A DNA stretch of 64,000 nucleotides from an uncultured Chloroflexia bacterium (GTDB lineage: Bacteria; Chloroflexota; Dormibacteria; CF-121), in the NCBI GenBank assembly GCA_963795805.1, contig CAWCIV010000001.1, positions 581,859 through 645,858 of the forward strand, in the 5' to 3' direction. Position 1 is the first letter of the stretch, and the number at the start of each line of letters is the position of its first letter. The translations under genes were made by a program, and so were the position numbers. The notes under the pieces were generated by a model, which saw only the letters and a program-made list of their open reading frames with translations, was not told the DNA's origin and ran no database searches. This document shows, one piece after another, positions 1 through 64,000 of the stretch.

Positions 1-1304
1 GGTGCGGGGCCTTCGACCACGAGGCCGGAACGTACTGGGTGAAGCAGCTCATGATCTGTTTGCCCGCGGGAGCGAGCGTGTCGTCGACCATGGTCGGGAG
101 CACGCCATCGGAGTAGGGGTGCGCTGAGGGCCGGCCGTACTTGGCGTCGTCGAAGGCCTGCTCGAGGTACTCCATCGAGTCGCAGAGCTGGATGAAGGAG
201 CGGGCGGCGGTCGCGGAGTCGGCCTCAGAGAGTCCCGTGAAGCGGGGCGGCTCCGCCAGCGCCAGGTTCACCTTGACCGTGCCCGACCGGGTCTTGTAGC
301 GATCGATTGCCCTGATGAAGTCGGCCGGCAGCTCGGTCGACGCCACCAGGTCGCAGAAGGTGGTCTTCGGATGGGCGTTCGAAATGACCACGCGCGCGTG
401 GACCTCGGTGCCATCGGCGAGCGACGACGCCGGTTGCCCTGCCACCCCCGACGAGGATGCGGGCCACGGTCGCCGCCGGTCCTGATCTCGGCACCGTGCT
501 CGCGGGCGTCCGACGCGATCGCCTCGGAAACGGCGCCGGTGCCGCCCTTGACGAAGGCCCACTCGGCCATCTGCCCTTCGATCTCGCCGATGTAGTGATG
601 CAGCAGTACATAGGCAGTGCCAGGCGTGTACGGGCCTCCATAGGTTCCGATCGCGCCCGAGACGCAGCGGGCCGCCTTGACCTGGGGCGACTCGAACCAT
701 TCTTCGAGCAACTCCGCGACGGAGAGGGTCATCACCTTGACGAAGTCGGCGGTTCCCTGGACGTCGAGGCCCTTCAACTTCCAGGCAAACTTCGCCAGCT
801 CGAGCAGGTCGGCCGGCGACTTCGCGCCCACCGCGGGCGGGGTCATGAGCAGGAGCGGCCGGACGAGCCTGGCGATCTTCGCCAGGTAGGCGCTGAAGGC
901 GCGGCCAGACGTCGGCATCTTTTTTGGAGAATTTTGCGATCTCCTCGTAGGCCTGCTTCGGGTCCTTGGTCAGAAGGAGGTGGGACCCGTCGGGGAAGGG
1001 GACGTAGTAGTCGGCCGCTAGCGGATACAGGCGTCAGGCCATGGCGGTGAAGCTCGAGCTCTCGGATCACCTCCGGCGGCATCAGCGAGAGGACGTAGGA
1101 GAGCGTCGAGACGGTGTAGCCAGGCCAGGGGTGCTCGCTCACCGCCGCCCCGCCGAGCACGTCGCGCCGCTCGAGGACGAGCGTCGTGAGACCCGCCCGG
1201 CCGAGGTATGCCGCCGTCGCGAGGCCGTTGTGCCCGCCTCCGATGATGATCGCGTCGTATTCGGCCGGCACACGGGGGAGTATATCCGCGGACAAACTGG
1301 ACAT
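1..1304 (-). pseudogene. FAD-dependent oxidoreductase (CrtI/phytoene-desaturase-like NAD(P)/FAD oxidoreductase family); N-terminus at 1304, 3' end runs off window; frame broken at least 3-4 times
   Basis: ORF 843-1304 begins with dinucleotide-binding fold DAIIIGGGHNGLATAAYLGRAGL; the continuation appears in two other minus-strand frames (ORF 268-918 SAYLAKIARLVRPLLLMTPP...GGTGAVSEAIA; ORF 225-641 VARILVGGGRATGVV); one shift lies in a T6 run at 920-925. Confidence 0.6.
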
Positions 1305-1311
1305 TTAGTCC

Positions 1312-2921
1312 TTGACAAGTGTTCTGGCGAAGTATGAAATTCGCTCAGGCCCGGCCGAGGGCCAAACACGCAAGGAGGGAACATTGGCTGTAGATGCGGC
1401 GTCTGAGGACGTCTTAGTCGAAAAACGGAAACTCAAGAAGTCGCTCTTCCGCTTCGACATGATCTTCTTCACGGTCTGCGCGATCCTCGCGATCGACACC
1501 ATCGGGCAGACGTCGTCATATGGGGCCCAGGCGATCTTTTGGTTGGTGGTCTCGGCGGCGACGTTCCTCATCCCGTATGGGTTGCTGACCATGAGCTGGG
1601 GACCACGTTCCCGGTGGAGGGCGGTCCGTACGAGTGGGTTCGGCTCGCCTTCGGCCACATGGCTGGCGCCATCACCGCCGTGCTCTACTGGCTCAGCAAC
1701 CCGATCTGGCTGGGCGGCACCCTGGCTGCGACCGCGATCGCTGCGTTGGACGCGCTCTGGGGCACCAAGATCGGCGGCAATACCGGGCTCTCGATCCTCG
1801 TCGGCCTCGCCTTCATTTGGGTCGCCGTGATGATGAACATCCTGTCCCTGCGCTCGATGAAGTGGGTGCCGAACCTCGGCGCCCTCGTCAAGATCGGCCT
1901 CTTTGCTCTCTTCGCCGTGCTCGTCCTGGTCTCCGGCGGCCAGCATGGCTTCAAAGGCAGTCTTGGCGGCATGTTCGACGGGCTCGGTCCGGCGTTCATC
2001 GGCGTCATCGGCGTCCTGGTCTTTCAATGGGTTGGCTTCGAGGTCCAGAGCAACGCCAGCGAAGAGATCGACAACCCACAGCGCGACATCCCCCGGGCGG
2101 TTGCCCTCTCGGCGGACCTGATCAGCGCGCTCGGATACGCGGTGCCGATCATCGGCGTCATCCTGGTCCTCAGCAGCAAGGACATCTCGAATGTGAGCGG
2201 CTTCGTTGCCGGCTACCAGGCCGTAGTCAGCAATGCGCTCGGCACCACCGGCGCCAACCTATTGAACGGGATCGTCGGGGCCGCGGTCGTGTTTGCGCTC
2301 CTTTCAAGCGGGACGGTCTGGCTGATGGGTTCTGACCGCTTGATGGCGATCGGCGCGCTGCAGGGCTCGGGCCCTCGCCGCCTTGGCTATTTTTCCAAGC
2401 GGTTCGGGACGCCGGTCCCGGTGAATGTCCTGTCGGGTATCCTGGCGAGCCTCTTTTTGATCGCAAACTTCCTGATCACCGGCGGCAGCCTGAAGAACTT
2501 CTTCACGATCGTGCTCGGCCTCGTGATCTCGACAACCACCTTCTCGTACGTGCTCGTCTTCCCGGCGATTGTTGTCCTGCGCAGAAAGTACCCGAACGCG
2601 CGGCGGCCATATCGCATCGGCGGCGGCGTCGTTGGCGTGTGGGGCGCAATGCTGCTTTGCGAGGCGTATGTTGTGGCGGCCACGATCTTCTCGCTCTGGC
2701 CGAACCTATTCTCAGACAAGGTGACGGGCGCAGTCTCGGTCGGCGGTGTGAGTATCGGCCGCGGCACGTATGAGGTCACCGTTTTCGTAGCGACGGGCGT
2801 GATGCTGGCAATCGCAGTCGCCTTTTATGTCATCGGGCGCAAGCACGCGGTTCACGACCGCTGGCCGGATGAGGTCACGACGGCCCCCAGGCCCGAACTG
2901 GTAGGGGCGCGCAGAGTTTAG
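1312..2921 (+). pseudogene. APC-family amino-acid permease; N-terminal ~95 codons (ORF 1312-1830) out of frame with body (ORF 1539-2921); single-base frameshift near 1597-1601
   Basis: N-terminal fragment LFRFDMIFFTVCAILAIDTIGQTSSYGAQAIFWLVVSAATFLIPYGLLT joins ...ELGTTFPVEGGPYEWVRLAFGHMAGAI only after a +/-1 shift at a GGGG run; multi-TM permease body otherwise intact. Confidence 0.5.
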
Positions 2922-2931
2922 ACTGCGTCGC

Positions 2932-4044
<1,113 letters not shown>

Positions 4045-5766
4045 ACGATCTGGCCGCCGACGATGGTGGCAAGGACCGACGCGCTCATGATTCGATCCGG
4101 ATTGGCGAGGATGTCCTGGTCGAGGATCGCGAGGTCGGCCAGCATGCCCGGCTCGAGTGTCCCGACCTGCCGCTCCTGCCAGGCGGCATAGGCCGCCCCC
4201 GACGTGTAGCCGGCGAGCGCCTGGGCGACCGATAGGCGCTGCTCGGGTAACCAGCCACCGGTAGGGCGGCCATCCGCGGTCGTCCGGTGGACCGCCGAGT
4301 TGAGCCCGAGCCGCGGATCGAAGGAGACAACCGGCCAGTCGGAGCCGAACGCCAGCCGTCCACCCGCATCCAGGATGGATCGCCACACCCAGCCGCGCGA
4401 GGCCCGGTCTCGCCCGATCTTCGAGGTGAACAGATCGAGCTGGGCCGGTTCCGGGTCGCCGTGATAGGGCTGCATGCTGGCGATCACGCCCAGCCCGGAA
4501 AATCTCGGAATGTCGCTTGGATCGATGGTCTCGATGTGCTCGATGCGATGCCGCCGCTCGCGCTGGCGGATTCCGGGCCAGCGCGGATTCGTAGGCGTCG
4601 AGGGCAAGGCGCACGCCCGCGTCGCCGATGCCATGAATCTGGACCTGCCAGCCACGGGCATCGGCGATCCGGACGGCCTCGGCGAGCTCGCCCGGCTCCC
4701 ACACCGGCCGGCCACGAGCACCCGGCTGGCTCGCGTCGCAGGCCCTCATAGGGCTCGAGCATCATGGCCGTCTCGGACTCGATGACGCCATCGGCGAAAG
4801 CCTTCACGATGCCGCCGGAGACCCACGGGTCGGCGCGACGAGGGAAGGCGACCTCCTCGTAGAGAGCCAGCCGGCGTTCCCAATCCGCCATGCCCAGCCC
4901 GGGCTCCATCCGCTGGGCGAGCCGGATCCGGATCCGGGGCCGGCCGGAGTCGGCAAGGGCCTGATAGATCTCGAACTGCTCGAGGCCAGCGCCGGCCTCC
5001 TGGACGCTGGTCAGGCCGTGCTGGTGAGCGAGCCCGATCGCCTGGGCCAGGCTATGCAGGTCCTGCGCGATGGTCCGGGCGGGTAAGGCGAGGTCGACCA
5101 GGTCCATGGCCGCCTCTTTGAGAATGCCCGTGGCGTGTCCGGCGGCATCACGCTGGATCTCACCCCTAGGTGGGTTCGCCGTCGCGTCGTCGATCCCTAG
5201 TCGCGCCAGGGCAGCCCCGTTGACCCAGGTGGTGTGGCTGTCGTAGGCCTCCAGCGCGACCGGGCGGCCGGGCACGATTCGATCCAGCAAGGCGCGATCG
5301 GGCATCCCGCCCTCGAAAACGGCGTAAAACCAGCCGCGCCCGAGCAGCCAGTCGCGACCGGGGTGTCGTGCCGCGAAGTCATCGATCCGTGCCAGGACGG
5401 CCCCAATGGTCGTCTCGGCCGAGAGTTCGAGGTTTTCGAGGTTGCGCGCCCCGTTCAGGAAGTGGACGTGGGCGTCGTTGAAGCCGGGCATGATCAGGCC
5501 GCCGGCCGCATCGACGACCCTCGTATTCGGACTGATGAGGCCGCTCAGCTGCTCGTCAGAGCCGGAAGCGAGAATGCGGCCACTTTGGATCGCAACGGCC
5601 GTAGCGGGGCCGGCAGCGGGCCAGACGCGGCCATGGTGCACCACGATCGAGGCGGAGGGTTCGATGCACAGGATCGTAGCGGCCGGTGCCCACCGTTTAG
5701 GTCATTGACGAGGTCCGGGCCGCCTGCTACGTTTGGCGGAGTTTAAGGGAGAGGAGGGAACCCCCC

Positions 5767-7323
5767 ATGTCGTCACACGGTCTCAAGCCGCCTCCGACCA
5801 GGATCGAGGCGTCCAGTTCCCAGGAAGCGGCCGATGCGCGCGACCTGGCCGGGTTTGGCTACAAACAGGAACTCAAGCGCATCCTCGGCGTCTACTCCAG
5901 CTTCGCCGTGGCGTTCTCCTATATCTCGCCGAGCACTGGCATCTTCACGCTCTTTGCGCCGATCGGCCTGGCGATCGCCGGGCCCTTCTTCTTCTGGAGC
6001 TGGCCGCTGGTCGCGCTCGGTCAGTTCATCATCGCGCTGAACTTCGCCGAGGTCAGCTCACATTTTCCCGTTGCAGGGTCGGTTTACCAGTGGACGAAGT
6101 ACCTTTCCAACCGCGCCTACTCCTGGATGACGGGTTGGATCTACCTGTTTGCCGGCATCATCACGGTCACCGGGGTGGTCGCGACGATTCCGGGGCTGGT
6201 GCTCATTCCGTTGCTCAACAACCTTGGCATGGGCATCACGAACAATGCGCAGACGCAGGTGGCGATCGCGCTGGTGATTCTCGCCAGCACCACCTTACTG
6301 AACGTCTTCGGGGTTCGCCTGGTCGCCCTGATCAACAACACCGGGGTCGTGTTCGAAATCCTGGGGATGGTGGTCTTTGCGCTTGTCCTCCTGATCTTCT
6401 ACCATCACCAGCCGGCCACGGTCATCTTCGACAGCAGCTACCTGGGCTCCAGTAATCAGGTCGGCGTCTTCCTTGCCGCCATGTTCATGTCCCTGTTCGT
6501 GATCTACGGCTTCGATACCGCCAGCACGCTTGCGGAGGAGACGAGGAATCCGCGAGTGGAAGCCCCCAAAGCGGTCCTTGCCTCCGTGGTCGGGGCCTTC
6601 ATCATCGGCACCGTCTTCCTCCTCGCCTTGATCATTGCCATACCGAACATGCAGAAATTCGTCGCGGGTGCAGGGGCAACCCCTCCAACGATCACGTCGC
6701 CCGCCGACGTTCTCAACGCCGTTCTTCCCGGGTGGATGGCCAACCTCTACCTCGTTGTCGTCCTCGCCGCAATCTACGTCTGCTGCCTGGCGATCCAGAC
6801 TTCAACCATCCGGCTGGCGTTTGGCATGGCGCGCGATGGCAAGCTCCCGCTCGCGCGGTTCTACAACAAGGTCAGTCCGACGCTGCACACCCCCGTCATC
6901 ACCTGCCTGGTCGTGGGCGTCCTTGCCGCGCTCCCGTTCATTTACTATGCCGGCGCCGGGCTGATCGCCATCGTCGCCACCGGCATGATCTACCTGGCCT
7001 ACATGCTGGGCAACATCGCCATCCTGCTCGCCCGGCTGCGGGGTTGGCCGACCGAGGGCGCGCCGTTCAAACTTGGCGGCTGGGGCACGATCATCAACGT
7101 CCTCGGCCTTGCCTGGGGCGCCTCGATGCTCGTCAACTTCCTCTGGCCCCGTCCCGCGAGTAATCCGAGCGTCAATGCGATCCTGGCCCCTGGCGGCGCC
7201 AGCCTGGGAGGGTTCGGTGACGCCGTGCCGATCTTTGAACTCGTGGTGGCACTGATCGTCGTCGTCGGCGCGATCTACTACCTCGTGGCGCAGCGCGAGC
7301 AGACCCGGACGGTATCTCGGTGA
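5767..7323 (+). CDS. APC-family amino-acid permease
   Basis: 518 aa, about 12 predicted TM segments; typical amino-acid permease N-terminal region; RBS GGAGAGGAGGG upstream of the ATG. Confidence 0.8.
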   Translation: MSSHGLKPPPTRIEASSSQEAADARDLAGFGYKQELKRILGVYSSFAVAFSYISPSTGIFTLFAPIGLAIAGPFFFWSWPLVALGQFIIALNFAEVSSHFPVAGSVYQWTKYLSNRAYSWMTGWIYLFAGIITVTGVVATIPGLVLIPLLNNLGMGITNNAQTQVAIALVILASTTLLNVFGVRLVALINNTGVVFEILGMVVFALVLLIFYHHQPATVIFDSSYLGSSNQVGVFLAAMFMSLFVIYGFDTASTLAEETRNPRVEAPKAVLASVVGAFIIGTVFLLALIIAIPNMQKFVAGAGATPPTITSPADVLNAVLPGWMANLYLVVVLAAIYVCCLAIQTSTIRLAFGMARDGKLPLARFYNKVSPTLHTPVITCLVVGVLAALPFIYYAGAGLIAIVATGMIYLAYMLGNIAILLARLRGWPTEGAPFKLGGWGTIINVLGLAWGASMLVNFLWPRPASNPSVNAILAPGGASLGGFGDAVPIFELVVALIVVVGAIYYLVAQREQTRTVSR

Positions 7324-7353
7324 TCGAGGACAGGCGGCGGGGAAACCTGCCGC

Positions 7354-7366
7354 TTGTACCTATAAT
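7354..7366 (+). promoter_or_regulatory. candidate -10 box (TATAAT at 7361-7366, preceded by TTGTAC), predicting a near-leaderless transcript for the operon starting at 7376
   Basis: perfect TATAAT 10 nt upstream of the ATG in a 68% GC background; no good -35 at 17 bp. Confidence 0.3.
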
Positions 7367-7375
7367 GCGGAGACC

Positions 7376-7651
7376 ATGGCCGTCAAGATCCGGGTCCCGG
7401 GTGCGCTCCGCCAGTTGACGCGTGGCGCTGCGATCGTCGAGGTCAGCGCACAGGACGTCGGCCAGGCGCTCGATGCGCTGAACGAGCAGTTCCCGGGATT
7501 CCGCGAGCGCCTTTATGACGATAAGGGACAGCTGCGGCAGTTCATCAACATCTATCGCAACGACGAGGACATCCGCTTCGGATCGGGACTCAAGACGCCA
7601 CTGAGCGAGACTGACGATCTTTCGATTGTTCCGGCCGTCGCCGGCGGCTGA
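7376..7651 (+). CDS. CysO/MoaD-type ubiquitin-like sulfur-carrier protein (ThiS/MoaD family, C-terminal AVAGG)
   Basis: 91 aa ending ...DDLSIVPAVAGG; FINIYRNDEDIRF core closely resembles the mycobacterial CysO sequence FVNIYVNDEDVRF...ILPAVAGG. Confidence 0.8.
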   Translation: MAVKIRVPGALRQLTRGAAIVEVSAQDVGQALDALNEQFPGFRERLYDDKGQLRQFINIYRNDEDIRFGSGLKTPLSETDDLSIVPAVAGG

Positions 7652-7657
7652 GCCCAG

Positions 7658-7888
7658 ATGGCGCGGACGAGCGTGCGCCTGACGTTCCGCCGTGACACCC
7701 TCAATATCCCCGTGATCTATCAGATCGGCAAGGATTACAAGGTGGTCACAAACATCCGGCGCGCCGAGGTCAAGGACGAAATGGGGTGGGCCGATCTCGA
7801 TCTCGACGGGGAGCAGCCGGAGATCGAACGTGCCCTTACCTATTGCCAGAACCAGGGGGTCGAGGTGCAGCGCCTGGGGCCGGCGTGA
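7658..7888 (+). CDS. stand-alone NIL-domain protein (MetN C-terminal-like domain)
   Basis: 76 aa; pattern [65 protein letters not shown] matches the NIL domain layout; 7 nt after cysO-like stop. Confidence 0.55.
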
Positions 7889-8973
7889 GAGTCGCCGTCG
7901 CGATGAGCGGCGGCGTCGATTCCTCGGTGGCGGCGGCGCTCATGCGGGATGAGGGCCACGAGGTCTTCGGCGTGACGCTCCAGCTCTGGCCGAAGGAGAT
8001 GGCGGCCCGCGACTTCGATAAGCACCACGGCTGCTGCTCGCTGGACGCGGTCGAGGACGCGAGGCGGGTTGCGACCCGGCTCGGAATCCCGTATTACGTC
8101 CTGAACTTCGAGGACCAGTTTCGCGCGGCCGTGATCGAACCCTTCACCACGTCGTACCTGGAGGGTCTCACGCCGAACCCCTGCATCCGCTGCAACGAGA
8201 CCATCAAGTTCGGCCTGCTTCTCCAGAAGGCCCTCGCCCTCGGCGCCGACGTCCTCGCCACCGGGCACTATGCCCGCATCGATGATGGTGAGGGCGGGCT
8301 GCTGCTGAAGAAGGCGGTCGATCAGCGCAAGGACCAGTCCTACGTGCTGTACCAGCTCGGCCAGGGTGAGCTGCGCTCGCTCCGGTTCCCGCTCGGCGAA
8401 TGGACAAAGGCGCAGGTCCGTGCCCGCGCCGCGGAGCTCGGGCTCGTGACCGCCCTGAAGCCCGAAAGCCAGGAGATCTGCTTTATCGCGGACGGCAGCT
8501 ACCGGGACTTGTTGAAGACGCGCTTCGCCGAGCGGGTGCGCCCGGGACCGGTAATCGATGAAAGCGGAGCCGTGGTCGGCGAGCACGACGGGGTCGCGAT
8601 GTACACCGTCGGGCAGCGCTCCGGCCTGCGACTGCGATCGGCCGGTCCCGCCGCAGAACCGAAGTACGTGAGCGCGATCGACCCGATCGCGAACACGGTC
8701 ACCATCGGAGGCAATGCCCGAATGTTCGCGACCGCCTGCCGGGTGAATGACGTCCGCTATGTCAGCGGCGCGGCGCCGTCGGGTCCATTTCAGGCGCAGG
8801 TCAAGGTGCGATCGCATGCCGCCGACGCTGATGCGCTCGTCTGCCCCCGGGGTGACGAGGCGACGATCGAGTTCGCGGAGCCGCAACGCGCCCTGGCGCC
8901 CGGCCAGGCGGCGGTCTTCTACGACGGCGACCGCGTGGTCGGCGGCGGCCCGATCCGCGCGACGCCCCGGTGA
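7885..8973 (+). CDS. mnmA: tRNA-specific 2-thiouridylase MnmA (PP-loop ATP pyrophosphatase)
   Basis: [15 protein letters not shown]-loop; HHGCCSLD and [12 protein letters not shown] catalytic-Cys motifs; GTG start overlaps NIL stop (GTGA). Confidence 0.85.
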
Positions 8974-9266
8974 CTCAGCTCGACCTGGCAGCGCAGCACC
9001 CCCTCCTGCCGGTTGCCGCGCAGATCCTTCTTGCGTACCTGGCATCGGTCGGCGGCGTCCTGGCGGCAAAACTCGCCTGGGAGGGTCGGACGGCGTACTG
9101 GCTTTCGGTTCTCGGCGTGCTGCTCTTCCTGATCGGGGCGCTCTGGGGGCGAGGCATTCTCGCCTCTGGGACGACCTTTAGCGCGGTGGGGGCGGGCATA
9201 GCGATGGTGATCATCGGGGTCGCCCTCGACCTCCTCTTCGGGCCACCCTTCAGCACGACCAAATAG
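8970..9266 (+). CDS. small membrane protein (3 predicted TM), unknown function
   Basis: 98 aa hydrophobic ORF whose start overlaps the mnmA stop (GTGA); no recognisable motif (no NuoA FD.E signature). Confidence 0.45.
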
Positions 9267-9274
9267 CATTACCG

Positions 9275-10054
9275 GTGATGGACGCGTCCGACAAGTACAT
9301 GAGCGCGGCGATCGTCGCCCGCAAAGACTACGGACCGACCCTCTTCAGTGTTTGGATCAAGCCCCCGGAACCCTTGCCGTTCAAGGCCGGACAGTACGTC
9401 GCCTTCGGGGTCGAGCACAGCGACAAGGTGCTCGAACGGGCCTTCTCCATCGTCTCGAGCCCGCTCGAGGCGGAGCTGGAGTTCTTCATCGAGATGGTCC
9501 CTGAGGGCGCGCTCTCGCCGCAGCTACACCGGCTGGCCGTCGGCGACCACGTCTACATGCGAAAGAAGGCGAAGGGCATCTTCAACCTCGATGCAAAGTC
9601 CGGCCACCGGAAACACTTTCTGATCTCGACGGTCACCGGAATCGCCCCCTATGTCAGCATGGTGCGCACCCTTGCCCGGGACCTTAGGGAGGGTCGCCTG
9701 ACAGAGCCCCAGCGCCTGGTTATCCTGCAGGGCGCCGCGCGCTCCGACGAATTCGCCTACGATCGCGAGCTGATCGAGGCCGCGGCGGAGTTTCCCTGGG
9801 TGACCTACATCCCGACGATCAGCCGGCCCTGGGAGGATCCGGAGTGGGGCGGCGAGCGGGGAAGGGTGGACGACCTCGTGCGCAAGTACTCGGACACGCT
9901 TGGCCTCGAGCCGGCGGAGACCACCGCCTACCTGTGTGGCAACCCAGGCATGATCGTCAACGCCCGCGACATCCTGCGCCGCCGCGGCTACGACCACGCC
10001 GCGATCAAGGAAGAGACGTACTGGAAGCCGGGGGAGGGTGAGGTTGAGTACTGA
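9275..10054 (+). CDS. ferredoxin-NADP+ reductase-type flavoprotein (FAD/NAD(P)-binding two-domain oxidoreductase, no Fe-S domain)
   Basis: RAFSIVS (RxYS FAD motif), LISTVTGIAPYVSM (GTGxAP NAD(P) motif), YLCGNPGMI; 259 aa. Confidence 0.7.
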   Translation: MMDASDKYMSAAIVARKDYGPTLFSVWIKPPEPLPFKAGQYVAFGVEHSDKVLERAFSIVSSPLEAELEFFIEMVPEGALSPQLHRLAVGDHVYMRKKAKGIFNLDAKSGHRKHFLISTVTGIAPYVSMVRTLARDLREGRLTEPQRLVILQGAARSDEFAYDRELIEAAAEFPWVTYIPTISRPWEDPEWGGERGRVDDLVRKYSDTLGLEPAETTAYLCGNPGMIVNARDILRRRGYDHAAIKEETYWKPGEGEVEY

Positions 10055-10667
10055 GATAGAATCTCTCGCCGTGCCGCTGATCGGGGCGCTTCCCCAGTCG
10101 ATCACAGACCAACCTGCCGTCCTCATCATCTATGTGCTGCTTGTCGTCGCGATCGGCTCGGCGCTGGCGAGCGTCCTGCTGCGTAGCGTGCTCTACGCGA
10201 TTGCCGCCTTCGCTGTCACCATGGCCGCGGTGGCGTTTCTCTACCTGATGCTGGCGCCATTCCTCCTCTTCGCCGTCCAGCTGTTGATCTTCACGACGGT
10301 GAGTGCCGGCCTGCTGATCGGCTTGCTTCGGACCACGACCGGGCTCGACGAGGCGCCTGCCAGCCCATTTAGCGCTGAGTTGATCGCCGGCGCGGCCATT
10401 GCTGCGGCCGTCGCCGCCCTGCTCGGGGTCGTCGTCGGAGCCACCCACTGGCCGGTGCATTTCACGGACCTCACCGAAGGCTTTGGACATTCGCTTCTGA
10501 ACACCTACATCGTCGGGATCGCGGTTCTGGTAGTGATGGTCGCCTCGGCGGCTCTTGGCGCCGGCCTGCTCGTAACCCAGCGTCTCGGCCGGCGCGCCGC
10601 GGTGACCGCGCCTCCGGCGGCCCTGCAGGGGCGGCAACGGCCACGGCGACCGGAGCCCCGCCGATGA
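10038..10667 (+). CDS. nuoJ: NADH-quinone oxidoreductase subunit J-like membrane protein
   Basis: SVLYAIAAFAVTMAAVAFLYLMLAPFLLFAVQLLIFTTVSAGLLIGLL matches the NuoJ/ND6 core; start overlaps FNR-like gene end. Confidence 0.65.
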   Translation: MRLSTEIESLAVPLIGALPQSITDQPAVLIIYVLLVVAIGSALASVLLRSVLYAIAAFAVTMAAVAFLYLMLAPFLLFAVQLLIFTTVSAGLLIGLLRTTTGLDEAPASPFSAELIAGAAIAAAVAALLGVVVGATHWPVHFTDLTEGFGHSLLNTYIVGIAVLVVMVASAALGAGLLVTQRLGRRAAVTAPPAALQGRQRPRRPEPRR

Positions 10668-10981
10668 GCGCCGGCCTAAACCTGGTCCTGACCACCTCGG
10701 CCATCGTGTTCGGCATCGGCGCCCTGGCGCTGCTCGTCAAGCGGAGTGTTGTCGTCATGCTGATCGGCACGCAATTCATGCTGACCGCCGGCAGCCTCGC
10801 CTTTATCGCTTTTTCACGCTTCGGCTTCGGCGCGGTGAACCCGTCCCGAGGCCAGGTGGTCGCCCTGATCGTGTCGGGATTGGGGATCGCCGAGTTGGCG
10901 GCGGGGCTGGCGATGGCGGCGATCATCTACCGCGAGCAGCGGACCTTCCTGGTCGACGAGTACGAGTCGGTAGCGAGCTGA
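10664..10981 (+). CDS. nuoK: NADH-quinone oxidoreductase subunit K-like (NuoK/ND4L)
   Basis: 105 aa, 3 TM; MLIGTQFMLTAGSLAFIAFS and C-terminal AAGLAMAAIIYRE typical of NuoK; ATGA overlap with nuoJ. Confidence 0.7.
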   Translation: MSAGLNLVLTTSAIVFGIGALALLVKRSVVVMLIGTQFMLTAGSLAFIAFSRFGFGAVNPSRGQVVALIVSGLGIAELAAGLAMAAIIYREQRTFLVDEYESVAS

Positions 10982-10982
10982 C

Positions 10983-12935
10983 GTGACGCTGAGTCTCCTC
11001 GCGGCAGCCGCCAGGGGTCCGCTGGATACCTGGAGCCCGACCTTTCTCGCGTTGCTGGCCTTGCTCCTGCCGCTGATCGCGATCGTGTTGATCGCCGCCT
11101 TCACGATTGACTCGCGCCGCCTGAGCGCCGGCATCGCAGTCCTCTTCACGCTGGCCAGCGCGATCAGCGCGCTGCTGGTCCTGGCGATCGAAATCACCCA
11201 CCCGCTGCATCTCGAACGCGAGGGCACGTTCCTGCAATTCTTCACCGGCCTGTCGGGTACGGCCGCGGAATTCACGCTCAAGTGGGGGGTCACGGCCGAT
11301 CCACTGGCGGCCGTCATGCTGGCCACGGTCGCCATCGTCAGCGTCCTCGTGCAGCTCTACGCGCTGGGATCGATGCGGCGGGATGACGGGGCGATCCGGT
11401 TCTTCATGGTCATGCTCGTCTCCAGCTTCGCGATGTTCGGTTTCGTCCTCTCGACGAACTACTTCGAGCTGTTCCTCTTCGGCGGCCTGCTGACGGTCTC
11501 GTCGTACCTGCTCATCGGTCACTGGTGGCAGCGAGATGATGCCGCGCGAGCCGGGACCCGGACTTTTATCGTCTTCGCGATCGCGGACGTTGGCCTGTTG
11601 ATCGGGATCGTCTACATCTATTACCGGTTCAACGAGCTGAATTTCCAGGCGCTGGCGGGTCAGTACACCGGCGGCAAGGTGAGCTCGAACGGCCTCTTCT
11701 TAATGGCCCTCCTGGTGTTCATCGGCGCCGTTGCGCGCTCGGCGCAGTTCCCACTGCACGTCTGGCTCTCGGGCAGTGTCCAGGCGCCTGCCCCCGCCGT
11801 GGCGCTGATGCACTCGGCGACGGTGGGGGTCGCGGGGGTCTACCTGGTTGCCCGCAGCTATGCGCTTTTTATCGCGAGCCCACGTGCGCTCGTGGTCGTC
11901 GCGATCGTGGGTGGCCTGACGGCGGTGCTGGGCGTGGTCTGGTCCCTGTTCCAGGACAACCTGAAGCGGGCGATCGCCTACGCCACCATGGGCGAGCTTG
12001 GCCTGATGATGCTCGCGCTGGGGATCCGTGCCTACGGGGCGGGTGCCTTCGAGGTCATCACGCACGCCTGGCCCAAGGCGCTGCTGTTTCTCGCCGCTGG
12101 GATCATCATCCGCGAGCTCCGCACGGAACAGATGGCCGAGATGGGTGGACTGCTGCGGCGCATGCCGCGCACCGGTGTGATTGCGCTGATCGGGGTCGCG
12201 GCCCTGGCCGGCATCCCCCCGCTCAGCACCTTCTGGAGCAAGGACGCCATCCTGTCGCGCGCGCTGGCAAGCGGGAACCCCGTTTCCATCGCGGTCGTCG
12301 TCCTCACGACCTTCCTGCTCGCCGTGGCCGTCTTTCGAGTCTTCGCGCTGGTGTTCCTTGGGCAGACGGCGCGCCGGCGCCGCTTCGAGCCCGACCGGAT
12401 TCGTGAGGCGGGCGGTCGGGTTGCGCTCGCCATGATCCTGCTCGCCGTCGCCAGCGTCGTGGCGGGGGTCCGAGGATTCCCGGGGCGAAGTGACTACCTC
12501 GGCTTTGTCTCCTTCCACGGCCTCATCCCCTCGAACTCGCACCTGGTCGCCGCCGCGATCACGATCATCGCCAGCGTCGCGGGCGCCGGTGCCGCGCTCC
12601 TCGCCTACGGGCGCCGGCCTCTGCCGGCAATGCCACCGGCCCTTGCGCCGGCGCGGCAGGCCCTGGGCCAGGGCCTCTACCTCGACCGGGGCTATCAGTT
12701 CGCCGTCGATCGCGGCGTGCTGCCGCTCAGCGGCGCGTTTGCCTGGACCGATCGCCGGGTCATCGACCAGGGCGTCGACCTCGTCGGCGACTCCATCACG
12801 TTCGCCTCGACGCCGCGCCGGCGCCTGCCGCGGCTGCGCGCGCAGCACTTCGCGCTCGGCCTCTTCACCGGCCTGGTCGCCCTGGCCGCCGTCACCATCC
12901 TGATCGGCGCCCATCTGATCAAGGGCGTCGGCTGA
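10983..12935 (+). CDS. nuoL: NADH-quinone oxidoreductase subunit L-like (antiporter-like subunit with lateral helix)
   Basis: 650 aa; NuoL/MrpA signatures (WGVTADPLAAVMLATVAIVS, LIGHWW, HAWPKALLFLAAG). Confidence 0.85.
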   Translation: MTLSLLAAAARGPLDTWSPTFLALLALLLPLIAIVLIAAFTIDSRRLSAGIAVLFTLASAISALLVLAIEITHPLHLEREGTFLQFFTGLSGTAAEFTLKWGVTADPLAAVMLATVAIVSVLVQLYALGSMRRDDGAIRFFMVMLVSSFAMFGFVLSTNYFELFLFGGLLTVSSYLLIGHWWQRDDAARAGTRTFIVFAIADVGLLIGIVYIYYRFNELNFQALAGQYTGGKVSSNGLFLMALLVFIGAVARSAQFPLHVWLSGSVQAPAPAVALMHSATVGVAGVYLVARSYALFIASPRALVVVAIVGGLTAVLGVVWSLFQDNLKRAIAYATMGELGLMMLALGIRAYGAGAFEVITHAWPKALLFLAAGIIIRELRTEQMAEMGGLLRRMPRTGVIALIGVAALAGIPPLSTFWSKDAILSRALASGNPVSIAVVVLTTFLLAVAVFRVFALVFLGQTARRRRFEPDRIREAGGRVALAMILLAVASVVAGVRGFPGRSDYLGFVSFHGLIPSNSHLVAAAITIIASVAGAGAALLAYGRRPLPAMPPALAPARQALGQGLYLDRGYQFAVDRGVLPLSGAFAWTDRRVIDQGVDLVGDSITFASTPRRRLPRLRAQHFALGLFTGLVALAAVTILIGAHLIKGVG

Positions 12936-14401
12936 TGCTGCTCCTGAGCGCCATCGTCTGGGTCCCCGCAACCGCGGCCCTGCTCCTGCTCTTCTTCCCC
13001 ACGCGGACCCCGGCCGAGAAGGCCCGGATCCGGACCGTCGCCATGGCGGCGGCCGCCTTCGTCACCGCCCTCGACGTGCTGATGTGGTACGGCTTCCGCG
13101 ACCAGAGCGGCACCTATGCCTACGATGAGAGCCGCTCCTGGCTCCCGAGCCTGGCATCGAGCTATCACCTCGGGGTCGACGGCGTCAGCATGTCGCTGCT
13201 GCTGCTCGCCGGCATCCTCTCCCTGGTCGCGATCCTCGTCTCCAACCGGATCCGCGACGATGTCCGGGGATTCTTCATCCTCATCCTGGTGGTCGAGACC
13301 GGCGTCAATGGGGCGCTCTGCTCGCTCGACTTCCTGCTCTTCTTTCTCTTCTGGCAACTGCAAGCGGTCCCCCTCTGTTTTCTGACCGCCGGATGGGGTG
13401 GGCCACGGCGGCTGGCGGCCGCCTGGAAACTGCTCGCCGTCGAGATGATCGGGAGCGGCCTGCTGCTGCTGGCCATCCTGATCCTCTACATCAAGGCGCC
13501 GACTCATACGTTCGATATGGCCACCCTCCACGACCTGACCTTTCCGGCGTCTGCCTCCGGTCTCGTCTTCGCGCTTTTCTTTATCCCGTTCGCTCTGCGG
13601 CTGCCCGTGTTCCCCTTCCATACCTGGTTCACGGACGCGCAGGCAGAGGCCGCGCCGCCGGTCGCGATCATCCTGGCCGCCATCGTGACCAAGCTTGGGG
13701 CGTACGGCCTGATCCGGGTCAACGTCGGGGAGTTCCACTCGACGCTGCACAAGGTCTCGGGAGCGATCGCGGTGCTGGCGGTGATCACGGTCCTCTGGAG
13801 CGCCATCGCCGCCTTCCGCGAGGATGATTTGCGCCGGGTCATCGGCTACCTGGTGGTCGGCCACGGGGGCGTTCTGCTGCTGGCGGTAGCCTCGGGCTCG
13901 CCGGTCGCTTTGAACGGCGCCGTCCTCCTGATCGCAGCTGACGGACTCGCCGCCGCCCTCATGATCCTGATGGTGGCCGCCGTGGCAGAGCGAGCCAACA
14001 CGCGCTCCATCCGCGCCATGGGTGGACTCGCGGCGCGGATGCCCCGAGGTGCCCTCCTCTGGTTCCTCGGCGCCCTCGCCGCCCTGGGGCTGCCCGGGCT
14101 GGCCGTCTTTACCGGACAGCTTCTCGTGTTCCTCGGTGCCTACCCGAGCCAGCGGCTTGTCACCAGCCTCGCCATCCTCGGCAGCCTGCTGACGGCCGCG
14201 GTGATGGTGTGGACGTTCCAGCGCGTCTTCTTCGGATCGCTGAGCGAGGCCTACGTGAGGGTCCGTGATGTCGGAAGCCTCGAGCTCGGGACTGGCATCG
14301 GCCTGCTCTCCCTGCTGGCGCTGCTCGGGTTCCTGCCCGTGATCCTCATGGACAGCATCAACTTCTCGGTGCTGACGCTGCTCAGCGGAGTTGGTGGGTG
14401 A
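12935..14401 (+). CDS. nuoM: NADH-quinone oxidoreductase subunit M-like
   Basis: 488 aa antiporter-like subunit (SWLPSLASSYHLGVDGVSMSLLLLAG...HTWFTDAQAEAAPPVA). Confidence 0.85.
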   Translation: MLLLSAIVWVPATAALLLLFFPTRTPAEKARIRTVAMAAAAFVTALDVLMWYGFRDQSGTYAYDESRSWLPSLASSYHLGVDGVSMSLLLLAGILSLVAILVSNRIRDDVRGFFILILVVETGVNGALCSLDFLLFFLFWQLQAVPLCFLTAGWGGPRRLAAAWKLLAVEMIGSGLLLLAILILYIKAPTHTFDMATLHDLTFPASASGLVFALFFIPFALRLPVFPFHTWFTDAQAEAAPPVAIILAAIVTKLGAYGLIRVNVGEFHSTLHKVSGAIAVLAVITVLWSAIAAFREDDLRRVIGYLVVGHGGVLLLAVASGSPVALNGAVLLIAADGLAAALMILMVAAVAERANTRSIRAMGGLAARMPRGALLWFLGALAALGLPGLAVFTGQLLVFLGAYPSQRLVTSLAILGSLLTAAVMVWTFQRVFFGSLSEAYVRVRDVGSLELGTGIGLLSLLALLGFLPVILMDSINFSVLTLLSGVGG

Positions 14402-15828
14402 CGCTCGACAACGTCCTCGCGTTCGCGCCCGAGCTCTGGCTGCTCGTCGGCGCGGTCGTCGTCTTTGCGCTAGCCCGCTTCCGGCCGGGGTTCTCGGCGA
14501 CCGCTGTCGCGCTGGCCGCGGTGGCGCTGGCCTTTCTGGCGCTGCTGACACAGGCGAAGCAGACGATCACCATCCTCGACGGCGCCTTCCTGCTAGATGG
14601 GTACGCCATCGTCATCGACATGGCCATCCTGGTCGCCAGCGCGCTTGCGCTCCTCATCAGCTTTGGCGACGTCATCCCAGGTGAGTCCCGCGCCGGCGAG
14701 CTTGCCGGCTTCCTGTTGCTGGCGACCGTCGGAGCGATGCTGTCCGCCTCGGCGGCCGAAATGGTCGCCTTGCTGGTCTCACTCGAGTTGCTGGCCGTGA
14801 ACCTGTACCTGCTGGCGGCCCTGGCGCGCCGCGGCGGCGATGCGGCACATGCCGGCGTGGGCTACCTGGTTCTGGGCATGGCCGGCACCGCGATCCTCGT
14901 CTACGGGCTGGCGTTGATCTATGGGCTCACCGGCGAGACCCGGCTGGCGGCGGCCGGACGGGCGCTTCGCGCGATCGGGCCGGGCCAGCCGGCGGCCCTG
15001 CTCGCCCTCACCCTGCTGATCGTCGGCTTCCTCGGAAAACTCGGCATGACGCCGGTTCGCTGGTGGACCCGGGCCTTCGACCTGGGGGTCCCGATGCGGG
15101 TCCTGGCCTTCGTCTCGTCGGTGGGGGTGCTGGCCGGGTTTGCCGCCTTCACCCGGCTGCTCTGGTTGACATTCAGCTTCACATCGATCGGCTACCCGAC
15201 CGTGATCGCCGTCGTGGCGGCGATCACGATGACCGGTGGCGCCGTGCTGGCGCTGGCCCAGACCAGCGTCCGGCGGCTGCTGGTGTACTCGACGGTCGCG
15301 CAGGGTGGCTACGCCCTGGCGGCGATGGTCGATCTGCCGCGCAACGGCGTGCGCGCGGTGCTGGTATTCATGATCGCCCTCGGCCTCACCAACGTGTGCG
15401 CCTTCGCGGCGATGATGGCCTACGGGCGGGCCGTCCACAGCGACGCGATCCGCGACCTTGCCGGAATGGCTCGGTCGACCCCCGGCGTCGCGGTCGTGCT
15501 CGCCCTTGCGATCGCCTCCCTGATCGGGCTGCCCCCACTGGCGGGATTCTTCGGCAAGTTCGTCGTGCTGAAGGCGGTGGTCGACGGCGGCTTCGCCTGG
15601 CTGGCGGTCGTCGGCGTGCTCGACATCCTGCTCCTGGCTCTCTGCTACCTCCGGTTGGTCCGGGTGGCCTTTCTCGACCCGCCGGTCTACGAGGTCCCGC
15701 CACATCGGCTCGACTGGCCGCTGCGCCTGGCGATGGGCGTAAGCACCGCCGGGGTCATCTTCCTCGGGCTCGGGCTCGGACCTCTCCTGACCGCGGCCAG
15801 TTACGGCCAGCACAGCCTTGTGCACTGA
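14398..15828 (+). CDS. nuoN: NADH-quinone oxidoreductase subunit N-like
   Basis: 476 aa antiporter-like subunit; start overlaps nuoM stop. Confidence 0.8.
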   Translation: MTLDNVLAFAPELWLLVGAVVVFALARFRPGFSATAVALAAVALAFLALLTQAKQTITILDGAFLLDGYAIVIDMAILVASALALLISFGDVIPGESRAGELAGFLLLATVGAMLSASAAEMVALLVSLELLAVNLYLLAALARRGGDAAHAGVGYLVLGMAGTAILVYGLALIYGLTGETRLAAAGRALRAIGPGQPAALLALTLLIVGFLGKLGMTPVRWWTRAFDLGVPMRVLAFVSSVGVLAGFAAFTRLLWLTFSFTSIGYPTVIAVVAAITMTGGAVLALAQTSVRRLLVYSTVAQGGYALAAMVDLPRNGVRAVLVFMIALGLTNVCAFAAMMAYGRAVHSDAIRDLAGMARSTPGVAVVLALAIASLIGLPPLAGFFGKFVVLKAVVDGGFAWLAVVGVLDILLLALCYLRLVRVAFLDPPVYEVPPHRLDWPLRLAMGVSTAGVIFLGLGLGPLLTAASYGQHSLVH

Positions 15829-15935
15829 GCGTTAAGAACGCACCTGGCTATCACGTTTCGCCCAAGCGCCTGATCTGACCGGCACGGCCCGCCGACGGTA
15901 ACCTTGCCCCCAATGCCACCGTTTACCGAGACGCC

Positions 15936-18146
15936 GTGAGAAGCCGGAGAAGCATGCGCCAGCGCCGGGGCCGGCACGCGCCGCAGGTCGTTCGCGCCGC
16001 CGTCCCGGCCCCGGCAGCCCGCCGGCGCCACGGGGCACCACGGTGGCTTCGCCGGCTGCTGCTCGCGGGTCTGGCGGGCTCGCTGGCCAGTCTTGTCGGT
16101 GCGGGGACATTTCTGTACAGCTATGCCGGTGAGCTGCCCAACCTCGCCAACCTGAGCGCGGAGAACCTCCCGCAAACGACTCGCATCTACGCCCGCGACG
16201 GGACGACCTTGCTCGAGGAGCGCTACCAGCAGCGCCGGACCGTCGTGCCCCTTGAGCAGGTGGCCTGGGACCTGCGGCACGCCACCATCGCGATCGAGGA
16301 TCGCGACTTCTACAACCATGGCGCCATCAGTCCGCTCCGCATCGTGGCCGCCGGCTTCTACGACGTCACGCATGGAAGCGCGGCCCAGGGCGGAAGCACG
16401 ATCACCCAGCAGCTGGTCAAGAACTATCTGCTCCAGGACACCGCCCAGAGTCGCAGCCTCGACCGGAAGGCGCGCGAGCTGGTGCTGGCGGTGGAACTCG
16501 AGCGTGAGTACTCGAAGGACCAGATTCTTGGCATGTATCTGAACACGATCTTCTACGGGAACCAGGCGTTCGGCGTCGAGGCCGCCGCGCAGACGTACTT
16601 TGGGATGTCGGCGGCGAAGGTCGACCTGGCGCAGGCGAGCTTCCTAGCCGGGCTGCCGCAGCGACCAAGTTATTTCAATCCGTTTCTGGCCACGGGCTTC
16701 AGCGAGGCCCGCGCACGGCAGCGGGACGTGCTCAATGCGATGGTGCGGGATGGATACGTCACCGCGGCTAACGCCGACCGCGCCTATGCGGAGGATCTGC
16801 GTCCAGCCCTGACCACGGCGCGGCAGGCCGCGGGCGGCCGCCGCTCTTCGATCGCTCCCCATTTCGTGGACTACGTATGGAGCGAGCTGGAGCGCCGCTA
16901 CGACCCGAACTATCTGCGCTCGGGTGGGCTGCGGATTGTGACCACGCTCGATCCGCACGCGCAGGCGCTGGCGGAGCAGGCCGTGACCAGCGGCGTGGCG
17001 CATTTCGCGAAGTCAAACGGGGTCAACAATGGGGCGATGCTCGTCATGGACCCGCACACGGGTGCGGTGCTGGCGATGGTCGGAAGTGCCGACTACTTCA
17101 ACACCGCCATTGGCGGCCAGGTCAACTACACGGTTTCGCCGAGGCAACCCGGCTCCTCCTTCAAGCCCTATACCTACGTCACGGCCCTGCTGAACGGCTG
17201 GACGCCCGCCTCACCGCTGGACGACAGCCATGGGGCGACGGCGTTTCCGGGCTACCCGGTCCACGACTGGGATGGCAAGGAGCTGGGCACGATCACCTTG
17301 CGGCAATCGCTCCAGCAGTCGCGCAACATCTCGTCGGTTCACCTGTTCAAGGACGTCGGGATCGACAAGGTGTTTACGGTGGCCAAGGGCCTGGGGATCA
17401 GCACCCCGCTCGATCCGACCCTGCCGACGACACTCGGTGCGAGCGAGCTGCGCATGATCGACCACCTCTCCGCCTATAGCAGCTTCGCCAACGGCGGGCA
17501 CCGGATACGCGCCGCGACCGTGCTGGAGATCCGTGACGGCCGGGGCGCGCTGCTCGAATCCAACCGGCCGCAACGAGATTCCGGGGAGCGCGTGCTGCCC
17601 GCCTCGGCCGCCTACATGCTGACCGACATTCTCAAAGGCGCCGTCCGGCCTGGCCTCGGGTTTTCGGCTGCCGCCAAGTCGGGAACAACCACCGATTTCA
17701 AGGACGCCTGGTACGTGGGGTACACGAGCGACCTGGCGGTGGCGAGCTGGATGGGGCGGACCGTCACCCTGCCGACGCCGCGCAACGAGTCGATGAATGG
17801 GCTCTGGGGTGAGGTCGGGCCGTCGATGGCCTGGCGGCAGTTCCTCAAGGCCTACTATGCCGGTCGCAAGCCGGCCGACTGGACCCGGCCGGCGGACGTC
17901 ATCTCGACCACCCTGTGCAAGCTCACGGGACGCCCGGCGGCGCAGATTCCCACCGACCTTGCCGTTACCGACCTTACCGTCAAGGCCGACGTGGCGCCGA
18001 CGGCATCCTGTGGCCAGCCAGGATCGGGCCAGCCGGGGCGCATCCTTCCCATCGAACCGCCAGGCCTGCCAGGCCTTCCGACGATGCCATCCTTGCCGCC
18101 GCTGCCGTCGCTGCCCCCCTTGCCCCTGCCCAGCCTGCAGCCCTGA
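15936..18146 (+). CDS. class A penicillin-binding protein (PBP1A-type glycosyltransferase + transpeptidase) with proline-rich C-terminal tail
   Basis: GT51 motifs (EDRDFYNHGAISP, GGSTITQQLVKN), transpeptidase SxxK/SxN/KTG (SSFKP, SRN, KSGTT); C-terminus LPGLPTMPSLPPLPSLPPLPLPSLQP. Confidence 0.85.
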   Translation: MRSRRSMRQRRGRHAPQVVRAAVPAPAARRRHGAPRWLRRLLLAGLAGSLASLVGAGTFLYSYAGELPNLANLSAENLPQTTRIYARDGTTLLEERYQQRRTVVPLEQVAWDLRHATIAIEDRDFYNHGAISPLRIVAAGFYDVTHGSAAQGGSTITQQLVKNYLLQDTAQSRSLDRKARELVLAVELEREYSKDQILGMYLNTIFYGNQAFGVEAAAQTYFGMSAAKVDLAQASFLAGLPQRPSYFNPFLATGFSEARARQRDVLNAMVRDGYVTAANADRAYAEDLRPALTTARQAAGGRRSSIAPHFVDYVWSELERRYDPNYLRSGGLRIVTTLDPHAQALAEQAVTSGVAHFAKSNGVNNGAMLVMDPHTGAVLAMVGSADYFNTAIGGQVNYTVSPRQPGSSFKPYTYVTALLNGWTPASPLDDSHGATAFPGYPVHDWDGKELGTITLRQSLQQSRNISSVHLFKDVGIDKVFTVAKGLGISTPLDPTLPTTLGASELRMIDHLSAYSSFANGGHRIRAATVLEIRDGRGALLESNRPQRDSGERVLPASAAYMLTDILKGAVRPGLGFSAAAKSGTTTDFKDAWYVGYTSDLAVASWMGRTVTLPTPRNESMNGLWGEVGPSMAWRQFLKAYYAGRKPADWTRPADVISTTLCKLTGRPAAQIPTDLAVTDLTVKADVAPTASCGQPGSGQPGRILPIEPPGLPGLPTMPSLPPLPSLPPLPLPSLQP

Positions 18147-18213
18147 TCTCGGCCGCCCCGGTGGCCGCCATACGCACCTTGACGGGTGAGGGCAAAGCGC
18201 CTTTACTCAGATA

Positions 18214-19134
18214 GTGGTCAGGCGACCCTCCCAGAAGCCAGCCCAGGCCGACGAACCGGAGCTTCCGCCGAATCTCTTCGTTATCGGGCTGCTCAACGAT
18301 CTGAAGAAAGGCGCCTACAGCCGTCGCGCCTGGGGCGCCTTCTGGCGTGCCTCGTGGGTCCGGTCGATCCAGAACATGCAGGAGCACGAGGAGTTGCGCG
18401 CCTCGTGGGTCCGGTTCGCGGTCGGCGGCGCCACCGCCATCCTGCTCGGGTCGGTGGCGGTCTTCAGCGCCGCTCACGCGATGGAGTCACTCTTCTTCCT
18501 GATTACGTGCCTTATCTGGTGGGGCGTCCTGATGGTCGACATGGGTCTCCATCTCGGGCTGATGGTCAACCTCGAAACCGGCGAGATGCAGCGGTCGCTC
18601 GGATGGCCGAACCGCCTCACGGCGATGCGCGGCTTCTCCGCGGTGCTGGTGGGCTGGGGCGCGCACTGGGCCAGCCAGGGCTCGTACGTCGCCCTGGTCG
18701 CCGTCTTCGGGGTCGCCGCGCTGACGGACCTGCTCGACGGTTGGCTGGCGCGGCGAGGCCACGCCTCCACCCGATGGGGCCGCCTCTACGACCCGTTCAT
18801 GGACGGCATCTTCTTCAGTGTCGCCGCCGTCTCGCTGGCCGTGATCGGGATCCTGCCTGAATGGCTCGGCGCCCTGGTCGCTATCCGGTACGCGTTTCCG
18901 ATCGTCGGCGGGATCGTGTTCCTCTTCGTCCGCCGCCGGACGCTGCGGGTTAGGCACACCACCTGGGGTCGTCTCTCCTCGGCTGGGATCGCGGTCACGG
19001 TCTTCGTCGCCGCCGCGGCGGCCTTTTTGCACCTGCCGTTCAGCTTGATTGCGCCCGGCCTTTACGCCGCGGTCTGCATTGCCGCGCTGGGTGCGTTCAT
19101 CACGATTTTGATGAAAGGCGTCGAGCAGATCTGA
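18214..19134 (+). CDS. CDP-alcohol phosphatidyltransferase family protein with ~130-aa N-terminal extension
   Basis: ALTDLLDGWLARRGHASTRWGRLYDPFMDGI = D(x)2DG(x)2AR...G(x)3D(x)3D motif; true start uncertain (alternative starts near 18375 or 18481). Confidence 0.6.
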   Translation: MVRRPSQKPAQADEPELPPNLFVIGLLNDLKKGAYSRRAWGAFWRASWVRSIQNMQEHEELRASWVRFAVGGATAILLGSVAVFSAAHAMESLFFLITCLIWWGVLMVDMGLHLGLMVNLETGEMQRSLGWPNRLTAMRGFSAVLVGWGAHWASQGSYVALVAVFGVAALTDLLDGWLARRGHASTRWGRLYDPFMDGIFFSVAAVSLAVIGILPEWLGALVAIRYAFPIVGGIVFLFVRRRTLRVRHTTWGRLSSAGIAVTVFVAAAAAFLHLPFSLIAPGLYAAVCIAALGAFITILMKGVEQI

Positions 19135-19209
19135 TCGTCGCTTGCAGGCGGTAAGCGTGGTGCAGCAGGCTGGCTGGGGCTCGATCCCGGCACCCCGTTC
19201 GGCAAACGC

Positions 19210-19599
19210 GTGGAGCGCCGGCTGCGAGAGGAAGCCATGATCTGGCTGACGACCGTGAGTCCCGCGGGGGCGCCGCAGCCGAGTCCGGTGTGGTTTGTCT
19301 GGGACGGGACGCCGGTTCTCGTCTACAGCGAACGGGCCAAACCCAAGCTGCGCAACATCGAGCGCAATCCGCGGGTCGCGTTGCATTTTGACGGCGACGG
19401 GCAGGGCGGCAACGTGATCGTCATTCGCGGTGAGGCGCGCATCGCTCCGGAGATGCCGGCGGCAACCGAGCTGCCGGAATATGCCCGGAAGTACGACGCG
19501 GGCGGCTTCTACCAGCGCATTGGGATCACCGGCCCGATGTTCGCCGCGAAGTATTCCATCCCGATCGTGGTCAAGCCGACGGGGTTGCGTGGGCACTAA
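19210..19599 (+). CDS. PPOX-class (pyridoxamine 5'-phosphate oxidase-like) F420/FMN-dependent protein
   Basis: 129 aa split-barrel pattern (WLTTVSPAGAPQPSPVWFVWDG..VLVYS....K.RNIERNPRVAL). Confidence 0.6.
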   Translation: MERRLREEAMIWLTTVSPAGAPQPSPVWFVWDGTPVLVYSERAKPKLRNIERNPRVALHFDGDGQGGNVIVIRGEARIAPEMPAATELPEYARKYDAGGFYQRIGITGPMFAAKYSIPIVVKPTGLRGH

Positions 19600-19613
19600 C
19601 TAGAATTCGATCC

Positions 19614-20858
19614 GTGCGTGCCCTCCCGGGCCTCCTCGCCGTCGCGGTGCTGGCGGGAGCCTCATGCGGCCAGGCGCCGGCAGCCGGCTCGACGATCAAG
19701 GTCGGCGCCGTCTTCCCGTTGACCGGCCCCCAGGCCCCCCTGGCGCGCCAGGAGGTCACCGGCGTCGAGATCGCCCGTGACTTCGCCAACGCCGAGCGCG
19801 GCGCGAACGGGCCGCGCATCGACCTCGTGCTCAAGGACATCACGACGGCGGCCGACGCGACGGCACGCGTCGAGGCGCTCAAGGCCGCCGGCGTGCAGAG
19901 CGTCCTGGGTGCTTACTCCAGCACGCTCTCGATGCCGGTCAGCGCGGCGGCGCAGGCGCGCGGGATGCTGTACTGGGAGGCGGGCGCCGTTGCCGACCAA
20001 CTCACCGGGCGGGGCTACCCGCTGGTCTTCCGCGTAGGGGCGACCGGTGGGAACCTCGGTGCGATGTCGAGCCATTTTGCCGCCACGGTGCTGGCGGCCC
20101 GGCTGCAGGTGCCGCCCTCGGCGCTCCGAATGGTGATCGTTCACAACCTCGACGGCTACCCAACCTCGGTCGCGACCGCCGCGGCGCACCAGGCGATCAG
20201 CGAAGGATTCCCGGCGCCCACCCAGGTTCTCTACGACGCGAGCGTCCCCGATTGGGGGGGCGTGATGGGCGCGATTCGCGCCGCCAGCCCGGACATCCTA
20301 ATGCTCTCCTCGTACATCGATGACGGCGTCAGGTTCCGCCGGGCGATGCTCGCCTCGGGCCTGCACGTCAAGGCGCTGATCGGGACGACCATGGCACAGT
20401 GCGTGCCGGACTTCGGCGCCATGCTTGGCCCAGACGCGATCGGCGTCTTTGCCTCGGACCGCCCGACCCGTGGCTTCAACCCGGGGGCGCTCAACGCGAC
20501 CGGCCGGGCGATCTACGACCGCTTTGCCATGGCCTACCGGCAGCGCGCCGGAACCGACCCGACCGAGGAATCCCTGGCCGGCTTCGCAGCGGCCTGGACG
20601 CTCTTTCACGATGTCATGGGGCGGGCCAGGGACCTGAGCGCCACCGGCCTTGCGGCGTCGGCGCGAAGTCTCGATCTTCCGGCCGGAACCCTGCCCAATG
20701 GCGCCGGCGTCCGATTCGCCAGCACGAGCGAAGCCATGGGGCAGAACCTTCGCGCCGCAGCCGTCATCTGGCAATGGCAGGGTGTCCGCCAGAGCGTTAC
20801 GGTCTATCCACCGGTCTTCGCGACCGGGACGCCCGCCTTCATCCCGCTCCCTCGGTGA
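19614..20858 (+). CDS. ABC transporter substrate-binding protein, type-1 periplasmic-binding fold (LivJ/branched-chain amino-acid-like)
   Basis: signal peptide MRALPGLLAVAVLAGASCG; IKVGAVFPLTGPQAPLA...VQSVLGAYSS pattern. Confidence 0.7.
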   Translation: MRALPGLLAVAVLAGASCGQAPAAGSTIKVGAVFPLTGPQAPLARQEVTGVEIARDFANAERGANGPRIDLVLKDITTAADATARVEALKAAGVQSVLGAYSSTLSMPVSAAAQARGMLYWEAGAVADQLTGRGYPLVFRVGATGGNLGAMSSHFAATVLAARLQVPPSALRMVIVHNLDGYPTSVATAAAHQAISEGFPAPTQVLYDASVPDWGGVMGAIRAASPDILMLSSYIDDGVRFRRAMLASGLHVKALIGTTMAQCVPDFGAMLGPDAIGVFASDRPTRGFNPGALNATGRAIYDRFAMAYRQRAGTDPTEESLAGFAAAWTLFHDVMGRARDLSATGLAASARSLDLPAGTLPNGAGVRFASTSEAMGQNLRAAAVIWQWQGVRQSVTVYPPVFATGTPAFIPLPR

Positions 20859-21424
20859 TCGCGCTCCCGGTCCGACTGGGTGGCTCGGCGGCACGGGTCA
20901 CAGGCCTGGTCCTTGCTGCGGCCGCCCTTCGCGCGCTCCTCCTGCCGCTCGGGGACGGCCTGAGCACGGCAGCATTCGGACTCTGCCTCGGAGGGATCGC
21001 GTGGGCGTGGCGACAGGAGGATTCCGGCGCCGATCGGTGGGGGATCGGGGTCTCGGTCATCGCGGGACTCTGCCTCGGCGTCGTCCTCCTCACTCCGCTG
21101 TTCGGCAGTGCCGTAAACGGGCGGCCACTCACTGAGTTCTGGGAATGGGGGGCCATCGCCGCCGCGATCGCGACTCTCGAGGAGGTTGCCATCCGAGGAC
21201 GGCTTCAGCAGTGCTGGAGCCAGGAGGCGGGTCCGGTCGCGGCGATCGTGATTGGAGCCGCGGTGTTCGCGGCGATTCACCTGTCGCGCTACGGGGTTAC
21301 GGCGATGCCCCTCGACTTCGCGGTGGGGCTGGCGCTTGGGGGCATCCGCGCGATCACCGGCCGGGTCCTGCCCGGAGCGCTCGCGCACATCATGGCCGAT
21401 TGGGGCGCCTGGTTCTGGGCGTGA
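20856..21424 (+). CDS. CPBP family intramembrane glutamic endopeptidase (CAAX protease/bacteriocin-processing family)
   Basis: EEVAIRGRL (EExxxR), FAAIHL (FxxxH), ALAHIMAD (HxxxN/D); GTG start overlaps SBP stop. Confidence 0.7.
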
Positions 21425-22149
21425 CGGCCACCCGCCGGGCGGGACTGGTGGCGCTCGCGGTCGGCGTGGTGGCGACCATGCTGATGCACGGGCGCGGGGC
21501 GGCGCCGCCGGTCTTCGACGGCATCGTGACGCCACCTTCCCCGTATCACTGGGCGTCGCCACCGCCCGAACTCCGATCCGGCAATGTGCCGCCGTCGCCG
21601 GGCGACGCCACCTTTCCCGTTCACAACGGCCAGGTAGCCGGCGGCAGCCTGCAAACCGGTGACGCCCAGGTCGTGATCTACTTCGGTGTCGGGCTCTTCG
21701 CGTTATCGCCCTCGGCCCAGAGCGTTCGATGCACCGTTACGCCGCTGTCGAACCCACCCCCGCCCCCGCCCGGGAGCCAGATCCGTGGCAACGTCTATCA
21801 CATTCAGTGTATCGAGCAGCCAGGTGGCAAGGTCCTGACGGCGGTCGGAACATTCAACCTGACGATGCGGTATCCGAGCGGTCCGTTCAAGGAGATCCAG
21901 TACGACGATGGCGCCGCCTGGCACCCGCTGCCAACCACGACCGTCGGCGGAGGCAACCCCTTTGCCGGTGCCCGGCCTGGCGCGTTCGGCGACTTCGCCG
22001 CCACGGCGCCGGCGGGGGCGACCGGGCCGGGGATCCTCGACTTCCTCGGACGCTCCCTCGAGTTCTACGGCATTATCCTGTTCGTGGTCGTGTTCGGCGT
22101 GATCGCGATCGTCCAGGAAGTTCGTCGCCGGAGGAAGGCCAGGCAATGA
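21421..22149 (+). CDS. hypothetical exported protein with polyproline segment and C-terminal TM anchor
   Basis: N-terminal hydrophobic segment, SNPPPPPPGS, C-terminal EFYGIILFVVVFGVIAIVQEVRRRRKARQ; GTGA overlap with upstream gene. Confidence 0.4.
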   Translation: MTATRRAGLVALAVGVVATMLMHGRGAAPPVFDGIVTPPSPYHWASPPPELRSGNVPPSPGDATFPVHNGQVAGGSLQTGDAQVVIYFGVGLFALSPSAQSVRCTVTPLSNPPPPPPGSQIRGNVYHIQCIEQPGGKVLTAVGTFNLTMRYPSGPFKEIQYDDGAAWHPLPTTTVGGGNPFAGARPGAFGDFAATAPAGATGPGILDFLGRSLEFYGIILFVVVFGVIAIVQEVRRRRKARQ

Positions 22150-23474
22150 CGCTGATCCCACTGCACGCGTTCGGCACGAGGTACGACCTGCCCGCGCCCC
22201 TGTATCTGTTTCTCCTGGGCGCGGGCGCGGTCGTCTTCATGTCGTTTCTCCTGGTTCTCCGGCAGCCGGTTGGCCGCCGTGTGCCATCGGGCGAGGATGT
22301 GGTGTCGGTTCGGCACGGGGCGAGCTGGCCAGGGTGGGTTACCGTGGCGCTTTCGTCGCTGCTCGTCGCCATCGGCCTGTTCGGTACCCAGAGCACGCCG
22401 GACAACGTCGCCGTCACCGCCTTCTGGCTGGTGTTCTGGATCGCCGTCCCGATCAGCATCGCGATCGTCGGGAACTTCTGGCCGTTCATCAGTCCGCTGA
22501 ACGTCGTCGCCCGATTGGTCGGCCCGCGTCCCCGTGTTCCGTATCCAACTGCCTGGGGATTCTGGCCCGCGGCGGTTTTGTTCTTTCTCTTTGCCTGCGG
22601 GGAGCTGATCTTCAATGCCTACACCACCACACCGGCCGGCGCGGCCGTGGTGATGCTGGCCTACGGCATCGTTAACGCGGTAATGGCGTCGGTCTTCGGC
22701 GCCGAGACCTGGCTACGGCGCGGGGAGGTCTTCTCGGTGCTGTTCGCCACCTGGGGCCGGCTGGGCTATTTCCGCTTCGGGGAGCCCGGTCGGCGCGGGT
22801 TCCTCGGTGGTCTCACCCGTCCCTTCGAGGCGTCGGTCAGCCGGCTGACGTTCGTCCTGCTCCTGCTCGTCTCGGTGAGCTTCGATGGCCTCCTCTCGAC
22901 CCCGAGCTGGAAGCAAATGGCAGGCGGGCTCCCGGAAAGCTTCAGGCCAGGCACCAGCGGCTACGTCCTGGTCCTGCTGGCGACGTTCGTCGCTTTGGTG
23001 GCGTTGATCTGGGGGCTGTTTGCCGGGTTCAGCGCGGCCGTGCGCGCCGTGGGTCGGCTGGATGCACCGTTCCTTCGGGTGATGTCGGGCTTGGTGCCAT
23101 CCCTTGTCCCGATCGCCTTCGGCTATCTCGTCGCGCACAACCTGGATTACCTGGTGATCAATGGCCAGCTGCTCATCCACCAGATTTCCGATCCCCTTGG
23201 CACTGGAACGCTCAATCTCTTCGGCACGGTCAACTACGAGCCGAACCCAAACCTGATCCCGACGGGGGTGATCTGGTATTTTCAGATCGCCCTGATCATC
23301 GCGGTGCACATTGCCGCGGTCGTCCTCGCCCATAACTACCTCGGCCGGGTGGCGCGCACGGAGCGGCAGGGCAAACAGGCGGAGTGGCCCTGGATCGTGG
23401 CGATGGTCGGGTACACGATGTCAAGTCTCTGGTTGCTCGCGCAGCCGATCGTGCAGGAAGGCACCAAAGGCTGA
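22146..23474 (+). CDS. polytopic membrane protein (about 10-12 TM), unknown function
   Basis: 443 aa, hydrophobic throughout; ATGA overlap with upstream gene. Confidence 0.5.
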   Translation: MTLIPLHAFGTRYDLPAPLYLFLLGAGAVVFMSFLLVLRQPVGRRVPSGEDVVSVRHGASWPGWVTVALSSLLVAIGLFGTQSTPDNVAVTAFWLVFWIAVPISIAIVGNFWPFISPLNVVARLVGPRPRVPYPTAWGFWPAAVLFFLFACGELIFNAYTTTPAGAAVVMLAYGIVNAVMASVFGAETWLRRGEVFSVLFATWGRLGYFRFGEPGRRGFLGGLTRPFEASVSRLTFVLLLLVSVSFDGLLSTPSWKQMAGGLPESFRPGTSGYVLVLLATFVALVALIWGLFAGFSAAVRAVGRLDAPFLRVMSGLVPSLVPIAFGYLVAHNLDYLVINGQLLIHQISDPLGTGTLNLFGTVNYEPNPNLIPTGVIWYFQIALIIAVHIAAVVLAHNYLGRVARTERQGKQAEWPWIVAMVGYTMSSLWLLAQPIVQEGTKG

Positions 23475-24283
23475 GCCTCCATCCACTGCATGCCAGCCTT
23501 TCGCTGACGACGTGGTCGCTGGACCCGACGGTCCTGCTCGGCACGCTAGCGCTGGGGGCGGGTTACGCCTGGCTGATCCGCGGCCGTGGCCAGATCGCTG
23601 CGTGGTCACCGGTCGCGCGTCTCTACTTCGCCCTGGCGCTGCTGGCCCTGATCCTGGCGCTCGAGTCGCCGATCGATGTCGGCGGGGATCGCTATCTGTT
23701 CAGCCTGCACATGGTGCAGCATCTGCTGCTGGCGATGGTGGTGCCACCCCTGTTGCTCCTCGGCCTCCCCGCGGAGTGGTTGCTGCTCGAGCGGCTCCGG
23801 ATCCCGCCCCTGGCCGCCATCGTAATTTTCAATCTTGTCCTCGCCGTCTGGCACCTGCCCTTCCTCTACGAGGCGACGCTCCGCAACGGACCAATTCATG
23901 TCGCGGAGCATCTGAGCTTTCTCGCCGCCGGGGTGCTTTTCTGGTGGCCGATCATGGCGCCAAGCACCCCCCGCCGGGGCCTCACCGCGATCGGGAAGAT
24001 CGCGTACCTCGGCTTCGCCGGGGTGCCGCCCACGATCCTCGGACTCGCCTTCATCCTGTCGCGGAGCGTGATTTACCCGTTCTATGCCGCGGCTCCGCGG
24101 GTCACCCCGCTGTCGCCCCTCGAGGACCAGGTGGCGGCCGGCCTCGTCATGTTCGGGCTGGGCAACCTCATCTATTTCGCGGCGATCGCGATCATGTTTT
24201 TCCGTTTGGATGACGCGGACGCCACAGCCGGTGACCTCGTCGGGAAGGCCCCGCAACAACCCCATGCCACAATGAGGTCGTGA
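23384..24283 (+). CDS. cytochrome c oxidase caa3 assembly factor CtaG-like membrane protein
   Basis: SLHMVQHLLLAMVVPPLLLLGLP...HLPFLYEATLRNGPIHVAEHLSFLAAGVLFWWPIM; only canonical start is GTG 23384 (overlaps upstream gene by 91 nt), real start may be later. Confidence 0.6.
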   Translation: MALDRGDGRVHDVKSLVARAADRAGRHQRLSLHPLHASLSLTTWSLDPTVLLGTLALGAGYAWLIRGRGQIAAWSPVARLYFALALLALILALESPIDVGGDRYLFSLHMVQHLLLAMVVPPLLLLGLPAEWLLLERLRIPPLAAIVIFNLVLAVWHLPFLYEATLRNGPIHVAEHLSFLAAGVLFWWPIMAPSTPRRGLTAIGKIAYLGFAGVPPTILGLAFILSRSVIYPFYAAAPRVTPLSPLEDQVAAGLVMFGLGNLIYFAAIAIMFFRLDDADATAGDLVGKAPQQPHATMRS

Positions 24284-24717
24284 CCCAGAGGACCACGGCA
24301 ACCGAGGCGCTGCACACGTCCGGCTACCGCCTGACGATGCAGCGGCAGATCGTCTGGGATACCCTCCGGCAGGCCAAAAAGCATCTGAGCGCCGACGATC
24401 TCCTTGGGCAGATCCGCAAGCAGTATCCCCGTTTCAATGTCGCGACGATCTATCGATCCCTCGAGGTACTTGAGGAACTGGGGCTGATCAAGGAAACGCG
24501 GATTGGCGATCGCGGGTACTACGAGCTGGCCGAAGAGGGGACTGATCATTATCACCTGGTCTGCGATCAGTGTGGTTCAACCCTGCATATCGAAGGTGAT
24601 CACCTGGTGCCGGTGCTGCATCACATCACCGAAGAACACGGTTTCGTCGTCAGCTCGGCGGACCTCGTGGTGCACGGCCGCTGCGCCCGCTGCCAGTCGA
24701 AGGCATCGCGGCCCTAA
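24280..24717 (+). CDS. fur: Fur-family metal-uptake transcriptional regulator
   Basis: winged-helix N-domain, HYHLVCDQCG and HGRCARCQ metal-site motifs; 145 aa. Confidence 0.85.
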   Translation: MTQRTTATEALHTSGYRLTMQRQIVWDTLRQAKKHLSADDLLGQIRKQYPRFNVATIYRSLEVLEELGLIKETRIGDRGYYELAEEGTDHYHLVCDQCGSTLHIEGDHLVPVLHHITEEHGFVVSSADLVVHGRCARCQSKASRP

Positions 24718-24723
24718 TCGCGT

Positions 24724-25974
24724 TTGGCGGCCGCCGACGAGGAAACGATTCGGACGGAGGCGCTCGTTTGGCCGCGTGCCGGCGGGCCACTGACCGCGCT
24801 GGTCATCATCAGCGGCAGTCACGCCGTCATCCACGCGTACTCGACACTGCTGCCGCTGATCTACCCGCTGGCGCTCACGGACCTGCACTTCTCGGTGGTC
24901 GCCCTCGGCATCATGGTCGCCCTGTCAAGCCTGGCCGGCGGCATGCTGCAGCTCGGGGCCGGCGCCGTCACCCGCGTGATCCAGCGACACAGCCTGATCG
25001 GATGGGGCGCGGTCGCGATGGGCCTGGCCGGGGTGATGACTGCGACCGCGGGGACGTTCGCGCAGTTTTTTGCCGGGAACCTGCTGCGGTCGGTTGCCAC
25101 CAGCGCACAGCATCCGGTCGGGAACTCGCTGCTGACGGACCTGTACGAGAAGGGTCGGCGTGGGGTCGCGATCTCCGGCCACGTCGCCGGCGGCAACCTC
25201 GGGACCGTGTTCCTCACGCCGCTCGCGGGCTTGCTGTTGAACGCCTGGGGCTGGCGCAATGCGCTGCTGCTCCTGACGGTTCCCGCCACGATCGCCGGAG
25301 TAGCCGTCGTCGTGCTGATCCACGAGCGGACGCGACCGATCCGCGCGGGAACGCCCCTGGCGGACATGCTCGACGGGCTGCGGATGGTGCGGCGCTCCTC
25401 CGCGCTCACGATGATCTTCCTGGCCTCCCTGATCGCGGCCGGCGGGCGCGGCCTGGGCGTGGTCATCCTGGTGGTGCCGCTCTACCTCAAGCTGCACCTG
25501 CACCTGTCCAACGGCTACGTCACGGTGCTGTACTCGGTGCTGTTGATCGGGAGCGTGGCCGGCCCCCTGATTGCTGGTCCGCTGAGTGACCGGATCGGGC
25601 GGCGCCTGCTGTTGCTGGTCGCGTATCCGCTCAGCGCGGTGACGACGGTGCTGGTGCTGCTGGTGCCGGCGAGCGGTCCGTGGCTCGCCGTAGCCCTGGC
25701 GGCGATGGGGCTGGTCGTCTACGTCGAAAGCCCGATCCTGCAGGCCTTCCTTGCCGACGAGGCGCCGGCCGCCCAGCGTGATGCGATCTTCAGCCTCTAT
25801 TTCGCGGTGGCGTTTGGCGTGGGTGCACTCTGGGCTGCCGGCGTTGGCGCCATGATCGGTCCGTTCGGATTTGGCGTGGTCTTCCTGACGATGGCGAGCA
25901 CGTATCTGCTGGCAGGCCTCTGCGTGGTCGCCATCCGTGAACCGGCGGCCGCCCCGCTCGCGATGCGAGAATAG
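24724..25974 (+). CDS. MFS transporter
   Basis: 416 aa, 12 TM; MFS loop motif region DLYEKGRRGVAISGH. Confidence 0.75.
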   Translation: MAAADEETIRTEALVWPRAGGPLTALVIISGSHAVIHAYSTLLPLIYPLALTDLHFSVVALGIMVALSSLAGGMLQLGAGAVTRVIQRHSLIGWGAVAMGLAGVMTATAGTFAQFFAGNLLRSVATSAQHPVGNSLLTDLYEKGRRGVAISGHVAGGNLGTVFLTPLAGLLLNAWGWRNALLLLTVPATIAGVAVVVLIHERTRPIRAGTPLADMLDGLRMVRRSSALTMIFLASLIAAGGRGLGVVILVVPLYLKLHLHLSNGYVTVLYSVLLIGSVAGPLIAGPLSDRIGRRLLLLVAYPLSAVTTVLVLLVPASGPWLAVALAAMGLVVYVESPILQAFLADEAPAAQRDAIFSLYFAVAFGVGALWAAGVGAMIGPFGFGVVFLTMASTYLLAGLCVVAIREPAAAPLAMRE

Positions 25975-25980
25975 CGCGCG

Positions 25981-26727
25981 ATGGCACAAGCCGACGCCGC
26001 CCGGGGAGGGCCGATTCATCCTCCGGATGCTCCGCAGGGCGGTCTCGGTCGCAAGCTCCGCGATATCATCCTTGGCGGCCAGGATGGCCTGGTCAACGTG
26101 CTGGGCCTCGTGCTCGGGGTTGCCGCCGCGACGGCGCAGCTGAAGGTCATCATCGTCGCGGGGCTCGCAGCAACGTTCTCTGAATCGATTGCGATGGCCG
26201 GGGTCGCCTACACGTCGGCGTTGGCCGACCGCGATTATTACCTCGCCGAGGAGGCCAAGGAGCGACGCGAGATCGAGGAAGTGCCCGAGGTCGAGCGCGA
26301 GGAGATCCGCCAGATCTTCCGCCAGAAGGGCCTCAAGGGCGACCTGCTCGAGCGTGTGGTGACGGAGATCACCGCCGACAAAGACATCTGGGTCGACGTC
26401 ATGATGCGGGACGAACTGCACCTGTCGCCGGTGGCCAAGGAAGGGATCGCCGGACGGGCGCTGATCACCGGGGTGGCGACGCTGATCGGGTCCTTGATTC
26501 CGCTGACGCCGTTTCTGCTTGTGCCGCTGTTTGGCGTCTCAGTCACGGTGGCGACGCTCCTGGCGGTTCCGCTGTGCGCGGCGGTGCTCTTCGGCGTCGG
26601 TGCCTACAAGGCCCTCACCCTCGTGGGGGACTGGCGGATCAGCGGGCTGGAGATGCTGGTCATCGGCATGGTCTCCGCCGGTGCCGGTTACCTCGTCGGC
26701 CGGATCCTGCACGTCAGTGGTGGTTAG
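25981..26727 (+). CDS. VIT1/CCC1-family Fe/Mn transporter
   Basis: ILGGQDGLVNVLGLVLGVAAA N-terminal signature, cytoplasmic acidic helix EEAKERREIEEVPEVEREEI, C-terminal TM bundle. Confidence 0.75.
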   Translation: MAQADAARGGPIHPPDAPQGGLGRKLRDIILGGQDGLVNVLGLVLGVAAATAQLKVIIVAGLAATFSESIAMAGVAYTSALADRDYYLAEEAKERREIEEVPEVEREEIRQIFRQKGLKGDLLERVVTEITADKDIWVDVMMRDELHLSPVAKEGIAGRALITGVATLIGSLIPLTPFLLVPLFGVSVTVATLLAVPLCAAVLFGVGAYKALTLVGDWRISGLEMLVIGMVSAGAGYLVGRILHVSGG

Positions 26728-27100
26728 GATCGGCAGCATCGCGACCACCCGCGGCCTGCATGGCGCGGGTGAGGACACGCTCCATGCCGGAGTGCGCGGC
26801 TAACACAGCTCCGAGCGCCTGGGCGCGCGCCCGGAGCTCGGTCTCCAGGTGACCGCTGACGGCGACGACACGGGGCGTTGGGTCGGCCTGACACAGTTGC
26901 TCGATGAGCGCCAGCTGGCGGTCCGGGTTGAGCGTGACCTGGACCACCACGACGCTGCCAGGGTCCCAGCGGCGTTCTGACGCCTCCGGTGGCGTCACGG
27001 TCGTGAGCGGGAGACCCAGCCGTCGCGCCATCGCGCGAACGCGCTCCGCGAAAAAGAGGTCGTCCTGGACCACGTACAGACGCGGCGTCATCGACTCCAC
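26714..27100 (-). CDS. hypothetical protein, weak resemblance to a degenerate CheY-like receiver domain
   Basis: LYVVQDDLFFAERVRAMARRLG...VVVVQVTLNPDRQLALIEQL...RVVAVSGH resembles REC topology but the phospho-acceptor Asp is replaced. Confidence 0.3.
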   Translation of the reverse strand: MESMTPRLYVVQDDLFFAERVRAMARRLGLPLTTVTPPEASERRWDPGSVVVVQVTLNPDRQLALIEQLCQADPTPRVVAVSGHLETELRARAQALGAVLAAHSGMERVLTRAMQAAGGRDAADPNHH

Positions 27101-27254
27101 AATACGGCTCGGCCCAAACGGCTGCCCTTTTAGCTATCGCCAAACCCTCTTCGGCGCTTGCTATAATCCGCCGCGGGAAGTTTGGGTCGCGGGGCTGCGC
27201 CGGGCTTCCGGCGAAGACTCCGAATCCAAAGTAGAAAGAAAGGAGACCTTTGCC

Positions 27255-27545
27255 GTGAGCTTCAGCGATAGGACCTTAACCTGCCGTGACTGCGGACTCA
27301 ATTTCGTCTTTACCGTCGGTGAGCAGGAGTTCTACGCCGCGAAGGGGTTTCAGCATGAGCCCTCACGCTGCCCGGACTGCCGCTCGATCAACCGCAACGT
27401 ACGGGGGACAGGTCGCGCCAAGGAGCTTCACGAGGTCGTCTGTGCCGAGTGCGGCAAGCCGGCCCAGGTGCCGTTCACGCCCACCATGGGACGTCCGGTG
27501 TACTGCAGCGATTGCTTCGACAAGGTCCGAACCACCCGCCGCTAG
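27255..27545 (+). CDS. small zinc-ribbon protein with two CxxC..CxxC modules
   Basis: AAGGAG RBS 9 nt before GTG 27255; CRDCG/CPDC and CAEC/CSDC pairs. Confidence 0.5.
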   Translation: MSFSDRTLTCRDCGLNFVFTVGEQEFYAAKGFQHEPSRCPDCRSINRNVRGTGRAKELHEVVCAECGKPAQVPFTPTMGRPVYCSDCFDKVRTTRR

Positions 27546-27643
27546 GCAGTTTTCGGCCGGATCGTAACGATTGCCGTAATCCAGCGGGCGCAGCATCGTT
27601 TCAAGCGGCTACCAGGCCTATCGGCTGGTGTCCGCCAAACAAT

Positions 27644-28171
27644 ATGCGCGACGGACTGAACTTGCCGCTTCGCCTGGTGGGCCCGGCCGATGATGCCGGT
27701 CAACCACGGATTCGCCGCGTCGGCGGCCTCACGATCTGGGCCGAGACGCTCACCCTGCAGACGAGGGCGCCGCGTGAGTTCATCGACATCACGGCCCGGG
27801 TGGCCGAAGTTATCTCGCGCTCCGCTGTGTCACAGGGTTGGGTCGGGGTCTTCTCCAAGCACACCACGGCAGCGATCGTCCTGAACGAGAACGAACCGCT
27901 CCTGCTGGCGGACATGGGCGCGTTGCTGGAGCGGATCTCGGCATCGACGGGCGTCTATGACCACAACGACATGAGCCGGCGCAGCGGCGAAATGGAGCCG
28001 AACGAATGCGCTAATGGCCACGCGCACTGCCAGCACCTCTTGCTCGGTGGCAGCGAGACCATCCCGGTCGCCGACGGCGAGATGGACCTTGGCCGCTGGC
28101 AGCGGATCTTCCTAGTCGAGCTTGACCGCCCCCGGGATCGCCAGGTCGTCGTCCAGGTCTTCGGCGCCTAA
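27644..28171 (+). CDS. YjbQ/UPF0047 family protein (secondary thiamine-phosphate synthase-like)
   Basis: FIDITARVAEVISRSAVSQGWVGVFSKHTTAAIVLNENEPLLLADM...HAHCQHLLLGGSETIPVADGEMDLGRWQRIFLVELD. Confidence 0.65.
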   Translation: MRDGLNLPLRLVGPADDAGQPRIRRVGGLTIWAETLTLQTRAPREFIDITARVAEVISRSAVSQGWVGVFSKHTTAAIVLNENEPLLLADMGALLERISASTGVYDHNDMSRRSGEMEPNECANGHAHCQHLLLGGSETIPVADGEMDLGRWQRIFLVELDRPRDRQVVVQVFGA

Positions 28172-28236
28172 AATCGTCCTCGGCGCCGTTTCACAGCAGC
28201 CACCAGCCGGCAGCCATCGCGATCGAGGAGGACGAG

Positions 28237-28893
28237 ATGCTCGAAAAATTCACCTGGTACAAGCAATCCGCCTACAAGTGGCAGGGTGACGGACGGACCT
28301 TGTACATCGACCCCTGGGGCGTGACCAAAGGTCAGGATGCGCCCGCCGACGTGATCTTTATCACCCATGCGCACTTCGATCATTTCCAGCCCGAAGAGAT
28401 CGACAAGGTTTTAGGACCCAAGACCCAGATCGTCGCGCCACACGATATCGCGAAGGAACTCGGGGGCAACGTGAAAGCGGTCAAGCCCGGTGAGTCGTTC
28501 GAGGTGGCGGGCATCAAGGTCGAGACTGTGGTGGCGTACAACACGCATCCAGAGAAGCTGCAGAATCATCCGAAGGCGAACAATTGGGTCGGGTACATCC
28601 TGAAGCTGGGGGATCATCGCTACTATCACGCTGGCGACACCGACCCAGCTCCGGAGCTCGAGAAGATCAAAACCGACGTCGCCTTCGTGCCGATTGGCGA
28701 CACCTACACCATGGGCGCATCCGAGGCGGCCGGCTTCATCAAGAAAATTCGCCCCCAGCTCGCAGTGCCGATGCACTACGGGTTCGTGGTCGGGACGCCG
28801 GCTGACGCGGAAACCTTTGCCAGGGAATGCGCGCCGGTGAAGGTCCAGACACTGAAGCCGGTTCACGCGTTCGAGACGGCGGCCGCGCACTAA
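28237..28893 (+). CDS. MBL-fold metallo-hydrolase
   Basis: ITHAHFDHF (HxHxDH) and later His/Asp ligands; 218 aa. Confidence 0.75.
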   Translation: MLEKFTWYKQSAYKWQGDGRTLYIDPWGVTKGQDAPADVIFITHAHFDHFQPEEIDKVLGPKTQIVAPHDIAKELGGNVKAVKPGESFEVAGIKVETVVAYNTHPEKLQNHPKANNWVGYILKLGDHRYYHAGDTDPAPELEKIKTDVAFVPIGDTYTMGASEAAGFIKKIRPQLAVPMHYGFVVGTPADAETFARECAPVKVQTLKPVHAFETAAAH

Positions 28894-29094
28894 CGGCCGG
28901 CACGGCCGCGGCCCGACGGCTGCACTGCAACGTAGCGGAGGGTTTTCGGCTTGTAGGTCTGTCTGGTTCACCAGGCGGTTCTCGCTCAACGGAGGCATGT
29001 CAGCGAGGGTGGTGCATCGGCACGCCTCTTTGGATGCGGTGGTCCGTCGACAAAGAGAATTGAGTCTGCGTTTTGACAGACAGCTGTCGCAGTC

Positions 29095-30321
29095 ATGCGT
29101 CAGGATGAAAGCATGGCCGCGGCAGACGATCGTTGCGAGACTCCGCTCGACCTGATCCGTCGCGGCTATGAGCGGATGCCGGGCTGGTTGACCGGCAAAC
29201 GTGACGAAGCGTGCGGCCCGATCGCGATCGAGCTTCAGGAGTTTCGCGACCGATCCGAGGCGAACTCGGCCGAGGCACTGCGCCGGTTTGAGAAGTCAGG
29301 TTCGTGGACCGAAGACGGATCGCTGAGCCTGGTTGCCTGGCTGCGCACGCACGGGAAGCTCTCCGGCGGCGCGGCGATGCAACGGGTCACGATCGCCCGG
29401 CAGCTGGAACAGCTACCGGAGACCGGGAAGGCGTTCCAGCGTGGCGACCTGGGTTACGAGCATGTGGCCATCATCAGCCGAACGGCGGAACACGTCGGAG
29501 TGGCCGCGGTGCAACACGCGGAGTCGGCACTGCTCGACGCGGCGCAGACCAAGGATCCCGGGCAGTTCGTGGCGGTCGCCAAAGAGTTCGAGCACCGGGT
29601 GGATGCCGAGGCCGCCTTGCGTGAAACCAATCGGGCCTTCAGTCGCCGGTACTTCCACCTGAGCGAGCCGAAGGACGGCGTGGTCCACCTTGAAGGCCTG
29701 CTCGATGCCGAGGGTGGCGCGACGCTGAAGACCGCGCTTGACGGGGTGATGTCGGTGCCCGCTCGTGATGACGACCGGACGCCAGGGCAGCGCCGCGCGG
29801 ATGGAATCGTGGACGTCGCCAGGATGGCGCTCACCGGTGGCAAGCTGGGCCGGACCGGCGGGCAGCGGCCGCACCTCGTGATCACCGCCAGCGTCGAGAC
29901 GCTCGCCGGCGTGCCGGGCGCCGCGCCAGCGCGGATGGACGGCGTCGGCCCGATCCCCCTGGCGACGGCGGAACGTCATGCCTGCGACTCCACGATCAGT
30001 TGGCTGGTTGGAAAGGCCGAATTTGAAAGTGAGACCAGCCACGCCCACCGACAGATTCCAGCGTCGACGCGACGGGCGTTGGTCGCCCGCGACCGCGAGT
30101 GCGTCTTCCATGGCTGTCACCGGCCGGCGAGCTGGTGCGATGGGCATCACCTGCTCTTCTGGTCGCGTGGCGGCGAGACGAAACTGGACAACCTGGCACT
30201 CGTCTGCGGCCGGCATCACCGAATGCTCCACGAAGAGGGCTGGACGCTGCAACGCTCCGGCGGCCGGTGGGTAACGAAACCGCCCGGGCAACCGGTTCCC
30301 GCCCACGCCCGGTCCGCCTGA
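29095..30321 (+). CDS. DUF222 + HNH endonuclease domain protein (actinobacterial 13E12-repeat family type)
   Basis: C-terminal HNH motif CVFHGCHRPASWCDGHHLLFWSRGGETKLDNLALVCGRHHRMLHE; N-terminal DUF222-like region (LVAWLRTHGKLSGGAA...). Confidence 0.8.
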   Translation: MRQDESMAAADDRCETPLDLIRRGYERMPGWLTGKRDEACGPIAIELQEFRDRSEANSAEALRRFEKSGSWTEDGSLSLVAWLRTHGKLSGGAAMQRVTIARQLEQLPETGKAFQRGDLGYEHVAIISRTAEHVGVAAVQHAESALLDAAQTKDPGQFVAVAKEFEHRVDAEAALRETNRAFSRRYFHLSEPKDGVVHLEGLLDAEGGATLKTALDGVMSVPARDDDRTPGQRRADGIVDVARMALTGGKLGRTGGQRPHLVITASVETLAGVPGAAPARMDGVGPIPLATAERHACDSTISWLVGKAEFESETSHAHRQIPASTRRALVARDRECVFHGCHRPASWCDGHHLLFWSRGGETKLDNLALVCGRHHRMLHEEGWTLQRSGGRWVTKPPGQPVPAHARSA

Positions 30322-30537
30322 GAGCCGACCAGCCTTGCGGTCGAGCAGCCGGACCGCGTTTGCCCGATAGGCCGCGCTGGGCCTGCCGGCCCTCGCGAGC
30401 GAGGCTTAAGTGCCATGCGAGCGATTGCGGCATTAGCGCGCAGACCGACGACGCTGACCGCCGTTCTTTATCGGGAACTTTTGGATGGCCTCCGACGTCT
30501 GGATGCTGACGTCAACGGACGGATTAGGAGGCACTCA

Positions 30538-31652
30538 ATGCTCAACAAGCTCGTTCCGGCAGCTGCCGCCACGCTCGCGGTGTTTCTAACGCAGGCGCTC
30601 CCCGCCGCCGCCTGTGGCGGGTTGGTGGCGCCCAACGGGGCGATTCGACTCGACCGGGCGACGACGCTCGTTGCCTGGCACGACGGTGTCGAGCACTATA
30701 TGACCAGCTTCAGTTACCAGGGCAGTGCCAAGAGCTTTGGCTGGATCGTGCCCCTGCCGACGATCCCGGACAAAGTCGAGCCAGGCGGCAAATGGACGCT
30801 CCAGCGGCTCGTGCGTGAAACGCATCCGCAACCGTTTGAACTCCGCTTCGGGGCTCAGGTGCAGGCGGCCTCCGCGGACACGGCCATTGTTCTGCAGCAG
30901 GTGCAGGTCGACGCGCTCGATATCACGGTTCTGAGTGGCAGCGGGCAGGCCGTCCTCGATTGGGCTTCGGCCAACGGGTTCAGCATCGATGCCGAGACCC
31001 ACGCGCATGTCCTCCAGTACGCCAAGGGCAGCCCGATTTTCATGGCCGCGAAATACAACACCGCCCGGGCCGCATCACAACGACTGCTGTTTGGCGACGG
31101 CGCGCCGGTCCTGATCACGATGAAGCTGGCGCACCCGTGGGTTCCCTTCGAAGTCCTCGCCGCGGGTCAGCAGGTCAAGGCTGATCTTTACCTGCTGTCG
31201 GATCAGCCGGTGAACACCAGCGAGCTCGGCGCCGCGCTCGGGGTCTCGGGAGTTGGGACATCGGTGCCGGGAGCCGACGGTTTCACGCTCAAATTTCAGG
31301 AGGCGATGAACACCAGTCTCTATCAGGATCTTTCGAGCGACCGAAACATGAGCTGGGTGCGTCCGGACGGCTGGCTGACCTACATGACGCTTGATGCGCC
31401 GGACAGCAAAGTCACATACGACATGAGCATCACGCCGATGGGCGTCGTGAGAATCGCGCCCTTCGGCACCAACCCGATGGCCATCGTGGACGGAGCGAAG
31501 GGCCGGCCCGCGGCCGCGAATCTGCCGACTGCACCGATGGGCACCGGCCTCACGCTGGCGCTGCTGGGTCTCGTCTTCGCTGCCGGCTTAGCGCTCTACC
31601 GCTGGCGCCGTATCGCCCGCATGTTCGATCCGTCGCGGCGCGACTCGACCAG

Positions 31653-31656
<4 letters not shown>
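30538..31656 (+). CDS. exported protein with C-terminal membrane anchor, unknown function (possibly DUF2330-like)
   Basis: AGGAGG RBS then ATG 30538; signal peptide ...ALPAAACGG; C-terminal TM LTLALLGLVFAAGLALYRWRR. Confidence 0.45.
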
Positions 31657-32468
<812 letters not shown>

Positions 32469-32755
32469 CTGGATAGCGGTTTGCCCCGCTTTGCTGATAG
32501 GCTATTCCCCTATTTGCTACGGCTGTGCTAGGGTCATAAGGGGGCGATCCCCACTCACTTGGGAGGGTGAACCAGGGGTGCGCCGCGCATGCACAGGCCG
32601 CGCCGTAAAGCGGATCACGACGGGACTATGGAGGCGGATCCGTCCGCGGGGTCACGATTTGGATTTTCCCCCTAGCGTCCGGCACCGGCGCGTTGCAATC
32701 GCAACTAAGAAATGACGCTGAGAAAAGACACCGAATCACGGGAGGAGAAGCAACA

Positions 32756-34405
32756 ATGACAGGACTCTCACAAGCGAGGTCGTCGCTCTGGGCAGTTGCG
32801 GTCGCGGGTTGCCTGGTTGCGCTGAGCGCGTGCGGTAATGCCAACAACGCTGCGTCCGGAAACACCACCCTGACAATCCAGGGCGATTCGGGCAACCCAA
32901 CACTGGTCGAAAACTTCAATCCCTTCGCGGGTTCCGCCTTGCATGGCGTCAATCTGATTTACGAGCCGCTTGAGATCCCGAGCCCGGTCGACGGGACGTA
33001 TACGCCGTTTTTGGCCACGTCCTACAAGTTCAGTGATCCCAAGACGCTCGTGTACACCATCCGGCAAAACGTCAAGTGGAGCGATGGCAAGAGCTTTACG
33101 CCCGCCGACGTAGTCTTCACGTTCAATTTGCTCAAGAAGTACCCCGCGCTGGACAACAAGGCGGTCTGGCAACAGATCAGCTCGGTCTCCGCAAACGGCA
33201 ATGATGTGACCATGAATTTCACCGCGCCCAACGTCCCGTTCGCGATCTCGATCGCACAAACGCCGATCGTGCCTGAGCACCTGTGGTCGAGCATCGCTGA
33301 CCCGGTCAAGGACGCCAACACCCATCCGGTGGGGACCGGACCGTACATGCTGGACGCCTTCGCACCGACCCAGTACACGCTCAAGAAAAACACCGGCTAC
33401 TGGCAGGCCGACAAGATCGCGGCTGACCAGGCCGTCTTCCCGGCGCAGGCCAGCAATCAGAGTACGAACCAGCTGGACGTCGTCAGTGGCAAGTTCGACT
33501 GGTCCTACAACTTCTTGCCGGACGTCAAGACGACCTACGTGGCGAAAGACCCGGCCCACAACCAGTACTGGTTCCCGGCGGGCGGCACGATTGCCCTTTA
33601 CCTCAATCTGACGAAGAAGCCTTACAACGACGTGAACTTTCGTAAGGGCCTCTCGATGGCGCTTGACCGCACGACGATCGCGACCAAGGCGGTCAACGGT
33701 TACCTCGACCAGGCCAGCATGTCGGGCTTGATCCTGCCGAACCTCAAGAAGTGGCTCGACCCGAGCCTGCCGAACCAGGGGCTCGTGGCGAAGGATGCCG
33801 CGGGTGCGCAGGCGGCCTTCGCGCAGGCCGGCTACACCACGCAGGGCGGAAAGCTGATGAGCGGCGGAAAACAGGCCACCATGACGATCGTGATGCCCGG
33901 CAACTTCAGCGACTGGGTCGCCGCGGCCAAGGAGGTCGTCAATCAGCTGGGCGCCGTTGGCATCAACGCCACGTTGGATCTGCCCCAGTACGCGCAGTAC
34001 TCGACGGGAATTCAGGCCGGCACGTTTGATGCCGCGATCGGCGGCTTCGGCGGCAGCGGCGATCCCTACACGGATTACAACCTGGCGCTGAGTAGCACCT
34101 TTGCGACGCCGGTGAACACGCCGACCTCGAACAACTTCGAGCGGTTCAAGGATCCGACGGTCGACCAAGCGCTGGCAACGCTGGCATCGTCGACCGACCA
34201 ATCAGCCCAGCAGCAGGCCACCTACACCCTCGAGCAAGCGATGTACAACAAGGTCCCGATCGTGCTCATGTACTACGGCGGCAGCTGGGGTCTGTTCTCA
34301 ACGAAGCGATTCACCGGATGGCCGTCAGCCTCCGACCCGTACACCCTGCCTACCAACTACAACAATTCATTGCTGACGGTGGTGACCCACATCAAGAAGA
34401 CGTAA
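32756..34405 (+). CDS. ABC transporter substrate-binding lipoprotein, family 5 (oligopeptide/oligosaccharide-type, DppA/OppA fold)
   Basis: lipoprotein signal ...VALSACGNANNA; family-5 SBP length (550 aa). Confidence 0.8.
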   Translation: MTGLSQARSSLWAVAVAGCLVALSACGNANNAASGNTTLTIQGDSGNPTLVENFNPFAGSALHGVNLIYEPLEIPSPVDGTYTPFLATSYKFSDPKTLVYTIRQNVKWSDGKSFTPADVVFTFNLLKKYPALDNKAVWQQISSVSANGNDVTMNFTAPNVPFAISIAQTPIVPEHLWSSIADPVKDANTHPVGTGPYMLDAFAPTQYTLKKNTGYWQADKIAADQAVFPAQASNQSTNQLDVVSGKFDWSYNFLPDVKTTYVAKDPAHNQYWFPAGGTIALYLNLTKKPYNDVNFRKGLSMALDRTTIATKAVNGYLDQASMSGLILPNLKKWLDPSLPNQGLVAKDAAGAQAAFAQAGYTTQGGKLMSGGKQATMTIVMPGNFSDWVAAAKEVVNQLGAVGINATLDLPQYAQYSTGIQAGTFDAAIGGFGGSGDPYTDYNLALSSTFATPVNTPTSNNFERFKDPTVDQALATLASSTDQSAQQQATYTLEQAMYNKVPIVLMYYGGSWGLFSTKRFTGWPSASDPYTLPTNYNNSLLTVVTHIKKT

Positions 34406-34460
34406 CCACGATGTCCCTCGATACCACTCGACGCGCTCATGGCGGGCCTCGACGCCCGCC

Positions 34461-35462
34461 ATGCCGTGGCCGGAAATGAGCTACATCGTCCGCAAGGCGG
34501 CGTTGTTTCTCGTCACCTTGTGGGGCGCGATCACGCTGAATTTCCTCCTGCCGCGGCTGATGCCGGGTTCCCCGGTCGATGCGGCGCTGGCAAAGCTCGC
34601 CTCCAGCGGCGTCCCGATCACAAACGCCGAACGCCAGGCGGTCGAGATCCAGCTTGGCTCGCCGCACGGCAGCCTGCTGACCCAGTACTGGGACTATCTG
34701 GGGGGCATCGTCCACCTCAATTTCGGCAGCTCGTACTCGTTCCCGAGTGAGACGGTCGCCCAAACGATCGGCAAGGCGGCCCCGTGGACGCTCGGCCTGG
34801 TGGGCGTGACCACGATCGTCGCGTTCATCCTTGGAACGCTGTTGGGCGTATATGCGGGCTGGCGGCGGGGAAAGACGGCGGACACGACGGTCACATTGGG
34901 CGCGACGTTTTTTGCCGCCTTCCCGCCGTTCTGGCTCGGACTGTTGCTGCTCTACGTTCTCGCGTTCAAACTCAACTTGTTTCCAATCAAAGGTGGTTAC
35001 AACCCCGGCGAGACGCCGAACCTGAGCCCGGCGTTTCTCGCGGACGCGGTCTTCCACAGCATTCTCCCGGCGCTGACCCTGGCGGTGACCACCCTTTCGG
35101 GCTGGGTATTTGGGATGCGCAACAACATGATCAACACCCTTGGCGAGGACTACGTGACGTTTGCGGAGGCTAATGGGCTACGCACCCGGACGATCGCGCT
35201 GCTGTACGCCGCGCGCAACGCGATTCTGCCCAATGTCACGGCCTTCGGTCTCTCGTTGGGTGCCGTGGTCGGCGGCTCGGTCCTGGTCGAGGGGATCTTC
35301 AGCTATCCCGGTCTGGGGAACCTGCTTTACGTCGCCGTGTCGAATCACGATTTTCCCCTGATGCAGGCGCTGTTCCTGGTCATCACGGTGAGCATGCTGG
35401 TTGCGATCTTCGTCGTCGACCTGCTGTACGTTCGCTTGGATCCGCGGGTGCGACAAGGATGA
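34461..35462 (+). CDS. ABC transporter permease (DppB-like)
   Basis: 6 TM, EAA-like loop region; alternative ATG at 34476. Confidence 0.8.
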   Translation: MPWPEMSYIVRKAALFLVTLWGAITLNFLLPRLMPGSPVDAALAKLASSGVPITNAERQAVEIQLGSPHGSLLTQYWDYLGGIVHLNFGSSYSFPSETVAQTIGKAAPWTLGLVGVTTIVAFILGTLLGVYAGWRRGKTADTTVTLGATFFAAFPPFWLGLLLLYVLAFKLNLFPIKGGYNPGETPNLSPAFLADAVFHSILPALTLAVTTLSGWVFGMRNNMINTLGEDYVTFAEANGLRTRTIALLYAARNAILPNVTAFGLSLGAVVGGSVLVEGIFSYPGLGNLLYVAVSNHDFPLMQALFLVITVSMLVAIFVVDLLYVRLDPRVRQG

Positions 35463-36400
35463 GTATTGTCACACCGGTTCCGCCACCCACCGTTCCCGGC
35501 GCCGAGGTCAAAATCCCGATTCGTCAGACTGGTCCTGTTCCGGGCCCGTTACGGTTCGTAAGCCGTTCGCTGCTCACGCTCTGGAGCAATCGCAAGGCCC
35601 GCATCGGCCTGGTGATTCTCGGCCTGGACATCCTGGTGGCCGTTCTGGCGCCAGTGCTCGCACCACACTCTCCGACGGCGACGACGTTCCCCCCGTATCT
35701 AGGCCCAAGTTCCACCAACTGGTTTGGCACGACAGGGAACGGCCAGGACGTTTTCTCGCAGCTGATCTACGGCGCACGGATCTCGTTGCTCGTCGGGCTT
35801 GTGGCAGGGGCGGTGGCGACCTTCGTGGCCGTGACGATAGGCCTCATCGCCGGCTACCGGCCTGGCGTGGTCGACGAGGTGCTCAGTTTTGTGACCAACC
35901 TGGTGCTCGTCATTCCCGGCCTGCCCCTGATGTTCATCCTGGCCGCGTACCTGAAGAGCCGGTCAGTGTGGACCATCGTTCTCGTGGTTGCGTTCACGAG
36001 TTGGGCAACGGGTGCTCGCGTCATCCGTAGTCAGGCCTCGACCTTGCGGACCCGCGAGTTTGTGACTTCAGCGGTGTTCTCCGGTGAAGGGCTGTTCCGC
36101 GTCGTGTTCCGGGAAATCCTTCCGAATATGACGTCCCTCGTGGCCGGCAGCTTCTTCGCGGCGGCGACGGCCGCTGTCATGGCGGAGGCGAGCCTGGAGT
36201 TTCTCGGGTTAGGAGACCCGAGCACGGTCAGCTGGGGGACCATCCTGTATTACGCCCAGCAGCAGAATGCCCTCCTGACCGGTCAATGGGTGATGATCTT
36301 CGCCCCGGGCCTGGCCATCGCCCTACTGGCCCTGGCGTTCACGTTGGTCAACTTCGGCGTGGACGCGCTCTCCAATCCGCGACTGCGGGAGAAGGCATGA
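35459..36400 (+). CDS. ABC transporter permease (DppC-like)
   Basis: N-terminal extension then 6 TM; ATGA overlap with upstream permease. Confidence 0.8.
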   Translation: MSIVTPVPPPTVPGAEVKIPIRQTGPVPGPLRFVSRSLLTLWSNRKARIGLVILGLDILVAVLAPVLAPHSPTATTFPPYLGPSSTNWFGTTGNGQDVFSQLIYGARISLLVGLVAGAVATFVAVTIGLIAGYRPGVVDEVLSFVTNLVLVIPGLPLMFILAAYLKSRSVWTIVLVVAFTSWATGARVIRSQASTLRTREFVTSAVFSGEGLFRVVFREILPNMTSLVAGSFFAAATAAVMAEASLEFLGLGDPSTVSWGTILYYAQQQNALLTGQWVMIFAPGLAIALLALAFTLVNFGVDALSNPRLREKA

Positions 36401-37419
36401 CGCAATTGCTTGACGCCAAGGGCGTAAATGTCGTCTACGAGCCGGCGCGCGGCCTTCGCATCTGGTCCGTGCGCGATGTGCACCTTGCGCTCGAGCAGGG
36501 AGAGTTCATCGGGCTGGTCGGTGAGTCCGGGTGTGGCAAGTCGACCCTGGGTTTCGCCCTCACCAGGATGCTCCGCGCGCCCGCCAAGCTCGAGAACGGA
36601 ACCATCAACTTCGACGGCGTCGACATCGCCAGCCTGAGCGGCGAGAAGCTGCGCCAGCAGCGACGCGACGGTTTCGCGATTGTGCTGCAGAGCGGCATGA
36701 ACGCGCTGAACCCGGTTCGCAACGTCGAGGATCATTTCGGCGACATTCTCGGCGCCCACGCCCGATCCGGCGAACATTACCCCAGTCAAGCCATCCGGCG
36801 CCGCGGCGCCGAGTTACTCGGCAAGGTAGGGCTCGATGCCGGGGTTTTGAGCAAATTCCCGCACGAGCTCTCGGGCGGCATGCGCCAGCGGGTGTCCATC
36901 GCTCTGGTTCTGGCGCTCGAACCCCGGTTGATCGTCTTCGACGAGCCGACGACGGCACTTGACGTGATCGTGCAGAAGGCCGTGATGAGGACGATCCAGG
37001 AGCTTCAGCGGGAGAGCGGGTTCACGGCGATCCTCATCAGCCACGACCTTGGTGTCGTCCTCGAGTCGACCAACCGGTTGATGGTGATGTACGCGGGCCG
37101 GGTCGTCGAGGATCAACCGTCCAAAGACCTCGTGCGCGGAAAGCACCACCCGTACACGGAGGCGTTGCTGCGCTGCTATGCGGATCCCCGAGCCGAGGAG
37201 ATCCATCTCGAAGGCATCCCGGGTAGCCCGCCGGACCTGTCGCTCCCGCAGTCGGGCTGTTCCTTCGCCCCGCGGTGCCCGCTGGCGCAGGACATCTGCT
37301 GGAAGGTGGACCCGCCACTGGCCCCGCTCGGACGCGGTTTAGCCGCCTGCCACGTCAGGGCCCCGTCCGAGAAGGTTGCGGGTGCCAAGGAGGCCAGCGC
37401 GAAGGTGGCGCAAAAATGA
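36397..37419 (+). CDS. ABC transporter ATP-binding protein (DppD-like, with C-terminal oligopeptide-type extension)
   Basis: Walker A GESGCGKST, signature LSGGMRQR, Walker B LIVFDEPTTALD; ATGA overlap. Confidence 0.85.
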   Translation: MTQLLDAKGVNVVYEPARGLRIWSVRDVHLALEQGEFIGLVGESGCGKSTLGFALTRMLRAPAKLENGTINFDGVDIASLSGEKLRQQRRDGFAIVLQSGMNALNPVRNVEDHFGDILGAHARSGEHYPSQAIRRRGAELLGKVGLDAGVLSKFPHELSGGMRQRVSIALVLALEPRLIVFDEPTTALDVIVQKAVMRTIQELQRESGFTAILISHDLGVVLESTNRLMVMYAGRVVEDQPSKDLVRGKHHPYTEALLRCYADPRAEEIHLEGIPGSPPDLSLPQSGCSFAPRCPLAQDICWKVDPPLAPLGRGLAACHVRAPSEKVAGAKEASAKVAQK

Positions 37420-38270
37420 CGACCGTTCCGTCGAATGGGCAGGCAGCGTCCGATCGGGCCAGCAAGGTTGCGCCACTCGTCGTTCAGGGCGTGTCCAAAA
37501 TCTACAGAGCCCGTGGTCGTGGCGGGAGGATGACGGCGGTCGACAACGTATCGTTCACGCTCGCGCCCGGCGCGGCGATCGGGCTGGTCGGCGCGAGCGG
37601 CAGCGGCAAGAGCACGCTTGCCAAGATGATCACCGGCTCGGAGAAGCCCACGTCGGGATCGATCAGGTTCGGCGATCTCGCAGTCGAGCGCCTTCACTCC
37701 GGCGGCCTGCGCAAATACCACACACGAGTGCAGATGGTCTTCCAGGACCCGTACGCGGCGCTCAACCCCTTGCATACCGTCGAGTACACGGTCATGCGTC
37801 CCTGCCAGAATTTCCTCGGCATGTCCCCAACAAAAGCCAGAGATCGCGTCCACGAATTGCTGGAGATCGTCGGGCTGACGCCAGCGGAACACTATGCGGC
37901 CAAGCTGCCGCATCAGCTCTCCGGGGGGCAGCGTCAGCGTGTCGTGATCGCCCGCGCCCTGGCCTGCGACCCGGAGGTGATCGTGGCCGACGAGCCGGTT
38001 TCGATGCTCGATGTGTCACTGCGCGCGGGGGTGCTCAAACTGCTCGCGAAGCTGCGCGCGGAACGCGGGCTCAGCCTGCTCTACATCACGCACGACTTAC
38101 TGGGCGCCAGGGTCATTACCGACGAAATCCTCGTGCTGAATAAAGGAAAAGTCGTTGAACAGGGGCCGACCAAACACGTGCTCCAACATCCGAAGCACGA
38201 GTACACGATCCAGTTGCTCGATGCCGTCGCTACCCCGTTCGCTGCAGCTGACGCCAGTCCAAGCCGTTGA
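37416..38270 (+). CDS. ABC transporter ATP-binding protein (DppF-like)
   Basis: Walker A GASGSGKST, LSGGQRQR, VIVADEPVSMLD; ATGA overlap with upstream ATPase. Confidence 0.85.
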   Translation: MTTVPSNGQAASDRASKVAPLVVQGVSKIYRARGRGGRMTAVDNVSFTLAPGAAIGLVGASGSGKSTLAKMITGSEKPTSGSIRFGDLAVERLHSGGLRKYHTRVQMVFQDPYAALNPLHTVEYTVMRPCQNFLGMSPTKARDRVHELLEIVGLTPAEHYAAKLPHQLSGGQRQRVVIARALACDPEVIVADEPVSMLDVSLRAGVLKLLAKLRAERGLSLLYITHDLLGARVITDEILVLNKGKVVEQGPTKHVLQHPKHEYTIQLLDAVATPFAAADASPSR

Positions 38271-38292
38271 TTCCGCCGGGAAGGAGCCAGAT

Positions 38293-39978
38293 ATGAAAAG
38301 AAAGGGATTGTTTCGTGCGCGACTATTCGGCGTGTTCATGGTTGCCGTCCTTGCAGGTGCGGGTCTGGCCTCGCCAGCCCTCGCGGCGGGACCGAACGAC
38401 AACCATGGGCAATCGACCTGCAAAGGCGACCGAGTAAGCCAGGACTGCAACGGCCTGACCGGCCAGCAGCGCGCGAGCCTGATGGCGATCGCGCGGGACA
38501 CCTGGAAGTTCTATGCGGAAGATGTCGATCCCAATACGCACCTCCCATTGGACAACACCACGCACGCCGCCGGCTCGCCGGTCGCCACGGATTATGGCCG
38601 GTACACGTCGGCCGCCAACATCGGCGTCTACCTGTGGGCCGTCGTGGCGGCCAGTGACCTCGGGCTGATCAGTAAGCGCGAGGCCACCAGGGAAATCTCA
38701 GCCACGCTCACGACAGTCAAGCGACTCCAGAAGGATCACGGGTTTCTGTACCAGTGGTACGACACGACCACGGGAGCAGTCATTCCTGGGCCCGGAAACC
38801 CCCACGCGTGTGGCGGCGCGCCGAGCTTCGACAACTGTTGGTTTATTTCGAACGTCGACAATGGCCTTTACGCATCGGGTCTGATCGTGGTCCGCAGTGC
38901 CCTTCCCAACCTGCGGCGGCAAGTAAACGAGCTGATGGCGCCGATGGACTTCGGTCTCTTCTATGACAACCGTCCCCAGACGCATTGCAACACGAACCCC
39001 GCCGTCCCGGGGAACCAGCCAACCGGCCAGATGTACGGCGGTTACTATGTCGGGCTTCCGCCCGAGACGGGCACCAACTGGCAGCACTACTACCACAATG
39101 GCGCCCTCTACAGCGACCCACGGATCTCGGCCTACATCGGCATGGGTTTGCATCAAATGCCGGGCGACGTCTGGTGGCGCAGCTGGCGGACGCTCCCGCC
39201 AAAGGCCCCCTTCGCCGATTGCCAGGCAACCGACCCCGATTTCTCCTGGCAGGGACAGTGGCCGGTCCCCGGCTACTGGACGGTCTACCGTGACCCGCAG
39301 TCAGGCAAGCGATTCAACGTCTGGGAAGGCCATTACAACTATTACGGTGGCGATCCGACGTTCGTACCGACCTGGGGCGGTGGGATGTTCGAAGGGTTGA
39401 TGAACGACCAGGTCGTGCCGGAGACGACCTGGGGCCCCCGCACGTTCGGTCTAAATGACGTGCGCACCGTCCAGGTCCAGGCCAAGTACGCGACGGAAAA
39501 GCTGGGTTACCAGGTATGGGGTCTCTCGCCGTCGAGCACGGCCGACGACACCGGAAACTACAACACCTATGGCGCCGAGGGTCTGAATACCCCGTATGCC
39601 GCCAAGAAGGGCTTGTCGCAGTGCTACGGCTGCGCGACCGAGGACGTCGTCAGTCCGCATGCGTCCTTTATTGCCTTGGATGCCGCGCCGCAGCTGGCCT
39701 ACGCCAACATCCAGAAGCTGCGCCAGCTCTACCAGGGCATCTACGGATCGGGTGGGTTCTTTGATGCCGTCAACCCGAAGACCGGCTCGGTCGGTCACCG
39801 GTACCTGGTTCTCGATCAGTCGATGATCATGGCTTCGCTGGACAACGCGCTGCGGAATCGGGCAATGCAGCAGCACTTTGCGGAGGACCCGGTCTCCTGG
39901 GCGGCCAAGCTGTATCTCTCCTACGAGACAATGTCGATCAGTGGCGACGCAGGCGACCAAGACAAGAACAAGCAATAG
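38293..39978 (+). CDS. secreted glucoamylase-like/DUF3131-type putative glycoside hydrolase
   Basis: signal peptide MKRKGLFRARLFGVFMVAVLAGAGLASPALAAG; segment TDYGRYTSAANIGVYLWAVVAASDLGLISKREA...HGFLYQWYD recalls DUF3131/GH144-type (alpha/alpha)6 enzymes from memory only. Confidence 0.45.
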   Translation: MKRKGLFRARLFGVFMVAVLAGAGLASPALAAGPNDNHGQSTCKGDRVSQDCNGLTGQQRASLMAIARDTWKFYAEDVDPNTHLPLDNTTHAAGSPVATDYGRYTSAANIGVYLWAVVAASDLGLISKREATREISATLTTVKRLQKDHGFLYQWYDTTTGAVIPGPGNPHACGGAPSFDNCWFISNVDNGLYASGLIVVRSALPNLRRQVNELMAPMDFGLFYDNRPQTHCNTNPAVPGNQPTGQMYGGYYVGLPPETGTNWQHYYHNGALYSDPRISAYIGMGLHQMPGDVWWRSWRTLPPKAPFADCQATDPDFSWQGQWPVPGYWTVYRDPQSGKRFNVWEGHYNYYGGDPTFVPTWGGGMFEGLMNDQVVPETTWGPRTFGLNDVRTVQVQAKYATEKLGYQVWGLSPSSTADDTGNYNTYGAEGLNTPYAAKKGLSQCYGCATEDVVSPHASFIALDAAPQLAYANIQKLRQLYQGIYGSGGFFDAVNPKTGSVGHRYLVLDQSMIMASLDNALRNRAMQQHFAEDPVSWAAKLYLSYETMSISGDAGDQDKNKQ

Positions 39979-39992
39979 AAGAGCCTAAGACG

Positions 39993-40023
39993 GGCGAGCA
40001 GCGGAAAGAGTCCGCCGCTCGCC
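39993..40023 (+). terminator. GC-rich hairpin (11-bp stem GGCGAGCAGCGG/CCGCCGCTCGCC, 7-nt loop) 15 nt after the stop of the 38293-39978 gene; no U-tract
   Basis: near-perfect inverted repeat read directly. Confidence 0.35.
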
Positions 40024-40130
40024 TCGACTGGGAGCGTCGCGTTGGTCGCCGTCGTGACTCGGTCGCGGCGGCGATCGCGCATGCGCTCCCGTCACCCTCG
40101 AACGTTCGTGCCGAGCCCGGGGGAGGGCAG

Positions 40131-41834
40131 GTGACGTTACGCTGGGACCCGGTCGATGGCGCCGCCGGGTACGTCGTGCAGCGGGCGGACGCGCCAGGCG
40201 GGCCGTTTCAGACCGTTGACCATCATGGCGGCGACGTGCTGGCGGTCCCGGGGCCGACCTATGCCGACACGACGGGGCAGGCGGGTACCCCGTACTGGTA
40301 CGCGATCGCGTCGATCACCTCCGCTGATGGCGCGCATGGCGAGCGATCCGCCCCAGTTCGAGCAACCTCTCGCGAGGAACGAGGTGCAGTCGAGATTCGT
40401 GTCGACGCTCAGCACCCGGTCAAGCCACTCGCCCGGCCCTGGCACATGGTCGGCTCGGAGCGTCTCTCGCAGCTGCTTCATCCCAGGGACGCCAACGGCG
40501 CCGATGTCGGCTTGGAGTTCGCCGAGTCGCTTCGGATTGCCCGGGTGGAGCTGGGGGCCGATCGGGTCCGCGCGCACGGTGTGCTTCACGACGACCTCGG
40601 CTGCTACACCGAGACCGATGGCCGGCCCTGCTATGACTTTGCCTCCGTCGCCCGCGTCTACGACCAGGTCCTGTCGCTCGGGCTGAGACCGGTGGTCGAG
40701 CTCTCGTTCATGCCGCGGGCGCTCGCCAGCAATCCGCAGGCGACCGTCTTTGCCTACAAGGCGATCTCCTCGCCACCAAAAGACTATGCAGCCTGGGGCG
40801 CCCTCGTCCGGGCGCTGGCGCAGTACCTGGTGGATCGCTACGGCGTGGCGGAGGTGGCCGACTGGGGCTTCGAGGTCTGGAACGAGCCCAACCTCGAGCT
40901 CTTCTGGACGGGAAGCCGCGACGACTATTTCCGGCTCTACGATGTCGCCGCGCGCGCCATCAAGACGGTCGACCGGCGGCTCAAGGTCGGCGGTCCGGCG
41001 ACGGCGGCCGCCGGCTGGATCGCCGACTTTGCTGTCTATGCCGCCGATTCCGGCGCCCCGGTGGATTTTCTTTCCACCCATACGTACGGGAATGTCCCAT
41101 TGGACATCGCCGCGACCGCAGCCAACGCCGGTCTCGAGCGGCGGCCCGTCTGGTGGACCGAGTGGGGGGTCAGCCCAACACACTTCGCTCGCATCAACGA
41201 TTCGGTGCTGGGGGCCCCCTTTGTGCTGCACGGGATGTTCTCTGCCATGGACCGCGCCGAGCACCTCGCTTACTGGACGATCTCGGATCATTTCGAGGAG
41301 CTCGGCCGGCCGCCGCGCCTGTTCCATGGCGGCTTCGGGCTGCTTACGGTCGGGAACCTGCGGAAACCGCGCTTCTGGGCGCTCCGGATGCTGGAAATGC
41401 TCGGCTCTGAGCGCCTGAACGTCGCCGTGGCCGGGGACGGGGCTGAGTCGATGGTGCAGGCCATCGCGACCCGCGACGTCGCCGGGATGATCCAGGTGCT
41501 CGTCTGGAACGGAACGATGGATCAGACCAAGCAGGACGGAACCCCCTTGCTCGGCCGGCAGGTTCGGCTCGGGATCGAGGGTCTGGCAACCAGTCGGTAC
41601 ACGCACGAGCACCTGCGGGTCGACCGGGACCACTCCAACGTCAGCCGGGCCTGGGCCGCGCTGGGGTCTCCCGACTGGCCAGACGAGGCAGGGTGGGCTC
41701 ACCTGCGGGCAGCCGACCGCCTGGTCGAGCTCGAGCCGTCCCGGCCCGTGGAAGCCGCAGGAGGCCACCTGGCGATTGACTTCGAGATTCCCATGCCCGG
41801 GGTCTCCCTGGTCCGCCTGACGCCCGCTCAGTAG
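40131..41834 (+). CDS. GH39-family glycoside hydrolase (beta-xylosidase-like) with N-terminal fibronectin-III-like domain
   Basis: clan GH-A catalytic acid/base GFEVWNEPNL and nucleophile region WWTEWG; N-terminal WDPVDGAAGYVVQRADAPGGPF FN3-like. Confidence 0.7.
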   Translation: MTLRWDPVDGAAGYVVQRADAPGGPFQTVDHHGGDVLAVPGPTYADTTGQAGTPYWYAIASITSADGAHGERSAPVRATSREERGAVEIRVDAQHPVKPLARPWHMVGSERLSQLLHPRDANGADVGLEFAESLRIARVELGADRVRAHGVLHDDLGCYTETDGRPCYDFASVARVYDQVLSLGLRPVVELSFMPRALASNPQATVFAYKAISSPPKDYAAWGALVRALAQYLVDRYGVAEVADWGFEVWNEPNLELFWTGSRDDYFRLYDVAARAIKTVDRRLKVGGPATAAAGWIADFAVYAADSGAPVDFLSTHTYGNVPLDIAATAANAGLERRPVWWTEWGVSPTHFARINDSVLGAPFVLHGMFSAMDRAEHLAYWTISDHFEELGRPPRLFHGGFGLLTVGNLRKPRFWALRMLEMLGSERLNVAVAGDGAESMVQAIATRDVAGMIQVLVWNGTMDQTKQDGTPLLGRQVRLGIEGLATSRYTHEHLRVDRDHSNVSRAWAALGSPDWPDEAGWAHLRAADRLVELEPSRPVEAAGGHLAIDFEIPMPGVSLVRLTPAQ

Positions 41835-41981
41835 TCGAACGCCTGTTCGTTTAGGCGGTCCCGAGAGGAAAGCTGGACGGCGGCGTTATACGGCTGGCAT
41901 TATTTGATTGGGACGGGTCGATTGACGACAGCGCAGCTCCGGGGAGCGCGCCCATCCACCCCAAAGGGAAGTTGATCACGT

Positions 41982-42695
41982 TTGCGGCAAGAACCAGCGC
42001 ATATTCTTCGACCACCCGTCCTCACCGCCGGTCAGAACGGCCACACGCGGGGCATCGTTTTCGACTTTGACGGCACGCTGGTCGACAGCTACCCGCTGAT
42101 CGAGGCGGCGTTCGCGCATGTGATGCGCACTCATAATCTGGAAGATCCGGCCCGCGAGCTCTTCCGTCGTTCCAGGGGCCTCCCGCTGCCCGACCAGATG
42201 AAACTGGTCGCCCCGCACATGTGGGAGGACCTGGTGCAGACCTACCGGTCGGTCGACGCCGACCTGGGGCATGCGCAGGTCTTTCGCGGCATCCCGACGC
42301 TCGTCAAGAAGCTGAGTAAAGCCGGCGCGCCGATGGGCGTGGTCTCCTGCAAGCGGCGCGCGCTCGTCGAAGCCGAGCTCGAGGCGGCCGGCCTGCGCCG
42401 GTTCTTCGGGGTCGTGATCGGCTACGAGGACGTCACGCCGCCCAAGCCGGCGCCTGACCCTTTGAACGCGGCGATCGCCAGGCTCGGGCTCAGGAAGATC
42501 AACACGATTTATGTCGGCGACAGCATGGTCGACCTGGAGACCGGTCGGGCGGCGAGAGTGCGCACCGTGTTGGCGGCCTGGGGACTCACGCCTGAGCTTC
42601 GGGAGCGGTTCCGGCATCACCGACTCTGGGCCACGCGGCCCTCGGAGATGCTGGCCATGGTCCTGAATCCGTCGCCGAATGGGAAAGCCGCCTAG
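41982..42695 (+). CDS. HAD-superfamily hydrolase (phosphoglycolate phosphatase-like)
   Basis: motif I VFDFDGTLVDS, motif III/IV ...YVGDSMVD. Confidence 0.7.
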   Translation: MRQEPAHILRPPVLTAGQNGHTRGIVFDFDGTLVDSYPLIEAAFAHVMRTHNLEDPARELFRRSRGLPLPDQMKLVAPHMWEDLVQTYRSVDADLGHAQVFRGIPTLVKKLSKAGAPMGVVSCKRRALVEAELEAAGLRRFFGVVIGYEDVTPPKPAPDPLNAAIARLGLRKINTIYVGDSMVDLETGRAARVRTVLAAWGLTPELRERFRHHRLWATRPSEMLAMVLNPSPNGKAA

Positions 42696-43767
42696 GAAAG
42701 TCCGCCGTGGGCGCTGGTACGATACGGCCAACCTCGTGGATTATCTGGCCGCGATTCCGAAGGCCGAGCTGCATCTGCACCTCGACGGGTCCGTCCGCCC
42801 GGCGACCGTACTGGAGCTGGCCAGGGAAAACCAGGTCCCCATCCCTGCGGACGACCTGACCCGGCTGGAGGCGTTCCTCGTCGCCGACGATCGCACGCCG
42901 TCCCTGGTCGAATATATTCGCTACTTCGAGCTACCGATTGCCGTGATGCAGACTGTTCCGGCGCTGGAGCGGACGACCTACGAGCTCTGCCTCGATGTTG
43001 CCAAAGACAATGTCCGATACGTCGAAATTCGGTTCGGCCCCTGGCTACACGTCCAGCGTGGGCTATCGCTGGCCGACGTCATCCGGGCCGTGCTGCAGGG
43101 CTGGAACGCCGGCCGAAAAGAGACGGGACTTATTGGTGGCATCATCGTGACGGCACTGCGGGACATGCCGCCGGCGCAGAACGTCTCCCTCGCCCAGATT
43201 GCCGGCCGGTTCGTGTCGGAAGGCGTCGTCGGCTTCGACCTGGCGGGAGACGAGGCGGGCCATCCGCCGGGCCTGCACGAAGACGCCTTTCGCGTGGCGC
43301 GCTCGCTGGGCCTGAGCCTGACGATCCATGCCGGGGAGGCGGCCGGTCCCGAGAGCGTCAGGCAAGCGATCGGGCTCGGCGCCAACAGGATCGGGCACGG
43401 CGTTCGTGCCGAGGAGGACCGCGAGGTCCTCGCCATGGTCAGGGACGAGGGAATCCAGCTGGATACGGCGCCGACCAGCAACGCCCAGACGAAGGCCGTC
43501 CGCCGCTATGCAGACCACCCCGTGAAGCGATTTCACGTTTCTGGCATCAAGGCCACGATCAGCACCGACTCACGCACCGTTTCCCAGATCACGCTCACCG
43601 AAGAATTCGCGAAAGTGTCACGCCTGCTCGCCTGCTCCAACGAGGCCATCTGGGCGATGAACCTGCAGGCACTCGACGGCGGCTTTGGTGAGCCGGCAGC
43701 GCGGGCCAAGCTCCGAATGGAGTTTGTCGAGCGCGAAGCCACCCTCCGGCAGCAGCCCGTCCCGTAG
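42679..43767 (+). CDS. add: adenosine deaminase
   Basis: PKAELHLHLDGS, GFDLAGDE, HAGEA, ISTDSRT motifs. Confidence 0.85.
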   Translation: MGKPPRKVRRGRWYDTANLVDYLAAIPKAELHLHLDGSVRPATVLELARENQVPIPADDLTRLEAFLVADDRTPSLVEYIRYFELPIAVMQTVPALERTTYELCLDVAKDNVRYVEIRFGPWLHVQRGLSLADVIRAVLQGWNAGRKETGLIGGIIVTALRDMPPAQNVSLAQIAGRFVSEGVVGFDLAGDEAGHPPGLHEDAFRVARSLGLSLTIHAGEAAGPESVRQAIGLGANRIGHGVRAEEDREVLAMVRDEGIQLDTAPTSNAQTKAVRRYADHPVKRFHVSGIKATISTDSRTVSQITLTEEFAKVSRLLACSNEAIWAMNLQALDGGFGEPAARAKLRMEFVEREATLRQQPVP

Positions 43768-43784
43768 CGCCGACGCCGGGTCGG

Positions 43785-44768
43785 CTAGATGCCGGGCGGA
43801 ACTGTCGCCGGAGGCGTGACCGCACCGCTGCGGATAGCGGCCTTCTTCGCCAGCACCTGGTTGATGATGTCCTGGGGGACGATGCTGCTCGGCGTGGTGA
43901 AGTCAATGGCGTCGTCGCGAATCGAGAAGACGCGCTTGCCGGCGGTGAAGGAGCCGGCGGCGACTTGCTGGATTGTGAGGGCGACCGCCCGGTCGACGCG
44001 TTTCACGGCACTCGTGATCACCGCCGGGCTCAGATATGCCTCGTCGACGTCTGCGCCGATCGCATAGGCGGACGCGTCGTAGGCCGCGTCGATGTAACCG
44101 GTGGCGCAATGGCCCGTGACCTCGAACAGGATGTCGGCGCCGCCCGAGATCTGGGTGATGCCCAGCTGCTTGCAAAACGCGGGGTCCTGCGAGTCGCTGT
44201 AAGTCACCTTGAACTGGACGTCGGGATCAACCGAGCGGGCCCCGGCGACGTAGCCGGCGACATAAAGATCGACGCCGGGCCCGTGGTTCATCCCAAGGAT
44301 GCCGAGCGTGTTGTGCGTGGCCGTGCCGACTTTCTGTTTCTCGATGAGGCCGGCCATGACACCGACGAGGTAGCCGGGCTCCTGTTCCTTGAAGAGCAGG
44401 TCGGCGACGTTGGACAATTCGGCCGCCTGTCCATTGTCGTCCACCGGCGTGGCGTCGACCAGCGCGAAGCGCAGGCTCGGGTGGAGCTGCGCGGTCCGCC
44501 AGACCGCGGTCGACATGTCCGCTGACACGGCGATGGTCAGATTGGGCTGGCCGGCGGCGCAGCGCTGCAGGTTGCCAAGATAGTCCGAGGCCGCGTGCGA
44601 TTCGATCACCTGCACCGAGGGCGCGGCGCTGTGGGCGCCGGCCGCCGCGACCTGGTTCATGCTGTGCGCCGCGAGGCCGTCGGCATCCGTCACCAGGCAG
44701 ACGTGAAGCCCCGTCGACGGCCCCGAGCCCGGTCCGGCACAGGCGGTCAGCAGTCCCACGACGAACAC
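43785..44768 (-). CDS. BMP-family (Med/PnrA-like) ABC transporter substrate-binding lipoprotein, nucleoside-type
   Basis: lipobox LLTACAG; BMP family pattern ...GILGMNHGPGVDLYVAGYVAGA; convergent with add. Confidence 0.8.
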   Translation of the reverse strand: MFVVGLLTACAGPGSGPSTGLHVCLVTDADGLAAHSMNQVAAAGAHSAAPSVQVIESHAASDYLGNLQRCAAGQPNLTIAVSADMSTAVWRTAQLHPSLRFALVDATPVDDNGQAAELSNVADLLFKEQEPGYLVGVMAGLIEKQKVGTATHNTLGILGMNHGPGVDLYVAGYVAGARSVDPDVQFKVTYSDSQDPAFCKQLGITQISGGADILFEVTGHCATGYIDAAYDASAYAIGADVDEAYLSPAVITSAVKRVDRAVALTIQQVAAGSFTAGKRVFSIRDDAIDFTTPSSIVPQDIINQVLAKKAAIRSGAVTPPATVPPGI

Positions 44769-44790
44769 GACCGCGGCGACGCGGCGCGCC

Positions 44791-46332
44791 CTAGCCAGCC
44801 TGCTGGCGATCGCTTCCGCCGCCTCCCGTCATCAGCAGGCCCAATCGTTCCTCGGGGGTTTCGGCCGGCTCGATGCTGACGATCCGGCCTTCGTAGATCA
44901 CCGCAATGCGGTCTGAAAGCGATCGGATCTCGTCGAGCTCCGCCGAGACGAGCAAGACGGCCGCGCCCTCGTCGCGCTGGGCGACGAGGCGCCGGTGGAT
45001 GAACTCGATCGCCCCGATGTCAACCCCGCGGGTGGGCTGCGCCGCAAGCAAAACCCTGGGCTTCCCGGACATCTCACGGGCAACGATGATCTTCTGCTGG
45101 TTCCCACCGGAGAGGGTCCGGGCGGCCGAGGCCGAGCTCGGCGTGCGGATGTCGAACTCGGTGACCAGCCGTCGGGCAAACGCCAGAATCGCTTTCAGCC
45201 GCAGAATCAGGCCATACCAGGCAAACCGGATCGATCGCTGGCGGCCAAGCACCATGTTGTCCGCGACGGAGTAATTCAACACGAGGCCGGCCCCGCGGCG
45301 ATCTTCGGGGATATGGCCGACGCCGAAATTTCGGGTCATTCGTGCACCAAGTGAGGTGATCTCGCGATCGCCCAGCAGGATGCGTCCCGCCGCAGCCCGC
45401 CGGGTTCCCGCGAGCACCTCGATCAACTCGCTCTGGCCGTTGCCTTCAACGCCGGCGATCCCTAGGATCTCCCCCTGATGCAAGTCGAAGGTCACCCCCC
45501 GGAGCGCCGGAATCCCCTGGTCCGAGAGCGCGGTCAGATTCTGGACGCGTAGCGCGACCGGGCCGATGTTCGGGGTCGGCTTGTCGACTCGGAGAAGGAC
45601 GTCGCGTCCAACCATCATGCGGGCGATATCCTGCTCGTTGGTCTCTTTCGTTTGCAGATGCCCGACGACCTTGCCGCGGCGCATCACGGTGATCCGGTCC
45701 GAGATCTCGAGGACTTCGCGCAGTTTGTGCGAGATAAAAATAATCGTCTTGCCGGTCTTGACCAGGCCGCGCAGCACCCGGAAGAGGTCGATGGCCTCCT
45801 GCGGCGTGAGGACGCCAGTCGGCTCATCCAGGATCAGGATCTTGGCGCCGCGATACAGAACCTTGACGATCTCGACCCGCTGCTGCAGGCCAACCGGTAG
45901 GTCGGCCACTCGCGCGTCCGGATCGAGGGCCAGCCCGTAGGCTCGGGTGAGTTCCCGGATCTCGGCCCGTGCCTGCCTGTCGTCGTACAGGCCCCCGGGC
46001 CTCACCGGCTCCCGGCCAAGGGTGACGTTCTCATGGACCGTAAAGACCGGGATCAGCATGAAGTGCTGGTGAACCATGCCGATACCGTGCCGAATCGCGT
46101 CCCGCGGTCCGTTCATCACGACCGGCGAGCCGTCAACCAGGATCTGTCCCGAGTCCGGTCTGATCAAGCCGTACAGGATGTTCATCAGCGTGCTCTTGCC
46201 CGCGCCGTTCTCGCCAACCAGGGCATGGATCTCGCCCGGCCGAAGCTCGAAGCCGACATGATCGTTTGCGAGCACGCCGGGGAACTGCCTGGTGATCCCC
46301 CGCATCTCGACGGCGAGAGTTTCCTTACTCAT
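44791..46332 (-). CDS. ABC transporter ATP-binding protein with two nucleotide-binding domains (sugar/nucleoside type)
   Basis: NBD1 GENGAGKST...LSGGNQQK..., NBD2 with second Walker/signature set; 513 aa. Confidence 0.85.
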
Positions 46333-47280
46333 TCGGCACCTGGAACATAGGGAATGCCATCAGCGGCCGGGGGACTGCTCCGCCGGACCACAGCCGCGAG
46401 GACAATCAGTGTCAACAGATACGGCGTCATGCTGAGCAGGTACTGCGAGACGTGGATGCTCGAGTTGGCATCGTAGATCGCCTGGCCGAAGCCGAAGATC
46501 AGGCATGCGATGAACGCGCCGATCGGAGTCCACCGGCCGAAGATCATCGCCGCCAGGGCGATGTAGCCGCGGCCGTCCGTCATCCCGGGCACGAACGTGT
46601 TAGAGATCCCGATCGCGAGGAAGGCGCCGGCCAGGCCCGAGAGGAGCCCGCTGGTGATCACCGCGCCGTAGCGCAGCGCCTGGACGTTGATGCCCGCGGT
46701 GTCGGCCGCCTGGGGATGCTCGCCCACAGCCCGGATGCGCAGCCCGAGTCGGCTCCGGAACAGCAGTACCTGGGTACCGACCAGGACCAGCAGCGCAACG
46801 TAGACCATGACGTTCTGTTCGAAGAAGATCTTGCCCAGAAAAGGGATGTCAGCCAGCAGCGGGATGCTCAGGTTGGGCAGCGCGTCGCGGGACGAAACCT
46901 GCCCAACGTCCGATAGCCCGTAGAGGCGATTCAGCAAGAAGACCGTCACGCCGGCGGCAAAGATATTGATCGCGACTCCGGACACGATCTGGTCGGCCCT
47001 GAATCGGATCGACACGACCGCATGGATCAGCGCCATCAGGCCGCCCGCAAGCATCGACGGCGAGCACCGCCAGCAGGACATTTTGCGTGGCGAGATCGAT
47101 CGCCACCGCGAAGAACGCACCGGTCAGCATCATGCCCTCCATGGCAATGTTGACGACGCCGGAGCGTTCCGAGATGACGCCGCCGAGCGCAGGGAGCAGC
47201 AGCAGCGCCGCCGCCTGCAGGGTGGCGTGCCACAGGCCCGGGGTGCCGAGCAGCTGAAAGACGTCGCCAAAGAACCTCAT
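46329..47280 (-). pseudogene. ABC transporter permease (BMP-type uptake system) with one frameshift near 47040-47090
   Basis: N-terminal part ORF 46849-47280 ([31 protein letters not shown]...) and C-terminal part ORF 46329-47120 (...[27 protein letters not shown]...) in different frames; TTTT run at shift site. Confidence 0.5.
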
Positions 47281-48522
47281 GCCGTGTCCTTGTCATCGAT
47301 GCCCGTTGCGGCCGTGTCGGTTTCATGAGCGCCGGAGGCGGCGGCAGCGTCCGCCTCGGGTGTGAGGGGAACACGCCCAACGCCTGGCAGTCGCAGCTTG
47401 ACACTCCGCAAAAAGTTGGCGGCAATGCTGAACAGGATCAGCGCCTGGAGCATGTACACGAGATTTCCCGACACGCCCGCATCACTCTGCATGACGGAAC
47501 CGCCGCCATGCAGGGCGCCAAACAGTGACGCGGCCAGGATGATGCCGACGGCGCTATTCAGCCCGAGCAGGGCGACCGCAATGGCATCAAAGCCGGTCGT
47601 ATCGGTGAAGTACTGGTCGGTCAGGTTGTGGTCGACGCCCGCGACCTGGACCGCGCCCGCCAACCCGGCGAACGCTCCGGCGATCAGCATCGTCACGATC
47701 AGCGTTCGGCGGACGCCGATGCCCGCGTAGCGGGCGGCGCGCTGGCTCTGGCCGACCGCGCGGATCTCGTATCCGAGGGACGTCCGCCAGAGTAAGAAGG
47801 CATACAAGGCGGCGGCCGCGAGGGCGATGAAGAGCCCGGTATGGGCGCGATAGACCGAGGCCGGTAGGCCAAAGATGATCACACTGTTGTCGTGGGGCAG
47901 GAGGGTTGGCAACTCAGCTGAGTGCGAGATCGGTGACGAACGCGAGCTGCCGTGCGGCAGTTGGAGGGGCCCGCCGATGATCAAGAACCTCAAGAACCAC
48001 TGGGCGACGAAGTTCAACATGATGGTGGTCACCACCTCGTGGGCGCCGGTCACGGCTTTCAGGACGCCTACGATTCCGGCCCAGGCCGCCCCCGCCAGCG
48101 CGCCTGCGATAAGGACCAGCGGCAGCAGCAGGATGGCGGGGAGGCCGCCGACGTGGATGCCGACCGTCGTTGCGGCGATCGCGCCCATGATCAACTGGCC
48201 CTCGGCGCCGATGTTGAACATGCCGGCGCGGAAGGGGAGGGCGACGGCGATGCCGGTCATGATCAGCGGGGTCATGAACACCAGCGTGTTGGAGAGCTGG
48301 AGGGCCGGTTGCTCGCCGCCGAAGCAGAAGAGCCCGAAGCCGCCGCAAATCAGAGCCTGGTAGGCGAGGAGCGGGTTCCCGCCGGTGACGCCGACGATGA
48401 CGGCGCCCGCGAGGAAAGCGAGGCCGACCGAGCCGAGCGGAATGCCGAGCGCCCGGCCGGCCCGCCTGACTGACTGCCAATGGCGGGCCTTGCCGGGCGC
48501 TGCGCTTAGTTACCGCGGCCAT
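47277..48522 (-). CDS. ABC transporter permease (BMP-type uptake system); N-terminus ambiguous, probable additional frameshift near 48455
   Basis: body ORF 47277-48281 ([31 protein letters not shown]...); in-frame upstream extension to 48509 encodes genuine TM sequence ([36 protein letters not shown]) but has no canonical start; ATG 48522 is in another frame. Confidence 0.5.
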
Positions 48523-48555
48523 CTGGCCGCTTCACTTTAGACGACTCTCGCGCGT

Positions 48556-49718
48556 TCTTACGGAACCGTGTCGGGGACCGTGGTGCCGGATTTGATCTTG
48601 GCGATCATGTCATCGACCGCCGCCTTGACATCCGCCGGGAGCGTCAGGTGATCCACCTGGTAGCCGACTCCGTCATTGCTCAGGTCCGTAAGTCGTGATA
48701 CCGCCCTTGAACGGCCATCCGTCATGGACCGTCTTGATGGCGTCGTAGGTCGAGACGTCCACTTTCTTCAGCGCACTGACGATGACCGACTTGTCGAAGT
48801 GCCCCTCGGTCCGCATCGACACCGATGCTGTAGACGCCCGCCTTCCCGGCATTCGGTCAGGACGCCATTGCCGCAGCCACCCGCGACCTGGAACAGGATG
48901 TCCGCGCCATGGGCGATCTGGTCGTCCGCGACCCGGCGCATTTGGTCGGGTCGGCGAAATCGTTCGAGTAGCCATTCAAGGGGCTTGAGCGAGGGGTCGA
49001 CCATGTTTCGCCGCCCACTGGTAGCCCGCGATGTAGTGGTCAACCGGTGGGATCTTGATGCCGCCGACCGATCCGATGGTGTTGCGTCTTCTTCGGGTCG
49101 GCGCCGTCCTTCTCGAGCACCCGGCTATCGTGCCTACCAGCGCGCCCGCTTCCTGCTCCTTGAACGAGAGTCCGGCAACGTTCGTGTGATTGAGGTCATT
49201 GCCCTTATCGTCGGCGCCGGTCACCGTCGATGATGGCGAAGTGGATGTTCGGGAACTGGCCGGATACGGTGCCGATCGAGGTTAGCCATCAGGAAGCCGA
49301 CGCCGATGACCAGGTCATAGCCCTTCTGGGCATAGTTCGTCAGGTTGGGGATGTAGTCGGCGTTGGCGTGGGACTCGACGACGTCGCCCTGAACGCCGCC
49401 AATCTGACCCTTGCAGGAGAGGCTGGAACAGATGTTGCCGGTCGAGGCCGCCTTGCTCAGGCCGAGCGCGGCGAGGTGGTTGAAGCTCTTGTCATTGAGC
49501 CCGCCGGTGTCCGTCACCAGTCCGACTTTGTACGTTTTCGTCGACCCGCCGCTGGTCGGGGTACTGCCGCAGGCCGCCATGAAGACGGCCAGCATCAACC
49601 CCACACCGACGCTCAACAAACGAACGCGTGGCTGCCTCATACGTCCTCCCCTTCCAGGTGATGGGCGAGAGCCCGCGGAGCCCTTGCCCCGTGACTCAGT
49701 TCGGCCGGATTGTAGCAC
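48556..49718 (-). pseudogene. BMP-family substrate-binding lipoprotein paralogue, disrupted by at least four frameshifts
   Basis: fragments in four frames: 49221-49718 (MRQPRVRLLSVGVGLMLAVFMAACGS...KVGLVTDTGGLNDKSFN), 48976-49224 (NTIGSVGGIKIPPVDHYIAGYQWAAKH), 48768-49043 (RRVADDQIAHGADILFQVAGGCGNGVLTE), 48673-48975, plus tail to TAA at 48556. Confidence 0.65.
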
Positions 49719-49729
49719 GCGAATTGCGG

Positions 49730-50932
49730 CTAATTCTTGTCTAACAATCTCGCCGGGTCCGTCCCCGCCGCAAGGGCGGTTTGCAACTCGCTGAGATGGC
49801 GGCGCATCTCGGGGGTTACCCGTGCATCGAGCTCGTGGAAGGGAGCCAATCCGACGGCGCCGTCGGCAAGGCCAAGGCGACGGAGTCCGCCGAGCCCGCG
49901 ACCCGCCACCGCCTCGAGCACAACCGTTTCGACGGCGACGTCGGCGTGGGTCAGGGCGCTCGTGAGGAGGCAGGAACGGGCCGAAGGGTCGCCAACGTAG
50001 TCATCGAAGCCGGCGCCGATGCAGAGCCGGCCCGCCCGGGCCGCCGCCGGCAGGGCGCCCTGCCCGGTCCTGCCCCCGGCGCCGAAGATGACATCGGCGC
50101 CCTGGTCGATGAACTGCCGGGCCTCCGCATCGCCCCATACGGCATTCCCGAAGGGCGGGCCGTCGGTGGCGCCCTGGTACCGTCCGAGCACGCGGACTGC
50201 CGGATCGATGAAGGCGGCACCGCGCTCGAAGCCATGGCGGTATCGGGTCATGGCGTCGCTCTCCAGGCCGTAGACGCCTCCGAGGATCCGGCTGTGGCTG
50301 ACCATCGCGGCCAGCGCCCCGGCGAGGAAGGCGGCCTGATCCTCGCGAAACGCGATCACCACCAGGTTGGCCGGCGGGCTCAGGGTCACCAGCGGATCGA
50401 CGAGCACGAACCGAACCGCCGGACGCCGGGACGCAACGGCAGCGACCGCCTCGGTCAGGAGAAAGCTGCCGGCGATGACGAGGTCCGACCGGTCCGCGGC
50501 GACCTCAAGGTTCGCCTCGGCATCCGTCGGACCGGTCGAGCGGCGCAGCTCGGCCAGCACGCAGGGGTTGGCACGCGCCGCCGCTTGCAGGCCGGCCCAG
50601 CCCTGCGCATCAACCGGCGAGTCCAGCTGGGTGACGTCGGTCACGAAGGCAACCCGTAAGGTAGTCGCGCACGCCGTTGACCCTGTCGGTGAAACCAGGG
50701 CTGGTGAGGACGGGACCTCGGGCGCCGAGGAAAGCAGCAGCGCGAGGGTCGAGAGCGCGAGAACGATCCCGGCGAGCGTCAGGTACCGAAGAGACGGTCC
50801 CCGTAGTCGCCAAGCCCGGGCATGATGTATTTCTGGGTGTTGAGCTGGCGGTCCCGGGCGGCGGCGAACACGCGAACCTCCGGGTACGCCTCCTCCAATG
50901 CCGCGATCCCCTCGGGCGCCGCGACCACGCAC
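49730..50932 (-). CDS. BMP-family substrate-binding protein, third paralogue; start uncertain, overlaps upp 3' end in another frame
   Basis: TLRVAFVTDVTQLDSPVDAQGW...ADVIFGAGGRTGQGALPAAARAGRLCIGAGFDDY typical BMP layout; N-terminal TM/signal LTLAGIVLALSTLALLLSS. Confidence 0.6.
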   Translation of the reverse strand: MRGRGARGDRGIGGGVPGGSRVRRRPGPPAQHPEIHHARAWRLRGPSLRYLTLAGIVLALSTLALLLSSAPEVPSSPALVSPTGSTACATTLRVAFVTDVTQLDSPVDAQGWAGLQAAARANPCVLAELRRSTGPTDAEANLEVAADRSDLVIAGSFLLTEAVAAVASRRPAVRFVLVDPLVTLSPPANLVVIAFREDQAAFLAGALAAMVSHSRILGGVYGLESDAMTRYRHGFERGAAFIDPAVRVLGRYQGATDGPPFGNAVWGDAEARQFIDQGADVIFGAGGRTGQGALPAAARAGRLCIGAGFDDYVGDPSARSCLLTSALTHADVAVETVVLEAVAGRGLGGLRRLGLADGAVGLAPFHELDARVTPEMRRHLSELQTALAAGTDPARLLDKN

Positions 50933-51399
50933 ACTAGACGAACGCTTGCCGGCTGGTATTCCTTCAGGATCTCGACCGCCTTGCGGGCGGTGCCGCCGGT
51001 GGCCAGCATCGGATCGAGGATCATCACGGCCTTGCCGCGGATGTCGGGAGGCAGCTTGACGTAGTAGCGGGAGGCGACGGCGGTCCGCTCGTCCCGCTCG
51101 AGGCCGATGTATCCGACGGTCACTTCCGGCAGCAGCTCCAGGACGGGGCCGAGCAAGCCAAGGCCAGCCCGCAGGATCGGCACCGCCACCACGCGATCGG
51201 CGATGGCATAGCCTTCCGTCGCCTCGAGCGGGGTTTGCAGCGGGAAGACTCGGCTGCGCAGGTCACGGGTCGCCTCGTAGAGCAACAGCGTGATGATCCG
51301 GTCGGAGAACTCTCGGAACTGGTCCGGCGGCGTGTCGCGGTCCCGCAGGCGGGTCAGGTAGTGCGCCACCAGTGGATGTTCGACCAGGTGCAGCGTCAT
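50779..51399 (-). CDS. upp: uracil phosphoribosyltransferase
   Basis: LRAGLGLL..., ILDPMLATGGTA PRPP-binding motif, C-terminal YIMPGLGDYGDRLFGT. Confidence 0.85.
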   Translation of the reverse strand: MTLHLVEHPLVAHYLTRLRDRDTPPDQFREFSDRIITLLLYEATRDLRSRVFPLQTPLEATEGYAIADRVVAVPILRAGLGLLGPVLELLPEVTVGYIGLERDERTAVASRYYVKLPPDIRGKAVMILDPMLATGGTARKAVEILKEYQPASVRLVCVVAAPEGIAALEEAYPEVRVFAAARDRQLNTQKYIMPGLGDYGDRLFGT

Positions 51400-51752
51400 G
51401 CGCGTGCCTTTTTGACCAGGTCCGGGGGAATCACCGCAAGACCAACCTTCGTCATCCGGCCATCCTTGAGCAGCCGGGCGATTCGGGTGACATTGGACTC
51501 GGCCCAGTTGCTGCCAGGACGTCTTGGCGTAAAGCGGGTGGTGTAGCTCATCTCATCGATGCGCTTCGTCAATCCGTCGATCCATCCATAGCAGAGCGCC
51601 TCCTCGACCGACTCGTCATAGCTGATGCCGCCCTTCCCTGACGCCTTCTTGTTGTACACGAGCCAGATCTCCTTGTGGTCGGCATGATGCTGTGCCAGCC
51701 AGCGTCGCCACTCGGCGCGCGACGCGACCACCAGCCTCTGGCCAATCTCCAT
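51396..51752 (-). CDS. YdeI/OmpD-associated family small protein
   Basis: 118 aa; EIWLVYNKKASG...EALCYGWIDG...RF pattern. Confidence 0.5.
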   Translation of the reverse strand: MEIGQRLVVASRAEWRRWLAQHHADHKEIWLVYNKKASGKGGISYDESVEEALCYGWIDGLTKRIDEMSYTTRFTPRRPGSNWAESNVTRIARLLKDGRMTKVGLAVIPPDLVKKARA

Positions 51753-51755
51753 CCG

Positions 51756-52508
51756 TCATCCGACCGCCGCGCGGGTGGTCAGGGCAGCAATCGCCACCTC
51801 GAACATCGGTGTCAGATCGAGCGTCGCGACGCGTGACGGCTCGATGTCCGGTTCGCCCGGCTCGTTGACCACGGTGAGGATGGCGCCGCCGCGGAGTCCC
51901 CGCAACGAGCACAAGGTGAAGATCGTCGACGATTCCATGTCATTGCAGAGGACGCGGGCGCGCTGCCACACGCGGATCGCCTGCTCGAGATCCTCTCGCC
52001 GCGGCATCTCCGCGGCATGCAGGTCCGGATAGAGGGCGTCGTGGCTGCGCACGATCCCAGCATGGACGCGGGCGTTGCGAGCCTTCCCGGCGGCCAGCAT
52101 GTCCCGCACCAGTTCGTGGTCGGCGACCGCCGGGTAGCCAAGAGGGACGTACGGTGGTGTCGTCCCCTCGTCGCGGACCGCGGCGGTGGCGACCACCAGG
52201 TCACCGAAGCCGACGCCCTTCTGGATGGACCCGGTTGTGCCCACCCGAATGAAGGTCCTCGCCCCGATTGCCGCCAGCTCCTCAATAGCAATGGCCGTCG
52301 AGGGGGAGCCGATCCCGGTGGAGCAGACGGAGACCGTCTGGCCGCCGACCTGGCCGGTATAGGTGGTGAACTCGCGGTTGCTCGCGATCAGCTTTGAGTG
52401 CTGAAAGAGGCGCGCGATCGACTCCGACCGCCCCGGATCGCCGGGCAGGAGCACCGCCTCGCCCACGTCGCCGGCTTTGCAGCGGATGTGGTACTGGACT
52501 GCGGCCAT
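51756..52508 (-). CDS. purine/uridine nucleoside phosphorylase family (PNP/UDP-1) enzyme
   Basis: LLPGDPGRSESIA, STGIGSPSTAIAIEEL, VRVGTTGS family motifs. Confidence 0.8.
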   Translation of the reverse strand: MAAVQYHIRCKAGDVGEAVLLPGDPGRSESIARLFQHSKLIASNREFTTYTGQVGGQTVSVCSTGIGSPSTAIAIEELAAIGARTFIRVGTTGSIQKGVGFGDLVVATAAVRDEGTTPPYVPLGYPAVADHELVRDMLAAGKARNARVHAGIVRSHDALYPDLHAAEMPRREDLEQAIRVWQRARVLCNDMESSTIFTLCSLRGLRGGAILTVVNEPGEPDIEPSRVATLDLTPMFEVAIAALTTRAAVG

Positions 52509-52541
52509 GGCCGCCTGCAGTCTAAATCAAGCCGTCAATCG

Positions 52542-52997
52542 TCAGTTCGACCAGGAACTCGCGGTGCTGGTGGCCGTCGCGGTATCACCCATGAAGAGCC
52601 GCAGCAGGGGAGACGTGATCGGCTGCCGGTAGGTCACCGTGACATGGATCGGCGCCCGCCTACCGCGCTCCACCAGCGACCCGGGCGAGACGCTGATGGC
52701 AACCAGGTTGGAGTCGATGGGGCCGAGGTTCTCCAGGACCGTCTGGCAGATAGCGGCGTCGCTGTAGCCGGTCGGGTGGGCGAGCCCGCCACTCACGGCC
52801 CAGCATGATGCCTGCGAGGTGCCTGCGGCTTCCAGGCTGCTGCCGGCGACGTAGGCGGCCTCCTGGGCAGCATGGTTCACCTTCGCGGTCGCGAGGGCCA
52901 CCCCGGCGAACTGGACCGCGCTGAGGCCGAGCGCGAAGAGGAACCCGAGGACAAGCGCAAATTCGATCGCGACCTGTCCTCTCGATGCCCCACGCAT
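52542..52997 (-). CDS. TadE-like Flp-pilus assembly pseudopilin-like protein (orphan copy)
   Basis: N-terminal SRGQVAIEFALVLGFLFALGLSAVQFAGV TadE signature. Confidence 0.6.
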   Translation of the reverse strand: MRGASRGQVAIEFALVLGFLFALGLSAVQFAGVALATAKVNHAAQEAAYVAGSSLEAAGTSQASCWAVSGGLAHPTGYSDAAICQTVLENLGPIDSNLVAISVSPGSLVERGRRAPIHVTVTYRQPITSPLLRLFMGDTATATSTASSWSN

Positions 52998-53032
52998 GCC
53001 CCCATGATCGTGGCGGCCAATTTCGGCGGGCC

Positions 53033-54343
53033 TTACGTATCCAGCCGCTCGATGCCCGAAACGGTGACGCGTCGCAAAAGAAGCGGGCGTGCCGTGGCCG
53101 TCGGTCCGATCGAGAAAGCCCCCGCAACGTCAGCCGTAGCGTTCTCGGCACCCTCTGGCGTCCGCGCGTGGATCGTGGCGAGCGGCTCTCCCGCGCCGAC
53201 CGGGTCGCCGACCTTCTTGTGCAGGACGATGCCGACCGCGAGGTCGATCGGAGCATCCTTTCGATCGCGGCCGGCCCCGAGCGCCTTGCCGGCTAGCGCG
53301 ATGGCCAGGGCGTCGATGGCCGTGACGAATCCGGCCGCCGGGGCCGGGACAGACTGCTGGACGGGAGCCGTCGGGAGGCGCCCCGGATCGTCGATCACGG
53401 CCGCGTCGCCCCATTGCGCAGTGATGAGTTCCGCAAGCTTGCGTAAGGCGCTCCCCTCCTCGAGCAGGCGGCGCAGGTTGACGGCTCTGACCCCGGCAAG
53501 CCGCAGCATCTCAGCTCCGAAGCGAAGCGAAAGCTCCGTGAGATCGGCCGGTCCTCGATTGGCGAGCGTCTCGATCGCCTCCCTGACCTCGAGGGCGTTG
53601 CCGACCGCCTGACCTAGCGGCTGCTCCATGTCGGTCACGTAGGCGACGGTCTCGCGGCCGGCGCCGGCGCCGAGCGCGACCAGGGCACTGGCGAGCGCTT
53701 CGGCCTCGGTCACATTCGGGACGAAGGCGCCGCGACCGCATTTGACGTCGAGCAGAATCGCGTCGGCGCCCGCGGCCAGCTTCTTGCTCATCACGCTGCT
53801 GGCGATCAGCGGCAACGAGTCGACCGTGGCCGTCGCGTCGCGGAGCGCGTAGAAGACCTTGTCGGCGGGCACGATGTCAGCCGTCTGACCGGCGATCGCA
53901 ATGCCGATCCGGCGGACCTGGTCGATGAAGGTGCTGGTGGCGAGGTCGACGTGGAAGCCCGGGATCGACTCCAGTTTGTCGAGCGTGCCGCCGCTGTGGC
54001 CGAGCGCTCGGCCGGACAGTTTGGCCACCGGGATCCCGGCGGCTGCGACCAGGGGCGCGACGACGAGCGTCGCCTTGTCACCGACGCCTCCGGTGGAGTG
54101 TTTGTCGACCTTGCGTCCCGGGATCGAGGAGAGGTCGAGCTGGCGCCCGCTTGCGGCCATCGCCAGCGTCAGTGTCCTGGTCTCCGCATCGGTCATGCCC
54201 TTTAGCCGCACCGCCATTAGCCAGGCGGCGAGCTGGTAATCGGGAATCGATCCGTCGGTTGCACCCCGGACCAGGAAGTCGATCGTCCCCGGGTCGTGCG
54301 CCTGTCCGTCGCGCTTCTCTCTGATGATGTCGAGCGCCGTCAC
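53033..54343 (-). CDS. deoA: thymidine/pyrimidine-nucleoside phosphorylase
   Basis: DKHSTGGVGDKATLVVAPLVAAAG, SGRALGHSGGTLDKLESIPG, LDVKCGRGAF motifs. Confidence 0.85.
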   Translation of the reverse strand: MTALDIIREKRDGQAHDPGTIDFLVRGATDGSIPDYQLAAWLMAVRLKGMTDAETRTLTLAMAASGRQLDLSSIPGRKVDKHSTGGVGDKATLVVAPLVAAAGIPVAKLSGRALGHSGGTLDKLESIPGFHVDLATSTFIDQVRRIGIAIAGQTADIVPADKVFYALRDATATVDSLPLIASSVMSKKLAAGADAILLDVKCGRGAFVPNVTEAEALASALVALGAGAGRETVAYVTDMEQPLGQAVGNALEVREAIETLANRGPADLTELSLRFGAEMLRLAGVRAVNLRRLLEEGSALRKLAELITAQWGDAAVIDDPGRLPTAPVQQSVPAPAAGFVTAIDALAIALAGKALGAGRDRKDAPIDLAVGIVLHKKVGDPVGAGEPLATIHARTPEGAENATADVAGAFSIGPTATARPLLLRRVTVSGIERLDT

Positions 54344-54365
54344 CCGGCAAGTTTAAATAGGCGCG

Positions 54366-54923
54366 ATGGTCCTCAAGCTGATTGGCCTGATCGTGCCCCT
54401 GGGGTTGGACACCTTCGCGGTCGCCGCCGCCCTGGGAATCACTGGGCTCAAGCGGCAGGCCCGGCTCCGCGTCAGCCTGCTCTTCACCGGGTTCGAGATG
54501 GGGATGCCGCTGGTCGGGTTTTTTGGTGGCCGCCTTGCCGGCGAGGTGGCTGGCAATGCCGCGGACTACCTGGCGATCGCGATCCTGGTTGGCCTAGGAC
54601 TCTACATGCTCAAGCCGGGCGACAACGAGGCGGAGGAGCAATGGTTGGGTCTGTTGGCGCAGACGCGAGGCCTGCCGGCGATCATGCTCGGCGTCAGCAT
54701 CAGTCTCGACGAGCTGGCGATTGGCTTTACGCTGGGGCTGCTGCGCCTGCCGGTGTTGCTCGTCATCGTGCTGATCGGGGTGCAGACGTTTACGGTGACC
54801 CAGATCGGCCTCACGCTGGGTTCTCGGATTGGCGAGCGGATTCGCGAAGGCGCTGAGCGCGTAGCCGGGGTTGCGCTGGCCGCCCTGGGCGTCCTGCTTC
54901 TGGTTGAGAAGCTACTTCACTAA
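54366..54923 (+). CDS. mntP: manganese efflux pump MntP (DUF204)
   Basis: two-repeat 6-TM layout; LGLDTFAVAAALG and LDELAIGFTLG repeat motifs. Confidence 0.8.
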   Translation: MVLKLIGLIVPLGLDTFAVAAALGITGLKRQARLRVSLLFTGFEMGMPLVGFFGGRLAGEVAGNAADYLAIAILVGLGLYMLKPGDNEAEEQWLGLLAQTRGLPAIMLGVSISLDELAIGFTLGLLRLPVLLVIVLIGVQTFTVTQIGLTLGSRIGERIREGAERVAGVALAALGVLLLVEKLLH

Positions 54924-56561
54924 GTAGGAGTTGACGCCGGGCGCCGGTGCGAAGCGGTAGTTAAACTGGATGAGCAGCCCCGGACTCCCCGCCACCGGGA
55001 GCGTGGGGCAGCTCGCCGGCGACCATGCCGGGCCCTGTTGATTGCCGAGCACGGACCCGTGGTGGAGGGTGATCGTCGCGCTGATGAACTCGCCGTTGAT
55101 CGCGTACTGCCCGCTCGAGTTGCTGTCGCTGGGCGCCAGGTTGTGGGGGCCCAGCTGGACCCCCTGGAGCTCCATGGCACCGCCGGACATATCGAAGACC
55201 GTCCCCCAGATCTGGAAGCGAGGCGTGTTCGACGCGCTGGCATCGAAGCCCGTGTTCGACCACGCCGTTGCCGCCGTGTTCGTATTGGAGATCAAGAAAG
55301 CGATATGGGTGCTTCCGGTCGGGATGTAGTCTGGCGCGACAAAGAAGACGCTGCCATCGTTCGGCAGCCGCGAGTTGTTGGCGCTGAACACGCTCGATTG
55401 GTCGAGGACGAACTCGACACCGTCTGTGCCGTCCGCTGCGGCTGGCAGGTCGCTGGCACCCTGCCCGCCGACATAGTGCGGAAGCCCGGTCGTCGTGTTG
55501 GAGATGTAGCCGCCGGATACCTGCAGACTCGCGCCGCCGGTGAAGTAATAGACGCCGTTCAAGAACACGTACATGCTGTTGGCAGCGTCGGCACTGGCGT
55601 TGTTTGGAATCTGGACCGTATTCGTGTACTTGCCGGGCTTGTAGACGTAGAAGTCGCGGTTGACGGCGGTGCTATTACGGATGGTCGCGCCAGCGACGAT
55701 CGCCGTCTGGCCCGCATTGAGGTTGTTGATCTTCGTCCGGCCCGGATTGAGGACCGCAATGGAAGCCACATCGGGCAGCGTGTAGTTCGGAATCGGGTCC
55801 ACACCGGTGCCCCAGCCGTTGCCCTGTTCCCAGTACTGGTAAAGCCCGTGGTTATCGCTACCCTGGTTGATCACGATATCGCCGTTGACGTTCAAGCCAT
55901 CCCGGTTCGGGTTGGGGATGTGGAATTTTGCATTGCTCATCGTCAGCCCGTTGCCGCTTCGGCTGCAGGCGTCGGTGCCCTCCTGGCCGTTGTCGATCTG
56001 TGCCCAGCCCGACTGGTCGTCGTTCACCGTGTTACCCGAGCCTCGGCCCGCGGTCGCGAACAGGGCGTAGGTCTTCGCGTTCGTGCCGGCCTCGGCGGTG
56101 GCGGTCGCCTGAATGTTGATCTGATTGAAGCCCAGGATCTGGGCAAATGTCCCGGTGGCTTGGTAGCTGACCGAGACCTGGACTTGCTTGTTGTTGTAGC
56201 CGCTCGGCGCGACGGCAGTGACGATGTATCCCCCGCGGGTGTCGGTCACTGTGTTGGCCGGAGGACTGTTGTAAACGCCAGCCCCTTGACCGTTTGTCGG
56301 CGTCTGACCAAAGACCGAGAAGCTGTCCTGCAAGGCGTGGAAGAGGGCATTGCTTGGAGAACCGTTCGGATTACTCGTTGTCCCAACGAGGTCCTGGGCG
56401 GCGGCCAGCGCGCCGGCGTCAACGGCGTCCTGCATCAGACGCCGCTGGAAGTAGAGGCGGCCGGCGTCGATCGCGAGCGCGAGCATGCCGCAGATGGCGA
56501 CCATCGCCAGCGCCATGATGACGATGGCCTGGCCGGAGCGGCTGCGGCGGAACCTGATCAT
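54912..56561 (-). CDS. TadG-like large Flp-pilus-associated protein (Tad N-terminal membrane domain + long Ser/Thr/Asn/Gly-rich extracellular region)
   Basis: N-terminus RSRSGQAIVIMALAMVAICGMLALAIDAGRLYFQRRLMQDAVDAGALAAAQDL; 549 aa, low-complexity beta-rich C-terminal region. Confidence 0.65.
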   Translation of the reverse strand: MIRFRRSRSGQAIVIMALAMVAICGMLALAIDAGRLYFQRRLMQDAVDAGALAAAQDLVGTTSNPNGSPSNALFHALQDSFSVFGQTPTNGQGAGVYNSPPANTVTDTRGGYIVTAVAPSGYNNKQVQVSVSYQATGTFAQILGFNQINIQATATAEAGTNAKTYALFATAGRGSGNTVNDDQSGWAQIDNGQEGTDACSRSGNGLTMSNAKFHIPNPNRDGLNVNGDIVINQGSDNHGLYQYWEQGNGWGTGVDPIPNYTLPDVASIAVLNPGRTKINNLNAGQTAIVAGATIRNSTAVNRDFYVYKPGKYTNTVQIPNNASADAANSMYVFLNGVYYFTGGASLQVSGGYISNTTTGLPHYVGGQGASDLPAAADGTDGVEFVLDQSSVFSANNSRLPNDGSVFFVAPDYIPTGSTHIAFLISNTNTAATAWSNTGFDASASNTPRFQIWGTVFDMSGGAMELQGVQLGPHNLAPSDSNSSGQYAINGEFISATITLHHGSVLGNQQGPAWSPASCPTLPVAGSPGLLIQFNYRFAPAPGVNSYLVK

Positions 56562-56562
56562 C

Positions 56563-57048
56563 TCAGTACTCCGCCCGCATCGATGATCCAGCGGTCATCA
56601 CGAAGGATGTGCCCACGAGGTTGGAAATCATTCCGGTCATGGGCGCGTAGAGAAAGCTGATGCGGACGGTGACCTGATGGTTGCCGGTGGGCCGGGTGGG
56701 TGAGATCCAGATGTACCCGGTATTCGGCGTGCTTGGTGTTGACGGTGTCGTGCACGGGGTTGGATTCGAAAGGCAGGGGTCTTCGGTCAGGACCATGCCG
56801 CCGCCACCGATCTTCGCGAGCGTGGCATTGATGATGATCGTATCGGGAGGAGTGCTGTTTCGATTGCTTCGGAGGACCAGCTGGCGTGCGCCTTCGTGGG
56901 CGGCCTCGGCGATGTTGATATAGATTGCAATCGCTCGGCCGAAGTCGAAGATGCCCATCACGAGGAGGAACAGCAAGGCCGACAACAGTGCGAACTCCAC
57001 CATTGCCTGACCGCGCGACTTCCGACGTGGCATCGCCTGGCGCATCAT
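56563..57048 (-). CDS. TadE-like pseudopilin-like protein
   Basis: RGQAMVEFALLSALLFLLVMGIFDFGRAIA; ATG at 57046-57048 overlaps stop of upstream TadE (ATGA); longer ORF to 57216 is probably not translated. Confidence 0.6.
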   Translation of the reverse strand: MMRQAMPRRKSRGQAMVEFALLSALLFLLVMGIFDFGRAIAIYINIAEAAHEGARQLVLRSNRNSTPPDTIIINATLAKIGGGGMVLTEDPCLSNPTPCTTPSTPSTPNTGYIWISPTRPTGNHQVTVRISFLYAPMTGMISNLVGTSFVMTAGSSMRAEY

Positions 57049-57566
57049 CAGTAGTTCGTCCTCATCTGGACCGACACGCTCATGTGCACCGGGTTGCCGA
57101 CAAGCTGCTGCATCAGCGGCGTGTACAGCTGGAAGTCGTACTTGACGTTGACCGTGACGTAATAGTTCGTCGTTCCGCTGACCCATTTGTCGACGCGGTT
57201 GCTGCTGTCGGGGCATCCCGTCGTACTGCCCGTTGAGTCATGGGGCGGGCAGATCTTGATAGACGACGGCGTGATGTTGCTGTAGAGGAGTTCGCTGTCC
57301 ACGGCATTGACGATCGCCTCGTCGGTCTCGACCGGACACGTCGCATAGCCGTTGCCACTCGAGCATGCGGGGTCCGCCGGGCCCGTGTAGATGTTGAGGA
57401 TTGCGACCCGAGCGCCCTCGCGCGCGGAGTTGGTCACCGACACCTGGTAGAAGTAGGCCCGGCCGAAATCGACCAGCCCGAAGGTCAGGAAGGTAAGCAG
57501 GGGCAACACCATCGCCATCTCGACAAGGGACTGGCCTAGGCGCCGCTGCAAGGAGTGGGGTTTCAT
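57048..57566 (-). CDS. TadE-like pseudopilin-like protein
   Basis: LGQSLVEMAMVLPLLTFLTFGLVDFGRAYF TadE N-terminal signature; 172 aa. Confidence 0.65.
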   Translation of the reverse strand: MKPHSLQRRLGQSLVEMAMVLPLLTFLTFGLVDFGRAYFYQVSVTNSAREGARVAILNIYTGPADPACSSGNGYATCPVETDEAIVNAVDSELLYSNITPSSIKICPPHDSTGSTTGCPDSSNRVDKWVSGTTNYYVTVNVKYDFQLYTPLMQQLVGNPVHMSVSVQMRTNY

Positions 57567-57754
57567 GGATTCGTTACCTGGTCTTATGGCCCGTCGCCCT
57601 ACTGCAGATAACGCAAACGGTAATGGTCCGCATCGGGGATACCGATCACGGCTTGTTACAGGTTCCGTTACGACTTGTGCCCCAAAAGTCGCGCCCGGAT
57701 GAATACTCCCGGGAAAGTGACAACGAGCGTGCGTTCCGGCACAAATGTTCCGTG

Positions 57755-57783
57755 TTGCGGCTTGATGGGGGTGTGACTACAGT
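57755..57783 (+). promoter_or_regulatory. candidate sigma-A-type promoter TTGCGG-17 nt-TACAGT, placing transcription start at about 57790-57791 (first base of element E1)
   Basis: TTGnnn/TAnnnT hexamers with 17-nt spacer; same geometry upstream of E2. Confidence 0.35.
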
Positions 57784-57790
57784 TACCCCT

Positions 57791-58037
57791 GCGACCTGTC
57801 AGAAAGCCAGTTAGAGAAGGAAACGACTCTAGTGGGTCGCCGGCGAGGGATTCGCAAGGATCCCACTCTCGGACCGCAAGGTTCGGGGGCCTGGCCCGCA
57901 AGGGCTGGGGAATCGGATGTCGCAAGACGACCGGTTCTGCCGGTGACGAAGGTCTGGCCCGCAAGGGTTAGGCTGGGCGGCGGGATGAAGGCTTGCTGGA
58001 TAACACTGGCGAGTTGTAAACCGTAACGACGGGTCGC
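57791..58037 (+). ncRNA. candidate structured small RNA, copy E1 (about 247 nt), unknown family
   Basis: 5' GCGACCUGUC pairs with 3' GACGGGUCGC (10 bp); conserved AGAAAGCCAG; GAAA-capped hairpin UAGAG-AAGGAAACGA-CUCUA; several CCCGCAAGGG-type GNRA hairpins; conserved 3' GGCGAG..GUAAACCGUAAC; followed by U-rich AUUCUUAUUUAUCU; paralogue E2 at 61907. Confidence 0.5.
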
Positions 58038-58045
58038 ATTCTTAT

Positions 58046-58537
58046 TTATCTGGCGGTTCGGGCCACCTCCGGAACGAGGGGCTCCACGGCGCTGTCGCTG
58101 ATGGTGGTCTGGCGTGGCAGCCGGGTCTTGGTGTCGAAGCGGTAGAGCGCATCCGGCAGGCGTAGCGCGCGGCCCAGTGCCTGCTCGCCCTCGACGCCGG
58201 AGCCCGCCGCGTGGAAGATCCGGCCGAAGAGGAAGTAGAGGGCAAAGCTTTCGGTCGGCGCGACCAGCTCGAGCATGCCGGAGGAGCGATAGTCAGCCAG
58301 CGCTCGCATCAGGTCGGGCAGCGGCGAAGCGGCCAGGGTCCCACGAGAGACGTTGATCCGGCTCTCTTCCCGGCGCCGTTGCAGCCGGGCGAACTGGCGG
58401 CGGCGGGCCGCTCCCCGGGCCACCAGCAGGGCCAGGCACAGGAACACGATGCCTCCGGCAATCGGAATCGCGGGGCTGACTCGAGGATCAAGCGCTGTCA
58501 GGGCCGGGCCGATTTGCCGAGTGAGTTCGTCAAGCAT
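58046..58537 (-). CDS. DUF4388-domain protein with N-terminal TM segment
   Basis: LPDLMRALADYRSSGMLELVAPTESFALYFLFGRIFHAAGSGVEGEQALGRAL matches DUF4388 pattern; N-terminal AIPIAGGIVFLCLALLVARG TM. Confidence 0.55.
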   Translation of the reverse strand: MLDELTRQIGPALTALDPRVSPAIPIAGGIVFLCLALLVARGAARRRQFARLQRRREESRINVSRGTLAASPLPDLMRALADYRSSGMLELVAPTESFALYFLFGRIFHAAGSGVEGEQALGRALRLPDALYRFDTKTRLPRQTTISDSAVEPLVPEVARTAR

Positions 58538-58635
58538 CCGGCCATCCTATGCACGCGCCCGCTCGGTTTCCATCAAATCGACTGTCCGGTTTCCTGATCT
58601 CGGGGCTTGCCTGCCAGCGATAGAATCAAGCTCGA

Positions 58636-59561
58636 TGGAGGCGGCAGCCAGCGCCAGGTTCGACTCCCTGCTCAAGCGGGGCGAACTGATCGAATCGGTC
58701 TCCGAGATGACGCCGGATTACCTGCGCGAGCTGAAGCACACCCTGATCGTGTCGGGGGACACGGAGCTGATCTCGGCGCCGGCCTACTACCTGGCGGCCA
58801 AGAAGGCGCCCAGCGTGAACGCCTTTATGACCGGCATCGCCATCATCCAGGACGAGCTGGCCCACGCGCACATCGCCTATCACATTCTCGAGGAGCTGGG
58901 CGAGAGCCAGGAGGCGCTGATCTTCAAGCGGGATCCCAAGGCGTTTCGGTACCCATACGCCTTCGACGTGCCGCTGGAGAGCTGGACGGAGCTCGTCGTC
59001 GCCAATGCGATGTACGACCAGGCGGGCTTTTGCCTCCTCGGGGATATCCACGAACAATGTTCCTACGGGCCCTGGAAGCGGGGGTTGGTTAAAGTCATGG
59101 CCGAGGAGAATTTTCACTTGCGCAATGGGCGCAACTGGTCGAAGCGAATCAGCCAGGCGGGCGGCGCCGCTCGCGAGGAGCTCCAAACCGCCGTCGACTG
59201 GATGTTCCCCTTGACGGTTGAGTGGTTCGGGCTGCCGGACAGCCTGAAGCAGCACAGCGCCCAGCTCGACTATCGATTGAAAGGCCTGACCAACGACCAG
59301 CTCCGCCAGCAATGGTTGTCACTGGTGGTGCCCTTCATGGAGTCGATCGGCGTCAAGGTGCCGGCCCATCTGGACGGCCAGGCTTTCGTGCTCGATTACC
59401 CGTTTCCCTGCACCTTCGATGCCGAAGCGAAGCGATGGGACTTCAACGACCCGTGCAGCTGGGATGCGGTGATGTCTCGCTGGCGCGCCCGTGGCCCACG
59501 CAATACGGAGATGGTCGCGCTCTTCCAGGAGAGCTTCAGCAAATTCCAGGTCCACGCATGA
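58636..59561 (+). CDS. paaA: 1,2-phenylacetyl-CoA epoxidase subunit A-like diiron oxygenase (PaaA-like)
   Basis: SYGPWKRGLVKVMAEENFHLRNG and RLKGLTNDQLRQQWLSLVVPFMESIGVKVP align with E. coli PaaA [23 protein letters not shown] / [30 protein letters not shown]. Confidence 0.8.
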
Positions 59562-59884
59562 CGGCCGCGGCCGGGCCGCTCGAGGCGCGCGTCTGGTCCG
59601 CACTGAGCGAGATCGATGACCCGGAGATGCCGATTAATTTGGTGGACCTCGGCCTCGTCTACGGCATCGAGGTGGGGGAGAGGCGGGTGCGCTTGCGGCT
59701 GACGTTCACCGCGATGGGATGTCCGGCGAGCGACATGATCATGGACGATATTACGGCCCGGCTCCTGCGTGTGCCCGGCATCGACCAGGTGGACATCGAG
59801 ATAGTCTGGGACCCGCCCTGGTCGTCATCCCGGCTGAGTGCCGAGGGCCGCGAGACGCTGCGCGCCTGGGGGCTTGCCGTCTGA
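59558..59884 (+). CDS. DUF59/MIP18-type protein (PaaD N-terminal domain-like, metal-sulfur cluster assembly fold)
   Basis: VWSALSEIDDPEMPINLVDLGLVYGIEV...LTFTAMGCPASDMIMDDI; ATGA overlap with paaA. Confidence 0.65.
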   Translation: MTAAAGPLEARVWSALSEIDDPEMPINLVDLGLVYGIEVGERRVRLRLTFTAMGCPASDMIMDDITARLLRVPGIDQVDIEIVWDPPWSSSRLSAEGRETLRAWGLAV

Positions 59885-60108
59885 TGGAATACACACGGGT
59901 ACATCGCGAGGTGCGCGAGTACGCAGTTTTTGCGCGTAAACTGCGGGTCGAGCCGCTGCGGCAGGTTGGCAGCGTCGTGGCGCCGGACGACGAGCTGGCG
60001 AAAGCCTACGCGCGCGCGACCTATGACGAAGAGCGCTGGGTCGAGATGATGATCGTGCGACGGGACGCGGTCATCAGCCTATGGGCTCCCGGCGAGGACA
60101 CTGACTGA
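59884..60108 (+). CDS. paaB: PaaB-like small subunit of phenylacetyl-CoA epoxidase
   Basis: 74 aa; YAVFARK...PLRQVGSVVAPDDELAKAYARATYDEERWVEMMIV resembles PaaB; ATGA overlap. Confidence 0.6.
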   Translation: MEYTRVHREVREYAVFARKLRVEPLRQVGSVVAPDDELAKAYARATYDEERWVEMMIVRRDAVISLWAPGEDTD

Positions 60109-60806
60109 GTCTTTATTCGCTCGTCAAGAGCCTCGCCGACAACAAGCAGTTGCTCGGAATGCGTTACGCAGAATGGTGCACGGCCGCCCCGAGCCTCGAA
60201 GCCGATATCGCGGCCGCTGCGATGGGCCTGGACGACATCGGCCACAGCCGGGTGCTCTACGGGTCGCTGAAAGAGCTCGGGTCTCCCGAGGCCGGCACTG
60301 ACGATCCGGTCACGTATCACAATGTGCCCTATCTCGATCGGCCCTGGGAGGAATGGGCGCAATTCGTGGCCGCCAACGCCGTCCTGGACGGCGCCTTCTC
60401 CTTGATGATCGAGGCGCTCGCCGTTGGGCAGGTTGAGGTGTTGCGCAGCCGGCTGAAGAAGATGCTGCAAGAGGAGCAGTACCACTACCTGCACGGACGT
60501 AGCTGGATGCGTGAGACGGATGCCGCCGCGCAGGTGCACCAGGCATGGGCCGAGGCGATCGCCTGGATCGGGCCCGAAGGCGGCGATGTCGACCAGCTAC
60601 AGACAGAGGGCAAGCTCGCGATGGGAGTCAGGGACCTGACCCAACGGCTCGAGGCGCGGCTCGAGGCAAAGGCCCCGCCGGTCTCGGTCGACTGGACGGC
60701 ATGGGACCCGATCCGCCGCCGAACGGTCGGCGGCAGCATCGATCAGCAGACGCTTGACATGCTGCAGGGACTCGCTGAGAAGCGCTATATGCCGGCCAGT
60801 GGCTAG
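60108..60806 (+). CDS. paaC: PaaC-like diiron-fold subunit of phenylacetyl-CoA epoxidase; start codon unresolved
   Basis: ferritin-like helices; conserved N-terminal-type sequence LYSLVKSLADNKQLLGMRYAEW lies before the first canonical start (TTG 60150); in-frame region opens right after paaB stop at 60105. Confidence 0.6.
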   Translation, partial: SLYSLVKSLADNKQLLGMRYAEWCTAAPSLEADIAAAAMGLDDIGHSRVLYGSLKELGSPEAGTDDPVTYHNVPYLDRPWEEWAQFVAANAVLDGAFSLMIEALAVGQVEVLRSRLKKMLQEEQYHYLHGRSWMRETDAAAQVHQAWAEAIAWIGPEGGDVDQLQTEGKLAMGVRDLTQRLEARLEAKAPPVSVDWTAWDPIRRRTVGGSIDQQTLDMLQGLAEKRYMPASG

Positions 60807-60849
60807 AGAGACCCCCCACCCTAAACTCCCAGTAACCGAGGGGAGGGAA

Positions 60850-60993
60850 GACGTCACGACTCCGCCGGAGGTCTCCTGTACTTTCTGTCAATCGACGGAC
60901 ACCGAGGTCATTTCGCTGTTCGGGAGCCAGGTGATGACGATGCAATGCCGGTGTCGCAAGTGTGGCAACTACTTCGAGGCGAGCAAGTACTGA
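60850..60993 (+). CDS. small zinc-ribbon protein equivalent to PaaD C-terminal domain; start uncertain
   Basis: VSCTFCQSTDTEVISLFGSQVMTMQCRCRKCGNYFEASKY matches the PaaD C-terminal CxxC...S.FGS..C...C..C..F pattern; GAGGGGAGGGA RBS at 60838-60848; no canonical start within 30 nt. Confidence 0.4.
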   Translation, partial: DVTTPPEVSCTFCQSTDTEVISLFGSQVMTMQCRCRKCGNYFEASKY

Positions 60994-60995
60994 CC

Positions 60996-61826
60996 ATGGC
61001 TGACGGGCCCATCTACAGCTGCTTCTCGGTTGAAAGTATCGCGGGCGTCTACGAAGACATCTATGTGCCGCGCATCTTCATCCCGTGGGCCGGCCTCCTG
61101 ATCGAGCAGGCCAGTCTGCGCACCGGCGAGTCGGTGCTCGACGTCGCCACTGGGCCCGGGACGGTGGCGCGCCTGGCTGCCGAAGAGGTTGGACCGAAGG
61201 GCCGCGTCGTCGCAACCGACATCAGTCCGGCCATGGTTGACATCGCTCGGCGAAAGCCGCGCGTGGCTGGCGGAGCCGAGATCCACTATGTCGTCTCGCC
61301 CGCCGCCCCGTTGACGGCGCCCGGGGCCGCGTTCGATGTCGTGACCTGTCAACAGGGCCTCCAATTCTTTCCTGATCGTGGTGCGGCCATCCGCGAGATG
61401 TTTCGCGCGCTCCGGCCAGGTGGGCGACTCGTCGCGGCGGTCTGGCGTGAGATCGCGATGCAGCCGATCTTCGACGCGATCAACACTGCCCTGCATGAAT
61501 GCCTGCCTGCCGAGACGGTAGCGCCGTACGCCGCGCCGTTCCGATGGTCAAATGGCCAGGAGCTTGCCAGTGCCCTGCGTGGCCAGGGTTTTAGGGATGT
61601 CAGGGTCGAGGAGCATCGATTGCCGGTTGTCTACGAAGGTGGCGTGCCACAGGCCATGGCCACGCTCGCGGCCTCACCGGTCGCCGCGGCGATTGCGGAC
61701 ATGCGGGAAGAAAACCGCAACCAGTTATGGAACGCCGGCGCGCATCATCTGAAGCCGCATCTCAAGGGTGGCCAGCTTCACGCCGAGATGGTTTCGAATA
61801 TCGCCACCGCCGCCAAGGAACGCTAG
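60996..61826 (+). CDS. class I SAM-dependent methyltransferase
   Basis: VLDVATGPGTVA (motif I), VVATDISPAM, FDVVTCQQGLQFFPD, LRPGGRLV motifs. Confidence 0.8.
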   Translation: MADGPIYSCFSVESIAGVYEDIYVPRIFIPWAGLLIEQASLRTGESVLDVATGPGTVARLAAEEVGPKGRVVATDISPAMVDIARRKPRVAGGAEIHYVVSPAAPLTAPGAAFDVVTCQQGLQFFPDRGAAIREMFRALRPGGRLVAAVWREIAMQPIFDAINTALHECLPAETVAPYAAPFRWSNGQELASALRGQGFRDVRVEEHRLPVVYEGGVPQAMATLAASPVAAAIADMREENRNQLWNAGAHHLKPHLKGGQLHAEMVSNIATAAKER

Positions 61827-61871
61827 CTCTACCCAGGGGTCGAATGCCTGTTTGCGAACCGCAGTTCGGAG

Positions 61872-61900
61872 TTGTGCGAGGAATCGGCGGCACGTACGCT
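61872..61900 (+). promoter_or_regulatory. candidate sigma-A-type promoter TTGTGC-17 nt-TACGCT, placing transcription start at about 61907 (first base of element E2)
   Basis: same hexamer/spacer geometry as the E1 promoter. Confidence 0.35.
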
Positions 61901-61906
61901 ACGCCG

Positions 61907-62082
61907 GCGACCTGTCAGAAAGCCAGCCGGTGACGGAAACGACACCGGTAAGCTCCCGAGGACCGGGGCCGCAAGGTCTCGGCTAGTACGGAGCGAAGGG
62001 TCTCTCGGAAACGGGTGACCTGGGCGGCGGAAACGAGTCGCTGGGTCACACCGGCGAGGAGTAAGCCGTAACGACGGGTCGC
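61907..62082 (+). ncRNA. candidate structured small RNA, copy E2 (about 176 nt), paralogue of E1
   Basis: identical 10-bp terminal helix and AGAAAGCCAG; hairpin CCGGUG-ACGGAAACGA-CACCGG (stem fully compensatory relative to E1, loop conserved); conserved CUGGGCGGCGG and GGCGAG..GUAAGCCGUAAC; followed by UUCAUUUUUCCU. Confidence 0.5.
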
Positions 62083-62225
62083 TTCATTTTTCCTGCAGGT
62101 CTGCTGGCTCCTCCTTCCCGAGCCTGGTGGACCTGCGCGCGTCAGGATCGGGCGTTCCGTGCCCGCTCGTGCCTGTTTGTTAGGAAATATTAGAACTAAC
62201 ATCTTCGCAGATCTTTACAAACTGT

Positions 62226-62254
62226 TGACTGAACGCCTGGAGCGGGTTAGGGTG
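62226..62254 (+). promoter_or_regulatory. candidate promoter TTGACT-17 nt-TAGGGT for the BNR-repeat gene
   Basis: lower-GC stretch 62170-62235 with TTGACT; would give a ~55-nt leader that excludes E2. Confidence 0.3.
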
Positions 62255-62317
62255 GGGGGGCCTTGGTGCGGGAACACCAGGGCCGAACCGGCTAGCAGCT
62301 CACCCTGGGAGGGAAAC

Positions 62318-64000
62318 TTGACTTTGAATTCACCTGGTTTGCGCGTCCGCCTGTTCTCACGTATCGCATCATTGGCCATTGGCGTCGTCGCCATCTTTGC
62401 AGTGGCGGCGACCAGCCAGCCGTTCCCCGCGACGCAGTCCGGGTCTGGCCTAAGCCAGGATCGACTGAACAAGGCCAGGGCGATCCTCAAGGATTCGCCC
62501 TTCAACGCAGCCGAGGAGCAGTACCTGAACCGGGCGCTGCCCAATACGACAATCTCGCTGCAGCAGGCCCAGAAGGCCAACCAGTCGTTCGGTGAGGTCC
62601 AGAACAAAGGGAACGAGCACGGCGATCAGAACGGCAACGGCGGCTGGCAACTGATCGGACCCACGGTGGGGAACGTTCCAGCTCCGGTGACGTACACGGG
62701 GCGGGCGACCACTGACTCCGGTCGCGTGACATCGCTGGCGATCGCCCCAACCTGCGTCCCGGGTAACTGCCGGCTCTATGTCGGCGCCGCCGGCGGCGGC
62801 ATCTGGATCACGGACGATGCCCTCGCCGTGCCCGCGCACTGGCGATCCTCATCGGCCGGCATGCAGTCCAACTCGATCGGGTCAATCACCATCGACCCCA
62901 CCGATCGCAGCGGCCGGACCATCTACGTCGGAACCGGCGAGCCCAACGGCTCGACCGACTCTGAAGCCGGCATCGGCCTTTACAAGTCGACCAACGGGGG
63001 AGCCAGCTGGAAGCTGGTCGAGGGCAGCGTGCCGGTCAGCCGCGACCGCAGCATCGCGGCCGTTTCGGTCGATCCGGCGAATGCCAACCACCTGCTGATT
63101 GGCACCGCCGTCGCCCGGCACGGGCACTCGGCCGTTTATGGCGGACGCCACACGCCGCCCGGAGCGCCCCTGGTCGGCATCTACGAGTCGACCAACGGCG
63201 GCCGGAGCTGGACCGCCGCCCTGATCCTGCCGCAGGACACGACCACCCCGAGCACCAGCGGTGGTGACTACTTCAAGGGCGGGATCTCTGACCTCCAGCT
63301 CAGCCCGCTCGATCCGACCACGGTCTATGCATCGACCTTCGTGTTCGGCGTGTACCGCCGGGCGCCGCACCTCGATGGCGATACGACGTTCCATCAGGTC
63401 CTGTCCGGTAACGATCAGGCCTCGCCATTCGCGTCTCAGGTGGAGCGGGCGCAGATCGCCGTGACCATGAAGAACGGCCACACGCGAGTCTATGCCGGCC
63501 TTGGTAACGGCGCAACGGCCGATTCGAACCTCTGGCGGGCAGATAACGCCGACCAACCGGCCGCGGCTCTATTTGGCTCCAAGGCGAGCGGGACTGGCGC
63601 CGGCGGACTCTGGAAAGATCTGTCCAACCCGACCCCCGGCACGCCGGGTTATGCCTCGTGGAACTGGTGTGGCGGCCAGTGCTCCTATGACATGCCGATC
63701 GCCACGCCGGCGGGACAGCCGGACAACATCTGGATCGGTGCCCAGATGCAGTACGACGACATCGGCCAGGGTGCACCGGGCGCCCCGAGCCCATCGAACG
63801 GCCGCACCATTCAGCGCTCGACAACGGCCGGTGAAAGCTTCACGGACATGACGAACGACGTCCAGTCGCCGCCGCTGGGGATGCACCCCGACCAGCATGC
63901 GATCGTCTTCGCTTCGTCGAACCCGGATATCGCGTTCATCGGTTCTGACGGCGGCGTGGTGCGGACGAACGGCCACTTCACCGATACCTCGTCCCAGTGC
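62318..64000 (+). CDS. large secreted BNR/Asp-box repeat protein (sortilin/GH74-like beta-propeller repeats), 3' end beyond window
   Basis: own translation from TTG 62318 (GGGAGGGA RBS): signal/TM LFSRIASLAIGVVAIFAVAA; repeated BNR motifs YKSTNGGASW, YESTNGGRSW, IGSITIDPTDRSGRTIYVGTGEPNGS, VDPANANHLLIGT; ORF absent from the track because it has no stop in the window. Confidence 0.6.
   Translation, partial: MTLNSPGLRVRLFSRIASLAIGVVAIFAVAATSQPFPATQSGSGLSQDRLNKARAILKDSPFNAAEEQYLNRALPNTTISLQQAQKANQSFGEVQNKGNEHGDQNGNGGWQLIGPTVGNVPAPVTYTGRATTDSGRVTSLAIAPTCVPGNCRLYVGAAGGGIWITDDALAVPAHWRSSSAGMQSNSIGSITIDPTDRSGRTIYVGTGEPNGSTDSEAGIGLYKSTNGGASWKLVEGSVPVSRDRSIAAVSVDPANANHLLIGTAVARHGHSAVYGGRHTPPGAPLVGIYESTNGGRSWTAALILPQDTTTPSTSGGDYFKGGISDLQLSPLDPTTVYASTFVFGVYRRAPHLDGDTTFHQVLSGNDQASPFASQVERAQIAVTMKNGHTRVYAGLGNGATADSNLWRADNADQPAAALFGSKASGTGAGGLWKDLSNPTPGTPGYASWNWCGGQCSYDMPIATPAGQPDNIWIGAQMQYDDIGQGAPGAPSPSNGRTIQRSTTAGESFTDMTNDVQSPPLGMHPDQHAIVFASSNPDIAFIGSDGGVVRTNGHFTDTSSQC

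Follow-up and report, generated by a model that had tools for sequence, protein, structure and literature searches.

Results

Two related sequences around a Paa-like operon

The locus studied here raises the question of why two related sequences, E1 and E2, should lie on the same strand at either side of a block of Paa-like genes. It falls in a 64,000-nucleotide stretch of DNA (the window) from an uncultured Chloroflexia bacterium, for which the initial annotation offered three explanations: a pair of regulatory small RNAs acting on the bracketed cassette, acquisition or excision of the cassette through its repeats, or coincidence of a dispersed small RNA family. The bracketing itself was borne out, as both elements are on the + strand, their coordinates needed no change, and they share an identical 20-mer at their 5′ ends (GCGACCTGTCAGAAAGCCAG, at 57791 and 61907, where shuffles expect 0) and an identical 17-mer at their 3′ ends (CCGTAACGACGGGTCGC, at 58021 and 62066). 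A repeat search recovers the ends as direct repeats of 84% and 81%, while the middle parts diverge, giving a mean column identity of 74% when the 247 nt of E1 are aligned by MAFFT to the 176 nt of E2. The features of the locus are:

57724..57751, + strand: operator-like pair of palindromes preceding E1, the 14-bp boxes CGAGCGTGCGTTCC and GGCACAAATGTTCC, which abut
57755..57783, + strand: predicted E1 promoter, -35 TTGCGG (57755-57760), 17-nt spacer, -10 TACAGT (57778-57783), 7 nt to the RNA
57791..58037, + strand: E1, long-form E RNA, 247 nt; MFE -139.7 kcal/mol, z = -8.1; covariance model 120 bits
58038..58049, + strand: T-rich tail of E1, ATTCTTATTTAT, directly after the closing helix P1 and abutting the stop codon of the convergent DUF4388 gene
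58046..58537, - strand: DUF4388 gene (Pfam PF14332, E = 7.9e-9), an optional insert between the long form and paaA
58621..58626, + strand: TAGAAT box, 8 nt before the paaA ATG
58635..60993, + strand: Paa-like operon (Pfam), gene order conserved in all related loci
58635-59561, + strand: paaA (Pfam)
59558-59884, + strand: DUF59/FeS_assembly_P, the PaaD N-terminal part (Pfam)
59884-60108, + strand: paaB (Pfam)
60150-60806, + strand: paaC (Pfam)
60754-60993, + strand: PaaD Zn ribbon, Zn_ribbon_PaaD (Pfam)
60945..61826, + strand: class I SAM methyltransferase gene (Pfam), optional last gene of the interval
61841..61868, + strand: operator-like pair of palindromes preceding E2, CGAATGCCTGTTTG and CGAACCGCAGTTCG, starting 14 nt past the methyltransferase stop codon
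61872..61900, + strand: predicted E2 promoter, -35 TTGTGC, 17-nt spacer, -10 TACGCT, 6 nt to the RNA
61907..62082, + strand: E2, short-form E RNA, 176 nt; MFE -94.8 kcal/mol, z = -4.9; covariance model 196 bits
62083..62094, + strand: T-rich tail of E2, TTCATTTTTCCT, after P1
62095..62136, + strand: conserved hairpin after the short form, its loop with CCUUCCCGAG, kept whichever gene comes next

Pfam confirmed each gene that had been named in the cassette (DUF4388, PaaA, the PaaD N-terminal part, PaaB, PaaC, the Zn ribbon and the methyltransferase), as well as the secretion or pilus genes on one side, which are a TadE/TadE/TadG set to the left; the right flank of E2 holds a secreted protein, read in frame, whose BNR label is that of the initial annotation. 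The Paa-like proteins score far under the NCBIfam equivalog cut-offs (PaaA, for example, 113 compared to 280 bits), and paaE is absent from the operon by the same models. With a covariance model built from relatives, E2 and E1 score 196 and 120 bits and the next match in the 64-kb window 10 bits; the window holds no third copy.

A structured RNA in a long and a short form

E1 and E2 are, from their sequences, paralogous genes, long and short, of a previously undescribed structured small RNA. No Rfam 15 model matches it even at E <= 10, and nothing on such a family was found in the literature. Relatives are carried by more than 100 soil Dormibacterota contigs. A genome scan gave 64 loci which, less about a dozen chance matches, come from roughly 45 MAGs, with copies in two length classes of about 247 and 176 nt, and a further 60 short and 19 long copies, from a metagenome scan, fall within the same two classes. 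Across genomes the copies cluster by type, not by genome.

In E1, the closing helix P1 with an AGAAA junction encloses a 3-bp helix, GCC/GGC, a hairpin with the loop GAAGGAAACGAC, a branched, expanded domain of four GNRA-capped hairpins, another GNRA-capped hairpin, a 3′ hairpin domain and an AAC junction. E2 is the E1 core plus a small P3 domain. Invariant in both forms are the 10-bp closing helix, the AGAAA junction, the GCC/GGC helix closing the inner junction, the hairpin with the same loop, the 3′ hairpin domain and the AAC junction, and the difference between long and short is one peripheral domain.

The multi-junction fold common to E1 and E2 is a real RNA structure, with strong covariation. 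Compensatory changes are seen in 20 of the 93 consensus pairs predicted from 24 long-form orthologues, and in 12 of the 49 from 32 short-form orthologues. Pairing holds in 99.3% of cells over 104 distinct members of the family, compared to 27–45% when the partners are slid; two-sided pair changes number 18, compared to 5–11 in the slid controls; and none of 500 shuffles reaches any of five pairing measures. The GNRA-capped hairpins are swapped among long-form orthologues, with the helices retained. No change at all is seen in the same 104 sequences at pairs one to six of P1, in the GCC/GGC helix or at the base of P5; these helices, being invariant, rest on conservation and energy and not on covariation, and could also reflect a constraint on the DNA.

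Predicted promoters, operators and 3′ ends

Each E gene appears from its sequence to be a self-contained module, consisting of a double AAC-N4-GTT palindrome, a promoter, the RNA and a T-rich tail. The arrangement of two boxes, CGAnC-N4-GTTYG and then (C/G)GAAC-N4-GTTC, lies upstream of both RNA types at all loci and, in all the locus DNA examined, upstream of E genes only. The promoter pattern TTGnnn-N17/18-TAnnnT-N6/7-G1 fits all 121 distinct upstream regions (36/36 of the long type and 85/85 of the short), nearly all with different spacers (35 of 36 and 77, respectively). A generic promoter and terminator scan reported nothing at E1 or E2, as its -10 rule and its loop limit of 3–8 nt exclude such sites.

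The T-rich tail of E1 is probably a 3′ end or terminator. Of the 12 nt that follow a long form, 7.1 on average are T (43 distinct sequences), and conservation is absent further on; the short-form tail has the consensus TTCAaTTTtc and averages 6.2 T over the first 12 positions (82 distinct sequences). Beyond this tail, CCTTCCC is found within 70 nt (<=70) in 76 of 82 distinct short-form regions. The stem of the hairpin at this position is retained mainly via G-U changes, with weak covariation, and the hairpin may be a portion of a longer short-form transcript or a separate element.

The paa-like genes appear to be served separately. Almost every E-bearing locus, regardless of what lies upstream, keeps the sequence TAGAATCA with ATGGAG 5–8 nt after it; variants of the box occur at two outlying loci, and the operator box is absent from the paaA promoter and the operon at E-bearing loci. 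We read the TAGAAT box as a promoter of paaA's own, and the paaA mRNA as probably leaderless.

Gene order and inheritance

We examined about 10 kb around each E locus, so more diverged copies may lie elsewhere in these genomes. Every contig spanning the locus has the order TadG-TadE-TadE, long form, paaA-DUF59-paaB-paaC-Zn ribbon, short form; no locus-spanning contig with E lacks the operon, and among the more than 100 contigs none has an E copy in another gene context. The genome-scan matches are consistent with a single locus in each MAG, holding a long and a short copy, and where two contigs of a MAG match, they are pieces of that locus, broken at an E copy or close to one.

Around this fixed order the gene content varies, with DUF4388, alpha/beta hydrolase, HEAT-like, aminotransferase, Kelch-like and ECF sigma factor genes in the interval. 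The DUF4388 gene, for instance, occurs only in the closest relatives (L010, L018, L023, L056 and L117) and is elsewhere absent or replaced, and at loci without the methyltransferase gene the short form comes directly after the Zn-ribbon gene. What follows the short form differs too, being a secreted repeat protein, an HtrA-type protease on the opposite strand or a LysE-type transporter.

Outside these loci, six more distant Dormibacterota contigs have a paa-like operon (PaaA 78–82% identical) whose surroundings, out to 10 kb, contain neither E RNA nor Tad genes. The E RNA pair is limited to one Dormibacterota lineage, and we infer that its distribution tracks the lineage-specific TadE/TadG trio more closely than the widespread paa-like operon. 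Judging from these comparisons, the duplication is older than the spread of one Dormibacterota sublineage, and the locus with its Tad genes, two E RNAs and Paa-like operon has been inherited vertically since, with other genes gained and lost inside and beside it.

Discussion

We think it likely that E1 and E2 are free-standing paralogous structured RNA genes, vertically inherited and kept by one Dormibacterota lineage at both sides of one operon, rather than mobile-cassette ends. That they are such ends, with a cassette acquired or excisable by recombination between them, is quite improbable, though not without points in its favour: related sequences of the same orientation flank a gene set, the interval varies between genomes and holds an IS transposase in L032, and partial copies of the short-form 3′ end lie past the short form in L002 and L054. 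The cassette without E copies, proposed in the initial annotation as evidence against a link to the repeats, was found only in the six distant relatives, whose operon lies elsewhere; they imply that the operon reached the E locus once, which also favours a cassette. Against this, the copies have diverged (247 and 176 nt, with unlike middle domains), each form is orthologous across species and carries a complete promoter and operator, and none of the more than 100 contigs spans the locus with a single E copy and the operon missing. The accessory island once thought plausible also finds no support in composition, which is ordinary (GC 0.648 in the cassette compared to 0.658 +/- 0.017 in the window, GC3 0.80 compared to 0.83), nor in mobility genes: Pfam finds no integrase or transposase in the window interval, plasmid, phage and viral collections give no match, and no tRNA was found. 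A recent acquisition or excision through the repeats is ruled out by the diverged, type-wise orthologous copies and the fixed locus. Coincidence of a dispersed, many-copy family is the least credible reading, with hardly any probability; only the finding of two copies in this one window could be taken that way, but one locus per MAG (the two-contig cases included), the lack of a further copy in 64 kb and the same gene order in every locus-spanning contig refute it at the sensitivity used.

Two other roles for the elements can be weighed in the same manner. They might be cis-regulatory, the long form as a riboswitch-like leader of the paa operon and the short form either leading the secreted-protein gene or stabilising or terminating the operon at its 3′ end, which we consider unlikely. 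At several loci (L035, L044) the long form does lie on the paaA strand and end only about 50 nt short of that gene, the short form begins 70–80 nt past the last interval gene with no terminator between, at 17 loci a secreted protein (about 620 aa, SxDxGxTW-type repeats, one protein cluster) follows the short form on the same strand, and the fold has the multiple junctions and invariant junction nucleotides of riboswitch aptamers. However, in L030 and L062 the long form, operator and promoter included, is inverted relative to paaA; at many loci an opposite-strand gene (DUF4388 in the window) or 1–2.5 kb of other genes part the two; the T-rich tail comes immediately past the closing helix; paaA retains its own TAGAAT box 7–8 nt before the ATG; and the gene after the short form varies, the secreted-protein gene, where present, having its own conserved promoter-like box. 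Conservation of the DNA itself, as protein-binding or architectural repeats marking the locus borders, is very improbable. In its favour, the outermost 20 and 17 nt do not vary, the outer helix has no two-sided changes and the upstream palindromes are clearly DNA-level sites, but the 18 internal pairs with two-sided compensatory changes hold on one strand only and their pairing collapses when slid, GNRA-capped hairpins are exchanged between orthologues with the helices kept, and the promoter is positioned precisely at the fold's first base.

The most likely reading of these sequences is a co-regulated pair of trans-acting structured RNAs. Both would be transcribed independently, ending at the closing helix and a U tract, and would be switched together by one transcription factor binding the palindromes; they would act in trans as folded RNAs binding a protein or small ligand, and less likely as cis leaders or linear antisense RNAs. 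We give such a trans-acting, protein- or ligand-binding mechanism about an even chance. Complements of the conserved E loops, searched for in the 64-kb window, picked out no target. The regulatory pair first proposed comes closest of the three original explanations, in that these are structured RNA genes with conserved promoters of their own and a shared operator, flanking the operon in every locus-spanning contig; any action on the cassette itself would be hypothetical, and paaA has its own conserved -10 box without the operator.

Several known systems resemble parts of this picture. The raiA motif RNA, OLE, ROOL and GOLLD are orphan bacterial non-coding RNAs with complex folds, all of them Rfam families. 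Like them, E is lineage-restricted, has a multi-junction fold with invariant junction nucleotides and GNRA-capped peripheral helices, and is a free-standing gene with its own predicted promoter and terminator-like end, a conserved gene neighbourhood and no known biochemical role; unlike them, it matches no Rfam 15 model in sequence or structure and forms a fixed long and short pair at one locus with a shared operator, and it is much smaller than OLE, ROOL or GOLLD. Paralogous co-regulated pairs are known in 6S-1/6S-2, GlmY/GlmZ, CsrB/CsrC and PrrF1/PrrF2, some with genes close together. The two homologous E RNAs per genome likewise share a core, each gene with its own promoter and the same putative transcription-factor site ahead, but the fold is neither a 6S-like rod nor a series of repeated protein-binding hairpins, neither a repeated GGA-type motif nor an evident antisense seed was found in the RNAs, and the genes are parted by a conserved operon and not in tandem. 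Riboswitch aptamers share the compact junction architecture, near-invariant unpaired nucleotides and covarying peripheral stems, whereas E does not belong to one particular gene's 5′ UTR, flips in orientation to its neighbours, and has a T tract directly after the closing helix with no expression platform identified. Direct-repeat islands (att sites, composite transposons) also have related sequences in the same orientation around variable accessory content, but the E repeats are full genes that diverged long ago, around an interval that in the window has no recombinase and has ordinary composition, with a core operon fixed in all members.

A similar comparison can be made for the operator, for which no regulator gene was identified around the E loci, nor any lexA, recA or other SOS gene. 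The Gram-positive LexA box, CGAACRNRYGTTYC, is an AAC-N4-GTT palindrome. The PaaR site of Thermus thermophilus is CNAACGNNCGTTNG (PMC6651687). The E boxes match these two in half-sites and 4-nt spacing, are 14 bp and lie next to a promoter; they differ in occurring as two abutting boxes just upstream of the -35 hexamer, and the paa-like operon here is without them.

Two related elements and their neighbours

The initial annotation described two direct repeats, E1 and E2, around a small gene cassette, and its coordinates for both are exact. The elements and the genes on their left lie as follows:

42679-43767, + strand: adenosine deaminase gene, just left of the nucleoside salvage run
43785-54343, - strand: nucleoside salvage and transport run, directly left of a TadE/TadG trio
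57791-58037, + strand: E1, 247 nt
61907-62082, + strand: E2, 176 nt

The first 20 nt of E1 and E2 are identical, as are their last 17 nt; neither stretch has a further copy in the window (the 20-mer is also absent from shuffled sequences), and a repeat search finds their ends as direct repeats (84% and 81%). Their middles differ in length and sequence, the elements being 247 and 176 nt long with a mean column identity of 74%. Pfam assignments bear out the genes that had been named between them: DUF4388 (on the - strand), PaaA, DUF59/FeS_assembly_P, PaaB, PaaC, a PaaD-type Zn ribbon and a methyltransferase. The left side had been taken for secretion and pilus genes, and three TadE/TadG-type genes are indeed found there by Pfam. 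However, no other tad/cpa pilus genes occur near this trio, and since the genes farther left serve nucleoside salvage and transport, the pilus flank is limited to these three. The salvage run comprises two Bmp/PnrA-type binding proteins, an ABC ATPase and two permeases, together with a uracil phosphoribosyltransferase, a purine nucleoside phosphorylase and a pyrimidine nucleoside phosphorylase.

Distribution among related genomes

A first scan of species-representative genomes, with a pattern taken from the 5′ region of E, gave 64 loci, about a dozen of them chance matches in unrelated organisms and the rest from roughly 45 MAGs. These MAGs are labelled Candidatus Dormi(i)bacterota or soil “Chloroflexi CF_”, with a few Eisenbacteria, Binatus and Limnocylindria. 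The contigs labelled Eisenbacteria, Binatus, Limnocylindria or Limnocylindrales (L002, L045, L006, L028, L048 and L054) have the same synteny and a PaaA 82-89% identical to that of the window; they probably come from Dormibacterota and are mislabelled or misbinned. The copies fall into two sharp length classes, one of about 247 nt like E1 (E-long) and one of about 176 nt like E2 (E-short), each orthologous across genomes. A covariance model built on 32 short forms finds both long and short forms in all these loci, as well as copies missed by the pattern. Scanning metagenomes with a second, three-part pattern independent of the closing helix (P1) added 60 short and 19 long copies, and no third length class. 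The matches fit one E locus per MAG, with two contigs hit in the same MAG representing pieces of that locus. The other metagenome pattern matches (20 among the matches listed, unconfirmed by the covariance model) look like chance and lie mostly in coding sequence. One further locus, L067, looks similar by eye but was rejected, scoring 8.5 bits with a fold z of -0.6.

A covarying fold

Both elements fold far more stably than shuffled sequences (z = -8.1 for E1 and -4.9 for E2), and in each the 5′ and 3′ ends pair as a closing helix of 10-11 bp. The differences between E1 and E2 in the first hairpin are compensatory, with TTAGAG/CTCTAG in one and CCGGTG/CACCGG in the other. When 104 distinct sequences are aligned to the covariance model, 99.3% of cells are paired, compared to 27-45% when the partners are slid, and two-sided changes are seen in 18 of the 49 pairs, compared to 5-11 when slid. 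None of 500 shuffles reaches these values in any covariation measure. No variation is seen in the first six P1 pairs, the GCC/GGC helix or the base of the 3′ domain, so that these parts are supported by conservation and not by covariation. By comparative sequence analysis, then, the E elements are predicted structured non-coding RNA genes, whose base pairs are kept by compensatory substitutions.

Two loci have internally deleted long forms that keep the core and lose most of the peripheral domain (P3) that is expanded in E-long: L012 at 3272-3388 (117 nt) and L032 at 7773-7919 (147 nt). This may mean that the expanded P3 is dispensable, or that the two copies are in decay.

Transcription signals

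All 121 distinct upstream regions (36/36 long-type and 85/85 short-type) fit TTGnnn-N17/18-TAnnnT-N6/7-G1, where G1 is the first RNA base, and their spacers are nearly all different, as is typical of a real promoter. Directly upstream of it, in both paralogues, lie two conserved, abutting 14-bp palindromes, CGAnC-N4-GTTYG and (C/G)GAAC-N4-GTTC, a pair that was found solely upstream of E genes in 1.36 Mb of sequence, and in both types a T-rich tail follows the closing helix. The E genes thus carry their own predicted transcription signals at the ends of the fold.

The AAC-N4-GTT geometry of this putative operator is that of the Gram-positive LexA box. A tblastn search of the 1.36 Mb with E. coli RecA and LexA queries gave no lexA or recA homologues. 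The sole further perfect box in the window, the single palindrome CGAACGCCTGTTCG at 41836-41849, has the half-sites of the E operator; considered as a LexA lead, it lies in the gap between GH39 glycosidase and HAD hydrolase genes, and may well be a chance match. The same geometry is seen in the Thermus PaaR site CNAACGNNCGTTNG (PMC6651687).

The neighbouring genes have signals of their own. A TAGAAT box stands 7-8 nt before the paaA ATG, without an operator; in the window (58621-58637) it lies 8 nt from the ATG and there is no Shine-Dalgarno sequence, an arrangement that suggests a leaderless paaA mRNA. In at least two distant loci without E RNA (L065 and L066), paaA is preceded instead by a GAGG-type ribosome-binding site. 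The secreted-protein gene 3′ of E-short likewise has its own conserved promoter-like box.

Locus architecture and the nature of the interval

The order of genes, as determined by tblastn with the window proteins, is the same in every contig spanning the locus: TadG-TadE-TadE on one strand, E-long, paaA-DUF59-paaB-paaC-Zn ribbon, and E-short. E-long and E-short lie 2.7 to about 7 kb apart, depending on which other genes have been gained or lost. For instance, DUF4388 lies between E-long and paaA only in the closest relatives of the window, and an alpha/beta hydrolase, a HEAT-like protein, Kelch-like proteins or an ECF sigma factor are found there in others, with an aminotransferase and/or a methyltransferase before E-short. 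After E-short, 17 loci have a gene for a secreted repeat protein of about 620 aa, and others one for an HtrA-type protease on the opposite strand or for a LysE-type transporter. Two loci, L030 and L062, have E-long inverted along with its operator and promoter, and there it runs in the direction of the Tad genes.

The initial annotation had raised the possibility of a mobile cassette bounded by repeats, and the two elements do lie in direct orientation around a set of genes. The remaining evidence speaks against it. All seven ORFs of the interval in the window have other Pfam assignments and none is a recombinase or transposase; the only IS transposase in the interval belongs to L032, as a secondary insertion (a transposase-like ORF at about 3476-4900, between the Zn-ribbon gene and paaC). 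No empty site with a single repeat was seen in the locus-spanning contigs (more than 100 contigs surveyed), and plasmid, phage and viral collections gave no match. The composition of the interval, suggested as a check, is in the normal range, with a GC of 0.648 compared to 0.658 +/- 0.017 for windows of the same size and a GC3 of 0.80 compared to 0.83. Finding the cassette in relatives without flanking E copies had been named as refuting evidence, and this was seen in more distant relatives only, which have the operon without E at other positions. Direct repeats on either side of a group of genes may, as here, be ancient paralogous RNA genes and not footprints left by a mobile element. A different explanation, that the elements are cis-acting leaders or riboswitches, would place them constantly in a same-strand 5′ UTR, and they do not hold such a position, since E-long is inverted in two loci and often separated from paaA, and the gene after E-short varies. 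Together with the promoter, operator and T tail of the RNA genes themselves, and the separate boxes of paaA and the secreted-protein gene, this inversion rules out either element as a simple leader or riboswitch.

The scores of the operon's proteins fall far below the NCBIfam equivalog cut-offs (PaaA 113/280, PaaC 71/133, PaaB 29/85, PaaD 68/108), and no PaaE-like gene was found in the window interval or among the called genes of more distant relatives. By neither measure is the cassette a phenylacetyl-CoA 1,2-epoxidase (PaaABCDE), and the safe description is a Paa-like di-iron oxygenase with the substrate unspecified. PaaD is split between two ORFs (59558-60993), DUF59 and Zn ribbon, that lie on either side of paaB and paaC; in its listed form the Zn-ribbon ORF runs into the end of paaC on one side and the start of the methyltransferase gene on the other, which makes a true start farther downstream probable.

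The PaaA family is large (4113 clusters at E <= 1e-20, the best 120 of the 4113 all at least 77% identical), and the family of the TadE protein adjoining E-long is small (261 clusters at E <= 1e-10, the best 120 of the 261 all at least 71% identical). Six loci on long contigs, one from Ca. Dormiibacter spiritus, have a PaaA 78-82% identical and carry paaA-DUF59-paaB-paaC; within 10 kb of these the covariance model finds no E RNA, there are no Tad neighbours, and in two of the six a PaaX gene lies directly upstream. Given these loci and the small TadE family, the RNA pair follows the lineage of the Tad trio and not the Paa-like operon generally. The operon's arrival between the RNA pair was a single event in this lineage's ancestor.

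Relation to known RNAs and proposed role

At gathering thresholds, Rfam 15 gives no matches in the whole window, and at E <= 10 over 57600-62300 there is nothing in E1 or E2; the sole match, ilvB-OMG, lies outside both elements and is a chance one (12 bits, compared to a gathering score of 95.9). ARAGORN found no tRNA or tmRNA, and a literature search gave no mention of the E sequences or of ncRNAs from Dormibacterota. The E RNAs are a new family without Rfam membership, within an already known kind of element, the closest known examples being orphan complex-folded ncRNAs (e.g. the raiA motif RNA) and paralogous co-regulated sRNA pairs.

In this family the multi-junction fold covaries, the promoter, operator and T tail keep fixed positions, the duplication is ancient and the synteny is fixed. 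Both RNAs would be transcribed on their own, at lengths of about 247 and 176 nt, with E-long and E-short under the joint control of one palindrome-binding factor. Their action would be in trans and depend on the fold, with a protein or a small molecule as the bound partner. We put forward tentatively, and with some doubt, that they constitute a new functional class of folded RNA in one Dormibacterota lineage, ligand-sensing or protein-partnered and trans-acting, with the two forms switched together by one transcription factor and their activity tied to the TadE/TadG-like proteins or the Paa-like di-iron oxygenase.

Dormibacterota are abundant in soil, and to our knowledge nobody can culture this phylum and its RNA biology is a blank. 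A well-supported structured RNA family from it, strongly covarying, unmatched in Rfam and represented more than 100 times, corrects the idea of a mobile cassette and should be of moderate interest to RNA specialists. Because the gene model is clear (operator, promoter, RNA, tail) and the long and short forms are a natural pair, the family can be used in vitro without culture, for in-line probing, pull-downs or structure determination.

Additional features near the RNA genes

As antisense seeds, sequences complementary to the conserved hairpin loop and to the CCUUCCC loop led to no informative sites in the window. The intergenic region between tadE1 and E-long was considered as a decayed third copy or an antisense target, and rejected on Smith-Waterman scores against E1 and E2 not above those of shuffles. 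Between tadE1 and the E1 operator, 57600-57720 is conserved over most of its length across loci and has several GTTAC/GTAAC motifs, with no significant similarity to E1 or E2 and, on both strands, RNAalifold structure that is only weak. A promoter or leader of tadE1 may lie here, or else binding sites for proteins.

Directly after the T tail of E-short, at 62095-62136, is a hairpin with a CCUUCCCGAG loop that occurs in 76 of 82 distinct short-form downstream regions, whichever gene follows, and is missing in the L002/L054 group; its covariation is weak. The loop resembles an anti-Shine-Dalgarno sequence and the stem strands resemble both strands of P1 (GACCUGU/ACAGGU). The predicted hairpin may belong to the E-short transcript or be an element apart. 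A riboswitch-like switch between P1 and this hairpin through such strands was rejected, the alternatives being much weaker than the hairpin and needing a pseudoknot. Partial copies of the E-short 3′ end (GGGTCGCTTCAATTTTCC-like) occur once or twice just downstream of E-short, in L002 (about 4560-4658, - strand) and L054 (about 5242-5400), and resemble scars left at the RNA gene's 3′ end by duplication or integration.

Follow-up and report, generated by a model that had tools for sequence, protein, structure and literature searches.

An intact operon for a phenylacetyl-CoA-type diiron oxygenase, with PaaD divided between two genes, belongs to a phylogenetically broad clade

The 64,000-nucleotide stretch of DNA analyzed here (the window) comes from a soil bacterium of the Dormibacterota. 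Its plus strand carries five genes that form an intact operon for a diiron ring oxygenase of the phenylacetyl-CoA type, with a class I methyltransferase as a sixth gene. The operon is a member of a separate, phylogenetically wide-ranging "split-PaaD" clade, and the divided PaaD and missing reductase gene are the normal layout of this widespread, barely described branch of the family. Its product is probably a multicomponent diiron oxygenase that acts on an aryl-CoA substrate, likely one resembling phenylacetyl-CoA, and receives its electrons in trans. Pfam searches recovered all six genes, including clear homologues of PaaA, PaaB and PaaC, essentially where an earlier note on this DNA had placed them, except that the paaA-like gene starts at 58635 and not at 58636. 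Pfam and NCBIfam calls within the window also bore out the proposed order A-D(N)-B-C-D(C). The features are as follows.

57783-58041, plus strand: structured RNA-like element, long form, approximately 258 nt (covariation, R1 model)
58621-58626, plus strand: -10-like hexamer TAGAAT, 8 nt 5' of the paaA-like ATG (sequence reading)
58635-59561, plus strand: PaaA-like catalytic subunit, 308 aa (Pfam PaaA_PaaC, 175.6 bits)
59558-59884, plus strand: DUF59/FeS_assembly_P protein, the N-terminal half of PaaD, 108 aa (Pfam, 66.8 bits)
59884-60108, plus strand: PaaB-like small bridging subunit, 74 aa (Pfam PaaB, 28.8 bits, cut-off 27)
60105-60806, plus strand: PaaC-like subunit, 233 aa if CTG 60105 is the start (Pfam PaaA_PaaC, 90.2 bits)
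60799-60993, plus strand: four-Cys zinc-ribbon mini-gene, the C-terminal half of PaaD, 64 aa from GTG 60799 (Zn_ribbon_PaaD PF23451, 39.7 bits, cut-off 27)
60996-61826, plus strand: class I SAM methyltransferase (UbiE/COQ5-like, generic), 276 aa (Pfam Ubie_methyltran, 81.8 bits)
61899-62086, plus strand: structured RNA-like element, short form, approximately 187 nt (covariation)

Neighboring genes of the operon abut or overlap, with stop/start overlaps read along the cluster: the paaA-like stop overlaps the start of the DUF59 gene (ATGA), the start of the PaaB-like gene shares 1 nt with the DUF59 stop, and the PaaC-like frame opens at CTG 60105, overlapping the paaB stop. All reading frames are intact, and the GC content of the operon is in line with that of its surroundings. 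A generic sigma-70 scan gave no hit. TAGAATCA is kept at the position of the -10-like hexamer in 30 loci of the window's subclade, a GAGAAT motif occupies the same place in the other Dormibacterota subclade, and the TAGAAT hexamer is a possible promoter of the operon's own, which would give rise to a leaderless or near-leaderless mRNA.

In alignment to solved PaaA, the PaaA-like protein keeps all six diiron ligand positions (E44, E74, H77, D128, E158 and H161), corresponding to the E. coli PaaA ligands E42, E72, H75, D126, E155 and H158. The E. coli and Klebsiella PaaA structures match it at E of about 2e-22 (83 bits) with the ligand columns aligned. Identity is approximately 27-30% to canonical PaaA, about 50% to haloarchaeal relatives, 58% to the Thermus relative and 78-97% across 80 species-level genomes. 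Against TIGR02156 the protein scored 113 bits, short of the equivalog cut-off of 280; clade relatives scored 65-120, and the canonical sequences P0224 and P0257 scored 283 and 378. Cut-offs were also missed by the PaaB-like protein (TIGR02157, 28.9 versus 85.45 bits), which is 67-96% identical across Dormibacterota loci, and by the PaaC-like protein (TIGR02158, 70.9 versus 133.35 bits). The description of the enzyme as a divergent PaaABC-type diiron oxygenase is upheld by these scores, and since all of them fall far below the equivalog cut-offs, a substrate identical to that of E. coli PaaA should not be assumed. A different substrate is conceivable, though nothing in the evidence requires one.

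The PaaC-like protein keeps D44-x-x-H47, D95 and E124-x-x-H127, and its first ligand Glu is replaced by K14. This pattern (Lys for the first ligand, then D/E-x-x-H, D and E-x-x-H) was seen in five of six aligned PaaC proteins of the clade. E. coli PaaC, in contrast, has L..Q and A..H at the sites where the D/E-x-x-H and E-x-x-H motifs are kept. The start site of the gene is CTG in 26 loci of the window's subclade, ATA in six and GTG in three, while the other subclade uses ATG, GTG or TTG; the N-terminal 15 residues are conserved among homologues. The lack of a canonical start codon for the paaC-like gene and near the Zn-ribbon domain, together with the absence of PaaE and pathway genes nearby, might be taken as signs of a copy in decay, with the full paa operon lying elsewhere, the case that the earlier note had named against its own reading. 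Such an origin is highly improbable and is effectively refuted by conservation. The CTG/ATA start site is held in position in 32 loci along with the peptide behind it, 70/70 loci preserve both gene order and sequence, and the PaaA-like protein, with every ligand in place, retains its high identity throughout the 80 genomes; the intact frames and ordinary GC content likewise argue against decay.

PaaD had been described as divided between two genes, and the pieces indeed tile TIGR02159 (the NCBIfam model of canonical PaaD, 146 positions, cut-off 108.15), with the DUF59 gene matching positions 1-89 (68.1 bits) and the mini-ORF positions 100-144 (26.5 bits). Because the two pieces cover the canonical model without overlap, the split is a true tiling of one protein, and two genes stand in place of the single polypeptide of DUF59 and C-terminal Zn ribbon. 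The best NCBIfam match of the DUF59 protein was NF041868 ("paad_haloarch"), a haloarchaeal DUF59-only PaaD, at 117.8 bits over model positions 24-127 of 127, below the equivalog cut-off of 180. The mini-gene had been placed at about 60850-60993; the Zn-ribbon domain does span 60853-60990, but no canonical start codon was read near 60850 and the gene starts upstream of it. Its frame is open from 60754, and the only plausible starts are TTG 60754 and GTG 60799, the latter overlapping the paaC stop by 8 nt and conserved across the window's subclade. A Zn-ribbon core (CPxC...ISLFG.Q.MT.Q..C..CG..[FY]EA.KY) was present in all Dormibacterota loci and in every distant relative examined.

The order A-DUF59-B-C-Zn was found in 70/70 Dormibacterota loci holding all five genes, the DUF59 gene lying between A and B each time, and in nine distinct loci outside the phylum. 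Loci with this order include a groundwater contig, Bacillus sp. M6-12, a Firmicute-like contig, a Thermogemmatispora-like contig, Herpetosiphonaceae, an Agrobacterium pAt plasmid, T. thermophilus plasmid pHB5018c (58% identity) and Haloterrigena turkmenica pHTUR01 (50% identity); in L090 the Zn ribbon is naturally fused to PaaC. The split PaaD, whose conservation the earlier note had left to be checked, is therefore conserved both within the phylum and beyond it. The note had further taken the layout as the mark of a special retooling, yet a whole clade is defined by this gene order, the divided PaaD and the missing PaaE. In a neighbor-joining tree, all split-PaaD loci group apart from sequences passing TIGR02156, although with moderate support only (50% in the corrected run, with one stray sequence joining the clade, and 76% in a run flawed by saturated distances). 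No published assay or characterization of any member of the clade, including the Thermus plasmid cluster, was found in the searchable literature.

Outside Dormibacterota the neighbors of the operon are a PaaK-type ligase (AMP-binding plus AMP-binding_C_2), a PaaG-like ECH, a 4HBT/PaaI thioesterase and CoA transferases. A PaaG-like ECH and/or an aryl-CoA ligase, CoA transferase or thioesterase is adjacent in L086, L087 and L091-L096, and the clade-linked ECH proteins are mutually homologous (35-43% identity). Adjacent pathway genes of this kind were found neither in the window nor in any Dormibacterota flank. PaaX lies directly upstream of the operon in ten Dormibacterota loci. Because aryl-CoA genes adjoin the relatives and PaaX precedes the operon in these ten loci, an aryl-CoA, probably phenylacetyl-CoA-like, substrate is the best reading. 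At L088/89, one of the relatives, the cluster adjoins genes for an adenylating enzyme and a carrier protein as well as a PabAB-like synthase, so the clade can be recruited to non-catabolic, possibly carrier-tethered substrates.

The reported absence of a PaaE reductase and of downstream paa genes was confirmed by a Pfam search over 44 additional ORFs and by tblastn (queries: ligase, ECH, thioesterase and creatininase), which detected no PaaE, PaaK, PaaG, PaaZ, PaaH, PaaI, PaaJ or PaaX in the 64-kb window. PaaE joins an FNR-like module to a 2Fe-2S domain. The sole FNR-like protein in the window (9182-10054) lies 48 kb away and combines FAD_binding_6 with NAD_binding_1 but has no 2Fe-2S (Fer2) domain. 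No PaaE was found beside any related locus examined, inside or outside Dormibacterota, and every Dormibacterota locus lacks a ligase, PaaG-like ECH, thioesterase or PaaZ/J out to about 10 kb from the operon. Furthermore, none of the top 120 relatives of the PaaK-like ligase linked to the clade carried a Dormibacterota label. The lack of linked pathway genes would be expected if the Dormibacterota operon had a housekeeping or biosynthetic role, such as oxygenating a cofactor, a lipid or an amino-acid-derived thioester, and the same role would explain the operon's presence in 208 matches from the genome collection and its very high conservation. Its thousands of metagenomic copies, the ligase result and recurrent aminotransferase neighbors (class I/II in 10 loci, class III in 4) point the same way. 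The aminotransferases, however, fit a route from phenylalanine through phenylpyruvate to phenylacetyl-CoA equally well, the PaaX family, found upstream in the ten loci, responds to phenylacetyl-CoA in E. coli, and the closest cultured relatives (Thermus, haloarchaea and Chloroflexota) carry the cluster inside aryl-CoA catabolic clusters. We regard a housekeeping role as conceivable but not probable.

For the methyltransferase the likeliest start codon is ATG 60996, 2 nt beyond the end of the Zn-ribbon gene, and co-transcription with the operon is probable. From this position, and from the low equivalog scores, the lack of downstream paa pathway genes nearby and the varied contexts of the clade (one of them biosynthetic-looking), a case can be made for an oxygenase retooled for a different aromatic substrate, with a dedicated methyltransferase beside it that might, for instance, O-methylate the product of hydroxylation. 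This is unlikely in view of how the gene is distributed. Among the 56 Dormibacterota loci with enough flank to score it, only 13 carry it 3' of the operon, representing 13/23 from the subclade of the window and 0/33 from the second subclade, and in six of the 13 another gene intervenes (a class I/II aminotransferase where identified). None of the relatives outside Dormibacterota has it, and the five core proteins are equally conserved in loci with and without it. The enzyme itself is generic for its class, the best NCBIfam UbiE model scoring 84.5 bits against a cut-off of 378 and the UbiE/MenG equivalog level being missed. Because it occurs in 13/23 loci of one subclade and 0/33 elsewhere, the methyltransferase is a local, lineage-specific accessory gene and not the dedicated core partner envisaged earlier; it would have been acquired within that one Dormibacterota subclade.

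Two covarying structured RNA-like elements bracket the operon, and no Rfam match was found for them. The long form (57783-58041) has a 10-bp closing stem followed by a U-rich tract, contains 93 predicted pairs, 21 with compensatory changes, and matches the R1 model at 125 bits; on metagenome contigs it lies 299-2719 nt upstream of the paaA-like gene on the same strand. The short form of the same element (61899-62086) lies 73 nt 3' of the methyltransferase stop and contains 50 pairs, 13 of them compensatory, with 98.4% of cells paired versus 26-44% in slid controls and 0/500 shuffles reaching the observed values. It follows the last operon gene in other loci as well.

Under the preferred reading of an aryl-CoA oxygenase, the PaaA-like subunit would house the diiron site and add oxygen to the aromatic ring of a CoA thioester. 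The likeliest such aryl-CoA is phenylacetyl-CoA or a closely related arylacetyl- or aryl-CoA. The PaaB-like and PaaC-like subunits would build an (ACB)2 scaffold. The DUF59 and Zn-ribbon proteins would jointly perform the maturation job of canonical PaaD, with the Zn ribbon probably docking on PaaC, and a reductase or ferredoxin whose gene lies elsewhere would supply the electrons. PaaD is dispensable in vitro, although needed in vivo, and the in vitro reaction requires PaaE (PMC4498308, PMC9493321). The chromosomal paa operon of T. thermophilus HB8 has been tabulated as PaaR-A-B-C-D-Z with no paaE listed (PMC6651687). The natural PaaD split and the PaaC-Zn-ribbon fusion in one relative suggest a separable task for each half, with the DUF59 part serving PaaA (e.g. 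in metal loading) and the four-Cys part docked on PaaC; we offer this, and what follows from it, as speculation that is improbable. Within a clade that lacks PaaE, the four-Cys module might bind iron in a rubredoxin-like manner and relay electrons to the diiron site, an arrangement with PaaC that would resemble rubrerythrin, in which a ferritin-like domain is joined to a C-terminal Cys4 domain. If so, the partly retained metal-ligand set of the PaaC-like protein might be functional and not vestigial.

Among known systems, BoxAB benzoyl-CoA 2,3-epoxidase is likewise a diiron aryl-CoA ring epoxidase, with a reductase, BoxA, that is only loosely associated (PMC4498308). BoxB is a single large subunit without B, C or D partners, unlike the window operon, and a BoxB identity was rejected because no Box-type profile matched, only PaaA/PaaC models reaching E <= 0.01 in the Pfam and NCBIfam searches. 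The E. coli and Pseudomonas sp. Y2 enzyme PaaABC(D)E (3PVR, 3PW1, 4IIT) has in common with the window operon the A/C fold family PF05138, the full PaaA diiron ligand set, a small PaaB-type subunit and the DUF59 and Zn-ribbon modules, and relatives of the window operon adjoin ligase, PaaG-like and PaaI-like genes. It differs in its order A-B-C-D-E with paaE, compared with A-D(N)-B-C-D(C) without it, and in its linkage to paaK, paaG, paaZ and paaJ/H/F, which is lacking in the window and in the Dormibacterota loci; the window proteins miss all of the TIGR equivalog cut-offs (TIGR02156-02159). The closest cultured relative is the Thermus thermophilus plasmid "paaA_2" cluster (e.g. pHB5018c NZ_AP024272.1, AP031324-35), with 57-58% identity over 95% of the PaaA-like protein. 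As in the window, it consists of A, DUF59 ("metal-sulfur cluster assembly factor"), a small protein, C and an unannotated Zn-ribbon ORF, with no PaaE. Unlike the window, it is directly followed by an enoyl-CoA hydratase/isomerase, a TetR regulator and an aldehyde dehydrogenase, and has neither a methyltransferase nor flanking RNA elements. Haloarchaeal plasmid clusters (Haloterrigena turkmenica pHTUR01 and others; 45-53% identity) differ from the window in that a divergent 2Fe-2S ferredoxin gene, ECH, CoA transferases and an acyl-CoA synthetase lie near the locus, but they retain the same order, a DUF59-only PaaD and, as in the window, an unannotated Zn-ribbon ORF (58 aa) after paaC.

Six plus-strand genes are arranged head to tail near the 3' end of the window, where G+C content is ~65% throughout and the cluster shows no compositional break. 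The first five constitute the operon, with the order A-DUF59-B-C-Zn (PaaA-like, DUF59, PaaB-like, PaaC-like, and zinc ribbon), and the sixth encodes a methyltransferase. The nearest relatives of the window are metagenome-assembled genomes labelled Candidatus Dormibacterota, and an exact-sequence look-up of the PaaA-like protein returned no record.

Genes of the cluster, with Pfam matches
58635-59561, plus strand: paaA-like gene; PaaA_PaaC, 175.6 bits
59558-59884, plus strand: DUF59 gene, ATGA overlap with the paaA-like gene; FeS_assembly_P, 66.8 bits
59884-60108, plus strand: paaB-like gene, 1-nt overlap; PaaB, 28.8 bits, barely above the cut-off of 27
60105-60806, plus strand: paaC-like gene, frame open from 60105; PaaA_PaaC, 90.2 bits
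60754-60993, plus strand: Zn-ribbon ORF, likely start GTG 60799; Zn_ribbon_PaaD, 39.7 bits against a cut-off of 27
60996-61826, plus strand: methyltransferase gene, likely start ATG 60996; UbiE-type methyltransferase, 81.8 bits

The earlier note had read PaaA, PaaB, and PaaC homologues and a PaaD divided into a DUF59 gene and a zinc-ribbon mini-gene. This was confirmed by the Pfam matches and by the tiling of the canonical PaaD model (NCBIfam, 146 positions), whose positions 1-89 are matched by the DUF59 gene and 100-144 by the mini-ORF, so that the two genes complement each other as halves of the known protein PaaD. The genes lie as described there, except that the paaA-like gene begins at 58635 rather than one base later and that no canonical start for the Zn ribbon is present near 60850. 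Within the window's subclade, one of two in Dormibacterota, the likely GTG is conserved; it precedes the paaC stop codon by 5 nt, for an 8-nt overlap. The linker preceding the first CxxC is variable in length and sequence. A PaaC-Zn fusion produced by frameshifting in the window was set aside, as the ribbon appears to be read in a separate frame whose 8-nt overlap and GTG are conserved in the subclade. The paaC-like frame contains no ATG, GTG, or TTG upstream of 60150, but every homologue conserves LSLYSLVKSLADNKQ, the 15 residues that the frame encodes from 60105 onward. Its apparent start codon overlaps the paaB stop (CTGA in the window, with CTG at 60105-60107); within the window's subclade 26 loci have CTG at this site, 6 have ATA, and 3 have GTG, and the other, more distant subclade has ATG, GTG, or TTG. 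Coupled re-initiation at a near-cognate codon is the likeliest mode of initiation.

A generic promoter and terminator scan yielded no promoters and a single terminator-like site, inside paaC, a return below chance level. A -10-like TAGAAT hexamer at 58621-58626, 8 nt before the paaA-like ATG, is conserved in the window's subclade, with GAGAAT at the equivalent position in the other, suggesting that the operon may be transcribed from a promoter of its own, as an mRNA with a very short leader or none. On its own strand, the operon is bracketed by two structured RNA-like elements.

Structured RNA-like elements, paralogous to one another
57783-58041, plus strand: long form (~258 nt)
61899-62086, plus strand: short form (~187 nt)

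Both forms share the same 5' and 3' modules, many GNRA-capped hairpins, and a 10-bp closing stem followed by a U-tract, and conserved G-U pairs indicate the plus strand. Compensatory changes were observed in 13 of the 50 predicted pairs of the short form and 21 of the 93 of the long form; in the short form 98.4% of cells were paired versus 26-44% in slid controls, and none of 500 shuffles reached the observed values. No Rfam family was matched across the whole window, flanks included, and a covariance model picked up just these two copies when run on the window and detected no member in distant relatives or the other subclade. At least 120 metagenome contigs contain an exact 20-mer of the element and, where flanks suffice, the long form lies upstream of the paaA-like gene and the short form directly 3' of the last operon gene. 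A reading of the long form as a riboswitch or 5' leader for paaA was set aside because the element ends in a stem and U-tract, the interval up to paaA contains variable inserted genes (in part on the opposite strand), and paaA has its own conserved -10-like motif. The elements may represent an sRNA or a structured terminator/insulator. The intervening gene in the window encodes a DUF4388 protein on the opposite strand, and in some relatives the interval is ~50 nt; this DUF4388/PatA_N gene and a Tad/TadE pilus-assembly gene set occupy 54912-58537 (minus strand) upstream. The start of a long ORF (62072-64000, plus strand; at least 642 aa), which matched nothing in Pfam, lies inside or right after the short element, and in related loci this element is usually followed by an unannotated ~600-aa protein with a weak BNR-repeat match.

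Conservation of the operon was examined across Dormibacterota. The PaaA-like protein matches the solved E. coli and Klebsiella PaaA (E ~2e-22), and all six diiron ligand columns hold the expected residues (E44, E74, H77, D128, E158, and H161). Identity of the PaaA-like protein is 78-97% across 80 species-level genomes, and the order A-DUF59-B-C-Zn is kept in all 70 Dormibacterota loci with five detectable genes. A degenerate duplicate, the alternative the earlier note had left standing, was therefore excluded, as ligands, identity, and gene order are all preserved. The operon is among the most conserved in a phylum known here from metagenome-assembled genomes only. Its span is typically ~2.3-2.6 kb; two Dormibacterota loci, L022 (span 4.0 kb) and L081 (span 3.6 kb), have insertions of 1.3-1.6 kb, in one case separating paaC from the Zn-ribbon ORF and in the other paaB from paaC.

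The arrangement extends well beyond Dormibacterota, to what is here called the split-PaaD clade: PaaABC-type diiron oxygenase loci with PaaD as two genes and without an adjacent PaaE. The same order recurs in each intermediate relative whose context was looked up, and the nearest cultured relatives were found by tblastn of annotated plasmids.

Members of the split-PaaD clade outside Dormibacterota
Groundwater contig: same order, then a 4HBT thioesterase
Bacillus sp. M6-12: same order, flanked by CoA transferase, SDR, ECH, MBL, creatininase-family protein, PaaK-type ligase, second ligase, and thioesterase
Firmicute-like contig (L088/L089), 6141-12200: clade member (41% identity) directly after an adenylating enzyme, carrier protein, and PabAB-like synthase
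Contig L090: PaaC and Zn ribbon as one 272-aa protein
Thermogemmatispora-like contig (L091): same order, with ECH, PaaK-type ligase, thioesterase, creatininase-family protein, and TetR
Herpetosiphonaceae genome: same order, with ECH and CoA transferase
Thermus thermophilus plasmids: identity 57-58%
Haloarchaeal plasmids: identity 45-53%
Agrobacterium pAt plasmids: identity 38-39%

No PaaE-type gene was present beside the cluster at any locus examined; the H. turkmenica locus differs in carrying a divergent 2Fe-2S ferredoxin gene. The order, split PaaD, and absence of PaaE are common to a wide clade, so the layout is no sign of the one-off retooling first proposed; the window operon is unexceptional within a Paa oxygenase variant that is widespread but under-described. 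Literature searches turned up no account of a split PaaD. In the plasmid records examined of T. thermophilus, H. turkmenica, and A. tumefaciens, the PaaD-type Zn-ribbon ORF 3' of paaC has no annotation, and gene calling passed over it in two metagenome contigs, the Firmicute-like and the Thermogemmatispora-like; this has practical consequences for annotation, as no fewer than three plasmid records omit the gene.

Zn-ribbon ORFs missing from annotation
11320-11523, Thermus pHB5018c (L094): overlaps the annotated start of the next gene, ECH
11285-11461, H. turkmenica pHTUR01 (L095)
~10300-10450, Agrobacterium plasmid (L096)
~12070-12200, Firmicute-like contig (L088)
~12200-12330, Thermogemmatispora-like contig (L091)

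A further unannotated ORF (MVFARKEY...) at 10402-10590 of the Thermus plasmid, between the paaB-like and paaC-like genes, resembles a second PaaB-like protein.

Outside Dormibacterota the neighbours form an aryl-CoA 'hybrid' pathway set of ligase or CoA transferase, oxygenase, PaaG-like isomerase, and thioesterase, and the ECH genes of three such loci are mutually homologous (35-43% identity). Within Dormibacterota, PaaX lies directly upstream of the operon in ten loci. On these grounds the enzyme is most probably an aryl-CoA ring oxygenase acting on phenylacetyl-CoA or a close analogue. At the Firmicute-like contig, where the synthase gene is a fused GATase/chorismate-binding (PabAB- or anthranilate-synthase-like) gene, the neighbours suggest a biosynthetic cluster in which an aminobenzoate would be oxygenated while tethered to the carrier.

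Neither the 64-kb window nor any Dormibacterota locus, out to ~10 kb, contains a ligase, a PaaG-like ECH, a thioesterase, or PaaZ/J. The absence of these genes and of PaaE from the window and the Dormibacterota flanks was supported, together with the PaaD split; a dedicated methyltransferase was not. That gene, a generic class I enzyme co-linear with the operon in the window, lies 3' of it in 13 of the 56 loci with enough downstream sequence, all within the window's subclade (13/23 versus 0/33), and in six of the 13 another gene intervenes, a class I/II aminotransferase where identified. Aminotransferase genes recur 3' of the operon in Dormibacterota (class I/II in 10 loci, class III in 4), which fits a route from phenylalanine through phenylpyruvate to phenylacetyl-CoA via an arylpyruvate oxidoreductase, without PaaK; an unrelated role fits equally. 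None of the top 120 relatives of the clade-linked PaaK-like ligase carries a Dormibacterota label, which is weak evidence as most of these entries have no label. No paper combining Dormibacterota and phenylacetate was found, and literature matches to 'PaaA-like' concern an unrelated E1-like PaaA. A published proposal takes PaaA/PaaC homologues as genomic markers for phenylacetate catabolism (PMC13186573); applied here, it would flag an entire phylum whose remaining pathway is unlinked.

Electrons would be delivered by a reductase supplied in trans. PaaE is necessary in vitro for the canonical enzyme (PMC4498308), and the chromosomal paa operon of T. thermophilus HB8 is tabulated as PaaR-A-B-C-D-Z, with paaE unlisted (PMC6651687). 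The window also encodes a Rieske ring-hydroxylating oxygenase alpha subunit (2905-4044), an amidohydrolase (4484-5701), and an FNR-like reductase lacking any Fe-S domain (9182-10054). Of all the window's genes only the last could conceivably donate electrons, but it lies 48 kb away from the operon and is linked to it in no other locus.

PaaD, whose role has gone unexplained since description of the paa pathway, is required in vivo, dispensable in vitro, and thought to act in maturation (PMC4498308, PMC9493321). The DUF59 gene adjoins paaA, while the Zn-ribbon gene adjoins paaC and is sometimes fused to it, as in L090. These fixed positions and the natural C-Zn fusion suggest that the DUF59 half may serve PaaA and the Zn ribbon may bind PaaC. 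Two PaaD domains encoded separately at fixed positions thus offer concrete, testable hypotheses on PaaD, and Thermus thermophilus, a cultured thermophile bearing the same arrangement on a plasmid, is a possible test system. The value of the finding lies in defining the split-PaaD variant and in the handle it gives on PaaD function.

The window operon is not canonical PaaABCDE. Every NCBIfam equivalog score falls far under its curated cut-off: 113 versus 280 for the PaaA-like protein, 28.9 versus 85.45 for PaaB-like, 70.9 versus 133.35 for PaaC-like, and 68.1 and 26.5 versus 108.15 for the PaaD halves. An exhaustive HMMER search over 1.84 billion cluster representatives (E <= 1e-3) matched only 720 clusters, in which identity steps down from 58% to 32% and canonical PaaA is reached at ~27-30%. 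Against TIGR02156, the canonical PaaA model, intermediate relatives score 65-120 bits and canonical sequences 283 and 378. In a neighbor-joining tree all split-PaaD loci grouped apart from the sequences passing TIGR02156, with only moderate bootstrap support. A further feature of the clade lies in the PaaC-like protein, which retains D/E-x-x-H, Asp, and E-x-x-H at five of the six PaaA ligand positions, with a conserved Lys in place of the first Glu, whereas in E. coli PaaC, with L..Q and A..H at the two motifs, most of these residues are gone.

Follow-up and report, generated by a model that had tools for sequence, protein, structure and literature searches.

The window analysed here, a stretch of 64,000 nt, carries two similar segments, E1 and E2, and the question raised by the second of them is whether it encodes a functional RNA and, if so, whether this RNA is the product of an independent gene or the leader of the BNR-type gene that follows. 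From the letters, the earlier note had read E2 as a second copy of the same RNA as E1, and probably as a stand-alone sRNA. Our analysis confirmed that a genuine gene is present here: the flagged stretch encodes a tightly folded non-coding RNA of approx. 176 nt and has its own promoter. The features of the E2 region are as follows.

61855-61868, + strand: operator-like palindrome CGAAC-CGCA-GTTCG, a perfect match adjoining the −35 hexamer
61872-61900, + strand: predicted E2 promoter, with −35 TTGTGC (61872-61877), a 17-nt spacer and −10 TACGCT (61895-61900)
61907-62082, + strand: E2 RNA core, 176 nt (RNAalifold consensus of 32 E2-type sequences, mapped to the window)
61907-61916 with 62073-62082, + strand: helix P1 (RNAalifold consensus)
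between P1 and Pa, + strand: joiner AGAAA
61922-61924 (GCC) with 62023-62025 (GGC), + strand: helix Pa (RNAalifold consensus)
61926-61931 with 61944-61949, + strand: helix P2, with the invariant loop A-A/C-G-GAAA-C-G-A
61952-61956 with 61990-61994, + strand: helix P3, with a GAA/AGUA internal loop
61965-61980, + strand: inner stem of P3, with a GCAA cap
between P3 and P4, + strand: joiner CGAA
61998-62021, + strand: helix P4, with a GAAA cap
62027-62030 (GCGG) with 62066-62069 (CCGU), + strand: helix P5 (RNAalifold consensus)
62038-62044 with 62051-62057, + strand: helix P6, with the loop GUCACA
after P6, + strand: joiner AAC, the last in order
62083-62094, + strand: U-rich tract UUCAUUUUUCCU, directly 3′ of the 3′ strand of P1
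62095-62136, + strand: E2 3′ hairpin, 42 nt, with a stem of approx. 16 bp and the loop CUCCUUCCC

The fold consists of two nested multi-helix junctions, in which the junction nucleotides, the P2 loop, Pa and P5 are invariant and the middle domain, P3, is the size-variable part. The terminal helix P1 is formed by GCGACCUGUC paired with GACGGGUCGC, in E1 and E2 alike, and the location of the U-rich tract after its 3′ strand implies that both ends of the RNA are sealed in one helix. Single-sequence folding of E2 gave z = −4.3, and the reverse strand folds far worse (−70.8 versus −94.8 kcal/mol, for 176 nt and a plus-strand stretch of 192 nt, respectively). The transcript is probably approx. 190 nt long if it ends at the U-rich tract and approx. 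230 nt if the 3′ hairpin is included, the ends being predicted ones.

The predicted start of E2 lies at or adjoins G61907, the position at which GCGACC begins. The hexamers TTGCGG/TTGTSC and TAnnnT are fixed in position in all homologs, while the sequence of the spacer is not conserved; this shows a promoter-like element of the sigma-70 type, which would set the 5′ end at the first base of P1 in each copy. A sigma-70 consensus scan called neither the E1 nor the E2 promoter. The latter was missed because fewer than 9 of the 12 consensus positions match, and the promoter call thus rests on phylogenetic conservation.

The corresponding features of E1, the longer paralog, are given below.

57739-57783, + strand: predicted E1 promoter region, with the imperfect box GCAC-AAAT-GTTC (57739-57750)
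57755-57760 and 57778-57783, + strand: predicted E1 core promoter, −35 TTGCGG and −10 TACAGT, separated by a 17-nt spacer
57791-58037, + strand: E1 RNA, 247 nt (RNAalifold on 24 E1-type sequences and covariance-model score)

The core of P1, Pa, P2, P4, P5 and P6 is common to both RNAs, and P3 of E1 is enlarged to a junction with four GNRA-capped hairpins. E1 gave z = −8.3 in single-sequence folding and is followed by AUUCUUAUUUAU. Within the shared parts, CAGAAAGCCAG occurs without mismatch at 57800 and 61916 only, and GTAARCCGTAACGACGGGTCGC at 58016 and 62061 only, with no match in 100 shuffles. The stem of the first hairpin differs (UUAGAG/CUCUAG in E1 versus CCGGUG/CACCGG in E2), its loop A(A/C)GGAAACGA being kept. 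The individual readings of the earlier note were all recovered here: the E2 promoter TTGTGC-17-TACGCT with a start at GCGACC, the terminal helix and the internal and 3′ motifs shared by the two copies, the exchanged stem and retained loop of the first hairpin, an E2 interior shorter by approx. 70 nt (71 nt by our count, 176 versus 247 nt), UUCAUUUUUCCU after E2, and a separate TTGACT-17-TAGGGT before the BNR gene.

The covariance model R1 was built from E2-type homologs of other genomes and E2 itself, with no E1 sequences, and the family was defined by the full-length P1-Pa-P2-P3-P4-P5-P6 core with the AGAAAGCCAG and CCGUAAC joiners. Over model positions 1-176, the R1 score of E2 was 196 bits (E = 8e-57) and that of E1 120 bits (E = 4e-34); the third-best match in the window reached 10 bits, and the window therefore holds two copies only. 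E1 and E2 are paralogs with the same core and with middle domains built differently, and their likeness is far beyond chance.

In a mixed alignment of E1 and E2 (A5, 43 sequences), the 53 base pairs were paired in 98.0% of cells, as compared with 89.5% in shuffles and 28-43% when the partners were slid. Compensatory double changes were present in 23 of these pairs (in 229 cells), which was reached by none of 500 shuffles. RNAalifold on the 24 E1-type sequences gave 93 pairs, 20 of them with double changes. These results show purifying selection on the fold, acting at the level of the RNA. The view that the exchanged stem reflects covariation, which the earlier note had proposed to check on more copies, was thereby upheld, as was the identity of E2 as a second copy of the same functional RNA. 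No covariation was seen in Pa and P5 and little in P1, so that support for these helices comes from energy and conservation only. The one double change inside P1 (C-G to U-A) was found in two unique E1 sequences, including the copy in locus L056, and was also the sole usable yield of a pseudoknot search (pairwise complementary covariation among 69 E1 and 72 E2 sequences), in which phylogenetic and G-U-tolerant background overwhelmed the relaxed criterion. Conserved G-U pairs are frequent (e.g. A5 columns 30-53, 173-197 and 203-247), which identifies the + strand as the RNA strand.

The same data bear on the idea that the segment is not an RNA, and is a repeated DNA element (REP-like or the end of a mobile element), a protein-binding DNA site or a small protein gene. 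Spurious ORFs do overlap the region in this GC-rich DNA, and the element is repeated within the window. However, each genome has just two copies, which occupy syntenic positions; the compensatory changes preserve Watson-Crick and G-U pairs on one strand only; the length differences between variants (71, 130 and 38 nt) are not multiples of three; and no transposase or integrase was found among the neighbours checked. This idea is, in our judgement, scarcely credible.

Pattern scans of public genomes and metagenomes yielded at least approx. 190 further copies, and those listed are all located on Dormibacterota-type soil contigs and belong to the same two size classes. On Dormibacterota-type MAG contigs, the genome scan identified 59 complete copies (57 unique); in approx. 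20 other pattern matches, from other phyla, the rest of the RNA was absent. Applied to the genome loci, R1 produced 69 matches, and none in the approx. 20 chance-pattern loci of other phyla. At least 120 contigs with at least 124 complete copies were obtained from the metagenome scan, the sole exception to the two size classes among the matches listed being one deletion variant of 209 nt. A loose 5′ pattern gave 21 matches in viral contigs, all of which lacked the 3′ half and are therefore chance matches. Complete loci usually contain one E1 and one E2, 2.7-6.5 kb apart. A covariance-model search of the window and 73 loci revealed only E1- and E2-type copies and no third copy or type, the “extra” matches in the loci being copies truncated by the locus ends. 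E1 and E2 thus constitute an undescribed RNA family restricted to Candidatus Dormiibacterota, a phylum of soil bacteria.

Comparison with Rfam 15 gave no match in the window at the gathering threshold, nothing overlapping E1 or E2 at E <= 10, and no match at E <= 1 in six further loci with 12 copies (14 copies in all). A match to ilvB-OMG (12 bits, E = 3.9) at 57608-57719 lies outside both RNAs and was taken as noise. ARAGORN made no tRNA-like call. The pair might still be a divergent form of a known class (6S RNA, Y RNA/YrlA, RNase P, SRP RNA, tmRNA or a known riboswitch) overlooked by Rfam, given that paralog pairs of unequal length with ends sealed in a terminal helix are known (6S-1/6S-2, YrlA/YrlB) and that models often fail to detect 6S RNA in poorly sampled phyla. 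Besides the negative Rfam and ARAGORN searches, the fold itself speaks against this: it is multi-branched, with four to eight separate hairpins on two nested junctions, in contrast to 6S, which is a rod with a central bubble, and a tRNA-like arm is absent. No Rfam match to 6S or to a YrlA-like bacterial Y RNA was found, and the neighbours checked are pilus, oxygenase, methyltransferase and BNR genes, with no Ro/TROVE gene among them. Membership in a known class is consequently very improbable.

A sponge of the CsrB/RsmZ type was rejected as well, the only conserved exposed GGA being that of the P2 loop AAGGAAAC; the other AAGG strings consist of the GCAA tetraloop and paired G residues. The K-turn and CsrA-sponge readings of GAUGAAGG and the AAGG strings were discarded on inspection, because the partner strand has no G-A dinucleotide and the GG residues are paired.

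Looser parallels exist. 6S-1/6S-2, GlmY/GlmZ and YrlA/YrlB also comprise two homologs of unequal length per genome, with paired termini and presumably common control. E1 and E2 resemble neither the rod and bubble of 6S nor the three simple hairpins of GlmY/GlmZ, lack the tRNA-like module of YrlA and, unlike most such pairs, lie 2.7-6.5 kb apart in one conserved locus. With orphan ncRNA motifs (e.g. raiA, and Chloroflexi-1 and Acido-1 of the Weinberg/Breaker surveys) they share an intergenic location, a length of 150-250 nt, multiple helices supported by covariation, highly conserved junctions, restriction to one lineage and a gene context that offers no functional clue. They differ in having no sequence or structure match to any of these motifs (Rfam 15 negative), and in forming a fixed paralog pair with unlike middle domains and a common operator-like promoter palindrome.

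This palindrome, the GAAC-N4-GTTC core of which lies approx. −52 to −41 from the E2 RNA 5′ end, is kept in the upstream sequences (66 unique ones of E1, 74 of E2) and has an additional GTTYG half-site in front of it. Across 402 kb of related loci, GAAC-N4-GTTY is almost confined to E1/E2 promoters, where it always starts 51-53 nt upstream of the RNA 5′ end. The E1 family consensus (66 unique sequences) reads AAACGAGCG..GTTyGnGAACnAAtGTTCCGTATTGCGG-N17-TAnnGT. GAAC-N4-GTTC is the LexA-box consensus of Firmicutes and Actinobacteria (PMC4951493). It is matched at the E1/E2 promoters, perfectly so at E2 of the window (CGAAC-N4-GTTCG), but unlike LexA (SOS) boxes the palindrome is located upstream of the −35 hexamer and not over the core promoter, and this consensus may not be that of Dormibacterota. 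Repressor sites are seldom found at such a position, which would suit an activator just as well. Similar dyads are also used by other regulator families (ArsR/SmtB-type). Among six-frame translations of 1.3 Mb of DNA, those of Dormibacterota loci contained no signature motifs of RecA, UvrA, UvrB, LexA, DinB or RuvB. The window has one other perfect box, situated ahead of a HAD phosphatase/adenosine deaminase operon and not of an SOS gene.

The neighbouring genes address the question of whether E2 is a gene or a leader. The gene 3′ of E1 belongs to at least 12 families and is convergent in 10 of 26 loci, and E1 itself is inverted in loci L056 and L091; in the window, a DUF4388 gene on the opposite strand ends 9 nt past E1. 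The gene 3′ of E2 is convergent in four of 31 loci (L027, L041, L060 and L023), E2 being intact in each. Downstream genes are preceded by −10-like elements of their own or by a conserved promoter-like block, CTTGTTTTCCGAAaCTTAATcgGCTAtGGT, which in homologous loci lies between E2 and the gene; in the window, TTGACT-17-TAGGGT occupies 62225-62253, ahead of the BNR-type ORF starting at 62318. The sampled genomes are fairly closely related and have synteny in common, so that these observations on context stand for few independent events. Other neighbours include tad pilus genes, PaaA/PaaC-like oxygenase subunits, a methyltransferase or aminotransferase, secreted BNR-like proteins, an HtrA-like protease and an HD-GYP protein; the neighbours checked indicate no partner protein or ligand.

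The varied and convergent neighbours of E1, its inversion and the separate promoter-like elements of the downstream genes argue for stand-alone RNA genes and not leaders. E2 could alternatively be a cis-regulatory leader (riboswitch or attenuator) of the downstream gene for a BNR-like secreted protein: in 23 of the 31 loci it is co-directional with a BNR-like gene (clusters c1/c20), 80-260 nt upstream, which leaves room for a cis effect by read-through, and the GCCUUCCC loop of its 3′ hairpin is complementary to a GGGAGGG-type ribosome-binding site (e.g. at 62306-62312). This is nevertheless quite unlikely, in view of (i) the four loci with a convergent next gene, in the first three of which the hairpin is present too, (ii) the promoter-like block between E2 and the gene, (iii) the paralog E1, which has the same core and no constant downstream gene, and (iv) the U-rich tract after P1. 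The marks of a cis leader, namely location in a 5′ UTR, co-transcription and a constant downstream family, are not displayed by E1/E2. On this point too the earlier note, which had preferred a stand-alone sRNA to a BNR leader, agrees with the comparative evidence, including the conserved promoter and U-rich tract. The note did not mention the palindrome next to the −35 hexamer, the 42-nt hairpin that accompanies E2 beyond the U-rich tract, or the restriction of the family to one phylum.

The 3′ flank of E2 deserves separate consideration. The consensus of the U-rich tract is TTCAaTTTtc in 43 unique E2 flanks and ATTnTTTTt in 69 unique E1 flanks, with a mean of 6.2 and 7.1 T residues, respectively, in the first 12 nt. 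The tract may be either a terminator tail or a single-stranded linker. P1 is a 10-bp GC-rich stem followed by a U-rich tract, but it encloses 156-227 nt and not a small loop, which is why the terminator scan misses this combination. The hairpin beyond the tract has no U-tail. Its family consensus loop is UUUGCCUUCCCGAG, in which the anti-Shine-Dalgarno-like GCCUUCCC is invariant; the GCCUUCCC loop is unchanged in 27 of 30 aligned unique flanks, and the CCUUCCC core is present in all 30. The alignment of these 30 flanks (A4) shows that the stem is kept, mostly through wobble and one-sided changes, with double changes in two of 10 pairs. A subclade (L023, L038 and L083) has other elements in place of the hairpin. 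E1 has no comparable 3′ hairpin and retains the whole core.

Such a loop would fit a classical base-pairing sRNA, the body of which would be a scaffold and the seed either the GCCUUCCC loop or the single-stranded AGAAA/GGAAAC. C-rich loops targeting Shine-Dalgarno sequences are a known design of Gram-positive sRNAs (RsaE/RoxS), a U-rich single strand beside a hairpin is a typical sRNA 3′ module, and the constancy of the loop fits this picture. A core of 176-247 nt with two nested junctions and approx. 50-90 conserved pairs, however, exceeds the needs of a scaffold; E1 keeps all of it without the hairpin, and conservation peaks in the junctions and helices and not in one accessible seed. We therefore consider this explanation improbable.

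Another tentative explanation makes the hairpin conditional. The E2 core would be a ligand-sensing aptamer and P1 with the U-rich tract a conditional terminator: when P1 is stabilised, transcription would stop and give a short RNA, and when it is not, read-on would add the anti-Shine-Dalgarno-like hairpin, which would act on mRNAs or a protein in trans, E1 being a second sensor with no output arm. The aptamer-like conservation (invariant junctions and a variable periphery), the position of the U-rich tract and the retention of the hairpin with E2 whatever the next gene are in keeping with this. ACAGGU and GACCUGU occur in the hairpin arms; the former is complementary to ACCUGU in the 5′ strand of P1 and the latter includes a copy of it, so that alternative pairings with P1 are possible on paper, and in one subclade the module of P1 3′ strand and U-rich tract is duplicated downstream. 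On the other hand, the gene context suggests no ligand, the MFE fold of E2 plus hairpin leaves both structures intact with no competition predicted, the 5′ strand of P1 is invariant and offers no covariation by which to judge alternative pairing, the shared 6-7-mers could be due to chance, and E1 has no comparable output element. This mechanism appears unlikely to us. Its logic is that of EutX/Rli55 of Enterococcus and Listeria, where a recognisable cobalamin riboswitch forms the 5′ domain and the ANTAR protein EutV is the target of the output hairpins. That system would resemble E2 in its aptamer-like 5′ domain, terminator-like element, conserved hairpin and stand-alone gene; E2 differs in that no known class of riboswitch matches its core, nothing points to a ligand, and its output loop is anti-Shine-Dalgarno-like.

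The reading that we prefer, at a probability of roughly 0.55, is that E2 is an independent gene encoding a stable sRNA with a high degree of structure, and that E1 and E2 form a co-regulated pair acting in trans via their fold. The two genes would be switched together by one DNA-binding regulator, for which LexA is the best sequence match. The RNAs would act in trans through the folded core, by binding a protein or a small ligand, because conservation is distributed as in an aptamer or RNP core and not as in an antisense seed, and the C-rich GCCUUCCC hairpin loop of E2 could pair with G-rich ribosome-binding sites. A bolder version, which we regard as a long shot, is that the two RNAs form a pair of sensors switched by stress, possibly under SOS/LexA control, in which the core binds a metabolite or protein and P1 of E2 gates an anti-Shine-Dalgarno hairpin that represses mRNAs in trans.

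Candidatus Dormiibacterota is an abundant soil phylum from which no cultured strain is known, and there is almost no knowledge of its RNA biology; a literature search found no paper linking Dormibacter* with structured RNA. The RNA family formed by E1 and E2 is new, although RNAs of this general kind are familiar. Phylum-wide covarying RNAs with an invariant junction core are often riboswitches, ribozymes or the RNA half of an RNP. The pair constitutes a new Rfam-type family with a seed alignment in hand and can be used as a marker of Dormibacterota contigs in metagenomes. It also provides a defined promoter and operator architecture for a phylum without genetics, and the natural variants (E1, E2 and the rare deletion forms) already map the dispensable parts of the fold. 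If the palindrome is a LexA site, this would be, as far as is known, an uncommon instance of an SOS regulon that includes large structured RNAs; and if the two RNAs do act as a pair of sensors, they would represent a new riboswitch-like aptamer class and a stand-alone, damage-inducible riboregulator in an uncultured phylum.

The architecture that the earlier note had proposed for E2, a structured RNA, and its paralog E1 was borne out by reading of the window. The E2 promoter consists of TTGTGC (61872-61877), a 17-nt spacer and TACGCT (61895-61900), with GCGACC following from 61907. The terminal helix (GCGACCUGUC...GACGGGUCGC) and the motifs AGAAAGCCAG and GGCGAG..GUAARCCGUAACGACGGGUCGC are present, and both long motifs are confined to E1 and E2 within the window, with 0 occurrences in shuffles. 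The first-hairpin stem is exchanged (CCGGUG/CACCGG in E2 versus UUAGAG/CUCUAG in E1) and the loop A(A/C)GGAAACGA is kept, while pairwise alignment located the shortening of the E2 interior in a 71-nt difference in middle length between two conserved flanks. Also found were UUCAUUUUUCCU (62083-62094), 3' of E2, and TTGACT-17-TAGGGT (62225-62253), 5' of the BNR-type ORF (start 62318). Against dinucleotide shuffles, the fold z-scores are -4.3 (E2) and -8.3 (E1), and folding is much poorer for the strand opposite E2. E1 is flanked by a divergent TadE gene (57048-57566, minus strand) and a convergent DUF4388 gene (58046-58537, minus strand), which ends 9 nt past it.

Elements of the two RNA loci in the window
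57739-57750: imperfect palindrome GCACAAATGTTC of E1
57755-57783, plus strand: E1 promoter
57791-58037, plus strand: E1 RNA, 247-nt paralog with the same core; its P3 consists of four GNRA-capped hairpins
61855-61868: perfect palindrome CGAACCGCAGTTCG of E2
61907-62082, plus strand: E2 RNA, 176 nt
62095-62136, plus strand: E2 3' hairpin, 42 nt with a 16-bp stem, after the U-tract

Species-representative genomes were scanned with the pattern CAGAAAGCCAGN{6,10}GGAAACGA, which yielded 73 loci. Approximately 20 of these were chance matches in unrelated phyla, in which R1, a covariance model built from 32 E2-type sequences, scored nothing. The remaining loci are Candidatus Dormiibacterota MAG contigs, among them "Chloroflexi bacterium CF_xx" soil MAGs and a small number of bins under the names Eisenbacteria, Binatus or Limnocylindria with identical synteny; every one carries the whole RNA. 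The genome copies form two size classes, 247-248 nt (E1-type) and 175-180 nt (E2-type), and loci long enough for both contain one of each, 2.7-6.5 kb apart. A metagenome scan revealed at least 120 soil contigs with at least 124 complete copies, which, among the matches listed, belong to the same two classes except for a single 209-nt deletion variant. In the window R1 detected exactly two copies (196 bits for E2, 120 bits for E1; next match 10 bits). Both are nearly identical to their counterparts in JALYYC010000001.1, from a Dormiibacterota MAG, which places the window in this phylum. Its search of the loci gave no third RNA type, the few short extra matches being copies truncated by locus ends. 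In viral contigs, a loose 5' pattern produced chance matches only. As far as sampled, the family is confined to Dormibacterota.

RNAalifold identified 49 pairs in the E2-type set (12 doubly changed), 93 in the E1-type set (20) and 54 in A5, a mixed alignment of 43 E1 and E2 sequences (23). For a controlled count, one isolated pair was left out of A5; the other 53 were standard in 98.0% of cells versus 89.5 ± 0.4% in shuffled alignments (reached in 0 of 500 shuffles), and both-side changes occupied 229 cells versus 84 in shuffles. Sliding the 3' partners by 1-3 columns left only 28-43% of cells paired and at most 19 doubly changed. The earlier note had named an alignment of more copies as the test of its covariation claim; such an alignment shows covariation, which favours a functional RNA. 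Its strand is the plus strand, because numerous conserved G-U pairs would become A-C mismatches on the other. E1 and E2 are almost certainly real structured RNA genes, and a non-RNA element is, in the face of this covariation, barely credible.

Parts of the E2 fold, 5' to 3'
61907-61916 / 62073-62082, plus strand: P1, seals both ends
AGAAA: joiner after the P1 5' strand
GCC / GGC: Pa, invariant
61926-61931 / 61944-61949: P2, every pair covaries
61952-61994: P3, one GCAA-capped hairpin in E2, a junction with four GNRA-capped hairpins in E1
CGAA: joiner between P3 and P4
61998-62021: P4, GNRA-capped
GCGG / CCGU: P5, invariant
62038-62057: P6, loop RUMACA
AAC: joiner after P6

P1 is nearly invariant, its 3' strand drifting through G-U/A-U and G-C/G-U alternatives; a full exchange of C-G for U-A (C10-G in L056) occurs in two unique E1 sequences, the L056 copy among them, and is the only complete compensation observed in P1. 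The P2 loop holds an invariant G-GAAA-C mini-stem with A-A/G-A on its flanks. In the P3 internal loop of E2, an invariant CGAA faces AGUAC, which we take to be the sequence signature of a putative bulged-G (sarcin-ricin / loop-E-like) module.

Two E1 copies with intact promoters carry rare internal deletions: the 117-nt copy (L035:3272-3388, minus strand) is missing P3 and most of P4, and in the 209-nt copy (L203, from near 7384, plus strand) the fourth hairpin of P3 is gone along with the 3' strand at the base of P3. Assembly errors or gene decay could explain both copies, as could a natural minimal form of E1.

Every copy is equipped with a conserved promoter-like element and a U-tract of its own. 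Alignment of upstream flanks (66 unique E1, 74 unique E2) by distance to the RNA 5' end revealed a conserved -35 element (TTGCGG, or TTGTGC/TTGTCC), a 17-nt spacer that is not conserved and a -10 element TAnnnT, then a gap of 6-7 nt before P1 begins; in both types a U-rich tract lies directly 3' of P1. A generic consensus scan called neither feature, so these assignments rest on positional conservation.

Upstream of both promoters, at about -52 to -41 and 4 nt 5' of the -35 element, we found the palindrome GAAC-N4-GTTC, preceded by a further GTTYG half-site. Across the family loci (402 kb), GAAC-N4-GTTY is almost confined to E1/E2 promoters and always starts 51-53 nt from the RNA start; through this regular spacing two diverged E1 copies, missed by the pattern, were found. 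Since this cis-element is common to both, E1 and E2 are probably co-regulated. The LexA box known from Firmicutes and Actinobacteria is this same dyad, GAAC-N4-GTTC, with variants reported in Chloroflexi and Cyanobacteria (PMC4951493). This resemblance makes LexA a candidate regulator of E1 and E2; no lexA, recA or uvr genes were present in 1.3 Mb of fetched DNA. Besides that of E2, the only perfect CGAAC-N4-GTTCG in the window (41837-41848, plus strand) lies 5' of a HAD phosphatase-adenosine deaminase operon, in the intergenic stretch that separates the operon from a GH39 glycosidase gene; this palindrome may serve the same regulator or be due to chance (about 0.06 expected by our own rough estimate).

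ORFs were called in all loci and clustered, and the clusters were named via Pfam. The syntenic locus begins with tad pilus genes (TadE/TadG-like) divergent from E1, continues with E1, a variable gene, PaaA/PaaC-like oxygenase subunits, a DUF59-type protein and a methyltransferase or aminotransferase, and ends with E2 and, usually, a secreted BNR-like protein. In the window, E1 and E2 bracket in direct orientation an operon (58353-61826, plus strand) for PaaA/PaaC-like di-iron oxygenase subunits, a DUF59/FeS-assembly-type protein and a SAM methyltransferase, the slot of which holds an aminotransferase in other genomes. This bracketing is kept across the family; no functional link is evident.

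The usual position of the BNR-like gene would fit E2 as its cis-acting leader. At least 12 gene families are represented right 3' of E1, with a convergent orientation in 10 of 26 loci, and a convergent gene follows E2 in 4 of 31. E1 is inverted relative to E2 and all neighbours at L056:6560-6806 (plus strand) and L091:1697-1943 (minus strand), where it points to the tad pilus genes. Co-directional downstream genes come with -10-like elements of their own, positioned so as to leave very short leaders or none, and the BNR-like gene has a conserved promoter-like block of its own. This variety, convergence, inversion and separate promoter equipment support the stand-alone sRNA that the earlier note had thought probable, and make a leader unlikely.

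In seven loci, the AT-rich promoter-like block CTTGTTTTCCGAAaCTTAATcgGCTAtGGT lies approximately 60-110 nt 3' of E2, strongly conserved and directly 5' of the secreted BNR-like gene (cluster c1); its spacer is conserved too, which suggests a candidate regulator site. The window equivalent is the AT-rich stretch 62175-62225. In seven loci (five of them at E1 plus 35-55 nt), co-directional genes start 6-8 nt past TAGnnT, as in TAGTCT-CGCGGG-ATG and TAGAAT-CAATCCGG-ATG 3' of E1, a spacing that suggests leaderless mRNAs with putative promoters of their own in Dormibacterota.

The hairpin 3' of the U-tract is common to 30 unique E2 flanks. It is kept with E2 in three loci in which the next gene is convergent (L027, L041, L060), so it is part of the E2 unit rather than of the BNR gene. 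Its stem changes are mostly wobble and one-sided (double change at 2 of 10 pairs), and its arms contain GACCUGU, which repeats a portion of the P1 5' strand, and ACAGGU, which is complementary to that strand. In a subclade of five loci (L023, L038, L083, L101, L118) the usual hairpin is absent and a C-rich/G-rich one, CCCUCCCC...GGGGGGAGG, lies 20-110 nt 3' of E2; all of these except L038 have a duplicated module of P1 3' strand and U-tract, GGGAC(U/C)GGGU(C/G)GCUUCA(A/G)UUUUCC. The usual hairpin is possibly an additional terminator that lacks a U-tail or a structure protecting the 3' end, or possibly an output arm added only on failed termination at P1 and the U-tract. E1 and E2 may resemble riboswitch-controlled sRNAs, and a riboswitch-gated sRNA of the EutX/Rli55 type is a rather doubtful alternative. 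The hairpin loop, UUUGCCUUCCCGAG, is almost invariant and anti-Shine-Dalgarno-like (GCCUUCCC in the family, CUCCUUCCC in the window), as might be expected of a plain base-pairing sRNA acting through a C-rich loop. In these RNAs it is the junctions, the P2 loop and the sequence-invariant helices that are most conserved, with P3 free to change in size; aptamers, ribozymes and RNP cores typically show this pattern and antisense regulators do not, which argues for trans action through the fold and leaves plain base pairing improbable.

Rfam 15 gave 0 matches at E1/E2 in the window, at the gathering threshold or E <= 10, and none of its families matched any of 14 tested copies; ARAGORN called no tRNA- or tmRNA-like gene. 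The fold is unlike that of 6S RNA, Y RNA or a CsrB-type sponge, and it is very unlikely that E1 and E2 are diverged forms of either of the first two or of another known class. A literature search found nothing on structured RNAs in Dormibacter*. E1 and E2 belong to no named family and constitute a new one, covariation-supported and strand-specific, with two paralogs per genome; in general kind they work like the orphan structured ncRNAs known from comparative genomics. With a probability of roughly 0.55, we read them as a new structured RNA family with its own promoter-like elements, co-regulated and acting in trans through the fold: the two RNAs would be switched together and would bind a protein or a ligand. 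New structured RNA motifs turn up regularly, which tempers the significance of the discovery, and the function is a predicted one; E1 and E2 themselves are well founded, occur across the phylum and could go straight to Rfam and to experiments.
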